Shown piece by piece: positions 1 through 64,000 of a stretch of DNA of 64,000 bases. A program made the position numbers and the translations under genes. Location: positions 92,816,001-92,880,000 of the forward strand of contig NC_087472.1 in assembly GCF_036321535.1 (NCBI RefSeq). The letters run 5' to 3'. Position 1 is the stretch's first letter. Each line of letters opens with the position of its first letter. Below the pieces are notes generated by a model. That model was not told the origin of the DNA. It saw only the letters and a program-made list of their open reading frames with translations, and made no database searches. The DNA is from Camelus dromedarius (lineage: Eukaryota).

Positions 1-5
1 TCCAG

Positions 6-251
6 ATTTTTAAAATCATTCTAGCATAACACCCTAAGATGCTTGAGTATTTCTGAGAATCTGATCCTGATAAAAAAATCAATCAGCTTTGTTGGTATCT
101 TGGTTCTAGGCTCCCAGATGAAAAGAGATTAGCGATTTTATTTTCCACTTATTTGAAGAAGTAAAGTTGTGATTTATTGGCCATCTCACTGCTGTTTCAG
201 AAAGAGGAAATGTGGCTGGCAACTCTTATATCTGTTAATTATATTAACTAG
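6..251 (+). pseudogene. Fossil exon, RGS-like domain (helices 2-7)
   Basis: After CAG at 3-5, one frame reads IFKIILA*HPKMLEYF*ESDPDKKINQLCWYLGSRLPDEKRLAILFSTYLKK*SCDLLAISLLFQKEEMWLATLISVNYIN. This resembles the RGS pattern IL..P..LEYFREF...NL.FW....A..IY..YL. The first two stops (TAA, TGA) are single C>T changes from CAA/CGA. Exon boundaries are uncertain. Confidence 0.55.
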
Positions 252-299
252 TTCTTTTTCTTCCTATTAGGTAGATATTTTTCAAACTAACTTTAGAGA

Positions 300-415
300 G
301 CTTTTACCAAAAATAGGAAAGGATGGAGTGAAATGTGCTTTTCCATACCCTCTAGTAGGAATATAAACTGGTATAAATTATCTGATCACAATAATTTAGC
401 AATCTAGCAGAGTTG
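300..415 (+). mobile_element. Old L1 (L1ME/MC-like) ORF2-end fragment
   Basis: ggatggagtgaaatgtgcttttccataccctctagtaggaatataaactggtataa...atttagcaat resembles the conserved L1 ORF2 3' block. Confidence 0.55.
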
Positions 416-514
416 CATCTTACTTGGGGGGTAGGCTTCAAAGTTTGGTACAGATGGGGAAAATCAGACCTACTCAAAATTATCCTTGAGAAATCACTTA
501 AATTATTTTTAAAG

Positions 515-792
515 ATACAGTATACAGACTTGATAAGTAGAAATCAGCCAGGTTTTCCTCTAGTGTTGAACAGATTGCTGTTTCTTTTGGTGGAGTACTA
601 GATGAAGCAGTTGGCATGTGTTTAGAATCCATGTTGTACAGAAAAAGAAAATCTAACTTTAATCACTAGAATGAAACTCAGCTAGGCATAATCTCACACT
701 AACGAGAGGCATGCCAACAAGGAGAACTGAGATAACATAGGACTGCAAGATCCTAGCTCATGCTCCTCCCTTCCAAGACTAAAGACTTACAG
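515..792 (+). pseudogene. Fossil exon, possible RGS C-terminal helices
   Basis: Acceptor ttattttt-aaag|AT and a consensus donor CAG|gtaagt at 792/793. One frame reads ...SSVEQIAVSFGGVLDEAVGMCLESMLYRKRKS with several stops. LDEAVGMCLESML loosely resembles the RGS FDEAQ....LM motif. Confidence 0.45.
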
Positions 793-1136
793 GTAAGTGC
801 AGCCCAGCTACTGAACTTAGTTGTCTCATTCTTTTTACCTCTTGCTCATTCGTTCTCTTCTATTGCTTTCTTGTTTCTCTTGTCTCTATTTCTGATTAGA
901 TATAGCTGAATTTCTAGAAGTTAAGGGCATGAAAGATGAGGTTCCAATCTATGTCTTAAAAGCCTTAAGGATGTACATGTGATTAGACAAAATCACTTCA
1001 ATTCTAGTAAATTATTCCTGAAAGACAAAACCAATAAAAATTTCAACAAAGCTTCACACACAAGGACCATCATCATAAATTATAAGATCAAACATTTGAA
1101 AATTTTAAATGTCTATCAATGTAGAAAAGACTAAAT

Positions 1137-1885
1137 GAGAGATGCCAAGATGGTGGAGTAGAGAGACTCACAGCTCGCCCTCTCCCACAAATACACCAAG
1201 AATTACAACTACAAACCCACTGAATTGCACAGAACACCTACTGAACTCTGGCAGAGTATCTCTCACTTTGAAATACAGGAGGATTCTCAAAAAATCTGGT
1301 AAGAGGGAAAAAGAAAAAATAAAATCAGTGCAGGACCAGTTTGGCAGAGAGGGAGTGGCAAAGGAAGAAAGGCATCCTCAGGCTGGGATGCCCCCTTCAG
1401 CCAGAAGGTCAGCAGGGACAGAAGCAGAGTTTCCGAGGCTCGAGGAGAAAGTGGCAGCCGCTTGGAAGACAGACTAACAGAAACTGACACAGAGAGTCCC
1501 TGTGATCCCTGGCGCTAGACGCGAGGTGGCAGGGACAGGCCATAACTGGTTGCTGGAGATCAGTGAGGAGCCCAGGGAGAGGGCTGGGGCCCACTGTGCA
1601 GAGGCAGCCTCAGAGGACTGGAGGGCGGTATGAGCTCTGGCTGGAGGGGTGTGCAGAACAGAACAGCCTGGGACCCCCATAAAAAAGCACCACTGTTGGT
1701 GTGCATGGTGGGGGAAGGGGCACAACGCAGCTGTGCCATAGCCACTTTCTGCGCTTGGCTCCATTGTTGGTGTGTTCTCGTGAGAAGAGAGGTGGGGCTG
1801 AAAGCTGAATCCATACCCAAGGGTCCTGCAATTTCACAGGCGGGACTGAGATTTGTTTACAGCCCCAGTCAGAGAGGGTGGATTT
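1137..1885 (+). mobile_element. L1 5' UTR fragment (GC-rich internal promoter region)
   Basis: Begins ccaagatggtggagtag...ctctcccacaaatacacc...gcacagaacacctactgaac, a typical Laurasiatherian L1 5' end. It forms an abrupt GC-rich island and explains the overlapping ORFs here. Confidence 0.8.
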
Positions 1886-2234
1886 GCTTGAAATCTATAC
1901 AGCAACACATCTTTTTGTGACCAGTCTCTGATGAATACCGCATTATTATAGAACTGAAGATGTAAAATAAGAGGATGAGCTAGGGAAGAATATGTGCTTA
2001 TGCTTCAGAGGTGAGGAAGTTGTGCAAATAACCTGGGATACGGAAATAAAAACAGCAGAAACAAAAGAAAATGTACAGAGAATGTAGAAAATATATCATG
2101 AGAATATTAAGTAACGGTGATCAACTTCTGAGGCCAATATTTTTACTAATTAGTTATTTTTTAAATCTGCGTATGGATCACATAATCTCACAGGTGCAAA
2201 ATGTAAAAACCGATATTACATATTGGGGATCTTC

Positions 2235-2432
2235 CTTGGGCACTGTAATCTTTTCACAACTGTTAAAACCATCCTACAGGGAAGAGATGGTTATCCTCTT
2301 CTTGTCTATTAAGAAATTTTGGCACAGATAAGTTATAAGACTTGCCTAAGGTTACACAACTCTTAAATGGCGAGGTCAAGATTTGAAATAAGAGTGCCTG
2401 GTCCAGAGCTGGAATCCTTTCTGCTCTGACAT
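2235..2432 (-). mobile_element. MIR SINE
   Basis: Core acttgcctaaggttacacaact...gatttgaaa...ccagagc. Confidence 0.8.
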
Positions 2433-2549
2433 GACCAAAAGTCCAAGTGCACTTTTGCAGCTGGACTCAAACAGGGATAGGCCTGAAAAATCACAGAAGA
2501 AATTCAGTTAGATCCTGTTTTTGAAGATATATTTTGAAATTGAATTTAT

Positions 2550-2650
2550 TCTTCCATTCATTTATTCATAAAATGTAGTTATTCAAAACTGGTTTTGTAC
2601 CAGGTAAACAAGGCTGACCTGGTCCCGGCCCTCATGGAGCTTATATTCTA
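2550..2650 (-). mobile_element. L2 3' end fragment
   Basis: ttcatttattcat...ggtcccggccctcatggagcttatattcta. Confidence 0.65.
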
Positions 2651-3311
2651 TCTACGGCTGTAGCAACACTGATGATAATGGAGTATCTCCTGATGTGAAA
2701 ATAAATGCACTAAGAAAGAAATGTGCATATAACTTATAAAAGAGTGGAAATCAAATATCTGGAAGTAAAGAAGTAAAGACCAAAAATTCTTTCACATAGA
2801 AACTTTAAAAAAGGAAACATTTAATTATAAGGAATAAACTGATAAATATATGAATAAAATGCATAATATTTGAAAAGAAAACTCAGGAAACTGATGCTAT
2901 GTAAAAGCCCTTCTACTAGCAAGCTGCTGGTTGTAATTATCATAAGGTTTGGGGCAGAAAAGAGTGGCTATTTAAGTAGGAGACTCTACAAGCTAATTAA
3001 CAGGTAAACATACTTGCAAAGAAAACATTGATAGAAGCTTATTCAAAGAAAGGTAAAAAGAAAAGTAGCAAGAAATAACAGGTGCCTTATTGCTAATGAT
3101 ATCCTGAGGTAGTGTAAAAAATCTATAAATATTTAAGGATCAAAAGGACCACTGGGAAAATAAAGCATACTATAGAAAAGATTAAGTGAAGCAGGTAAAA
3201 GGAAAACAATGAAATATTGAGGGTGTCAAATTTATAAGAAATTGATAGGCCTATGGAAATAGTGTCTTATTATATAATGTAACAAAGAATCACAACTAAA
3301 TTGAAGTCTAC

Positions 3312-3478
3312 AGCCAGAGTTGAGAAATCGCCTAGTATATCAACAGGTAGAGTTACCTCTAAATAAGCTCCAGTGCTTAAGAAGCCATCCTCTTACTTAC
3401 AGACTGGCAAAGCAAGAAATATCATTTCAACATTTAAAAAGCACTGATGCTAAACTTTTTTGGAGGGCTCGTTTCCAA
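3312..3478 (+). pseudogene. Possible fossil exon (3' boundary supported, 5' boundary unclear)
   Basis: Donor CAA|gtaagt at 3478/3479 ends a stretch with an open frame (PELRNRLVYQQ...AKLFWRARFQ). No domain recognised. Confidence 0.25.
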
Positions 3479-4239
3479 GTAAGTATTCTCCTACATACAT
3501 AGCTACTGCTAAACTAATTTGTCCTAAGTCAATATACTTATCAATTTAAATATACATACCATGATGCAAAGTTTCTGCCATTTAGTTATTTGAAATAAAG
3601 AGAAAATATGTGGCTTTACCTTTTTAAGCACAGAAACAACTGAGTGGGTTCTAAAAAAAGAGTCAATATTCTTAACTACTAAAAGGTTAATAAAAAGTGT
3701 GTAGAAATGACTCATTCCATAATCCAGAAGGAAAAAGTATGAGTACCACAACAAAGGACCATAATGAAAGCTAACATTCCAAATATGATATAAATTAAAA
3801 TTAATATATGTACCTATTGAAATTAATATGCTGCATAAAGATCTGTATAAAAAGCCTTCTTATATTTAATAACACAGCTGAGCTATTATGTACTGTAAAT
3901 AGAAAAACTATATACTTAGAAAGATTAATGGAAAAAACAGGGAGTGAAAAATTAGGGCATTATTTCTTGTCATTTTAAATAAAATTTTTGGTTGTTTTAA
4001 CTTCAAGAATATGTTTATTACTGCATTTGAGCTTTATGAATTTGAACATGCTAGGGAAAAAATCAATTGGAGTATGATCACTTTCCTTAATGGTTAATTT
4101 TGATGTTTTAACAAACTGCTGTATCACTAGTTGTGTTTGAGTTTCTATCACATTCTCCTAGTCTACTACTTTCTGCCACAGCAAGGTGTTGTGGAAAGAG
4201 CTCTGGAGAGTTACCTATGGCCTGTGTGTGTGCTTTTTA

Positions 4240-5280
4240 AAATATATATACAGTTGTTTACGGTAAAAACAGTTGATATGAAATCTACATTCCTAAAAAA
4301 AACTTAAGTGTACAATACTATACTGTTAACTATAGGCACAATGTTGCATGGCATTATCTATACAACATATTCATCTTGCATAAATGAAACTTTACACCTC
4401 TTGAACAGTAACTCCCCCTTATCCTTCCCACCAGCCCCTTACAACCACCATTCTGCTCTTTCTATGAATTTGACTATTTAGATACCTCATAAAAGTAGAA
4501 TCATGTCGTATTTGTCCTGTGACTGGCTTATTTCACTTAGCATAATGCCCTCCACATTCATCCATGTTGCCATATATGGAGAAACCTCCTTCATTTTTAT
4601 GGCTGAATAATATTCCATTGTGTTTGTGTGTGCATGACATTTTCTTTATCCACTCCTTTGCCAATGGACATTTAGGTTTTCACAGCTTGGCTATTAGGAG
4701 TAATGCTTCAGTGAACGTGGGAGTGCATATGTCTCTTCAAGATCCCGATATTTCTAGATAAATACCTAGAAGTGGGATCACATGATAGTCTTTTAATTTT
4801 CTGAGGAACCATCATACTGTTTTCCACAGCAGCTACACCACTTTACTTTCTCACCAACAGAGAACAAGGGTTTCCATTTCTCCATATCCTCACCAACATT
4901 TAATCTCTTTTTTTATTTTTTTCTTAGTAAAAGCTACCTCACAGGTATGAGGTGACACTTCATTGTGTCTTTGATCTGCATGATCTTGATGATTAGCAAC
5001 GTTAAGCATCTTTTCATATACATGTTGGCCATTTATGTCTTCTTTAGAAAAATATCTTCTTAAGTCCTTTGCTCATTTTTAATTGGGTTATTTGTTTTTA
5101 TTTTTGCTAATGAGTAAGGGGAGTTCCTTGTATGTTTTGGGTATTAATCTCTTATTAGAGATATGGTTTACAAATATTTTCTCCCATTCCGTAAGTTGCC
5201 TTTTCATTCTGTTGATTGTTACCTTTCATAGACAGAAGCTTTTTAGATATAGTTCCACTTGCCTAATTTTGTTTTTGTTG
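4240..5280 (-). mobile_element. L1 (L1MA-like) 3' ~1 kb, inserted into a MIR
   Basis: Typical antisense L1 3' UTR/ORF2 end (gactggcttatttcacttagcataatg, ttttatggctgaataatattccattg). MIR pieces flank it at ~4181-4215 and ~5290-5420. Confidence 0.9.
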
Positions 5281-5939
5281 GTGAAATAGGTATTTTAGTT
5301 TCAGTACTAACTCTGCAATATATAAACTGTGGGACCTTGGGCAAGTCAGAAAATCTCTTTATTTTGATTTTTCCCTCTTCACTGAGGTCGTTATGATATC
5401 TAAGATCTCTAAAAATCCTAAAATTGAAAAATAATTATACTGTCATCATTAAGATACAATTTAGAAAGTGATTAGTTTTCAGAAGTTAAACGTTTACTCA
5501 AACTTGTATTAATCAACTACTATGTGTAAATCACACTGAAATGAATTTCTATTTATCATATATGCAGGGATCAAACTACACAGGCTTTTCCTATATAAGC
5601 CAACAGAATCTACTCATCAAATAAAAATAAAAACAGCCTTTAACTTCAAGTCGATTAGATGATTTCACCTTTCTCCAGCTATTCTGATGCAAAATCCAAA
5701 TTTTGTAAAGATAAAATTATATCTATATAGACACATATATACATATATATGCAATATAAAATGTTATATATGGTTTAAATGTGACATAAATAATTTCACT
5801 TTAAAACTTGCCCTTTTTTGATGGCTAACCTACTGATACAGTTATACTTTAAAAATTAAGTTAAAAAAAATCTATCTAACTCAAGTAATTAACCAAAATA
5901 ACTCAATTTTTGCTTTATTTTCTGCATATATTTCAACAG

Positions 5940-6171
5940 TTTAGGCTGTTTGGGCAACTGAATTATGTTGACTGGATATCTGTTCAGGTAAAAATCTTGA
6001 AATTCTTTGATAAAAATCCACCCGCCATTACTTTAGCCGAAAACATATCAATAGAATAGATTGCATTAAAAAAAATCCTCCATCAACACATTGTACACCC
6101 TAAACTTACACAATATTATACGTCAATTACATATCAATAAATATAAATCTTTTAATCCTTCAGAACGGCAA
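5940..6171 (+). pseudogene. Fossil exon, RGS-like N-terminal half, interrupted by a short L1 fragment
   Basis: Polypyrimidine tract plus caacag| at 5939. It reads FRLFGQLNYVDWISVQVKILKFFDKNPPAITLAENISIE*IALKK, then an L1 piece, then NPSERQ. Compare RGS FREF....F.EENI.F.....F......A..I..EYI....P.EV. Confidence 0.55.
6081..6145 (+). mobile_element. Very short L1 3' terminus
   Basis: cattgtacaccctaaacttacacaatattatacgtcaattacatatcaataaa. Confidence 0.8.
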
Positions 6172-6279
6172 AGTGTATTTTTTATTTTAAATTAGAACTA
6201 TATTAAGAATTAAATAGCTTTTAAAATTACATTTGAAGGTTTACTTTGTAAATTAAATCTTTTTCTTGATAATTCATAG

Positions 6280-6425
6280 GTCAGTAATTTCATATTTGTA
6301 TAATGATCTTTTGTGAAAAGTTTGTTCCATCAAATTTAAAATCACATTCTGTTGAATATGGAGTCCGGAACAATTTTAGAAGGATTTCTCTGCCACACCC
6401 ACAATCTCCTTTTCCTCTTTTTGCC
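6280..6425 (+). pseudogene. Fossil exon, RGS-like C-terminal half
   Basis: Acceptor ttttcttgataattcatag| at 6279. It reads VSNFIFV**SFVKSLFHQI*NHILLNMESGTILEGFL, matching RGS F...Q.HI..LME.DSY.RFL, with TAA (6337-6339) at the conserved Gln position. The 3' end runs into an L1. Confidence 0.6.
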
Positions 6426-6429
6426 AAAT

Positions 6430-6805
6430 ACAGAATTGAACTCATAAAATCAGAGAGTAAAATGGCATTTGCCTAAATCTGAGGAGTCGGGGAAATGGGA
6501 GATGTTGGTCAAAGGGTAGAAATTTCAGTTATAAGATGAATAAGTTCTAACGAACTAATATAGAGCATGGGGAATATAGTTAGTAAAAATGTACTGAATA
6601 CTTGAAATTTGTTAAAAGGAGTAGATATTAAGTGTTCTCATCACAAAAAAATAAGTAACTACATGAGGTGCTAGATGTGTTAACCCGAATGTATACATAT
6701 ACTAAATCATCACATTGTTCACATTTGAAAAACAAAATCCAGTTGTACAACTTGAATATATATACATTTTGACTTGTCAATCGTATCTCAGTAACGCTGG
6801 AAGAA
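6430..6805 (+). mobile_element. L1 (L1MA9/10-like) 3' UTR
   Basis: gggaaatgggagatgttggtcaaagggta...tttcagttataagatgaataagttct...gtcaatcgtatctcagtaacgctggaa. Confidence 0.85.
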
Positions 6806-6974
6806 AGGGATGGGGATTATATTTTAAATGGGCAAACTCAAAAGCAAGAGATGGAAATGCCTAGGTATTATTTCAAATCCATCACTTATTCTATTATTTT
6901 GTCTTATTATTATGTTTTTTTCCATCTTACCGAATATCATATGGCTTTTAATCATGTTAATTTTATGGATACCA

Positions 6975-8080
6975 AAATAGAATCAAGTTCTTCATATTAC
7001 TCATAATACGTATGTTTAAAATGTCCAAAGACGTAAAAAAAAAAAAAGAAAGAAAATATAAATTGGACAATATAAAAACATATAGATTTGAAAAGAACCA
7101 AAGAGAAATTCGAAAAATAATTACAAAGAACTTTAACAAGTTCTCAGAAGAGGTGATAAATCATAGATAGACTAGATATAGCTGAAGAGAATCAGTTAAT
7201 TAGAAGATATTAATAAAAAAATTATTCAGAAAGTTGCAAAGAAAACTAAAGAGAAAGAACATATAAACACAAGTTAAAAGACACGGCAATATAAAAGGAG
7301 AATAGCCAACATACATACAGTGGAGTCACAGAAGGAGAGACTAGAGAAAACGTGGGAAAGAATATTTGAATGATAATGGTAGATAAAGTTCCCGAATTTT
7401 AGAAAGACAGGCATCTTCGGTTGACATTCCAAACCAAGCTCCAGTATTTAAATACTCAGAACACACAGTTATGGAAACAGAACATAGAAGACAAAGCTTT
7501 AAGAACAGCAAAAAGAAAAGATGGATTATCTGCAAAAGACAAATATTATGCAAAGAATATTACACACAGAATACAACACCCAACTAAACTATTAATCAAG
7601 GATAAGAATGAAACAGACAAATTACAAAGGTAATTACTAACATGTGTACTTCAGGAAGGAGGCACTTCAATCCAGAAGGAAGGATCAGAAGCCATAAGAG
7701 AAAATGGTAAGATAAATATTTTATCACTATAAAAAAAAGGAATGATGATTAATAGGAGGCATATAATGTGTAGAACCAAACTACCAGGCAACAATGATAT
7801 GGAATATAGGAGGCGGGAGATCAGAATTTAAACAGTCTAGTGTTCTTGCACTGTTTAGAGGACAATAATAAATTCATTAAGTATGAGTAGTATAAATTTA
7901 AGGATAAGGGTTCAGAAAAGAAAAAAAAAAACATTAGTTGAACATCTAACTATCCAGCTTGTAAAAAGATGAAAAAGAGAATAAAGGAAAGATGATTGTT
8001 CATGGAAAAGAAGGCATCAGGAAGAAAGAGTGGCTTTGTAACGAAATTAAACAGCAAAGTGAATAAAAGTAAGTCAGTAA
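6975..8080 (+). mobile_element. Ancient L1/HAL1 ORF1-region remnant
   Basis: A-rich decayed ORF1-like sequence (ggagtcacagaaggagaga...gaatatttgaatgataatgg). Confidence 0.6.
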
Positions 8081-9029
8081 TTAGGGGAAATTGGAAAAAC
8101 AAAATTAGACATGTGAAGCAAACACATTACATCTATAATAAGAGCTCTGCAAGAAAGTACTAGATTTGATATTACAAAGTACTTTGACCTTATTGTATTA
8201 AGATCATCCTTCACTGTGAATAAATATGTTCCATTAAGTCACTTGCTAAAACATGTATAAAGCATTGCTCTTCAAACATGGGTATTGTATTCATCAGGTA
8301 TAATGACTGATTTCAGGAAGCCAATCTATTGAAAACAGTCACTTGTAAAAATTTTTGCATAACAGAAAAAAAGTTATACACTGTCAGACTATATCCCTTC
8401 ATTTTAATCCTGGCTTGAAATGATTTCTTAGAAAAGCTGCATATGAAACAGGATATCAGAAATAAATGATTAGAGATGTACCACTCATCAAAATACTCCA
8501 TTTCCTTAAACAACCTTTTGTATACCTATTGTCCACCAACTGTACCTTTTCAAGCTACTCTACCACTTGTCGAAACCTATTTACCACTTCTAAAGAGCTT
8601 CATAAGGTTACTTCCCGCTGGTTAAAATAGAATTTCCTTACATTTTGTCCTCCATGTAATTCTTTCAAGCCTCAGGGAGTGCCTCTTAGTTCTAGTATTC
8701 TGACTTTGGTAATTTAGAATGTGTTGACCCTATTTATACATTTTATTTTATAAGCTTTGATCTTATGTTCTCTTAAGCCTCATTTTTTAAAAGACGATTT
8801 TTAAAATTTGTCCTAGAATTAAATGTTTCACCTCCAACATGTTCCATCCACTTTATAATTTAGTAGATGTATTCCCAACTCTAGTTTTTCTTTTAGTTAC
8901 ACAGATAGAAATAAAATGGTTCTGTGTAAGCAGCATGTTTTCTGGTTTATTTCTAAAGTATTTCATGTCAAGAATTTTGTACCTCCATTATTATTAGTCT
9001 GCTCTACTTCGAAATGTTTGAGTATCTCA

Positions 9030-10125
9030 TGCTTCAAATCTTCGTTGCCTACCTTTTCTCCCATTAGCCCTATGGCTCAAAACAGCATTTTTATGCCGAT
9101 GACTCTCAAATTTACTTTTCCAAAATAAATTCTTCTTCTGAAATCCAATCTCATATAGCCAACTAACACCTGAACATCTACATGTAAGAGACTATTATGT
9201 TTCTTTAACTTCATGTCTTAAAAAAAAAAAAAAAGCTTGATTCTCCTCCTTCTACAACCTGCTTTCCTCCTGTTCTTTTCCATATTAGCAAGTAGCACCA
9301 CAAGCCAACAAGTAACTTAAGCTGAAAACCTAGGATTCCTTGACTGTTTTGTACCACACATATTTCAGGCAATGCTGTAGACTGGTAGTCCCCAATCTTT
9401 TTCATGCCCTGACACCCTGACATAAACTAAGGAGGCCAATCAGGCTGGAGGTAACCAGCCTGGGAGTTTGGGCTGCCCGTGTTCCACTCAACCACCCTTA
9501 AGACTGAGATGATCAGTATCATGGTGCCCCATTAATCTGTTTGTTGCCATCAGCTGGGAAATTGTTTTAGACTTTATATACAAAACACATTCTAAACTTT
9601 TAATCCCATTTTCCTGCCTTCACTGAAACCACACTAATAATCTCTCCAGTTCAAGTTTCTCAGGGAGCTGAGGTTAGCTGGGAACCCCAAACACCAGTGT
9701 TCAGTGGTTTTTTGATCTGCTTGAGTGTTCTTCCTGGGAATGTGGTTCTTGGAGCTATGATCCTTATCTTGAAGTCCCCAAGCTTCATTTTCTGGCACTC
9801 CTAGCAATGCCATGAGCCATCTAATTGATTTTAATAAGTCTCTGTTTGCTTAAACTAACCAATCCAAAGGGCTCAGCTGAGCAGTCACTTACCCAAAGAG
9901 GCCTTTCCTGACCACCCAGAGCAAAGTATAAACTCAAGTCAATCCAATCCAGTATCTTGATTTATTTTCTTTATAGGATTTATCAGTACCTCATATTTTC
10001 TCACTTATTTGCTCACTGTCTGTCTTTCCTCAACTAGTTTCACAAAATTAAGAATCTGTTCTGTTGTGTTCATCATTTCTTCCTCAGTGCCTAGAATAGC
10101 ACCTATGAACCCTTGTTAAATGAAT
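9030..10125 (+). mobile_element. Fragmented L2 with nested DNA-transposon-like (~9380-9570) and MaLR-LTR-like (~9660-9860) pieces
   Basis: atgccgatgactctcaaattta...; L2 3' end cagtgcctagaatagcac...ttgttaaatgaat. Confidence 0.65.
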
Positions 10126-10227
10126 TTATAGTGATCATTACCATCATTTTAAGCAAAGAAACATGTGGGATCATCTTTTAAAAACAGTACCCAGTATCAT
10201 AATGATCCTTTTTCCAAACTGCATAAG

Positions 10228-10460
10228 CATCAGGGTAGCTTAGTGGTTAAGAGCACAGGCTCTGATGTGAATGTGCTTGGATTCATATACAGCTTATACA
10301 ATTTATTATCTGTGAGACCTTGGATAGGTAAGTTACCTAAAGTCTCTGAGCCTTACTTTCTACATCTTACAGTACTGTCATGCAGATTAAAAGAGTTAAC
10401 ATAAGTAAAGTTCTTAATTGGGATTTAGAACATTGAACATATGTTAGCTTTTTTTTTTTT
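10228..10460 (+). mobile_element. MIR SINE, near full length
   Basis: tagtggttaagagcacaggctctg...aagttacctaaagtctctgagcct. Confidence 0.85.
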
Positions 10461-11029
10461 AGCCCAAGAGCACAGAAAACATTAACTACTATCCAATCAT
10501 CCCTTTCTGCCTGTTACAGGTATATGGGAAGATGTAAATTTGTTTCACCCTTCAGGAACTTACATAAAGATACAGAGATAAGATATGCAATTTGGAAGGG
10601 AAGAAAGAAAGAGAAAGACAGAAAGATGAAAAGATAGAAAGAAAAAAGAGAGGGGTAAATTATAAGGATCTAATAAATGGTTGATACTTAAAAGTAGTTT
10701 GAGTTGAAAGCAGTCAAGTTTATTAAAAATACTAGGAAATATAGGGGCTGGAAGAATTGATAGGATTCATACCATTATAAAGGAAGATATGGTAGGAGAC
10801 AAGAGTGAGCAAATAGGTGTAGGGATTTCAAAAAAAATTAATAAATAAGATGAAATAAAATATTTGAGCAGGAAAAAAATCAGTGATAGAAAAGGCTATA
10901 AAAATTATGGAGTATCTAGAATCACAAAGAAGTTTGTGTTTGTATATTAGCCAATCAATGATACGCCACTGAAAGTTGTAAAACAAGGCAGAAGTAGGTG
11001 GTAGATACACAACTGGAACATTTCTTTAA

Positions 11030-11780
11030 CCCAGGCACTGTGCAAATCATAGACTGTTCTCAACTCAACCCTACAAGACAGATTCCACTATTTACAGATA
11101 AGTAAACTAAAACTCAACAACTAAATCACTTGTTCTAGGTCTTACAACAAGTTATGAAATAGGGTTCTGCTTTATGCTGATGTCTGTGTGAGCATCATAC
11201 AAATGTTTTCCACAATATTGCAAAACTTTTAAGAAATCATTTTAAAGATTATGTGCTGAGTAATTTTAAAAAGGAGAACCTACATAAATGGAGGTGAAGA
11301 TACCACCGTAAGATTTTAAAATAAGAAGTGGTAAGTGCTTAAACTAGGGTAAAATTGATGGGTAACAACATATAATGGGAAGAGAACTAAATTGGGCATA
11401 CAGAATCATAAATGCTAGTTGTGAAAATAGATGACCTTTAGCCTTTGAGATTAATGGTTTGATTCTTTAGGCTAAAAAGGGAAGGATAAATTGAGCAATA
11501 TTTTGAAAGGTACATCAAGGATAAGGAAGAAATCGCAAATAAACAATTACAATTCTCCATTAATAATTACTTTCTTCTCAGGAAGAGTACTTCACAGATT
11601 ACAGTGTTCTGTTATGTGTATCATTACATTTGATTTATACCAAAACCTTAAGGTAAAGAGATTTAGTGTATCTATTTTATAGGAAAAGAAATTGAGATTC
11701 CTAAAGATTAAGTAATAACTGAAGAAATAATAGAATCTGAGTCTTCTGACACAAGTAGGGTCTTTCCATTCTTCAAGTTG
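11030..11780 (-). mobile_element. Two MIRs (~11030-11190, ~11570-11780) flanking a probable L2 fragment
   Basis: ccaggcactgtgc...tttacagataagtaaactaa and attttataggaaaagaaattgag MIR cores. Confidence 0.6.
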
Positions 11781-12477
11781 CCTCTGCTACTTAACAAATT
11801 GTGCTGCTGTTTGCCACGTAGCAGTATAGAATCTAATGATCTGGCATCTGCAGAAGTGAAATTATTTATCTGGGCACATCCAATCTCCTTGAGTGTCTTT
11901 TGAACACTTATACTATTAACCTACTCTTCCTTGTGGTAATAGCCACTTGTAATGTGTACTCTACATTCTTGGCAAAGAATGTAAAATACTTCTCTTACTC
12001 TTCTTCTCCAAAGAAAACTCAGATTGACTCCACCAATTAAATCTAAAACATACACTGTGTTTTCCACTACATAACAGAGTCCATCTGACTGGACTACTTC
12101 AAAATAAAATTTGAGAATAGAAATCTAAATGTCTTCCAATGCAGACTACAGAAAATGAAATTAGGAAAATATATTTTTATCTTTCTATTCCTTGCATCAA
12201 ATGCAGTGCAAATATAAGCAAGTACTTAAAATCCAATGAATTTGTTGAACTAGGGATCTACTACTGTCTCCTTATGTGCCCAGAGCTTGCACTAAACAGC
12301 ATTATCCTTGGGCCTATCTTTGGCTATCATCTTACCCAAGAATAGCTTTGAGAAATCAATTATAGATTTCAGCACCCTTTACTGATATTTTAATTCGTTT
12401 GTTCCAATAAATCATAGTTTAACCATCTTCAGCTAGTTGTTAGCTACCTTCTCCTCACATAGTTTTTCATTTTGCAG

Positions 12478-12907
12478 AATCTTACTTGCAGATCATGTCC
12501 CAATGAGATGTTCTGCCAGTCTCTATGTAGACAAATGAAATTTGTCATTCTTACTATCCAACCTAATTGATCACATACACCAAATAAATTTCAATCTGAA
12601 TATTCTGATCAGACATCCTCAAGAATACCCTCGTTTTGGAAAGAAAGAACATAAGATAAACCCCTATTTTAATAGGAAAACTAGGAATTTAGAACAACGA
12701 GACTCTCACAAAGATTAGAATCAGCTCTAACTACAAAGAAATTATGAAACAGCCACTAGGACCAAAATTCTTCATTCATTCAAGAACTGTATTGCAAAAT
12801 TTCTTTCTTTGTGCTGATAAGAAAGCTAAAGGATGTAGAATACTTACAAAGCATGGCGAAAAAGAAAGACCCTATTTGCTGACTAAGATGAGGCGAAGAA
12901 CTCAAAG
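12478..12907 (+). pseudogene. Fossil exon containing an RGS-like N-terminal half
   Basis: Acceptor tttttcattttgcag| and donor AAG|gtgatt. 12729-12773 reads NYKEIMKQPLGPKFF. After a frameshift at ~12774 it reads FIQELYCKISFFVLIRKLKDVEYLQSMAKKKD...GEELK. Compare RGS ..ll..P.G...F..FL..E...ENI.FW.....K......L..KAKKI. Confidence 0.65.
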
Positions 12908-14025
12908 GTGATTGGATTGGACAGTGTTCTGTTTTATATCACAAGTTACAGATCTTCATTTTACTTTCTGACATTCAACAAAACAAGATAAGGAATCTCT
13001 TGGCAAATTGTTTTACTAGAGTCTGTTTACCCACCTAAAATATTTGCATAGACTTCAAGGTTTGTGAAGCACGTTTAGATAATTACCTGAAGGCCCAAGA
13101 TACGACTTCTTTTCAGAGATCTTCTTTAGCCACTCTTGAAATCTATAACAATCCTACCCAGATACTCCTTATCACTTACTTTTTTTTTTGAAGGGGGCCA
13201 TATCACTTATCATCCACTAATCTACTACTTCTCCGTCAGGTACGATCCATGAGATTAGAGATTTTGTTTTGTTCTCTGATATCTCCCCAAAAGAGTGCCT
13301 GGTCCATAATAAGGTACTTAAGAAAAATCTGTCAAATAAGTAAAATAATGTTAACATGAACTAGATTTCTGAAACTGAGTTTTGGGGGGCCAAATTGTTA
13401 TGTCTTGTAGGACATTCTAGATCCCATAAACTAGTTTTTGATGTTATTTTAAGGATTTTTTTTAAGTTGGAAAATTAGAACAGTTAGATATTTGGAAATA
13501 AATGATGCAAAAGAAATAATTTTGTGGTTGTAAATGCTATTCACTCTTTTTCCTTCTGCTTTTGCAGCTATCTGAGTAGATTTTTTTCCTTTCTTCTTTC
13601 TTTTCATTTTTCTTCTTTCCCTCTCTGCCTCTTTCCTTCCTTCTTTCTATTTGGGCTTTTTAAAAAAATTTCTTACACTTTCACTTGAATGTGAACTATA
13701 TGAAGACTGCAACATAGTCTATCTCATTCAATTTATAATACCAGTGACTGGTAGAATGCCTGACGCACAGGAGGTATTTAATACATTTTTAAATAACTGT
13801 TTTATAATGAAGGGACTGTACATCCAAGTGTTAATATTACATATTTGCTGTTTCTCTAAGAACCAAAAAAGAAACACTGAAGAAGAAATAACATATTTTA
13901 CCTGAGAATATCTTTACTAAAACAAAATGCTAAAGTTAAAATTATTGGGATATAACCATTCCTGTAAATAACCACTGAATGTGTGCATTATTTGCTCTTC
14001 TATTTTTTGTTCTCTTAATACTTAG

Positions 14026-14239
14026 ATGAATGAAAGGCCATCAGAAGCACTGAGGGCTCCAACAACTCCTCCATATTGCCTCAGATTTTCTGAACACCTA
14101 GATCGCTTTTGTTAAGTGTTTCATAAAACTCGTTTTTCACAGTATTCAAAGAAGTTAATGGGATGGATGATGGTGAAGCAATATTTAATGAGATTAAGAG
14201 GAGACGTTGAAGATGAGGAGAGCAACGGCAGATGATGTG
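14026..14239 (+). pseudogene. Fossil exon containing an RGS-like C-terminal half
   Basis: Acceptor ttttttgttctcttaatacttag|. Its phase-1 join to the 12907 donor gives DE*KAIRSTEGSNNSSILPQIF*TPRSLLLSVS*NSFFTVFKEVNGMDDGEAIFNEIKRRR*R*GEQRQMM. Most stops are TGA, consistent with CGA deamination. The donor (14240 or 14243) is weak; both options are phase 2. Confidence 0.6.
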
Positions 14240-14394
14240 GTAGTAATTTTCATGTGGAATTATGCCTATTAAATTAGCAAATGAAATGGATGATGTTCAT
14301 AGTCCACGGCACGCATGTACCTCACATAGTGTCTGCATTTACGGAAAATCCTCTTCAATATAACATTTGCATGGGAGAGGAAAGCCCAATGAAT

Positions 14395-15830
14395 ATTCAT
14401 TCATTCATCCAACATGTATTTATTGTGTGCCAACTACATGACAGATAAACTGATCTAACCAGTAAATGAAAAATGTTCCCTTCTCTAATGGAGGTTACTT
14501 TCTAGTGGGAGAAGACAGATTAAAAAGTATCAGACATAACGAGTTAGTAAATTGAATACGATTATTGAAGATATACTAACCTCTAAAGCAGAGTAGGGGA
14601 AATGAGAAATGCCAGAGATGGGAGTGGAGGGTTGGAGGGTTATAGTTTAAAATTAGAGCATGAGACGTATTACAAAGATGACACTTGGGCAGAGACCTGA
14701 AGGAGATGAAGAAATTATACGATTATATATGGGAAACATATTTTAAGAAGAGAGAACACTAAGTGCAAAGCCTTACAGTGGGAGTGTGCCCAGCATGCAT
14801 TAGAACGGTGAAGAGGCACTGTGGCTAGAACAGCATGAATGACGGGGAAGTAGTAAGAGATGACATACGAAAAACAATGGGGGCTAGTTTATATAAGGCC
14901 ATGTAAGCCATTATAAAGACTCTGGCTTTTACTCTGTGATATCTGGGGACCCATTGCAGGCTTTCAAGGAGAAGATTGATGATTTTATTGACATTTGGCT
15001 CCTGTGTTGAGAACAGATTAGAAGTAGGGAAGAACAGAAGCAGGCAGACCAAATTATCACTACTATAATCCAGAAGAGAAATGATAGTCATTTAGACTAG
15101 GGTGGTACCGGTGGAGATAGTAAGAAGCAGTCATCATTTGGATCTATTATGAAGGTCAAACCAACAGAATGTGAGGGCTGTTTGATGTGGAGCATGGCAG
15201 AATGAGAGAAATGAAGAATGACTCTAAAGTATTTGTCCTGAATGACTGGAAGGGTATGGGTAAAACCAGCTTTTGAGGGGAATATCAGGTGTACAGCTTT
15301 TGGACATTCTAAATTTCAAGTTAGTCCTCCAAGTGAGAATACTTAGTAATGAATCAGATGTACATGTCTGGAATTTGGGAGCGGAAGTATCAATTAGCCA
15401 AGTGTCAGCAATAACACAGTACTGAAAATCATAGTACTGCATGAAATGACCAAGGAGGTGACTTGAGAAGACCACCAAGGAATGAGTCTGGCTTCTTCCA
15501 TCATTCAGAGTTCTGCAAGAAGAGACAAAATCAGCAAAGACGACAGAGAAGGAGCAGTCAGTGAGTCTGAAAGGCAACCAGAAGATTGTGGTTTCTGGAA
15601 GACAAGTGAAGACATTTTATCAAAGAAGTGGGTGATCATCTGTTGCAGGTAGATCAAGGTCTGAGAACTGGATTAAATTTAGTAACATGGAGGGCACTGT
15701 TATCCTTGGCAAGAACAGCGTATTTGGAGTGGTACTTCTGCAAACCAGATTAGACTGGGTCTAAGATAAATGGGAGGACAGCAAGTATAGACAACTCTTG
15801 TTTTACTGCAAAGGGAAGAAAAGAAACAGC
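14395..15830 (-). mobile_element. L2 LINE, ~1.4 kb
   Basis: Starts attcattcattcatccaacatgtatttattg and continues as antisense L2 (ggactctggcttttactctgtga, ggatctattatgaagg). Confidence 0.9.
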
Positions 15831-16044
15831 AGGAGGATCTAAGGGATGGTATGTAAACATACTAAGATTAGAATTGGATTATTATTATTATTACTATTAG
15901 TAGGAGTATTATTAGTATACAAAAATACTGTTAGGAATGAGAATAACAATAATAAATATTTAATAACTATTTTCTCTGTTTCTATTATTGTCCAAAGCAT
16001 ATATATGTATGTATGTATGTATATGTGTGTATACATATGCATAT

Positions 16045-16222
16045 ATTAAACTGGTATAATCACTCTATGAAACAGGCAGTACTGTTAGCCCATTTTACAG
16101 GTGATGGAAGTGAGACAGACAAGGCAGAGGCCCAGGGTCCTCACACAGGTAGAAAATGGCAGAGCCAGGATTCACTCCAACAAATTTGGCTCTGTATTTT
16201 GTGTGCTTAAAACTACACCATG
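16045..16222 (-). mobile_element. MIR SINE
   Basis: cccattttacaggtgatggaagtgag...ggcagagccaggattc. Confidence 0.8.
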
Positions 16223-16984
16223 CAAATAATTAATACAAATGAGATATCAGAAAAGATACTTAAACTACTCAGGATACCAAATTATTCTAATTGTCTGAGC
16301 TAATAAAATAGGTATTTATAAAACTATTTTGATACACAATATACTTATCTATTAAAAAGTCTTCTAAGAAATACTGCAAAGCAGTTCACACCATATAAAA
16401 GGTTAATCAGAGCCTCTTTATCTATTTACAAGAAGCAAAATTCTGCCTCTTTCAAAATGTTCATGGATTTAGAATGTTCTTCCAACAAGGTAGTCTAAAT
16501 GAGGTTGTACTACACCAACATAATGCAAATTAAAATTTGATATATGAGGAACAACTCTTCCTAAAACTTAAAAAAAATTTTAAGAGGAAATGTTCCTGCA
16601 CATGACTACTTAATTTAATGACATCTTCATAATTCAATCTAATTACAATTTTTTGTTTACTCAGAACAACTTCCACTCAGACAAATGTAACCTACTCTGG
16701 GGCCTCTTGAGCTATTTCCCCTCCAGTCCAAAGTCTGGCTGTTGAAAAGATCTTTTTCTAAGTAGGTCATCCTCTGCCTTAAACCTCTTAACCGGCCTTG
16801 CCTTTTTTCCTGCCTCTGACTCCTGCTCCTTATGATTATCTTCGGGGCCTTGGTTACCTCATCCCTGCCTGTAGCGTTGCTTTGATTCTTGCCCCAGTTT
16901 TCTGGGCTTAACTTCTAAATAGCACCTTTATCACCTTCCTCCACTCCGGCCTCATGCTGCCCCTGTACCTCATTCAACAGTTTC

Positions 16985-17038
16985 CTTTGACATCTTTCTT
17001 GAAAAATTCTATTTTCTTTGACATCTTTCTTGAAAAAT
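16985..17038. repeat. 31-bp-period tandem duplication
   Basis: ctttgacatctttcttgaaaaat at 16985-17007 and 17016-17038. Confidence 0.9.
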
Positions 17039-17400
17039 CCTTTTATTAGGAGAGTTGTCTGGGGTTAGCAGGTAGGGGGGAGGAAGGGAGAAAAGAACAT
17101 AGGCACAGAATATTTGGGAAAAGGACAAAGACTCCGTAGTATTCTCATCTCCACAACTTCTCACTTAGCAGCCACCTCTCATGCCCTTGATTTGGACTCT
17201 GCCTGTCTCTCCCTCAGCCAGCAACCCTTCACACACTGATATGAACTAAAGGTGCCACCACCATGGCTTTTCTCACCATTCGGCTTCATCACATCATCTC
17301 AGCTTTTTAACCCATCATTCCGAGTATTAGAAGCTGTTCAAAGGAGAAGAAATGGAATGACATAATAGAACCGCCTTTCTCCTTTTTTTTTCCCCTCCAG

Positions 17401-17590
17401 ATTTTACCGTCAAAGCGGGAAGAAGTTAACATGGCAACAAAAGCAGACTTCACTGACAGTGAAGGACATGGAAAAATACTAGCTAGCAATCAGTCATTGT
17501 CTCTTCAATGCAGTCACTTAATTTTTCATACCCAGGCCTACCAATAGAGTTAAGAGAGAATATCTCAAAGCATTAAAACAGTTTGTATGC
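17401..17590 (+). pseudogene. Probable terminal exon of the fossil gene
   Basis: Very strong acceptor ctttctccttttttttttcccctccag|. The phase-2 frame FYRQSGKKLTWQQKQTSLTVKDMEKY ends at TAG 17480-17482. ATTAAA at 17572-17577 is followed by GT/T-rich sequence. Confidence 0.5.
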
Positions 17591-19562
17591 TTCCTCTAGG
17601 ATGTTTTTCTTTTTTAATTATGAAAAAGACAAAAAAAACCTAAAATTAAATGGAGAACAAATGAATGTGACAAATATTCTTTTAAAAGAGTATCTGTGAC
17701 ATGGTAATTGTATACAATTAAAAGCTCTGAAGTTGGTGATCCTATTTTGAGACCTCTTAATATGGGGATATCATTATTACATCAGCCACCTACTAGTTTA
17801 TCACTAATACACCAATTAATCTTTTGAGTGGTGTGCATTCTTACATGAGTCACTTCCTACTTGCTGTCATTTCACCAACCCTTAAATTGATCTCTGTGGC
17901 CCTAAGATCAATTACACTTAAACCAACGTGTAAAACCTGGCACGTTCATTAATTAAAGTCAAATTTACACTTCTGTAATTGAGACTAATTATTTGTTTGG
18001 TTTAAGTTGTTAGGCATTCATTAAAGCCACTGGTCAGAGGCAGTGAATGAACATAGTTTCAAAGTCTATATATATATTAAAATGATCAGGCTTGGGACTT
18101 CACAAAAAGGAAATCTTTCTGAGCTGAAACCTATAAAATAAATCTTAGGTTCTTACTCAAGTTAATGCATGGATGTAAAAGAATGAAAATTATGGCATGA
18201 CAACATTTCCCTAACATAAGCATCACAACACCACAGTTCAACAAGTTTAATTCATTATCCAAGAAATTGGAAAATATCGTTAGTTTTTTTCTTTGTTCAT
18301 TTTACTTACACAGTACCTCTGTCAACAAGACATGGCTATTGAATAAGTATATTTGTTCTATGTCACTTAATATTGCAGAAAGTGTAGCCAAAAAATCTAT
18401 TTAAATAGCCATTGTTCTGAAGCACTTATCCTCTGAACATATAACAGTTACATACCCAGTAATAAAAAGGAAAGAAATCATAACTTAAAAGTGAAAAGAA
18501 GTTTATATAGCCTTTTCTAACTATACACAATGCTGGATGTGTAAGAGATACCTATGTTTAAGAAGAGATACTTCAGGTCATCCAAATTACTGAGGCCAAT
18601 GTGTGCTGATTAAGTTAAGCAGGGGGATTTCCAGTGATAAAAATTTTCATTATTATGCTGCAATCTTAAAGTTCTCAAAGGAATAGCTGAGACAGCAATA
18701 CAAAGTTCAGCAAACGGATGAGCTTTCTGAAATAGCAGTGTTTTACTAGCTTTACAAATGCCACAACAAATATAAAACTGATTTTTAAGAAAAATCATAA
18801 TTGAAACAAATGAGGAAAATCCTCTATTAGAAACCATGATAAAACAATTTCAAGTCATGGTAGTATCGTTTTTTAAGAGAAATATTAAATAAAATAGAAT
18901 GATGTTTAAGCATAAAAGTTTGCCACTGGATTTGACCTGTATTAAAATAGAACAGTACATCATGTACATTTAAAATTAATCTATTTTAAAATGACTAAAA
19001 GTTCATTCTCACAAAGATACAGGCCCTTAATTTAAATTTAACTTTTCCCTTTTCTTTCCAAAATCTAATTTTTAAAAAATTATATTTCATAAACTTTTAG
19101 ACTAAATTTACTCAAGACCATCACTGAAAATATCAAGTGCTAGGGTGGGCAACTACTGTAGTCAGTAGTTGACTTTCATATGTTTAACTTCCTAACAATC
19201 CATCCTCTTGCATATTTATGTAATCTCACCTTAAAATGACCATTCATGTGACAAATTTAGACGTCCATGTATCAGCTGAAGAACAAATATTTCAAGCTAT
19301 AGCTGGCAAGCCCACTTACCCACAAATAATTCCACTGCTAGTGTTGCCATATTCACTTGGAAAGTAGCAATTTCCAATTACTTGAATGTTTTATCTCAGT
19401 GGTTTGCAAATTGTGACCCACTGAACATTGGAATTACCTCTTAGAATGGAGAGAGAGCCAAGCTAGAGGCTTCCAACTCATATTTTAACCAAATTATATC
19501 CCCCTTCATCTGTGAAACTTACTGTGATTCTGGTAGACTTTGAGGAAATGATTCCACTCCCT

Positions 19563-19675
19563 AAAAAAGGGGAAAAAAAGAAATAAGAGAAGGGAAGAGA
19601 AAGAAGGAAGGAGGGAAGGAAAGAAGAAGGGAAGCAGAAAGGGAGGGAGGGAAAAATGTAAGGAGGGAATGGAGG
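19563..19675 (+). repeat. Purine-rich (GGAA/GGGA) low-complexity tract
   Basis: Seen directly. Confidence 0.85.
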
Positions 19676-20265
19676 GTTTATAGGGAAGTCACTGGTTTAC
19701 GTGTATTATTCTTATTCTTTTATAAAGTTAGTAAGAAAATGAAAAGTGTACAAGCAATTAAGATGCATGTCTTGATAAACCTGGTACAGTTCATTCACTA
19801 ATTTAGCAATTATTTATTAAACTCTACTAGGTTCCAGGCACTGTGCTTTGCTCAGATGAAATTAGGCCTGCCAAATCCTTGATCTCTACAAGACAGTCCG
19901 ATATCCAGTATCAAAAATCACGTACCAGCTATCAAAGTTGCAGTTTCTTTATCCCTCAGCAAGATTTTGAAAGCAACACTGACTAATGGGGGTACTTTTA
20001 AACATCCATTTGTTGGGGCCACACCAAGTCCATAGCAGTCCATAGCAAGCTAGACATTACTGATGCCAAATCAAACAAACAAACAAACAAACCTTAGTCT
20101 CAAAAACAGATTTTAGTTACCTTCTGGTTACTTTCATCCACACTACTTCCATCTGCAATCATTCCTTCTTCTGTTCTTCATTGTTTATTCTTACCTACTA
20201 TACAATAATCATCCCTTTGACTATCTCCCTGGCTAGCATGGAAACTCCTCAAGAGAAGGGGACTA

Positions 20266-20671
20266 CAGACAGTTGCCGACTTAAAATGGTCTGACTTAAA
20301 TTTTTCAACTTTACGATGGCATGAAAGCAATAGGAATTCCAAAGAAACTGTACTTTGAATTTGGAATTCTGATCTTTTCCCAGGCTAGTGATATGCAGTA
20401 AGATACTCTCTCACGGTGCTGGGCAGCGGCGTCTAGCTACAGCTCCCACTCAGCCACAAAATCATGTGAGTTAACAACTGATACATTACAACCATTTCAT
20501 TTTTTTATAATTTCAGTACAATGTTCAATAAGCTACATGAGCTATTCAACACTTTACTATAAAATAGGCTTTGTGTTAGATGATTTTGCCCAACTATAGG
20601 CATTATCAACATGACATTTTCAACTTACAATGGGCTTATTAGGATGTAGCCTCATTGTAAATCAAGATCTG
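20266..20671 (-). mobile_element. MER47/Tigger5-type Tc1-mariner non-autonomous DNA transposon inside an L2 3' end
   Basis: Termini ta|cagacagttgccgactta ... taaatcaagatctg|ta with TA target duplications; internal gatcttttcccaggctagtgatatgcag. Confidence 0.85.
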
Positions 20672-21089
20672 TATATTTAATTCATGCACACATGCCACAA
20701 GTGCATCACATTATCAGCTCTCAATAAAGATTTGCAGGACATACAAGTAAACATACTATCTACAACAGTCCAAGTCTTGGAAGGGGATGTGACAAACAGG
20801 CAAAATAAAATTCACAACATGGAATCATGGTATCTTCCAAAACTCCACTTCTTTCCCAAGAGATTCTGTTAAAGGGTTCACATATCCAAGGAAAGTAATT
20901 CTTCTGTCCTACTGGATAAACAGGCTCTACTCCCCTCCCAACACTCCACTCAAGAAAGACATACATTGATCTAAGCATGTGATTCTAAACAAAGCTATGG
21001 ATATGAAGAGGTCAGATAGGTGAGGACATATTAAAGTTTAATACAATACTTATTAAGAGAGAGATTTAGAGAAAGAAGCTGTCCTATTC

Positions 21090-21511
21090 TGTGGTGGACA
21101 CATGGCAGGCAGCCCAGATCTCCCTTCACTGAAGGACTTGGTGTCCCAGCAGCTGAGAGTACTATGAGCACCAGCTTTAGCTGTCAGCCCTTTCAGGGTT
21201 TACCTCAGCCTTGGAAAGCTGCCCCCACAGGGCAGCCCATCTCCAATAACTGATTAACCCGTAGGACAATGGTCTGGTCACACAGGCACTACTTAGGATA
21301 ACCCTAAAGGGTCCTTTCAGCTCGTGTGCATCCTGTGGGGTTAGCTGAGGGAGTCTTTGGGCCTTTTAGCATCTTTTGTCACCTCCCTCTCACCACTCTT
21401 GCTTCCTTCCCCCATCCCACCAGTTTTGATCCCAAAGACACTTTTTTATCAATATCCTGCACAGTGAACTCCAACTTGGAGTCTGCCCTCTGACGAATAC
21501 AACCTACAACA
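21090..21511 (+). mobile_element. ERVL solo LTR (LTR16-like)
   Basis: TG...CA termini, 5-bp TSD tattc/tatcc, and 3' end tcctgcacagtgaactcc...gagtctgc...caacctacaaca. Confidence 0.8.
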
Positions 21512-23362
21512 TATCCTGTATAAAGATGAATACATACATATTTCTTATTACAGAGTATGGATTTTTAATTCAGAAAATCATTTTTTTCTCTTCAGGAAAC
21601 CCAGGTTAACAATTCTTTAGACAAAGGCAAAATTTCAACCTGTTCCAATGGCTATTAAGTGAGCACTGACTAACCAAAATGGACACCGGTATTAACAACA
21701 GTACGGCCCTGACACTACGTACTCCCTGATTATGAACGCTCTTCTCAGTACTCATACATACAGGAAGTTAAGCTTGGTGCACCTTCTCTTAGTCTAGAGT
21801 TCAAGAACTTCACACACAGGCAGAAAGCCAGTCCCTCACTGCTCTGGTCTATCTCTGGTCACGTTGTACACAGAACTTACACATCTGGAATGCCATCTAG
21901 TTTTATATTCTGATTAGTCAGGTCAAGCCATACCATCTGGTAAATATTCTGAGTGTAGTTCATCCCTGGTTATATGTTAGGGAAAAAAAACAACTTGGGA
22001 GAAAAATAGTTGTATCACATTTAATCAAAGTAAAAAAAAAAATCACAAAATCTTATCACATTCATTCTATTATTTTAAGAATGTTCAACATAACATCCTG
22101 AAAGTTTCCCTTTGAATTACTATTTCAAGGACCTAATATCTTTTTGCATGGACCATTTTCATTCCTATATTCTAAACTAAAAAGTAAGTTATCTTCTAAA
22201 AATCAGATGAGCTTGGTCAGCTTCCCATTTACAGGTACTCTTCTATAACATCTTTAATTGGGCAACCTTATCTAGAATATGAAAGTGTTTCCAATCCTCA
22301 TTAATCACTGGGTTAAGTTTCTTTGAAGTTAGCAGTTTCCTCAGCATCTTGGCCTTAGACATATCCCTTGTTTATATAATATTTATTATTATTAAGATCC
22401 CTTTATCTTTAATAATTCATCATAAATCAATCCCTTTGGTTCTTAAATAATTTAGGATGTTTCTATGCTTTCCTCTGGATGATTTTGTGCTCCTCTATAT
22501 TTCATAAGAGCGTATATAACCTATTTTAATGAACTCTTCAAACAGATCTACTATCTTTCCTTCATGCACTAATTCTGGGGTCCTATCTAGAAAAGCTATT
22601 AACTTTGTACTCAACAGGTACTCCCTTGGCTATTACATAATCATAATGGAACCAAGCCTTCCCCAATAGAAATTATATATATGTACACATCTGAATTTCT
22701 ATATATATACACACATATACATATATACACATTTGAAGATATATATAATCTGAATTTACAAAAATAATATGTTTCTTATATTCAATAAATTACCCTCCCC
22801 AAAGCATTTTGGTCAGTCTGAGAAACTATTTGCTAACTGCAAAATGAAAGTCAGTTATTTTACATTTGCACAAATTAAAGTTTAGAAATGATATAATTAC
22901 AGTCATTATAGTAGCAGGCAAAACATTTGAGATGAGCAAATTAGAATATCTAATAAGGTGGCGAGATTGGGCTGTAAAGCACTAAGATTAAAAAAAAATC
23001 AAAACATTACAAGGAAAACAATATGAAAGCTTCCTCAATGCCTACTCAGGGAAAAAGATTTTTAGAGCAGCAGATACCCAAATATTTATAATAGCTATAA
23101 CGTCTACAAGATCAATATAATGTAGCATGGAGCGGCAGGATTCCTGAGGATGTGAATAAGTTTGCTACTTAAGTTATTTGTATCTCAGTGTCTTCATGTA
23201 TAAATGAGTTTATTCATTGTGTGAATTAAGTGTTTTGAAATATGGCACTGCAACACAGGAAGGTTCCAATAAATATACACCATATTTTTAGAAAATATAC
23301 ATGGAGATAATGTATTTATATTTTCCTACAAATATTACAGAATACTGTTTGCTAAGACTTTT

Positions 23363-23571
23363 CTATGTGCTTTGAGATTTGGGGCTCTTTCTTAATTTCT
23401 TAGAATGAAACAAAGTCATACAGTTTCCCTTTCGTGAAGGGTGGAATGACTTTTCTTCTGAATAAGCAAATTCTTCTAGGGATGTCTTCATTGAAAACAG
23501 TTTGAATCCCTTAAATGAGGAGCCTACCTGTCTAGAATACAAGTTGAACTGTGGTTGGTGAGAAGGGGTAT
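23363..23571 (-). other. Candidate downstream/terminal exon of the minus-strand transcript
   Basis: Acceptor tttattctttgcag| at 23572. There is an internal donor CAG|gtaggc (44-nt exon, 23528-23571), or an open frame TPSHQPQFNL...KLRKSPKSQST* running to 23363. Confidence 0.3.
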
Positions 23572-24099
23572 CTGCAAAGAATAAACTTTTCTCCCTCCCT
23601 CTCTGCGTAAAGGCATTGCCAAGACAAAAGTTGAACAGGACTTCAGACATCAATTCTATTTTATGTCCTTTGTGATTTCAGAATAGTTTAATAAACTACT
23701 GAAAACATAATCTCTCTGCTTACTTTGAAAGGAAAAGCTTTTCAAATAGTTATAAAGACACAGATTTGAGGATATCTGTACACATATAGAATAATATTCA
23801 ACAATAACTTTATAGTGTTATTTGAATTTACCAAAATAGTATAACTCAGGTGTAATAGGAGATTTGCGTGTAATTATCTTATATACACTGTAATGAGGAT
23901 CATTTCCTTTATTAAGGGATGAGTGGAAATAAAAAAAAAAAGAAGGAAACTTATCATTGGTCCTATTGATAATCCGTAAGGTAATAAAATTGAGGACCTA
24001 AGTCTTCTGGTCACAGTACTATTACTTTCACAAGGAGTTGAGTTAAGTGTGTTTGCAATCAGATTCCTCTGTTTCTGTAATGTATCTAGGTGAAGCAGG

Positions 24100-24350
24100 A
24101 CAGAACAGTGTTTAAGCATGTGGGCCATAGACCTCTGGTTTCAAATCACACCCTGTCATTTATCAATTTTAGGAGCAAATTACCTATTTTCTCTATCAGT
24201 GTTCTCATCTGTAAACTGCAGAAAATAATAGCATTGACTTACACAGGAACACTATGAGGATGACAGGAGTTACTTCCCATCTGCATAGCACATAGAGCTT
24301 TGCCGGGGCACGGCAGCACCGGGTAAGCATCACTTATCTGCTAAGCAGTA
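24100..24350 (+). mobile_element. MIR SINE
   Basis: cagtgtttaagcatgtggg...ttctcatctgtaaactg. Confidence 0.8.
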
Positions 24351-26433
24351 AAATTTGTTAAAATACTACTTAAGTTGCAATTTACAGTTCTATTTCTTTT
24401 AGTGAGCTTTATAATATACTTCACCTTCAAGTTTTAAGCCCATCACAATGCCCTCACATAGAAGACACTTCAAAAATACCAGTTGAATGAATGAATGCCA
24501 TCCCCAAAGGAAGGTGTATGTTTGAACTTCAAGCATCAGAGTTTCTATCTGAAACAAATGAAGTGCATTAACACTTTTGGTTCGTGACATTAATAATCAA
24601 GTAATGAGTATTATTAAATAGAACTAAATTATTATCCTTGATTCTCCCTTTTCTTCAATAATTTCTTGAGCATAATATCAGTATGTGCATAACGTTAAAA
24701 ATTTGGAGTCATCTCAGACCCCCTTTTACACATGAGAAAAGTAAAATGCATGATCACACATACCATGGTCCTATCCTCACACATACCATGATCCAGAATT
24801 ATCACTAAAATTGTTTAATTCAAATGCACTGTATAAAATTCATAATTTTCCCAGTGTTTCTAATAGTGAATCAAAATACTTATCTGAAACTATTAGCCAT
24901 GCTTTCTTCACAAATTATTTAAAAATGAGTGAACCGTAATAATCATGAGCATTAAGTATTGCTTCCTTGATAAAAATAACTTTAAAAAATAAGCATAACA
25001 ATAAAAAATAAGCAATAACAAAAATTACTACCTGACACAGGAAGACTCTCTTTTTTCCTTCCACTTTATTACACAATCCTTTCCTGAATTTAACAAAAAA
25101 AAAATGAATAAATGGTCGCAATTTTTAATGCTCTTAAAACTGTCACAAAGGAGATTGTCATATTATTCCCTCAAGAGGCCCATACCAACATACAGATTAT
25201 ATCATAACACAATCATAGTTTACTTTTGCTCATGATTTATTCTTAGAATAATCCACTATTCCATCTTGCTAATTATCCTCATGTTAGCATTTTCACTAAG
25301 GGACTGGGAATTTTCTGATCTTATGAGTGAGATAGTAGTAAAAATCAGGGTCTTGTAAGATTTTTCAAACTTTTATAATGTGTGTGAAAATTATTCTTAA
25401 CAGGAAAGATGTGCAAGTGAATCCATCTTGGTATGGACACTCCCAATACTTCTAGACGTCCTATGACGTCTCAGCTTCCTGCAGTATAGTTCTTTGTGAA
25501 TGTTTATGTATCTGATTGTGCTATTAAAACCAAATCTTATCTTGGATCTAAGCAAATGTTTCTCTTCTAAAAACACACAGAGATGGAGCTAGACGCCAAA
25601 TCATGTTCCATTTACAACAAACTAGAAATATGTGTTGTGTGCCTTTGTATAGAATAATCAATGTACCTTGTCATACATACTTATTTTAACTTTTTTCATA
25701 GAAGCATGGACAGGTCTCCAAAAATCAGTCCTTGTATATGTTTATATAGGTTAAGTAATCTCTCAAAACAGAAAATTAAAAGGTAATATTTGCACTAACA
25801 AGCAGAAGGTCATTTAGTGTGCTTAAAATGCCATAAACTAGAGAAAGACTAGAAGGGGAAAAAATATGTGACTGAAAAGATATTACTAAATTCTGATGTT
25901 GCTCCAAAATCAGCAAATATGTATAACTGTAACTATTATCACAGCAGCCTTGTTTTCCTGTGTCTTTAATTTCACAAATGGCACTTAGTGCTGACAGACT
26001 GACACTCCCTGTCAACTACATAATAGAAATCATCAGGAGCATATGTGAGCAAGTTAGTTATTTCTTGGAGACAGCCATCAGCAGCTGGGTAGGTTGGACG
26101 TGGAAATTCAACTGGGTTTCTCTCAACTCTTCATAAATATGCATTTTACAATTACATGGCAGGGTAGTTTTAAAAAAATAAAGGAAAATAAGAGAGAATG
26201 ATTTCAGGTGGAGGGATTTTTTTTTTTATTACAAATGAATGTATTTAAAGAGTTTGGGGGCAAAAAAATCACAAATTACTGGGCAATTATTTGAGAGTTA
26301 TTATTTGCATTTTTCTTCAAGAATTTCTTTTTCAACTCTATTTTTCAGGTAGTATGTGTTCACTCAATAGGAAAAAATCCTATGATCAAAGCTAAGGAAT
26401 AAAATTGAAACAAAAAAATTACCTCTGAAGACA

Positions 26434-26515
26434 GATATATATATATTTAATTTATATATAATTATACATATAATATTTATATTTAATTTATATATAATTA
26501 TATATTTTATATTTC
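26434..26515. repeat. AT-rich/(TA)n low-complexity tract
   Basis: Seen directly. Confidence 0.85.
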
Positions 26516-27049
26516 TATTCTCTGTTGATTTTCAGGAGCAAAGTAGGCTAAAAATTCCTCCCTCCCTCTCACACGTACGCTGGAATGTTGCTATTAGAGA
26601 AGCAGATTCTCGCAAGCTGTCCTGACCTTTAATCTGCTCCACTTGGCAGCAATGAGATGTAACACCTTTCTACTGTTCAAAGAGAAAAAAGCTGGCAAAA
26701 TTGAATTGTGTCTTGTTTTTGTTTCCTCAAGAAGCTAATAATCAATACAAACTTTATTGGAGATCATCTGAGTTTGTTTCTACTTAATGAACAGTATAAA
26801 TGGGCAACATTTATGAAGAAATTTAGATTTTTAGGACAGTTTGCAACATTTATATAAAAGAATATCTAAAGTTTACATGAAATAAAAAAATCTACTTTTA
26901 GCCATACCACTATTTTTATTTTCAGCTATTACTTCAAGTGTATGGTCCTTAGCTCCCCAACTAGAGGATATACTTGAACCCAAAGCCCAATCTAATATTC
27001 TGCATATTATTGTCAAATCTTATGTATAATTTATACCTAATAATAATGA

Positions 27050-27290
27050 TGATGATAATATAAATAAAATACTTATTTTCTGTTGAAGCTTTTCCATGAG
27101 GCAGGTCCAGCACTGAGCTTTTTCTAAGAACACTGTGTATTATATATTAGTATCTTTATGTGATAGATGAGAAAACCAGAGCGAAAGAGAATAATCAGTT
27201 GTGAGGTCCACAGTGAATGGGTATACCTTTGTTAAATCCAGTTCAGAGTCTCTGTTCAAAGCTGTTATAACAACATTTCCTAAATTCCTG
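27050..27290 (-). mobile_element. MIR SINE
   Basis: tagatgagaaaaccagagcgaaagaga core. Confidence 0.65.
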
Positions 27291-28619
27291 TGATCATATA
27301 GCTCCTTTCATGAAAAAATATGTGAAAGTATGCATGATCTCCCCTCCAAGCAAAAAAAAATTTAAAAGGAATGAAATGTTGGTTGATTATTGTGAAACAT
27401 ACACAAGTGTTTGAAGACTTTTATTTGTTTGCAAACAATAGTGGGAAAGGATTCTCATCCTTGGTTCTGAAATTTAGCACCTAAAACATCTCTAAAAGTA
27501 CAACTGGCCTGACCAAATTAGACTCAGATAAATTATTTTATATATCTTTATCTATCTGTATGTGTATATTTCTTTTTCTTTGCTTGCAAAGAGCTGCTGT
27601 TTCTTTCATTTAAACCACAAACTGCTCCAAGTCAACCAGCCAACCAGAGAAGATTCTGTTTCACGTTTAGCTTGATAAAATGAGATGCTACATTCATAAT
27701 ACTTACAAAATTCCAATAAATTATGATTTACAAACATACAATTTGCCTAAGTTGAAGGAAATTTTGTCTCTTAAATTTATTTTACAACTTGCTATGATTT
27801 TCCCATGGCAAGAGATTTTCCCAGTGAACTATATATAAAAGCTTTTGCCTACAAAGAAATTTCATAGGTGGAATGGCCATCTCCTGTTTGTGATACTCTT
27901 TTAACTCATGCACTGAAAAAGCTCCAACGTTCACATAAATTCCCTCTTGTATTTTACAGCAAAATCATTTTTTAAAAGATAATGAAATAAGCCCTATAAG
28001 AAATGATCAATACCTAATTTATTTTAACTTTATGCATACAGTGAATTAGACATATTTAATTACTTTATTTCATTTATAAATTTTTATGAAGGATGAATAT
28101 GTGAAAACATTATAAGATGTAACAAACCAGCAATCATCAAATAGAAGGTCATTTATAATTGTTGCAGAAAGAAAGTCACGCCTTAATGCTCTGCACTGAT
28201 GTGTCTCAAGAACCAAAAACAGTATCAGGCATAAAATAAATAAAAAGTATTTACTGAGCAAATTAGAGCCATGAATGATTTCTCTTTCTCCTTCTTGGCA
28301 TTCTTGATTTGGCATTCTATTTCTAAAGAAAAAGTATTGCATAATAGTAAGGACAATTTAAATTTACTTAGTGATTTTCCCACACACAGTTTTTAATATA
28401 TTTCGAAAGAAATAATGTCCTTAACAATGACGTATTTATCGTATGAGTTTAGGAACACTGTCAGAGAACATGAACATTTCAGGAAGTTAATTTTAGGAAA
28501 TGCTTCATTCCATTATTTTGTCTCTAGATATAATGAAACACCTCAAAAATTCTTGAAAGTATTTTGAAGATCACTGAGTCTCCAAATACTGTCAAAGAGG
28601 GGGAGCAGGAAATACTTAC

Positions 28620-28845
28620 ATTTCCAGCTGCTTCCTTACCAACCCTGAAAAAAAAACCCCACTCATCACATCTACCTCTTCAATTCTCAATCCTGAAGCT
28701 CTGGGATCAAGACTTTGTAAAGCTCCATGAATGGTTTTCATGAGATGAATGCTTATTCGAAGCTTGCAGGTGGCAGGTATGTGGGAATAACCATAGGCAG
28801 GACCATGAACAATATAAGACACATTTGCAAAATACCCTCTTCTTT
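28620..28845 (-). other. Candidate 226-nt exon of an unidentified minus-strand transcript
   Basis: Acceptor tttgctattttcag| and donor AAT|gtaagt. One frame is fully open (RRGYFANVSYIVHGPAYG...GLVRKQLE). An internal acceptor ttttttttcag| would give a 25-nt exon at 28620-28644. No recognised homology. Confidence 0.3.
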
Positions 28846-29203
28846 CTGAAAATAGCAAAGTCTCAGACATCCATACTGCTCATCATTTCTCACAACTTTC
28901 TGTACCAGTGTGCAAAACGTATTGCTGAGTTTCAGTAGGTTTGACAATGAATACATTAATCCTAATTTTTCTACTTGCAACACTGCTCATGGGGTTGCGG
29001 GGAGGCCTTTCCTTATGTCAGGTTATTTCTCTGAGTAAACAGAAACTCCTACCAAAAGTCACTATATAGATATGTGCATAGTTTAGTGTGTACATGGATT
29101 AGTGTCTTGGTCTTACTATCTGATTTTTAAAAGGAAATTATTATATACAATTATAAAGAGATGAGGCACTGAAATTTCACTCAGATTAAGAGGTATAATT
29201 TCC

Positions 29204-30222
29204 AAAACAAACAACCCAATCCAAAAATGGGCAGAAGACCTAAACAAGCAACTCTCCAATGAAGACATACAAATGGCCAATAGGCACATGAAAAAATGCT
29301 CAATATCACTAATTATCAGAGAAATGCAAATCAGAATTACAATGAGGTATCATCTCACACCAGTCAGAATAGCCATCATTCAAAGGTCCACAAACGATAA
29401 ATGCTGGAGAGGGTGTAGAGAAAAGGGAACCCTCTTACACTGTTGGTGGGAATGCAGTTTGGTGCAGCCATTATGGAAAACAGTGGAGATTCCTCAAAAA
29501 ACTAAAAATAGACTTACCATATCTCCCAGTAATTCCACTCCTGGGCATATATCTGGAGGGAACTCAAACACGAAAAGATATACACACCCCACTGTTCACA
29601 GAAACACTATATACAATAGCCAAGACATGGAAGCAACCTAAATGTCCATTGACAGATGACTGGATAAAGAAGTTGTGGTTATATTTATACAATGGAATAC
29701 TACTCAGCCATAAAAAAGAATAAAATAATGCCATTTGCAGCAACATGGATGGACCTAGAAATCATCATTCTAAGTGAAGTAAGCCAGAAAGAGAAAGAAA
29801 AATACCATTTGATATCACTCATATGTGGAATCTCAAAAAAAGAAAGAAAGAAAACGACACCATGAACTCATCTACAAAACAGAAACAGACTTGCAGACAT
29901 AGTAAGCAATCTTATGGCTACCGGGGAAAGGGAGTGGGAAAGGATAAATTTGGGAGCTTGAGATTTGCAAATGTTAGCCACTATATACAAAAATAGATTT
30001 AAAAAATGTTTCTTCTGTATAGTGCAGGGAACTATATTCAATATCTTATAATAAACCTTTAATAAAAAAGAATATGAAAATGAATATATGTATGTATATG
30101 CATGGCTGGGACATTGTGCTGTACACCAGAAATTGACACATTATAACTGACTGTACTTCAATAAAAATAAAACAATGTAAAGTGTGGGAAAATAAAATGT
30201 TGCCTGACAAACAAACAAAAAA
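29204..30222 (+). mobile_element. Young 5'-truncated L1 (ORF2 C-terminus + 3' UTR) with 16-bp TSD
   Basis: ORF 29273-29641 is the L1 ORF2p C-terminal region ([50 protein letters not shown]), followed by a frameshift. TSD aagaggtataatttcc (29188-29203) / aagagatataatttcc (30223-30238). Confidence 0.95.
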
Positions 30223-31879
30223 AAGAGATATAATTTCCTTTCTTCCTTCCCTCCTCCCTTTTTATAAACTTTGTAAATCTGTGCTGCCCAGGTCTCCGCA
30301 TGTGCTGCAGACACAAAGACATGTGAGACTAGTTCTGTTCCTGAGTTTCACAATTAAATAATCAAATATGGAAGAAAGATAAAAGTAGCTAAAATGTTAG
30401 GAAGAAGAAAATGGTCCAGGAAAGGCCTGGACTCTAAAGAAAGGCAGATAATGATGCAGAGTGTAAGCTGGGGAAAGGAGACAGGTTTTTAAATAGGTAA
30501 GTAGGGATAGAAAGTTAAGACTTTTCAAGCAAAACAAGAATAAGAAAGAATATAAAAATCACTGGGAGACTTCAGTAAATCTTCAGTGAAGCATTTGTAA
30601 GATAATCATAAAAATATAACACTAAAGCAATAAAGTTATGTATAAATGATAACATTGACCTACTTAAAATGTGTGATAAAACTGTTCAGAAAGCTGTGAA
30701 AGCTCATTGAAATTCACCTTTACAAGATATGTCTATTAAAATGATATTGGCATTTCCTGCTGTGTATGTTATTCAGCTTCTTGGAAGTTGAAACTTTACA
30801 TCTCAATCAAGGTTCACCTTCAAATCAGTAGAAATTTCTAGGGAACAGTCAGGACTTGGGGGGAGGGGGGCTTTTAAGCCATTATCTGATGCAACTGACT
30901 GCCTGCCTTCCACTCTTCTATGTGGATTGTCCTCCAACTCTGATGTGCTTATTAACCAAATATTATGTATTAATTTGGGAGCAGAATGCCTTTGGCTCAT
31001 TACTATCTTCAGTCATGCTCATGAAAAAGGGAATTTATTAGAAAATAAAAAATCTGAGACAAGATAAGGAAATCCTAGACCCAATCTTTGTTGCTCGAAG
31101 TTGCCATGATTCACAACCCAACATGTATAACATTTCAGGGCTTTAGATTCTTTCTTCCACACAAAAAAATATTAGACACAATATTAAACTGCCTTTTCAA
31201 ATACATATGGAGCATGCATCAAAATTATTTCTGAAGCTAAGGCCCTTTATAAGGTAAAATCTCTAGATTCTTATTTAATTAAAAGGCAAGTAACACTAGA
31301 TACATATTCAATAGAAAACTATTTTTAAATGCATTATAGAATAAGCAATTTTTAATCTCTTTGGATAACAGCCAAAATAGAGAATTCCACTGTTAAATAT
31401 TCTTTTTAATGATAAGCATGAAATTATAAAAAGGGAAGAAATTACTCAATATGGATATTCTTATGTTGTGTCACTGGAAATTATATAAAATATTAAAACA
31501 TGGCGAAAATTCTAAAACTTATAAATATGCCTTTTAAAAAATAGCCTCAAACAATACACAAAGTTAACTCTATTATAATACTATGAATAGGATTCTGGCA
31601 ATTATAATTCAGTTTGGGTTCTTATTATTATTCCTATTAAGTAACTTTAGACACATACTGGTGCCAAGGGTGAGAATTAGTTCAGATAGCAGAGAATCTT
31701 TGCTGCACAATGTTCTTAGAGGAATAGACAAGGAGCATGGTTCCACTGGGTAAATCAAATTACTTCTCTTACCAAAAACATCCAATGGTTCCCCATCTTC
31801 TATGTAACATAAAATAGCACATTTCATTATGCTGTCTTTCAAGAATCACCATGATTATTGCACCATTAATTTTTTGTTT

Positions 31880-32492
31880 GTTTTTGCAAAACAAAGCTTA
31901 TTTCTTGCTCCCATTACATGCCCATCACAGGTTGGCATGGAGCTCAGCTCTTCATAGTCACTCAGGGCCTTGGGTGGAGTGAAAGAAAAAAACTGACAAC
32001 CCAGAATCCCATATACAGAGAAAATATCCTTTAGCAACTTCTATAATCACTAGGGCAGAGAAATGGGATGGGTGGCTTTCTCCAAATTATTCCCAGTCTT
32101 CCCAGTGAGAGCCAAGTGGGGTTCCTGGAAGAAAGGCCTGGAAAAGCATGAGGCTCCCCTCAACCATGACTGTGGCCCCAAGAAGCAGCACTCACTCATC
32201 CTAGCCCACACTCAGTCTACAGCAATTCATCAGAATTTCTAATTTAATGTTCCTTACAGGCATATATGGTCTCTGGAGGATTCTGCCTCAGGTAAGCAAA
32301 TGATTCAGTCTGTGTCCTCCTGCAGGCACCTGCCTCTCCAGGTTTGGGTCTAGAAGTTGGCTCTGAGAACTCAGTTCTTTGATGGGTCCAAGAAAGTCAT
32401 TGATAACTTAGCTTTACAAGCTTTCTCTTGTTTGAAGGGCAGGACTGATGACTCCTAAGCTTCCTTAGATGTCCAAACTAAAACCGGAAATC
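31880..32492 (-). mobile_element. MaLR fragment (~31880-31970) plus antisense ancient L1 (L1MC/MD-like) 5' end (~32060-32492)
   Basis: ttatttcttgctcccattacatg (MLT1-like); ...tgatgggtccaagaaagtcattga...aaaccggaaatcc is the reverse of an L1M 5' terminus. Confidence 0.6.
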
Positions 32493-32659
32493 CTCTTGGC
32501 CTGCTAGTGTATTTTTAAATCACAAAACTATACTTCTGTCATAAAAATAGTTAGATATTCAAAGTCCTCCTTCTTTGCCAGGCCCTTAAAGTCCCCCTAG
32601 CTAGAGGTAAAGATGATTATCAATATGGTGTAAATCCTTTCAGACCAGTCTGGGACCTC

Positions 32660-34140
32660 ATACTATTGGAGATTTCCAAGGCTCAGTCTTCAGACCTCTT
32701 TCTTGTCAATCAACCCTCACTCCCTTGATGATCTCATCCAGTCCCACAGCTTTAATATATTTATTTATGCTGACAACTCTCAAATTTATACCTTCAGTCT
32801 AGACTTTATTACCAAATTCAGACTCATATATCCTACTGCCAACTCGAATCTTTAGTTTGAAATAAAATAGAAATCAAAGACTAAGTTTTCCCATCCAAAT
32901 CTTCCCCACCTGCAGAATCACCATTTCAGTTGAAACTCCATCTTCCACCTACTCAGGCTAAATGCGTTGAAATTATACATGACACTTCCCTTTCCTGTAC
33001 ACTCTACATTCAATCTGTCAGGAAATTATGCTGATGACTCTACCTTCAAAAGAGATCTAGAATCTGACCACTTCTTTCAATTTCCACTGCTAATACCCAA
33101 ATCTGAGTTACCATCATTTCTTGCCTGGACTGGCATAACAGCCTCTTAAAAGGTCTCTTTGCTTCTATCCATGTTTCCCCACTCCTTCTCCAACTTGGAT
33201 GTTTCTCAACACACCAATCAAACTGATTCATTTAAAATATAAGCTAGATCAAGTTACTCTTCTGCTCAAACTTCTGCAGTGACTATTTCACTCCATGTAA
33301 AAGCTAAATCCTAACTGTAACTTGCAAGGCCCTATCCAATATGGTGGCCACCAACCACCTGTAGCTACTGAGACTTAAAATGTGGCCAGTCCTAATTGAG
33401 ATGCACTAGAAGTGTGAAATATGCACCATAGTGCAGTCTTAGTACACGAAATTTAAAATATCCCATTAATATTTTATATTGAGTACATGTTAAAATGATA
33501 GTATTTTAGATCTATCACCTTAAATAAATACACTATTAATATTAACTGCGCATTCCTTTTTCTGCTTTTTCAAAGTGGCTACCAAAAATTTACAATTTAC
33601 ATATATGATTTGCATTATATTTGTTTTGGATAGTCCTGTTCAATATAACCAGAACCCCAGTTAACTACCCAGCCCCCTCTCATATAATGTACTCTTCCCC
33701 TCACTTCCTCTACACCAGCTTTCTTGTTGTTCTTTGAAAACCGGGCATGTTCCCACTTTAAAGCCTATGTTTTAGATGCTGTTCCCTCTACCCAGAGTAT
33801 ACTTTCTTTTTGGTGTTTTCAGCTTTTCAGATCTTTGCTCATTTCTCACCTTCTACATGAAACTTACTGTGACTATCCCATTTAAGACTGTCTCTACCTC
33901 CCCTATCTGCGCACCCCAATCTCATTTATCTATTCTTTCTTTTTTGCATGTACTTATCACCTAACATATTACATTATTTACTTATTTATGATGCTTATTT
34001 TTAGTGTCTGTCTCCCCTCCAAAATGCAAGCTTCACAAGGGCAGGGATCTTTGTCTGCTTGGCTCACTACCGTATTCCATGTACCTGAACAGTGGCCAGC
34101 CCACAGTTAGGGTTTCATAAGTGTTACTTGACTTGATTAC
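32660..34140 (+). mobile_element. L2 LINE, ~1.5 kb span, interrupted by MER33
   Basis: gatctcatccagtcccacagcttt...tgctgacaactctcaaattta...3' end aagcttcacaagggcagggatctttgtctg. Confidence 0.9.
33326..33639. mobile_element. MER33-like hAT-Charlie DNA transposon
   Basis: tatccaatatggtggccaccaaccacctgtagctactgagacttaaaatgtggc ... tatatttgttttggatag. Confidence 0.8.
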
Positions 34141-36774
34141 ACCTAATTTTATAATACAATCATATTATACATATTAGTCACTAAATCACTTATTTTTTCA
34201 ATGCACAGCAAATCACAACCATCTCTCAGCGTCAATCAAAACAGATGAGACTGTCTTTTAAACTACTCCATGGTATGACAGATTACAATTTAACAATTCT
34301 CTTTTTGAACGTCATTTATGTCATTGTCATTTTTTCATTTTTACAAATAATATAGTCTAAGTAATTCTGTGGAACGCATTCCTGTATGTGGAAAGGCTGA
34401 GTCAAAACCATGTACATTTTAAATCTTAAGGTGCTGCAAAATAGCTTGCTTAGAAACCTGTACCCATCTCTGCTCCTACGTATCGTCAACTAATCTCCTA
34501 CTCAAAATCACCTAGATTAGAATTGCTACTCATTCTTCCACCCACATATACACCTAATATGCCATTTTAATTTCCTTCAAGCTGCTGCTTAAAGCATTAC
34601 CACTTTTCACCATCTCCCCACAACCCCACCCCCGGATCCACACACTATCAAGACCCCACCCAGTTCCCTCTTCATTCATCTCTATCACATCCCTCATTCA
34701 AGGTTAGGAAAATTCCTTCCTGTTTTGAGAAAACTGGTAATTCTTTTCTTCATCAATACAGACTAATGTTATAGGCACACAAACTCCAGAGTCAGATTAC
34801 CTGGGCTCAAATTCCTGCTCTATGGTTAAACTTAGTGACCTTGTGCTTGTTAATCTCTCTATACCCCATTTTCCTCATTAAGAAAAAAAATATGCAACAA
34901 TATATTCCACTGAATCTGTGATTATTTACTTAATTACCACATATGAAGTATTTGGGGTTGTCTGTTTTCTATATGTGTATCCTAAATGCACTCATTTTGA
35001 TTACAACACACTTGACACCTATTATCAATTTCATTCACAGATTTTTTTTTTAAACTGCTCAGATAACTGCAAATTCCTCAAGGATAGGCATTATGCCTTA
35101 TAATTAAATGCCTGACAGCACCTAACACTGTTCATTGTACAGAGAAGGCAATTAAAGCATATCTGTTGATCGACTGACTGTTTTACCTAGTCTTTTTGAG
35201 TCTTGCCATAAGGACATGTTTAGGAAATTACCTTAAGGATATTTTTAGGTGGGAAGAACTGACATCTTTTCCCACCCCGTCAAGTCCCTGAATAACCAAC
35301 AAGGCCTTTTCCTATGGAAATCTAGAAATTCTGAGGGTTTACCAGCAAAAAAGCAACACAATGGAAAATGCTTCTTTGCTGGGATACCTCTCCCATTCTC
35401 TCTGCACTGTAATTAGTCGAGCAGTCCTTTCTCAATGCCCACAACTCCATAGCAACTTGCCTTAGCTCCTCACTGTCGGGATGATCCCACTCCTATTGAA
35501 ACTGGTAGGGAGTCTGTGTGCTCCCTGGGTCAATGGGCTTTCTGACCAACACTAATTTTTTTTTTAAATTGCAGCTCCATTTCAGATATTCACTGAGATC
35601 TGGGGCTAACCCATGCTGCTTTGAAAAAAGACATTCTGACAACTGAACTAATGCATTTAGCCAAACACACCTCATTAAAGCCAATGAAAAATGTGCTACA
35701 AAAATCTCCATTCATGGTCCCACATTCTCCCCTCACTATGTGCATGTCATTCCTATCTATACTGAGTCAATGGAGAGGAGGAAAGACCTTTAAATATTTC
35801 TCTTTTAGTCATCAGCTCAGATTAGTTTTATAAAAAGCCTTCTCTATGACTTTGGACTAAATATGAAGCCATATACTGCAGTTAACATCATCTGGGTCAA
35901 GCTCATTCACAGTAATGTCACCATTTCTCCTTGGCAGCACCGCCACCAAAGTAGATTTTCAAGGGTTTCCCCCTTGAAATTGTAACAGTTTAAAGAAGAC
36001 TAGTCTGTGGTATAATCTATTCTATATACTCTGGGCAACCCTACATAAGTTTGAAGAGCTCCCTTTAATATGGTAAACATGTTTCTGGAGTATTAACTTA
36101 GGTAGCAATCATGTCTGGGACATGCTAGCTTACTAAGCAAACTATATAATGTGTCCTATTTGCACAGGTACTATCTGAGACACACAAAAACATCATGCAG
36201 GCCTGGAAATCACGATGCTTTTAATTTCACTGGGAAGAAAGGATACGCATGCTAGAAAAGATAATCCTATGGAAAACTGTCTCAACTAATTGCCAAAGAA
36301 GTCAAAAAAAAACACGTGCTGTGAGAGTCCAGAAGAAGGAGAGGCCAATTGGACTAAGTTGTTTGGGCAAAGCATCAGAAAGAAAGCGAAGGTCATCTTT
36401 CTGGGCTTTGAGAACTGGTGGGGGAAAAATTTAAGAAGACAAAGGACACAACCAGGTAGTAGCAGTGGCTCTATATAAAACAGATAGTGGGGGAAAAATA
36501 AAACAATGGCATTCATTTTTTGATTGGATGTGAAGACAAAGCCAAAAATTTTAGAAGTGGATAAGTAGGAAACTGATTGCCTAGTTGACCCAAATAAGGA
36601 AGAGGTGGGGGTGGGGGTGGGGAGGCACTCTGGAGGGTCAGAAAAGTTTGGTGTGAAACATGATGAACCATAAAAGGGAGTGACCTTTCCATTTTCCTGA
36701 TGTTCTGTTTTTCAATTTATTTGAAATTAAGAATACATTTTGGTACTAACAAAAGCCAATTTCTATTCTCCTTC

Positions 36775-36981
36775 TTTCCCAGAGCAACTCTGTACCCAAA
36801 GGGACAGTCAGGAATGCCTGGTGCTATCTTAGGTTGTCACAATTGGAGGAAGCAATGCTACCAGCATCAAGTGTACAGAGGCCAGAGATGCAGTTAACGT
36901 TCTACAATGCAAAGAACAATCCCGCACAACAAAGAATTATCTGGCCCAATGTGTCAACAGCGCCAAGGCTGAGAAATCCTG
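36775..36981. mobile_element. MER20 hAT-Charlie DNA transposon
   Basis: ggttgtcacaattggag...gaggccagagatgc...acaaagaattatctggccc...gccaaggctgagaaatcctg. Confidence 0.9.
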
Positions 36982-36984
36982 CAC

Positions 36985-38090
36985 TCATCCAGCTACCAGT
37001 GTCTCTTGCTTGTACCACTGCTAATGACTCCTCGTGGGATGCTCTCCTTGTACCACTCCAATCTGCTCTCCATTAAACACCCGAGTAATCTTTTTAAATG
37101 TAAATTTGACCATGTCTCTCCTTTACTTAAAAGTCTTTTCAATTTGTCCCTGCTCTTTGGATACAGACTCAGGTTTTCAATATGATCTAAAAGGCTAGGT
37201 ATAAACTGGACCCTACCTATATGTGTGGCTTCACCTGTTATCACTATTTTTCTTACTCCCTTTACCTTTTTTAGAAGTGCCAGGCTCTCTCCTACCCACA
37301 GGACCTTTACACTGCTACTTCCTTCAGCCTGGTATGCCTGCACCTAATGTCCTCCTACTAAATCTTTGAGTGACACTTCTTCAGAGTAGCCATCATGGAA
37401 CCCACTTGACTTCCTCTTACAAGTTTTTATACCAACCTTTAGTTTTTCCTCCATAGAATCTAACAAAACGTGTTAATACGTGTCTTAGTTTGAGTTTCTA
37501 TGAAATGCACACTGAGACAATTTGAGTGCAAGTACCTAAGTGGGAAGTGATCCCAGGATATATTGTTTGGGATTCCAAGGGAGCCAGGGAAGAAAAGAAA
37601 GTCCATCACATCAAATAAATTACCACCACGGGCAACAAAAGTCGAATTCCTCTGGGGAAATCTGAGTAAAAAGTAAAGATCACATCTCAAAACTATCCCA
37701 AATGAGGGACTAGGTAGCTGTGTATTCGTCCAACATTCCCCATTCATCATTGCTTGAGGGCTGCCCCCAGGGGTAGGAATGCTTCAGTATATAGGGCTTA
37801 CCCTGCACATGGGCCAAGTATGCTCTCATTTCCAGAAACAAAAACCCTCAGGTAGAGATATACAGGCATTCAAAGTAAACAGTCTTTGCTTCACCAAGTG
37901 CCAAGGGCATGTGGATGGGCATCAAGAGCATCTATCTGCCACAATGGATGTTAATATAACTATTTATCAATGTCCCTCTTCCCCACTGGATGTGACAAGA
38001 CATGTTGGTTTTGCTAACCAATGTATACATCAAGGCTAGCATAATGCCTTGAACAAAGGTAACATTTCAAAAATATCTTCAGATAAGTAA
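36985..38090 (+). mobile_element. L2 interrupted by an antisense ERVL LTR (LTR33-like, ~37480-37943)
   Basis: L2 (aaatttgaccatgtctctcctttacttaaaa) resumes after the LTR tgtcttagtttgagtttc...gagtgcaagt...tgatcccagga...tgccaca. Confidence 0.75.
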
Positions 38091-38379
38091 AATATTTTAC
38101 AAAAGAGAGTCTTTCATATTTACTTGTATAATCAATCCTGGTTCAGAGTTGGGCATTTGGCCCATAAATTTTATGCCACATTTGTAAATCTGGTACATGG
38201 TTTAAAATGCTTGGTATGCCACACGCTTTATGTTGGCTATTATCAAAATGACAGAAAATAAGTGTTGGCAAGGATGCAGAGGAATTGGAACACTTGTGCA
38301 TTCCCTGGTGATGACATAAAATGGTGAAGCCACTAGAGAAAATAGTATGGCACTTTACAGGTTCAAATACATGGAAAGT

Positions 38380-39840
38380 GTTTACCATGGACTCTGGGCT
38401 TCTCAAGATCATCTGCTGGCTACACAGAAAGCAACATCTCAACTCTTTCAACATTTCATTCATTTCTCTATCAAAATTCTATTAGTTACAGCTACTGGAT
38501 GATTATAATCTACCCCATGCCTCTGTGCAGTGGTCCATGCTGGTCTTTTTCTCTGGAATTCCTGTGATCACCAGTGTGAGAGAGAAATTTCTGTTTCTAC
38601 AAAGGTAACCTTGACCAGGACCTCATAAGCAATTATCTCTGCCCTCTGAAATACACTGGAATATCTGTATTGTTGTTATGTAGGCTACCCTATTGGAATA
38701 AGAGAACCTTAAGTACAGAGAATGTACCTTATTTATATTTATATCACAGAGTTTTTAAATAGCACCTAATTCACATGTCATGCTTTGTTTATCCATTCTG
38801 TATCCCATAACGTCTTCTAAAAATAGAAATATATAATTGAATAAGAATTCCCTTTTTCACAATATCAGTAATTTGTTTTTACAAAATGGCCTATCTAATC
38901 AAAGGATGCTAGAACACTTGAAGGAAACTCTAGCAGACATTTTGAAGGCAATTCATAATAATTTTAAATGTTTTTAAGGTTGACTGCACTGTTTTTATTT
39001 GTTTTGCTTTTGTATGGTAAGAATTTCCATTCAATACTTATGTTTCCTATCGTCAAATCAAATTTATCACTGGCATTGTGGTTAGATTTATCAAATGTAA
39101 TTAGGGTGATTCTATTGGATTACAGACAGAACAAACCATCAGCTAGTCCCACTGGCTCTGTCAACAAAATATATCCTGTATTTGTCAATTTCTCTCTAAT
39201 TACAATGTCATCTTGGACCAATCCAAGAGAATGGGAAAAACCTCTCATTACATGGCACCATACCCACCCTGGGTTGCTACCAAACCTTTTCAAAAAGAAA
39301 TAAAAGTGACCTTTTAAATGACAAATCAAATCATGTCACACATCCTTACAACCTTCCAATGGATTTCGTCTTAAATTTAGAGAAGAAAGCAAGCTCGTTG
39401 TAAATGCCCAACATGATCTGACCTAAGACTACCTCTCCATCCCAGGATTGTTACTCTGAATATCCAGTATGCTTCATCTTGACTGCCATTACCATCTTCT
39501 TTCTGTTTAACACCATCTTCTTTCTGTTGCTTAAACCTGCTAATGAACCTCTTCCATAGGGCCTTGGGATTCCTTCTCTGTATCTTCCCTTGTCTGGCTC
39601 TTTCTTATTCAGGTCAGGGCTCAAATTTGACTTCCATTCTCCATTATATTGCCACATTTAATGTTAATTTCTCTGTAATGTCTATTGTTAGCCCTAATCA
39701 CTAGCTTCCTACTTGAATGCAAGTTCCATGAGAAAAGTGACATTTTTGTTTGGATTTGAGGCTGGATCCCCAGCACCTACAACCATTCCCTGACACTTAA
39801 GAGGCTGTATATGTGTGTGTGTGTAAATGAATGAATGAAG
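38380..39840 (+). mobile_element. Two further L2 3' fragments (~38380-38850, ~39140-39840)
   Basis: 3' end ttgaatgcaagttccatgag...cccagcaccta...aatgaatgaatgaa. Confidence 0.7.
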
Positions 39841-40794
39841 ATATAAACAGAAGTGGAAATGATACTATTCTGATATTTCGAATGGAAAGAGAGAAAAGAA
39901 AGGGAACTATGATTGATTAAAGTTTCATTAATTGGGTGGGAGAAAATAAATAGTAGGAAAACAAGGGTATTTAAAGAGACATATAATCTCCTGAAGGAAA
40001 ATAAATGTACAAGTAATACTTAATAAATTGAATAAGGCTTAGTGCCATCTCAAGGGATACGTAAGTAAATGTTAAGCAATATGCAACAATCTATATATAT
40101 GGAATATTTGGACACACTTCACTTTAGTGTTGCCCATTATTTCATGGAAAGAGAGAGTTGGTTATAGTAATCATCTTGAGATACCTGATTATAGACTCCA
40201 TTTCCCCTACTTCTACTATTAGGTAAGGCTTCACAGCCTCCACTACTCACTGCTGAGTCCCTGAAGCATGTGGAAACTTGAGTGGACAGAAAAGCAAGCA
40301 ACCTAAGCAGGGAAGATGGGAGGGAGGTCATAGGAAAAATAGAAACTGGAAAAAAGTTAGTGGTAGTGATATTTATTGATAGAAGACGACGCAGACAATA
40401 GTTCAGAAGTCTCCAACCTGTTCTTATTAAAACATGAGCAAATTGGTTTAATTTAGAGCAGACATGTAAGGTGATTCTGATGTTTGCTATAATTAACAGG
40501 GGAGTCATGGCTTGTTAATAACAGAAAACAGAGTGATGACAAAGGCATTGTAATTGATCTGTCATAGTTGTGACCCACTTTGTGGTAATAACTGCTCTGA
40601 TCTCTTAAATACTGAATATTCTTTGGAGGGGTGGGTGAGAAGAGAACTGCATACCCCCTATATAAGCATCCTCTATCAATATCCTGTCCCAGGACCTATA
40701 TTTGTAAAATGGAGCCTATGCTTTTTCAAGAAAGGTTAACAACAATCGCACATGGATTGCAGAGATAAGATTTTCTGAAATTATCATCTTTACC

Positions 40795-41000
40795 ACCACC
40801 ACCATCATCACAGCTAACATTTATTGAACACCTCCTATATGCCACACAGTGAATTAACCATTTTCACATGGATTATCTCCTGAAATATTCACACCAACTT
40901 TACAAGGCAAGAACTGTCATTACACCTACAGAGGAAAATGGTCTTAAAATCTGGTAATTTCCCAAAGGGCACACAGGTATAAAGTGTGACTCCCTATCTT
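40795..41000 (-). mobile_element. MIR SINE
   Basis: agctaacatttattgaacacctcctatatgcca. Confidence 0.8.
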
Positions 41001-42854
41001 GCTTTCCTAAGAGTTTCATCTTCCTAATTCCTTGAAAAGTTAACCAACTAAACAGAACCTAGCTAAACACAAATATCCAAAGTTCAGCTTATCTCATACA
41101 GGGGCAAGAGAATTGGACATAAAGAGACTTCAAGGAGATCAGTTAAAGTCTGCAGTGTTGGGCAGTCTTATGATGATAAGAACTGAGAAGATTATTAAGA
41201 TAATTCAGATCAAATAAACAGTAGCTTTGAGTCTCATTAATTACGTAGCATGTTGTTTAGGTCTCAGTTTCATTTTGAATGTTTGACACTAGTCTTCATT
41301 TCAGGTGAGTAAAACACAATACAGAAGTAAAGCAGTTGAAGAAATAAATGAGTTTAATGTGAAACCATTGTGTGGAATGTCATTAAAGTGGTGAATAGCA
41401 CATGTCTAAGACCACTTTATTTTCATCCATAATACAGTGGGAAAATATTTAAAACTTTGCCAAAATCTAACACATTTCAACATCAAGTTAAAAGCATTCT
41501 GACATTTTTTTCATTAACAGTGACTTAGTAAGTCAACAATGCTTTAAAAACTACAGGATGAGATTACCTCATTTGAAATAAGTTTCTTTTGTTAACGCTA
41601 CCATGGAAATGATTACTTGAAAAGGTCAACGGTTTCTTGATATATTAGAGTTTCTTCCTTTTGAAACCTGTCAGTTGTATTGAAAGTTTTCCTAAAGTTT
41701 AAAGTACCAATTGGAGTTCTTACAGTCTGTGCACCTGTGCCATAATAACTTTGAAAATTACCTTTGGAATAAACATTTTAAATATTTTTCAATTGTTTAA
41801 TTTTTTTTTAGTTATCCTTCACTTTCTATTATGCATTACCTACGAAAGCAGTCCTTACTTAAAAGGAGTTAATAATTAAATATTTGAAGTTCCCATTGTC
41901 TCTGAGTCATAGGATTTTAGAGCATTGAAAACAAACAAAAAAATGGAAAGATGGTGGAGCCAACACCACTGTCACACAGAAGGAGTATGTAAAGCTCAGC
42001 ATTTTACATGACTTAACAAGCATCACAAAGCAACTTGCTATCCTCAAAGCAAATCCAGCACCATAGTCTCCAAACTCTCAATCCAAGGCTTAATTCCACA
42101 GCATCATTTTACTGTCAGGTGTAAGGGCCTCATTAAGCTCCCCGCAAAAAGCCTTGTGTTATACAGGTATTTTATGTCCAACACATGTTGTGAATTGTAC
42201 CTTCATTTTTTTCATTAAAACATTAGACTATGCTCTTTAATTATCCTCCAGTAACTCAATGACAGCACAAGACTGTGACACGTGGTTCTCATCCTGAAAG
42301 ACAGATCAATCTATCACAGGACAGAAGTAGTGGAAGTAGTAGTGGGAAGTCTCCTCCCACATGGTCTGTAGGCAGGATGACCAAGTGTCTTAATTTCTAA
42401 CTCCAGCATAAATCCAATGGTTTATGTCTTTACATGTGTTTTCCTTCCACATGAAAATCAAAAAATTAGACAAAATAAGATAAAAATCATTTATATAGCA
42501 GTTTTCTGCTGAGGTCAAGGCACTGAACATACGTTGCTTGAAGTGGATTTTCCAAAGCAAGGCATACAGCATTCTTTAAAATGATATTTTAAAAATATTA
42601 AAATTAATCTCTCATCAGTACCATGACAGCAAAAGAACTGCCTCCTGTGGCATATCAAAGCAACAGCAGTGCCTCCCTTACACATAGATTTCACACATGG
42701 ATATTCCAATCATTATTATATCAAATAACAATTTAGCAAGCACATACCATGTTCCATAGATGTCAATTGAATAGCTAGTCCAACCACTGGAAACAGATTC
42801 TAAATTGAGCAAAATCAATTCATTTTCAGACTAATCATACCCAGTTTAGTGAAA

Positions 42855-43050
42855 AGCTTAGGAGCTAGATTGGAGTTAAAACCCTTAGCTTTGCAATCTT
42901 GGGCACGTTACTTCCTGTCTTTGGGTTTCAGTTTCCTAGTCTATAAAATGAGGATAATGATAGTTCTTACTTCAAAATAGTGATATAAGGATGGAAGGAT
43001 TAACATATGCAAAGTGCCTGGCAACTACATTGACAATTATCATTATTATA
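42855..43050 (+). mobile_element. MIR SINE
   Basis: atcttgggcacgttactt...tcagtttcctagtctataaaatgaggataat. Confidence 0.85.
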
Positions 43051-45854
43051 TTACTCTAAGAGTAGGCAGCTTGGATATAAGCTTTAATCACCTTTCTGTG
43101 AACTATGTAGCTATTTCTTCCCTACCTCAACTTACAGAACATTATACTCTTATTCAGTAGTAAAAGGTATTTCCATAGAGTCAAACAGTAGCTTTTAGAG
43201 TCTTCCTATACTCTTCGTTTCATAGCTAATTTCTTCTACCTATACAACCTAATTCAGGAAGCTGTCCTCTCAAAAATACTTTAAATTTTTCAAATATTTG
43301 GGCCTACCAATTCATTTTCTATTATTGTCTTTTCCTTCATGAAACTGAAAAACCAGGTCTCTGTAGGGTATTCAGCCTTCCATGTCAGTTGCTTATGATC
43401 TAACAAAGCAGAGTGTCTATCGGCACATCTGTTTTACACTCCTAAACTACGTGACAAAGGGTGACTGGAGTAAACATATGATGACTGCGACACAGTTTTA
43501 ACAATCTATTTTTAACTACCCTTTCTTAAAATCATTTTAAGGTTCTGACTCCCAGTCTATCAATGAAGGCCTTTTGTTGCCTTCTAAGTGTTCGTCTGTC
43601 ACTCTGTTCACCATCTACATATGGCTCATCGACAGTTGATGGCAACTTTACCCACCACTGCATATGGTCCATTAACAGCTGACAGCTGTCAGTAAGACAA
43701 GACTACTCAAGCCTTTCTCCAACCAGGAGGCTTTGACAAACAGAGAAGCTAAAGAGTCTGAACCAACCACCTGCTGAGGCCATCTTAATCTGGCACTAAT
43801 TAACTTCGTTGGCCAGAGTCCTCCTCTGCTACAGAAGAGAAGATACAGTTCAAGGAAAATGTTTGGCTGAAATGTCTGCCTGAGTCAATCCAGTTATTTT
43901 TTTAGGAAATCTCACCCACATTCATATGTATCAGTTTATCCATTTCAAAAATATGTTTTTGTCACTGTGTAGATATGTTCTTATTGTGTTAACAAGTAAA
44001 AAACAAACTCTTATTTTGGAGAAGCTTAGAAAACCTAAAAGCCAAATTTAAAATGACAGCAGACACACCTACTGAACACCTACTTTGTATGTAGCAATCT
44101 GCTGTGTACTGAAGGTATATTTTATACAGCCAGAGAAACAAAGGCGTGCTCTTCTGAAAGATTAAATAGGATATAGGGAATACTACAAAATTAGGTTTCA
44201 GTTAGCTGTAAGGTAAGTAATTTCTAACAGAACCCAAGTAGGAACCTATTCACTGGCTCAAGGAATTACATGACCTATCATAGACTATCTGTTGCTTGTG
44301 CATTTATGAATATTAATTGAACAAGATTATACTAAAGAGACATCAGCCAATAAAAACTGGAGTGAAACAAAGAATTTGGGAAATGCTTTAAAACTGGTAA
44401 ACTCACTGAATAAAAGAGGCTGAAAACATAATTTGTATTCTGAGATTCCCATGAACTGTAATTTATGTGCTTGAACTTATTTCTGTGTGGTAGTTTATGG
44501 TTTTGAATGACAGGAAACCCCTTCCTTTATCTATTTATCTGCTCCAGTTTCTGTTTTCTTAATTCAAATATATGATATTCCCACAAATTATAACTTATAC
44601 AAACTTGAACTTATTTTTGTATGGTTTTAATAGTGTTGCATGACAAAGTTCTTCTTTTCTCTCAATGGCTAACTCTGTTTCAAAAATCTGACTCTGCCAG
44701 ACATCCATATCTATAAAGGACTGTATACTTTGTGACATTAAGAGAGGGAGACTATATTTTAAGTTTTTTCCAAACGGTAAATAATTTTTCAGATTTTTTA
44801 ATCACGTAAAAAAGAAGCACTAAAGTGAATCCCTCTGATCATACTGATTATTTTCATTAAAGTTGATTTTTAAATTAAAATGATTTAAGTGATTTGATCC
44901 CAAATAATCTAGCAAATCACCATTAAATCAAGAATAGCAGTTATAATACTTAACCTACACATATTGTATATATTGTGATTAAATGCTGAATATCTATCTC
45001 TTGTTGAGTCAAGTTGAGAGCTCAGGGGAGGTGAATTTTTAATTGTTTACTTGCAAACCGTCATGGTGCCCATTTTTTTCAAGTAATCTGGTATGTTTTC
45101 AGCTATGAAGTGAATCACTTTTTCCATTAAAATGGGTTTCTAACCCCCATCCCATCACCATAAGTCAAAAAAAGCACAACTCAGAGCCTTCAATTAGTGA
45201 GATAAAGATAAGGATACTATGACAATGTAGATGGTGACCAACTCTCCTTCACCTTTATTCCAGATTGGCTAAATTCAGTCTATCTAATTATTCAAATTCA
45301 TTCATTCATATTCATCCTCATTCTCTCCCTCTTCCCTTTCCTCCCTTTCTCCCTCTCTATAGCTATGAACTTTGTTTCATCAGAAGATAACCTGGAAGAG
45401 CCAGGTAATGCAAGAGACTAGACAATCTGCTATCCTGTCTGAGGACTAGAAAGGGCTTTGGAGATCACTGGGTTTAACTGCCTTATTTTATATCAGAGGA
45501 AACAGAGCCCTAACATCATTGAGAGGCAGAACCCCTTCACACTATTAGAAACAGAGACATCAGCGGACTGCAGGCTTCTGTGATTTCTGGTCCCATTGTC
45601 ATCACAAGTGAATGCTTCATCTCTAAAAAGCAGTGACTGTGGTAAAATTTTGCATCCCTTCCAAAACACACACACTCCTTTCAGAACTCCAGGAAAACAA
45701 GAGGTACTTAATATCTCTGAATGTATGACAACTTGACCAAATATTTATATGGAGATATTTTCTATCTACAAAAGAGGGATAGGTTTTAGTAAACACCCTC
45801 AATTTAATTCTATGGGAAAATGATAAATTATGTTTTAAATCCATCTATCACAAC

Positions 45855-46270
45855 TCCCCTCTGTCTGGAGAAAACTTAAAAGGTACTTCCATTTTAAATC
45901 CCACACTTTGGAATCTATTTCACTGATAAAGAATTATTTAAGAACAAATATCCAAGTATGTCTACTGCAGCAACACCTGCATTGCCAAAGCCTAGAAGCA
46001 ACGTGTCTACAGTAATAGGGTAAGGACAAAACAAACTGTGCCACTTTACCATGGAATATTAAATACGTACCTTTTAGCAAGACAGAACAAAAAAGTACGG
46101 TTATGTCTGTCGCCTTAGATTCCCATTATTATTGAGTGAGAAAAGCAAAATGAAGAAAAGCCAATACTGTATACCCTACTTTTTCTAAAAGGCAATAAAA
46201 CTCTATTTATGTGTCTATGATGTCTAAATAGAAATATAAGAACATAGAGAAAATGCAGGGATACATACTT
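45855..46270 (+). mobile_element. Ancient L1 (L1ME-like) 3' fragment
   Basis: aatcccacactttggaatctat...ccatggaatatta...ttgagtgagaaaagcaa. Confidence 0.65.
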
Positions 46271-46949
46271 GCTTAGTAATATGTTTTGATTTTGTTTGGG
46301 GGCATGGCTGGAAGGGGTATCTCTCTTGCATCAAGGAGGAAAGGAATGGGAAAGAAGAAGCCTAGCAGGAAACAAGGGAAAGGAAAAAGAAGAATGTTAC
46401 GCTGATTAAGTTACGTTTTTATGTAAATTAAGGTATATATAAAGAAATTAAACAAAATATTTAAACTAAATTTTAAAATACCTTTCAGGGACAAACTATC
46501 ATTTTGTTGTCATAGCCTCTGTTTTAAATTTTACTGACTGTTAAACGCTTCAGAATAGTTATTCAAATTACTTATACTTTATTTGTAAAGCTACCATTTG
46601 TTGAGGACCACAGAATTCATTAAACAATCTACATGAATATTGCTAGTTTGTTTTTAACAGTTTAATTTGAGGATCAAAAAATTCCGTAAGTTTTCGTTCA
46701 AACTTTCAACATCCTGTTTTTTTACACTACCTAACCAAAAATGACCAATAAAAACAGAAAACAAATAAAAACCTAGAAAATTCTAAAAATTTCAAGATTC
46801 TAACCTACAGGGCAAAGTTACCACCCTGAAAATCTGATTTAAGAACAGACCCATGTAAATAAACAAACAAATAAGTAGGAAAAGTATTAGAAGGAAAAAA
46901 AAAAAAAGGACAGACCCATGTTCTTTAATCATATAATTTAGTGTGTTAC

Positions 46950-47165
46950 ATTGTCAAGGATAAAGACATGAGCTAGGCAGTCAGACTGCCAAGATTCAAA
47001 TTCTTACCCCTTCACTTAGTAACTGTGTGACCTTGGGCAAGTGACATAGCCTCTCTGTGCCACCTCTATAAAATGCTGTTAGACTTACATGATGTGTGAC
47101 ATATAGAACTTCGTACACAAGGTCTAACATGCTGCAAAAGCTTAATAAAGTATTTTCTAATACTA
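46950..47165 (+). mobile_element. MIR SINE
   Basis: cagtcagactgcc...cacttagtaactgtgtgaccttgggcaagtgac. Confidence 0.9.
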
Positions 47166-48164
47166 TTAAAATGAAGTGAAAAGTAAAAATAACAGTAGAT
47201 TCCTTATCATCTGTTTACTAAATGACAATGGCTTCTGTGCTCTGAGCAGGAACACTGGGCTAGAGTCTATCTGGAGTGCTTTAGTTACTGAACACACCTC
47301 CCAATGGCAGAGCTGAAGACTGGAACCTGAGCCCAGGCTGGAATCTGACAAGAAGTCAGGAGACCTTCAGCTACAGTTCAAGTTTAAAAACTGTAACAGG
47401 TATGAAGAGACAAGCAGACACTGAAGGTCAAGATGAAATAGTGGTTAAAAATCAGGTGGATCAAAAGTAGAATCCAGGAAGCAGGATACCCAGAGAACTG
47501 AGAAGAGCAGAACAGAAATATTAGGACAGAAGGTGTGAGCTCCAAAACATAAGAGAACTTGATACTGATGGAAATCTGGGATCAATAAGAAAGTTCCCTG
47601 TCTTTCTCCTCCTAGCCAGCAGAATGGCAAGACCAGGATATGGGTATTCCTGAATTGCTTGAGAAGTATAGGAATGAAATTAAATGGATTAAAAACTCTC
47701 ATAAGATGACTAACAACCCATTTATCCATTGCTCACCTATTTTGTGTTGTTTTGTTTTTTGAATCATCCTAAGTAAGGTACAGCCGCACCTTCCATTTAT
47801 CTTAGCTAACAAGCAAAATTTTCATTAACTGTAGTGAATTTTTCAGAGCCCGATGAATATGCTAAAAGCTCCCCAGTTCATACTGCCTATGTATTGACCT
47901 GTGAAATCTTCCTATTTTTAAAATCAGCAGGTGGCTTAGGAAGCAATAACCTCATGCCTGCCCGGTAGACTGGGCCAGAGTGAGTAATATGTTAAGTCAA
48001 TTTTCAGAGAAATAAAATAAGAGTGATGCTTAATATATGAAATTAAAATACTTGGTCAGCCTCATTGAAAAAGGAACGTGATCAAAACTCCTGAGGCTTA
48101 GGGAGAAAAGACAAAGACCGTCACAAGCTTATACCACAGGGCCAAAACAAAGCAGCTGTTTGGC

Positions 48165-48332
48165 ATTGGCCTATATGAGAAGGCAGGAAAGTGAAGTACA
48201 GCGAGGGAGAACGTTCTCTCGTTTCCTGGGTAACAGGAGCCAAAGATGGCAAGGAATGGAGCTGAGAAAGGTGCTTCCAAAGGAAAATCAAGAAACCTGT
48301 CACCACACGAGAGCCTCTGCAGGAAGGTAAGA
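48165..48332 (+). promoter_or_regulatory. Candidate RFX X-box promoter with first exon
   Basis: ATTGG at 48165-48169, palindrome gagaacgttctc at 48207-48218, X-box-like GTTTCCTGGGTAAC at 48221-48234, Kozak-context ATG at 48246 and donor AAG|gtaaga at 48326/48327. Confidence 0.3.
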
Positions 48333-49679
48333 GTGCACATTCAACAAGTGTAGCTGGGGAGGTATGCAGCCAGAGGTGGGAAAGATGAACTAATCCAGAA
48401 GCCCTGACCAATTCTTTTTGGAAATACATTTCCTCAACAGGTAGACACAGTTACTTAATCAGCATTCCTTCTCTTGCATAATTGAATATTGAATGAAAAG
48501 ATGCAGTCAGTGCCTCTGGAGTAAAATAGGTGGGCACTGTATGCAGGGAAGGACTCAATAGTCAGATCACAGAGCAGGGCTTCCTGCTGACAAATGAAGG
48601 GTCTGAGCATCTCTTCGTCAGTAACACTGGCTCCACTTGTTCCTTCTGTAAGTCATCATTGTTATTCCAGACGCTGGCCATACTAATAATCCTATCAAAT
48701 TCACTTGAACTCAATTCAGTAGAAGAAAATTAGATTCATCCAATTTGATACTTGAAATACCTGCAAATGGGCAAAATGTGTTTTATTGCCATTCTGAAGT
48801 AGGGCTTCGTCAAAACACTAGGTTCACTTTGGGCCTTGAGACGACATTCCCTGAGTTAATTGCTACATGAAATAGAATCATTTTGTGACAAAACCATAAT
48901 GAGATAATCACAACAATTTCTAAAAATCAACAATTTAACCCTGGCAATTTGGATGGACAGCACATCTGCAGACAGCTTAAAAAGTAACACATCATTAAAG
49001 GCATATACATTTTTTTTAAAGTAAAGAGAAAAGGACCGTCCTGTTGATTTCCTGTTGGATGGCAAAACTTAGCTTTGGCAGTGCTGCCTTGTGAAGGGTT
49101 GTTTACCGCTTGGAAAAGGGTTTCCTATTAGGCATGTACTGAATATGTTGCAATGTCACAGAACAGTGTCAGCTGTGTAGCTGCCAAAAATGACATCAAT
49201 TCTCACCCCTACAAAGACAGACATTGTTAGGAGTACCATTAATGAGGCACACACTTTTTCTTTTCTCTGCTTTTCTTCTATGGAGTAAGAGATCAAGGCG
49301 TTCTAGTAGAAGTATCTTTCCAGAGACTAAAAAATACTTCTAAAAAATTTGAGCCAAAAGATCATAAACAAAAGTTAGCAGGAAAAAAAATAGCAAAATG
49401 GATGCAATTATAAAATTTTCACAGAATAGACCTAAATAGAAATGCAGACACACGTGTGTATAATACACATGCACATACGTTGTTCTCACATAGTATTTAC
49501 TAAATGAACTGCATTTTAATCCTCTAAAATTGTATCCTGCTTTCATTATCCCTTTGTTTTGTTGTCTGATTTAAATGTTACATCTGAACGGTGGACATTC
49601 AGTAAAGGTTTTCCTATCCTCTATGCTGCTTAACACCTGTTAATAAAATCTACAATTACTTAATTATTTTTGAATAAAA

Positions 49680-49890
49680 GCCAAAATAACTATAAGTTTT
49701 GAGTAGTTTCTGTATGCCAGGTTCTTTCATTACATATATACAATGTAATGCCTGCAAGTTAGTTATGATTATCCTCTTATGTTACCAAGAAAACTGAGTC
49801 CACAGAGATCGCTGGAATAGACCAGAGCCACATAGTAAGCAAGTGGCAAAGCTGGGACTCAAAACCTCTTCTTTCTGATTTTAAAACCTG
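49680..49890 (-). mobile_element. MIR SINE
   Basis: gaaaactgagtccacagaga...aagtggcaaagctgggactcaaa. Confidence 0.8.
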
Positions 49891-50129
49891 TGCTGCCGAT
49901 TGCAAAAGTTGCCCATTGCCACTCATATCCTATCTGAGTAATTCCTCCATCAAAAACAACAAAAAATATTGATGAAGCATTAATAATTATAGCTTAGGAA
50001 TTTAACTGTTAGGTGATTATCTGACCTGCAATTCCCCAATAGTAGATACACAATAAAACAGGCTGGAAAGAAAGGAGGAAGAAGGGTGAGACGAAAGAGG
50101 AAGGGAGGGGAAAGGAGAGACGTGCAGTG

Positions 50130-53100
50130 CTTTGATTCATTAATTTGCCAAATATTTACTGAGTGCTAATTACGTCCCAGACTCTGATAGGAGCTAGATA
50201 AAAAGTTTAACAAAATCACTCTCATCTCAGAGTTTATAGACAAGTATGGGAGATTTTCATTAATCAAATAATCACAAAACCAAACATAAAATTGTAACTC
50301 TTAGTGCTGCCTGGCAGTGGTACGTGGCACTATTGAAGGTGCATAACACAGGATGCGACATAGGGTGGTCAAGGAAGGCTTTCCTGAGGATATAACAACA
50401 AAGGGAAAACCTTACTAAATAAACATTAACAAGGAGAAGGGAGGGACCATGTCCCAGAGACTAGTAACGGTGTGCTCAAAAGCCTGAGGTTGTGCTGGGG
50501 GTTGAGGACCATTAAGTGTAAAGGACTTAAAGCTACTGGTGAAGCTGGACTGCAAAAAGCACAATGGAGTTTCAGAGAAGATGAAGCTGGAGAGGTGGTC
50601 TGAGCTAGGTCTTCTAAGATTATTGTTAAGGGGTACTGTATTTCTCCTAAGAGCAACTGGAGGCCATTGAAGGTGATTGAACATTTGAAGGTGTTTGAAA
50701 ATGACTGATTTTGTCAGACTATGACACTGAGAGCAAGATTAGGATGCTACTGCAATTGTCCAGTCGAGGGCAGGAATTTGGATTAGGATGACAGCAGTGG
50801 AAACTTAGAGAAGCAAACAGAAATTGAGAAAGATGTGGGACACTGTAGCTATGGTTATAGTTGTGGGTTGTGGTTACAGTTACAGTTATCATTATGGTTA
50901 CAGTTATGGTTATTGTATGGTTATGTGGGCTGAGGGAGGAAGATTTCAAGAATGATTCAGGTTTCCTGCTTGACTAACAAAACATATGGGGCTGTTACTC
51001 ACTGAAGGCAGGGACAGAAGAGGATGAGGTTTGCTAGGACTTGATCATGTGGTTTGACCCTGACATGCTGAGTTTATATTATGCTTTTCAAACATTCAAA
51101 AGGAGACATCGGTTAGATAAGAGTTTGCCTATATGGCCCTGGAGCTCAGAGGAGAGATCTGGCCTAGCAGGGGGAAGACTTCAAGTCAAAAGTAAATAGG
51201 TAGCAGGGCAGTCATGAGAGCTGTTCGTCAAATACTTCCTGCTCTCTGTCCGCTGGGTACGTGGTAGGGTTGAACATCCAAACCTGGATTTAACAGTCTG
51301 GGGCTCATCAAAAACAGAAACCACTTTAACATTTAAACATAGGGAATTTAATACAGAGAACTGTTTACATGGGTGTTTAAAGAGCTGAGAGGCCAAACAG
51401 GATGGAGAGCAACAGAAGAGTCTGTTACATTCTCAGAAGAGGAGAGTCAAAGAGGAAATAGCATTACCAGATCCCAGGAGCCATATGTGGAAGCTGGAAC
51501 AGCATCATGCCTGTCTCTTTGGAGCTGAAATCACAGAGAAGCCGCTGCTGCTGCAGATGCCCTCCCAAACAGAGAGGGACAGGATGAACTCATCTAATTT
51601 CTCCACTCCTCCCGCACCCCGCCCTCCATTCTCCCATCACTATCTCCTAAGGCCAAAAGCACCTGGAAGCCTGAGAGCAAGAAAACTTGCAAACCAGTTG
51701 CTTGCAAACCAGAGCAAGTTTTGAGAAGGTGGAGAATGGACTCAGAGCAAACAGGCAGAAAACCAGCAGGTTGTGGTCATTCACTAGTTCAGCTCAATGA
51801 GTCGGGAGAGAAGGAATATGGCACTTTTAGAGCATTTAACTACTAATGGGACACTCTGTAATGCTCTCCTCCTGTCATAATAACCAGTAACATTCCAGGT
51901 AACGAATGCTCCATCACCTAGGGTCTGAGAATGAGGACAATACTGAGCACAGGCCCCACCTGACTCACAAAGGAAATGTAGCAGATAGCCTGGATGAGAA
52001 ATCTTTTCTTTTAAGCTGCTGAAATTTTGAGATTTGGGAATTGTTTGCTACTCACAGCATAACCTAGCCTATCCCCAGATACAACAATCAGAACTGATAA
52101 CTGGGGTGAAGCCCCTCTTAAATTTAGAGGGCTGGTTGGCAGTCACTGATGAAACTGATATTGAAAGCTAAAAGGATTATCATCTAAATCATGCAATGGG
52201 GACATATTAGGTAAATCAGTCATCAACAACAGTTTAAAATGTAAATGTTAGCCACTATATATAAAAATAGATTTTTAAAAAAAGTTTATGCTGTATAGCA
52301 CAGGGAACTATGTTCAATATCTTGTAATAACCCTTAATGAAAAAGTATGAAAAATATATGTATGTATATGCATGACTGGGACACTGCTGTACACCATAAA
52401 TTGACACACTGTAACTGACAGTACTTCAATTTAAAAAAATGGATTAGTTATCAGTTAAAAAAATAAAAATAAACTGTAGATATTATACCTTACACATATA
52501 TAGCTAGGGTTTTTTTTAATTTAACTCTTACTTGCCATACATCCTTGCTTCCCCATTTCATTTTCTTTCTCTAAATTAACTGTAGTATCATAGTTCTCTC
52601 GGCTCTAAGGATCCATGCCTGGTCCTCAGGTAGTAACTACCATGCATTATCTATAGATTTTGGACTTTTGGATGGGATTTATGAGATGTCTCCACTGGGA
52701 AGTGAGTTTATTTTTGCTCTCTGGCCAAACAGTTGAAAACCAGAAAAGCTAACTGCAGTGGCCACAAAATATTTTCAATCTCTGCCTTCTGGCTCCATGA
52801 CAGGACTACATTTTCGTAGAGTCATGTTAGTTTTGTCCAAAGAGTTCTAAATGGAAGTGACATGTGTCACTTCCATATGGGATCATGGGATAGCTGGTCT
52901 GAAAACTCTGGAACTTTCTTTTCCTGTGACGCAGAGATCAGCAACATTTCAGATACAAGTTAATCCATTAACCTAGATCTCATAAGACAACATGATATAG
53001 AGCTCCCAGTTGACTCACTAGGACATGTAACAGGAGTAAGAAATAATCTTTGTTTTCAATCCATTGAGATGTGGAGTTGTTTGTTACATGACTATAACCT

Positions 53101-53540
53101 AGTCTATCCTGTTTTATACAAGTGGTAATTAAAGCCAGGCATGTAAAATAAATGAGAATGCCTAGAAAGAAAATAGATTGTTCTCTAGGAGAATATACCT
53201 TCAGTGGAATCAGAGACTAAAAAGAAAGAGAGGAGAAAACCTAGAAGTATTTTCTGCCTGAGAAGCAATCTGAAGAGTGCTTCAAGAAGAAAAGAATGGT
53301 TAAGTGTCCATTACTGCTAAGAGATCAAATTTCAAAGAGGAATGAAAATCTCTACTGCATTTAGCAACAACATGGTCACGATGATCTCAGCAAGAAGTCT
53401 TTCATTGAATGAAGGAGACAAAGGCCAAAACAGCATGGTCTGACGATTCAGTGGGAGTTTGAGGAAATGAAGAAAGAATATAAACAACTTCTTTGGAAAG
53501 CCTGGATGGAGGAGAGATTGAGTACAATGAGAGGTAGTCC
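50130..53540 (-). mobile_element. Long L2 split by nested insertions: hexamer repeat (~50845-50925), ancient LTR (~51295-51770), MLT1 LTRs (~51840-52085, ~52755-53120) and a short L1 (~52240-52472)
   Basis: L2 3' end ttcattaatttgccaaatatttactgagtgc at ~50135, with L2 resuming at ~53120. The MLT1 ends read ttgtttgttac...taacctag.ctatcc. Confidence 0.75.
52240..52472 (+). mobile_element. Short young L1 3' end, same family as 29204-30222
   Basis: Near-identical to 29970-30165 (aaatgttagccactatat...tgtatagcacagggaactat...tacttcaat). Confidence 0.9.
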
Positions 53541-53570
53541 CAAAATTCGCATTGTGAAAACAGATTTTTC

Positions 53571-54151
53571 TTTTTTTTTTTTCAATTTGTTGCTGTTGGG
53601 TTTTATTTATTTATTTATTTTTATTGAAGTATAGTCAGTTTACATTGTTGCATTAATTTCTGACATACAGTATAACGTTTCAGTTATACATATACATAAG
53701 TATATTTGTTTTCATTTTCTTTTTCATTATAAGTTACTACAAGATATTGAATATAATTCCCTGTGCTATACAGAATAAACTTGTTGTATACTTACTTTAT
53801 GTATAGTAGTTAGTATCTGCAAATCTCGAACTCCCAGTTTATCCCTTCCCACTCCCTTCCCCACCTTGCCACTGGTAACCCTAAGAAATTTTGCTTTTTA
53901 CTGAAGTATAGTTGATTTACAGTTAGTTTCAGTGTACAGCAAAGTGATTCAGTTATACATATATATACATATATTTTTTTTCTTTTCAGATTCTTTTCCA
54001 TTATAGGTTATTACAAGAAACTGAACATAGTTCCCTGTGCTATACAGTAGGTCCTTATTTATGTATTTTATATGTAGTACTGTGTATCTATTAATCTCAA
54101 ACTCCTAATTTATCCCTCCCCCACCCTTTCCCCTTTGGTTAACAATAGTTG
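53571..54151 (-). mobile_element. Two tandem L1 3' ends inside one 15-bp TSD
   Basis: Fragments at ~53600-53885 and ~53890-54151; TSD gaaaacagatttttc (53556-53570) / gaaaacaggtttttc (54152-54166). Confidence 0.85.
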
Positions 54152-57100
54152 GAAAACAGGTTTTTCAATTCATTCTAATGATATACAGTATCATGAAGTA
54201 TAATTATTTAGAATTCTAATTGCTGAGCTCTGATGACAATCACCTTTAACATAAAATCTTATATTTGTGATTCTCTTAAAAACCTGCTCTATATTTGGTT
54301 TAATTTTTTTATAAAGAGAAATATATGCACCTGCAAGTTTACAGCTAAACTTAACTGAGAGGGATACCTGCATATTGTAACATTATTATTTAGACTTCCT
54401 TATACTTGAATCATGATCAAATTTGGTTCCTTCAAGCAGAAATGTGCTGTCCCCACAAAAAATGCAGTTTATATATGGAAAAGACTACACTGATCCCATG
54501 TTGAAAAAAAGTTACTGCATAAAAGCATTTTTTAGTCTTTTCACTTTTATATTCCCAGTGCCTAACTCTGCCTAGAACATCCACTGTACACCATTGTACA
54601 CTATTCTCTCATGACACCCTTTCAGTCAAAAAATATAATCGCCAATGAGCTAATTAGCAGCCTCTTAGTTGCTGATGAAATGGCTAATCCCTAAAATTTT
54701 TTATTTAAATTAAAAAATTTCTTACTTAAATAATTCTTCTTAAATAATTTTGATTTTTTAAAATAATTATTTAAATAATTAAATCATTTCTTCTTTAAAT
54801 AACTTTTTGCAATTGAACAAAATAGAAGCCACTATCCAAATGAAAGTTTCAGACTGAATGTACAGCCTTTAATTCCTGGCATGCCACTTGGCATACACAC
54901 GTTCACATTTAAATGCAGCAAGAGAAATACTTCAAAGTGTAATAATAACAACAACGACGTTTCATCAAATGCCTTGAATGAGCCAAATCAGTGTTGGGTG
55001 AGTTATATATCTTAGTTCAAATCGTTTCAATAAACTTAAGTGGTAGGTATTATAAATCCTGTTTTACACACAGAGTCTATCAGTTTAAGCACATACAGAT
55101 AGCAGGCAACCTAGCCAAAATACTCACCAAGCCTCCTATGTCACCAAAGAGTTACATATAATATTGTAGATATTTTGAATCACAAACACAAATACTCAAT
55201 CTCCAGACTGTCAAAGTTAATAAGCATAGAGTTTTATTCAGCTTTGTGAAAAGTGTGGCATATTTCAGAAATGAGTATTCTACCTAAAGCCAGAAGGTAG
55301 AAATTTCTTGTAGAGTCTGATAAAGATTGTTATTAAGGCCCTCAAGTAGAACTTGATTATGTAGCATTGACAAAATAAACTCTAAGTGAAAAGTCTTATT
55401 TTCCAAAATATTTTACCTATTTATCTCAACGGATCTTCTGAATTCTCATACAATGGGTAAAACAACAAAACTAATTTAAAACAATTTTTACAGTGAGATA
55501 AATAAACAGATGGAAAATCCTTTCTCATTCACCAATTAATATTTATTCTTGTCCTATTAAATGTGTTCAAATTTACCTTTTGCTGAGTGAACTTAAATGT
55601 GAGACAATCAACATCATGTTTAAATACAGGATGTATTCAAAATTAAAGGCTCCTATATTCTTTACCATCCCAACTAATATAAAATGATAAATTAATTTCA
55701 AACCAGACCACGCCTAGAAAGTGGTTCACATCCTAGCCTTGTCAATAACTCTCACTATGGGCAGGACTATCAAAAATTAACAGAGGTTATTTTTCTAAAC
55801 CAGCTAATAAAGATACTTCCCCTGAAATTCTGAAATATGAAGTGCCCTCAAAACGGCAGTACAATGTCATTGTTACATGGATAATGTTCATTATCTTTCA
55901 TTCTTTTGAGATTATATTTAGTTGACAATCACAACTCCAAGCACCAACCAAATAAGCAGCTTGATATGGAGGAATTGGGAGCAGTTTTAAAATTAGAAAA
56001 TGTAGGTTAAAGTACTGATAATGTACAGATATGATTATTTTTGACAGGTCATGGAGCCCTGCTAAGCCCTATTTCCCTATTGTTACAAATTAAATAATGA
56101 CACCAAATTCAAAGAGTTATAATGAGAATAAAATGAAAAAGCACCCTGAAAGCTTACTATCAATTTTGATAAATGTGTGAGGCATTATAACATGATAGAT
56201 ATTGTACAAATAAATGGTAGTTCCTGCCATAGGTAACTGTTAATGTATTTTGTTTAAGTAGTTGTTTGCTGGCTAAAGAAAAGATTAATTTTGTCCATGA
56301 TGAAGATGATGTTGTCCTACAAAATATGAAGTATAATAAAATCTCAACTTTTCAAATAAAAGGAACTTAAATGACAAATCCAGAAGAAAAACCTGAAATT
56401 TACTTGTGACATAGCCTAAATTTGTAATGCAACAGATCTGTTTACCTAATAAAACGTTAATAACGTTATTGTTATCATTTTGGTAAATATACACTTAACA
56501 AGGATGTAGAAAATGATCCTGGGAAGAAAAATTTAAAAGTGTATGGTTTTTGTAGGTACAGAAGAGTGATTATGCTGGAATGCAAAGGCATTAGTCATTG
56601 ATTTCAATGAAGGTTCATTTGACCTCAGTACCACAAGACAAAGACTTTGAAACATTGGACTATAAAATCTAAAAAGGAATATTAATAATTACATAAAGAG
56701 CCCACAGTTAAATTGTTTCCTTATAAGTTTTAAAACTTCTTTCAAAGAAAAACATTTGATCATTTAAGAATGTGGGATTCAAGCCTATAAATAGCTGTTT
56801 TACATTTCTCATTTTCTCAGTGTCTACAAATATAAATCCACAATGTAAATAAAAATAAGAATTAGATTATTCATTAGTTACTCTAGCTTTGTCCACAACA
56901 CCTTTTACTGTCCCTTGCAAGGTCATTCTGATGATACTGAATACAAAACGGAGGGGGGTAAACATGCAGAGAAAATCCTCAGAGTGAAAAGTATTCCTTA
57001 ATATTTAAAATGAATAATTCATTTTCATTAGGTAATCAAGGTGATATATTTTAAAAACGACAAATGAAGTAATATGTCCAATTTCCCTAAGGCTACTGAA

Positions 57101-59776
57101 GTGTTTATTAAAAGCCAAAAATAATTCTGATTTTCTAGTATAGTAAATAGCATTAATTTTGATGCTGTCCAATGAATATGTGTGGGTATCATCTGGGACA
57201 AGGGGAAATGTTCTGCAGCCAACCAAATATCCAGATGTGTTTTCTTTTCCAACTGTTTCACACTGTACTTTTGGTATGGCAAACACAAATGACCACTAAT
57301 ATTTTCAGCTCAGCCCTGCTTAGAGATCTTGCTACAGAAAACTGGAAAGGTTAGGATAAAACAGTTGCCTTTCTGGGGGAGTCTAGAAGAAAGTTATACC
57401 AATTGGGTGAAAATAAACTCTAGTGGTTTTCCTTACATGTTTATCTTTATTAAAATAAAAATTATTTATGTTTTTAATATCTTCAATACTCTTCAGGGAT
57501 AAAAACTTTAATTCATGAGGATGTGTTTTATTTACTTCAATTCAATACATTATAGACTTACTGAGGATGTGTTGAGGATGTATGACTGAGGCAGAGTTGG
57601 TATATAGACAGAAACAAAAGTGAGCAAGACATGCCCAGCCCCTGATCCTACAGAACTTTTAAGCCCTGCAGAATCAGTTAATTTTGTCAGTTAAGTTCAA
57701 AAATTCAACTGGTGTGGGATAACTGAAGTTCACTAAGGAAAATGCAAACTATCAAAGAGAAATCCCCATTACTGTGAGTGTCAAGATCCCACTGAATCTA
57801 TTCAACTCTCTGTCAAATGCATTCCTTGAACTGTATTATACAAGCAGGTTTATTTGCATCTTGGTTTCCCTTGAAAATAACCAGTCATATTTTAAAAATA
57901 AAACTACATCAATGAAGAAAATCTTAGTAGGAAGTTCTAAATCCTACTCTGTAAACATTCCTAAGGAAGAATTTTACAACTCAGAATGGAAAATGCTCCT
58001 GCTTAGACTCACCTAAACCACTTGATTTCAAAAAAAAAAAAAAAAAAGTTGCCAATAAATGTAAAACAAACCACCATCTCCTGTGTATCAGTATGAGAGG
58101 GGGAAAAAATGCTGCTAATTAAAAGATGATACATCATAGAATTTCAAATTAAAACTTGATTTCAGCAATGTTAAATATGTGCTCAGAATCAATTAAATAT
58201 GGTAGTTTTCTTTTGCTTGCTTGCCCTCTTTGTATAGAACATCTAAAAGTTAACCCAATGTAAGTTCACAAGTAAATTCATCCAGTAATTGAAACTCAGC
58301 CTAACTTAGCAAATTAGAAAATTAATAGGCAATTATTATTTCACCTATAAAATCCCAGAGAACAGACTGTTGGTAAGTATAACAACAATTGTGTAATGAT
58401 AATGTAAATTGTAAGTACACATCAGCCTAAACAACTAAATAAAACTTGGGGGTTGATGAGAATGACTGGTTAGCTAAAATATTAAAAATAAACAAAAAAG
58501 ATAGCTTAAGAAGGTAGGCCTCACCAGACTAGATGCCGGGGCTAGGAGAAGGCTGTGATTTCACCAAGGAAGTGAAGCAGTTAATGTTACAATTAAAGGG
58601 AAGAAGATAATTGATCCAGTCATAGAAGCTGATTTTTGTCAATGAGTTACAATATCATAAAAGCCAAAAATTCCAACAGTGCCTTGTTTAGTTGGGAGAA
58701 AGTTAACCAGTGTGATATTTAAAATCATAACTTTCTTTATTCCAACCAATTCCCCAGTCTCCCAAAGTAAAAAGCTCTGCCATTATCTGTGATTTTATTT
58801 AGTTTTGTTTTGTTCTTCATTTTAGAGACAAGTGCCTGTGGAGACTCATGAAATGTCTCGTTGCAAAATGATAATATAGTTAATAGTATGCTTATCAATG
58901 TGAGATTAATTTAGAAATTAAATTAAAGCCACAAATTTAAAACTTTCAGTTTTCAAAGCTTTAGTCAGTATTCAATAATTAAAATCATCACAAATCTATT
59001 AAAATCCTACAAAGTGTTAGCTACTTAGCTTATAGCTGAGGACCTCCAAGTAAATAAAACATGATTCCTATCCTCAAAAATAATCTGAAATTGAAGGACT
59101 AGTCAACAACCACATAGGTCGCGTTATATACCATTGATACCAATAATTTGGTTTCTAACAACTCACAATACGAAGAAAAAGAAATCAGTTTCCTTGCTGT
59201 CTTCTAATAGACTAGAAAGTGTTAGAACTCAATTTAGTTTACAACAGAGTTCTACAGATACAGTTTTAACACAGTAAAAGACATCATGAGTACTACTGTA
59301 TCTTATAACAAAAATGCAGAAGAAGCAGTACTATTTTTGTGCCTTTTGAAAGGCACTGGATATGTTTACCATGATGAACGATGGCCACAAATACGCCCTT
59401 ATATGACACCTTATCCTTCCATTTCTTCAAAGTCTGAAGGAACTGAGAAAGTGCTGAAAAATCAATTTCATCAGATAGTAAATATCAGAATGTTGTGAAC
59501 ACTGGATTTAGACTTAAATATGTGGGATTCATAACCAAGACCTATCATTTATTCTGAAAATTCATTTAATGTTTCAAGTCCAAGTTGCCCCTACGCAAAG
59601 GGTGACAAAATGAAATACTATATGCAAGAGCAGTTTGTAGATACAACAGATATAAAGTATCATTTTTCCATGACTGAAAATACTTGTCAATAAAGAAACC
59701 TACAAAGTCCTCAGGAGAGGAGTACATATATTCTTTCTTTCTGCATTTTTTTTCCCTTAAAGGAGTTGTCAAGCTC

Positions 59777-60253
59777 TAGTAGATAGAACAATGGCCCCCA
59801 AAGATGTTCATGTCCAAATCCCCAGAACCTATAAATGTTACCATACATGGTAAGAAGGATTTTGCAGATGTGATTAAGGATTTTGAGATGACTGTGGATT
59901 AGAGCCCAAAAGGATCCCTTTTTTTTTTTTTTTTTTTTAACAAGGATCCTTTTAAGTAAAAGAGGGAGGCAAGAGCATCAGAGAAGTAGATGTGAGGATG
60001 GAAAAAGCCAAAGTGATATGACTAGGGCTATGAGGATGGAAGGTAGCCCACAAACTGAGATATGTGCACAGCCTCTAGAAGCTGCAAGAGGGAACAGATC
60101 TCCCCACCAAGCCTTCAGAAAAGAACACAACCCTACTTACACTTTGATTTTAGACCAGCAAGACCTGCATTAGACCTCTGACTTTCAGAATTGTAAAATA
60201 ATACATGTATGTTGTTTTAACCCACTAAGCACGTGATAATTTGTTACAGCCAA
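59777..60253 (+). mobile_element. MaLR solo LTR (MLT1D-like)
   Basis: aatggcccccaaagatgttcatgtcc...ttttgcagatgtgattaag...agcctctagaagctg...taatttgttacagc. Confidence 0.9.
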
Positions 60254-61214
60254 TTTCCCTAGGAATACAGGTGCCATGGGAGAGTGCACAGCTAGATTCT
60301 ACCCACCGGGCTATAACCACAAGGCTATGTGGCTGCAAGCCAGTCCCTCCCCATTTCAAGTAGAAAAGTTGAATTAAGGTGATCTCTCAGGTGTCCTCCA
60401 TCTCAAAAATACTATAATTAAACACACTTTCTCCTTTCTTTCTCTTTTCCCATCCTGTATGCTTCCTCCCTTCCCTGGATTAAAAGAGCTATTTCCACTC
60501 TGTTGTATTTTGTGCTTCAGGAAGAAGGTAATGTCTTGTGCTAGCTGGTCTGGTAGAAAGTGCTGAGGGATAATGAGGTCCATGTATCCTGACAAGCCAT
60601 GTCAGCTGCTTTCCTTCACTGACAATAAGTAGGGAACTTTCGTTGCCCACTCCAATTTTCCCTGAGTCTATTTTCCAGGTCTCAAAATACACAGGCAGAA
60701 GTTACACAGGAATCCAATATGAACTGAAGATCCCTAGAGAGTAGTTAGTTTCCTGGGCAATTATATGTAAAAATGTCCTCATCAAGATGATTCCTTTAAA
60801 GGCTGTCTTCAAGCTCTAAGATTTTAAAAATTCATGATTTGTCATGCCCAATTATAAGCTAGGGCATTTATAAGAATCTGTGGTTTCTGTGGAGAAGGCT
60901 ACTAACAACACATTCGACCTTGAACCAAAAGGGTCAACTAAACCACGTATAACAATAGCCAGAAACTAAAAAGTATATTTGTGCTTTCTTCAACCTAAAT
61001 TGTAACAATTTTAATAGCAGTGTTGCAATCCAGGAATAAGATGACTGGAGTTTTAAGAATTTAATTCTTTAAACATCAAACTTTGCCACAATAATAAACT
61101 GAGTGTTATTTTAAAATAACAACTTGAAACTTTTATTTTTATATAATAGGGGAATATTATATTACCCTATAAGTATTCATACCCTCGTGAAAGAAGGCTG
61201 CAAAAGTTCTATAG

Positions 61215-61740
61215 TTAAGATGACCCAGTAATTCCACTCAGAGGTATTTACCCAAAGGAGTGGAAACAAGTATTTGAACAATTATACATGAATGTTCAAA
61301 GCATCACTATTCACAGCAGCCAAAAACTGTAAACAAGTTAAATGCCCATCAACAGATAAATGAATAAACAAAATTGATATATCCATTCAATGGAGTATTA
61401 TTCACCGATAAAAATTACAACATGAATAAAACTCAAAAACATTCTAATAAAAGAATCGTGACACAAAAGGTCATGTATTATATGATTTCATTCACATAAA
61501 ATATCCAGAGTAGGTCAATTCATAGAGATGGAAAGCAAAGGAGTGGTTGTCAGGGACTGGGAGGAGGGAAATGGGAATGACTTAATGCTTACAGGTTTTC
61601 TTCTTGCAGTGATGAAAATGTTTTGGGACTAGATAAAATTGATGGTTCCACAAAACTGTAAATGTTCTAAATAGCACTAAGTTGTACATCTTAAAATGGC
61701 TAATTGTATGTTATGTGAATTTCATTTCAATTTTAAAACA
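61215..61740 (+). mobile_element. L1 (L1MB/MC-like) 3' end
   Basis: tgacccagtaattccactc...aatgcccatcaacagataaatgaataaacaaaa...tgttatgtgaatttcatttcaat. Confidence 0.85.
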
Positions 61741-61744
61741 ATGT

Positions 61745-62700
61745 TCTTTGGTTAGACAGAACTGAATTCCCTTTTTGGCCCTGCCACTTATAATGTACCC
61801 TTTGGCAAGTTACTTAAGCTCTCCACTCAGCTTTCAGGGTTAATGTGAAGATTAAACGAAATACTCTATTTACAGTATCTGGTGCACAGCAGATTATTGG
61901 AAAAATGAAACTTCCCTTCTCTGGACCTTTTTTCTCCTCTATTGACTGATACTTCAGAATGCCAATTTACAAACATAAATAAGCAGTAAGTTAAAAAAAA
62001 AAAAAAACCCAGACAGACAGACATACATGACACTGCAATCCCTAAAAATTGATCCTGAGGAAGTAATCAGATGAAAATATGACCTCTTGAATCTTTGAAA
62101 CTATGCATCACACACACTCTCATAGACATTATACATATCTAAGTGTTGTTGGTACTAGAGAGAAAATGTGAACACCAAATGTTCATCAATAAGAGATTGG
62201 TTACATAAATTAAGACATAACAATTCAATACACTACTATTTGCCAATCTAATCACAATGTAGATTTGTATTTAATGACACTGACAGATATCCACACCATG
62301 GGAGGGAGCAGAAGACAATTTCAAAACTGTATACATCCCACGATCCCTTTCATATCACAAACACACAGAAAAAAAGACTGCAAGAAGATATACATAAAAT
62401 GTAAACACCTTTAATGCTGGTATTAAGGATGACATTTATAATACTCTCATAATAAGAAAGTCAATAAAAACATCTATTTTGAAAAAAAGGATATAAAGAA
62501 AAACTTTTAGTAACATACCTTTCTCATTATCAAACAGTATAAAATCCACTGACTTATAAATGAATTTCTATTTCTGATGTATAAGATTTTATAATTCTTT
62601 TGTAGGGCAGAATTTGCCTTTGTGAGAAATAAATACACCATTTATTAGCTGTGTGACTTCTGAGAAATCATTTAACCTCTGCACATCAAAACGGTGAAAA
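61745..62700 (+). mobile_element. MIR (~61745-61900), ancient L1 3' fragment (~62020-62480) and MIR (~62600-62700)
   Basis: ctgccacttataatgtacccttt-ggcaagttacttaa; accaaatgttcatcaataagagattggtta; atttattagctgtgtgactt. Confidence 0.7.
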
Positions 62701-64000
62701 GCTGAGTTATGTAATTGGCACAAGAATATCAGTCTGTCACTATGTGTAAGAGAAAAAGAACCAGGGTCAGAATCTGAGTCCTTAGACCTAGAGAATGCTA
62801 GTAAAATTCTCTAAAAACAATACCAGCCCTCAATAAAAGTCAAAAATCCTAGAGTTACCATTTTTGATATGCACATAGAAGATAGAAGGATCTTGTGTAG
62901 TGTAGTACATCCATGTGAACTTTTAAACATTCTCCTTCCCTGGGTGTTTAATTTGTGATGAAGCCAACAATCTCTTAAAAAAAAAACAGCAAAGTATATA
63001 GCAAGCAATGTAGATGTGAATTCTTCCTAATGTCAAATTCTGATATTTAGATTTTTTAAGAAATTGAGGATGCTTTAAAATCATTTTAGCAGGTAAATTT
63101 AGAGGACAGAGCAATGAAGTGAAAATGCAGTGGATTAAAAATTAAGTGCGGTAGGCCTGTTAGCATTTAAGACATTTCAACAGTCAAAAATTTCCATTAA
63201 CAATCATGGAGGCGAGTTGTAATTGATCCCTTTTATCAAAGCACTGTGTTTAACAATGACAATTAATGATTCAAACAGTAGTAGGACATTACAACAAAGT
63301 CAGCTGCACTCAAGCAACTGGTGGATGGAATGCAGTTACTATAACACACCCTAACCAATTAAATTTCGACAAGGCTTTGGGATTTGCTGCTGCCCAGAAA
63401 CATCCTGCACCATGAAGAGTTTAATTGGCACAATCTAGGCATCATTGTCTGTGTATTTGTCCTTATATGGTTTCTAATTATTTTTAATATGGCTGTTGTT
63501 CTCACCAACAGGACCCCTTCTTTATAATTCTACTTACCATCCTCATATCTGATGCTATGTTCCCAATTCCATCCCCATATTCTTCACAGTACTTAGCAAA
63601 ATGCTGGACATTTCGCAGATGCTGAACTAAATGTACTGGCTTCAGTTAAAACAGCAAGACAACATAAGAAGCAAATAGGTCTTGTAATGCAGCTTGTCTC
63701 TCAGCCTAACAGCAATGCCTATTTACACCAACCCACTGGGGCTTGGCACATACACAGAATGGCTGACGTGCTCAAGCAACCATTACATGACGTGCTAGAG
63801 AAGGAGTGAGGGTTAAAAAAGGATGCTATGAGGATGCCCTCAAATGCACCTTTGAACATTATTACGGAACTTGGAAAGATTAGCTGCAACATTCAGTGTA
63901 GACTACAGAAAGGAGAAAGGGGATGACCTATTTTAAGCATTTAAAGCCCCAAAGTAGAAACATCAAGAAAACAACTGCTCATCGCTGCTATATTGTAGAC

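Follow-up and report, generated by a model that had tools for sequence, protein, structure and literature searches.

The deaminases of the AID/APOBEC family act on single-stranded nucleic acid, as set out in the accessible part of PMC5889660, and the same source has one vertebrate clade, NAD1, on record as lost in eutherians; its Table S1 defines this clade by an FNN motif in loop 1 and a YNN motif in loop 3. The GRKs, according to the available sections of PMC3307776, have an RH domain and an AGC kinase preceded by a short N-terminal region. The canonical RGS box is described in the available portion of PMC10148553 as a domain of ~120 amino acids, built of nine helices in two bundles.

The locus considered here belongs to a stretch of 64,000 nucleotides of Camelus dromedarius (contig NC_087472.1, positions 92,816,001 to 92,880,000), referred to throughout as the window. 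It shares with APOBEC2, APOBEC3G and NAD1 the succession of strand 3, PCxxC, helix 3 and strand 4, with a helix-2-like glutamate upstream. It differs from them in that its deaminase-like domain is broken over three frames, lacks an in-frame HxE and the loop-7 aromatic, has ~38 codons between the glutamate and the PC, and is apparently continued by further coding sequence in the same exon. With GRK1/7 and GRK4/5/6 it shares an apparent order of helical domain followed by kinase start, with four patterns typical of these proteins in sequence, but it yields no profile or PDB match to them and no catalytic kinase motifs, and a deaminase stands in place of the 30-residue N-terminal region. The join proposed between its downstream blocks is of the same order of length as a canonical RGS box (103 codons) and has a helical N-half; unlike that box, neither half matches an RGS family in Pfam and the C-half is not helical above background. 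Finally, placental mammals have fossil exons and unitary pseudogenes that resemble it in their collinear decayed exons, stops, frameshifts and neutrality since an early split. The features are as follows.

11471..11652, + strand: possible upstream coding remnant, an exon of its own or the start of a long exon; acceptor score 5.2, donor at 11653 score 6.8
11843..12160, + strand: stop-poor frame (3 stops in 106 codons) with a loop-1-like stretch and a helix-2-like motif; no Pfam match alone
12121..12342, + strand: AID/APOBEC-like deaminase core, with strand 3, PCxxC at 12190, helix 3 and strand 4; open over 74 codons; Pfam and PDB matches
12296..12724, + strand: linker, preceded by what is probably the C-terminal part of the deaminase (12302-12403, by eye); read in the third frame; 4 stops in 143 codons
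12693..12908, + strand: open frame of 72 codons that contains YKEIMKQPLGPKFF and reaches the donor; no family or Atlas match
12732..12907, + strand: N-half of the RGS domain originally predicted; two frames, two TGA stops, QPLG pattern at 12750; no RGS match
12908..14025, + strand: proposed intron of 1118 nt, predicted from sequence only; good donor, weak acceptor
14026..14239, + strand: second block, the predicted RGS C-half, followed at 14208 by a stop-R-stop-x-E pattern of GRK type; the donor at 14240 is weak (score 1.5); no match
17401..17584, + strand: candidate third exon, a GRK-type kinase start by eye; strongest local acceptor (score 15.1), followed by weak donors

The upstream deaminase-like core

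When the sequence flanking the proposed exons was scanned blind with Pfam, seven models of the AID/APOBEC clan matched at 12046-12276 on the + strand, the best with an E-value of 0.0029 (one of nine queries, itself of 1000 aa). Taken by itself, the 74-aa ORF at 12121-12342 matches nine families, all of one clan, including SNAD4 (E 1.5e-4), APOBEC2 (4.6e-4) and NAD1 (8.7e-4), with every score below its curated cut-off (best 22.2 bits against 27). Of the ten PDB matches to this ORF nine are APOBEC3G, at a best E-value of 0.0015, and the nine clan families and APOBEC3G point to the same 44 residues. The controls comprised 74 candidate exons, which gave four unrelated matches (best E 0.012), and 14,760 residues of 22201-38002, which gave two (best E 0.07), all of them set aside as chance. 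The deaminase remnant is very probably real. Because this core sits on the same strand, ~460 nt upstream of the proposed exons, it is now likely that a gene, since dead, was once present; the original prediction of a formerly real gene thus stands, not through the splice phase and RGS domain order on which it was built.

The motifs of the deaminase fold can be followed on both sides of the core. The cysteine part of the zinc site is present as the PCxxC at 12190, the sole one on the + strand (four in six frames), and the motif patterns that flank it each occur once in the window. Upstream, the stretch at 11966-12019 resembles loop 1 of APOBEC2 when compared by eye with the alignment in the available supplement of PMC5889660, and by the same comparison 12302-12403 looks like the last strand and helix of the family. 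The glutamate of the helix-2-like motif lies at 12077, in a different frame from the PCxxC, and a histidine is found either four codons upstream of it (12065) or out of frame by one base (12070); no HxE is in frame. The pattern E..[aromatic or stop]L.[aromatic][FI] is found twice in six frames, once at this site (11 times if relaxed), and its position 38 codons upstream of the PCxxC has a chance of ~0.001-0.008. The flanking deaminase-like parts have no family match of their own, and reading through the deaminase frameshift does not extend the Pfam match.

Assignment to a named clade is not made, since the scores fall short of the cut-offs, a Met follows the strand-4 match at the loop-7 position occupied in the family by an aromatic Tyr, and neither FNN nor YNN occurs in the three frames of 11843-12430; nor is NAD1 the top-scoring Pfam model for the core. 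The loss of the loop-7 aromatic may reflect decay. No second copy, as would be expected of a tandem domain, was found in 1272 tiles.

Further upstream, 11471-11620 has a frame with a single stop, and 11471..11652 as a whole has no Pfam match. A likeness at 11493-11627 (+ strand; PDB E 0.043, no Pfam match) to alpha-1,3-galactosyltransferase, in its C-terminal part, was rejected as chance or a separate fossil, and illustrates that chance can look as persuasive as the GRK patterns discussed below. A Mab-21 nucleotidyltransferase match in the linker frame at 12587-12850 (+ strand; E 0.056, no PDB support) was likewise set aside as chance.

The proposed exons and their RGS reading

The peptides quoted in the original prediction are correct translations of the DNA, and its splice signals lie where they were placed, with a GT at 12908-12909 following AAG and an AG at 14024-14025. 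The phase is another matter, as phase 1 holds only after an assumed frameshift. The phase-1 junction, which codes for Asp, belongs to the frame containing FIQELYC, and this is reached only via an assumed 1-nt frameshift near 12774; if no frameshift is assumed, 72 codons of the frame containing YKEIMKQ are free of stops up to the donor, the junction is in phase 2 and the reading ends at a stop after a single codon of the second block. Stop-free stretches as long as 12693-12908 number 90 in the six frames of the window. Over its 103 codons the repaired join meets five stops, where the window's stop rate of 0.063 predicts 6.5. Four are TGA (12880, 12889, 14031 and 14091) and one is TAA (14124), which falls outside the TGA>CGA repair that had been suggested.

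The splice sites were scored with a rough matrix. On this scale 72 of the 2937 GT sites on the + strand score as high as the donor at 12908, and 356 of 4281 AG sites as high as the acceptor at 14025, which is outscored by four of the 53 AG sites leading up to it. When equally strong donor and acceptor pairs 0.3-3 kb apart are joined with one free frameshift, 2168 of 2193 give five stops or fewer, a null that measures openness only and not RGS likeness. Phase compatibility alone hence carries no weight as evidence, and the agreement of splice phase with domain order, put forward as the strongest sign of a gene, is equalled by chance pairs. Decoy exons outnumber genuine ones approximately tenfold according to the available part of PMC3098058, and the window holds 77 acceptor/donor pairs (36 on the + strand, 41 on the - strand) as strong as that formed by the acceptor at 12478 (score 8.6) and the donor at 12908 (score 7.7). 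Three RNA runs labelled reproductive system contain 0.09-0.16 of the words of 12300-14400, a count of shared words that says nothing on splicing.

The RGS identity finds no support from profile or structure databases. The N-half, read through the break, and the C-half were scored separately, and neither matches an RGS family in Pfam at E-values up to 10 (the Pfam filters remove most matches above E 0.1) or an RGS or GRK chain in the PDB; alternative frames of the halves do neither better nor worse in these searches. In all, an RGS or kinase match came from none of 133 Pfam queries and none of ten PDB searches. The Pfam queries covered 9301-38002 of the + strand in three frames, except ~12910-13800 and 29163-30200, as well as 12301-14402 and 48499-48800 of the - strand, with the remainder represented only by the 74 candidate + strand exons. 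The original prediction had named as its refutation a repaired peptide that scores no better against RGS profiles than controls and, as no RGS profile or sequence match was obtained, this is the outcome at the resolution of the tools used. A heavily decayed RH domain could nevertheless escape such searches, as 45-60 heavily decayed residues can drop below detection and the halves were scored apart and without a positive control.

Other approaches to the fold give a similar picture. Ranked among 2904 equal pieces, the N-half stands at the 98th percentile for helix propensity and the C-half, which is ordinary, at the 34th. A structure predicted from the single sequence of P0001, a relative described below, has three helices but low confidence (pLDDT 53.9, pTM 0.22); it was not used as evidence, and the model has no Foldseek match. 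A PDB search with a profile of the open frame and three relatives returned no matches. The Atlas gave no usable match, with recognition at 1221 for the open frame and 1192 for P0001 against a mark of 2300, at which level a blank is uninformative. A weak Pfam match to DUF5043 (E 0.17) was set aside as chance. The RGS label of the two exons is only a resemblance seen by eye, without database confirmation, and the finding is not filed as an RGS domain.

Since GRKs carry an RH domain together with an AGC kinase, the proposed RGS halves could instead represent a GRK-type RH domain. The path from the deaminase to the donor is stop-poor, with four stops in 143 codons followed by the 72 open codons. 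Among GC-matched stretches, those equally stop-poor number five of 230 for 11472-12907, ten of 229 for 11842-12907 and 21 of 234 for 12047-12907, these ranges having been picked after the fact. Downstream, 17401-17599 (+ strand) has a frame with two stops in 65 codons behind the acceptor that scores 15.1, and the weak donor at 14240 is phase-compatible with this acceptor. Four short GRK-type patterns, matched by eye and written after the sequence had been seen, occur in order at 12750, 14208, 17405 and 17459 (two, six, two and one matches in six frames, respectively), the last two sharing one N-lobe-like frame. The 17401 block has no Pfam or PDB match, no kinase family was found in tiles of 17402-38002 or in the 74 candidate exons, and convincing motifs of kinase catalysis are absent from the + strand.

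Relatives and the age of the proposed decay

When 1.84 billion proteins were searched by phmmer with one frame of 12478-12909, two matched, neither of them an intact relative: one is an unnamed ORF of 69 aa (P0001), the other a nematode protein of low complexity. Word-based protein searches added three further short unnamed ORFs (one of nine and three of 80 candidates), and the broad protein search with the second block confirmed none of four candidates. These broad searches covered frames of 12478-12909 and 14025-14240. At the DNA level, 270 pattern matches in metagenome contigs yielded no confirmed relative and an exact pattern search had no matches.

The relatives P0003, P0004 and P0005 in the YKEIMKQ frame, and P0001 in the FIQELYC frame, align without gaps across 12774. 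Identical codons amount to 43 of 64 in P0003, 27 of 42 in P0004, 27 of 34 in P0005 and 36 of 55 in P0001, values equivalent to neutral drift at 10-20% site divergence. The base changes forced at codon positions 1 and 2 stand at 14:9, 5.3:10, 2:5 and 8:10 in the same order, and across 12703-12893, as judged from the protein sequences, there is no codon-position bias against any of the four. By this comparison, selection has acted on no frame since the lineages diverged. The frame at 12693-12908 is open in the camel and over 34-64 codons in three relatives, which is explained by the manner in which they were recruited, as called ORFs, whose openness is a condition of the call. In P0004 the frame shifts, and partway through the block P0005 departs from the alignment, interrupted there by a different sequence that we take to be a ruminant SINE.

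The TGA>CGA repair fares no better here, as the T of both N-half TGAs appears to be kept in P0003 and that of the first TGA also in P0001; any change of this type would hence be older than those splits. Either the 12774 frameshift and the stops are older than the split of camelids from ruminants, or there never was a frame, and the relatives do not discriminate between the two. Of the features by which unitary pseudogenes are recognised, disabling stops and frameshifts are present, and neutral divergence among dead orthologues is seen within 12703-12893.

Setting and competing explanations

By composition the window is mammalian non-coding DNA, with a GC content of ~35% and a CpG observed/expected ratio of 0.10-0.29, and scans for tRNAs and against Rfam gave no matches. 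Outside obvious L1 pieces the G+T content of the - strand is 51.9%; a figure of 52.7% is given for transcribed strands in the available part of PMC1391917, and the excess fits an intron of a long - strand gene. The available part of PMC12996724 describes a human 2.4-Mb deletion that covers DMD exons 57-79 to IL1RAPL1 exon 3. The window probably lies within an IL1RAPL1 intron, a host assignment reached by inference, and seven motifs of early DMD and IL1RAPL1 exons were not found in it. With a host on the - strand, the + strand blocks would be antisense to it.

The explanation that we tentatively prefer is a fossil gene of deaminase-RH-kinase-like organisation, which includes the proposed exons, died before the camelid/ruminant split and probably lies in the IL1RAPL1 intron. 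A zinc deaminase of AID/APOBEC-like type would have been encoded, together with a linker and half of a helical domain (the first), by one long exon running from ~11843 or perhaps 11471 to 12907. The second block and the 17401 block would have been the exons that followed, most likely carrying an RH domain of GRK type and the beginning of a kinase. We infer both the single-exon status and the splicing of the downstream blocks to it, and the RH and kinase identities are judged by eye only. In its living form the product would have combined the fold of a zinc-dependent cytosine deaminase with an RH-like helical domain, and perhaps also with a kinase. Neutral decay would have set in before camelids split from ruminants, and the DNA would make no protein now, with at most a decoy or minor splice surviving. 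It is quite possible, if somewhat doubtful, that only the deaminase remnant at ~11970-12400 is real, as a small fossil gene or an old retrocopy, and that the RGS join consists of chance decoy sites in neutral DNA. Database support is confined to the deaminase core, random pairs equal the join, the window holds 77 pairs as strong as 12478/12908, decoys exceed real exons approximately tenfold (PMC3098058), and neither an RGS nor a kinase domain figures in the descriptions of vertebrate AID/APOBEC clades in the portions available. The term RGS is absent from the main text of PMC5889660, as are both RGS and kinase from the available portion of its supplement. Yet a stop-poor path runs on beyond the deaminase to a strong donor, and GRK-type patterns follow one another in order across three blocks.

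An improbable account attributes everything to chance: the DNA would be ordinary intron sequence rich in A, the PCxxC match a lucky one and the splice sites decoys. With ~30,000 residues scanned, a best E-value of 0.0029 in a 1000-aa query is just modestly beyond chance, unrelated sub-threshold matches arose in four of 74 control pieces, comparison with the relatives gives no selection signal and the strand skew fits an intron of a - strand gene, in line with the accessible part of PMC1391917. It has to contend, however, with nine families of one clan and APOBEC3G agreeing on the same residues, with flanking motif patterns that each occur once in the window and with a helix-2-like pattern at a fitting distance. 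That a living spliced transcript, either a non-coding RNA or a small ORF, uses 12478-12907 or 12725-12907 with a downstream acceptor is most improbable: the scores of 8.6 and 7.7 and the openness of 12693-12908 in the camel and, over 34-64 codons, in three relatives speak for it, but those relatives are called ORFs, of which P0004 shifts frame and P0005 is interrupted, codon-position bias is absent and Atlas recognition of 1221 falls short of 2300.

Returning to the fossil gene, its fullest version is rather unlikely: an undescribed vertebrate gene in which a deaminase was fused to both a kinase and an RH domain of GRK type, nested antisense within an IL1RAPL1 intron on the X, lost in the placental ancestor and probably intact in marsupials, monotremes or reptiles. 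If true, the joining of a deaminase to a receptor-kinase scaffold would be an architecture that was not found in print, the locus would provide a precise syntenic address for a living gene in non-placental vertebrates, and one further loss of the AID/APOBEC type would be placed on the eutherian stem; should the deaminase alone be real, the locus is one more old pseudogene. The literature searched yielded no such fusion or locus, no paper on a unitary pseudogene together with an RGS domain and none that combines IL1RAPL1 with a nested gene and a pseudogene. The available sections of PMC3307776 make no mention of deaminase or APOBEC, and those of PMC5020398 contain nothing on a deaminase in Grk5l.

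Elsewhere, the - strand carries an exon-like block of 53 nt at 25033-25085 that is open in two frames and whose splice sites look good by eye, and, at 48560-48761, an acceptor followed by an ATG-started frame of ~29 codons that has no Pfam match. Repeats in the window include fragments that we take to be of LINE and other types, among them what is presumably an L1 5' end at ~1139-1900. Related L1 3' ends, mutually 72-86% identical, lie at 29165-30171, 52240-52440 and 53614-54133. A 72-bp inverted repeat (74% identity) occupies 44441-44645, and a 38-bp imperfect palindrome lies at 17665-17702.
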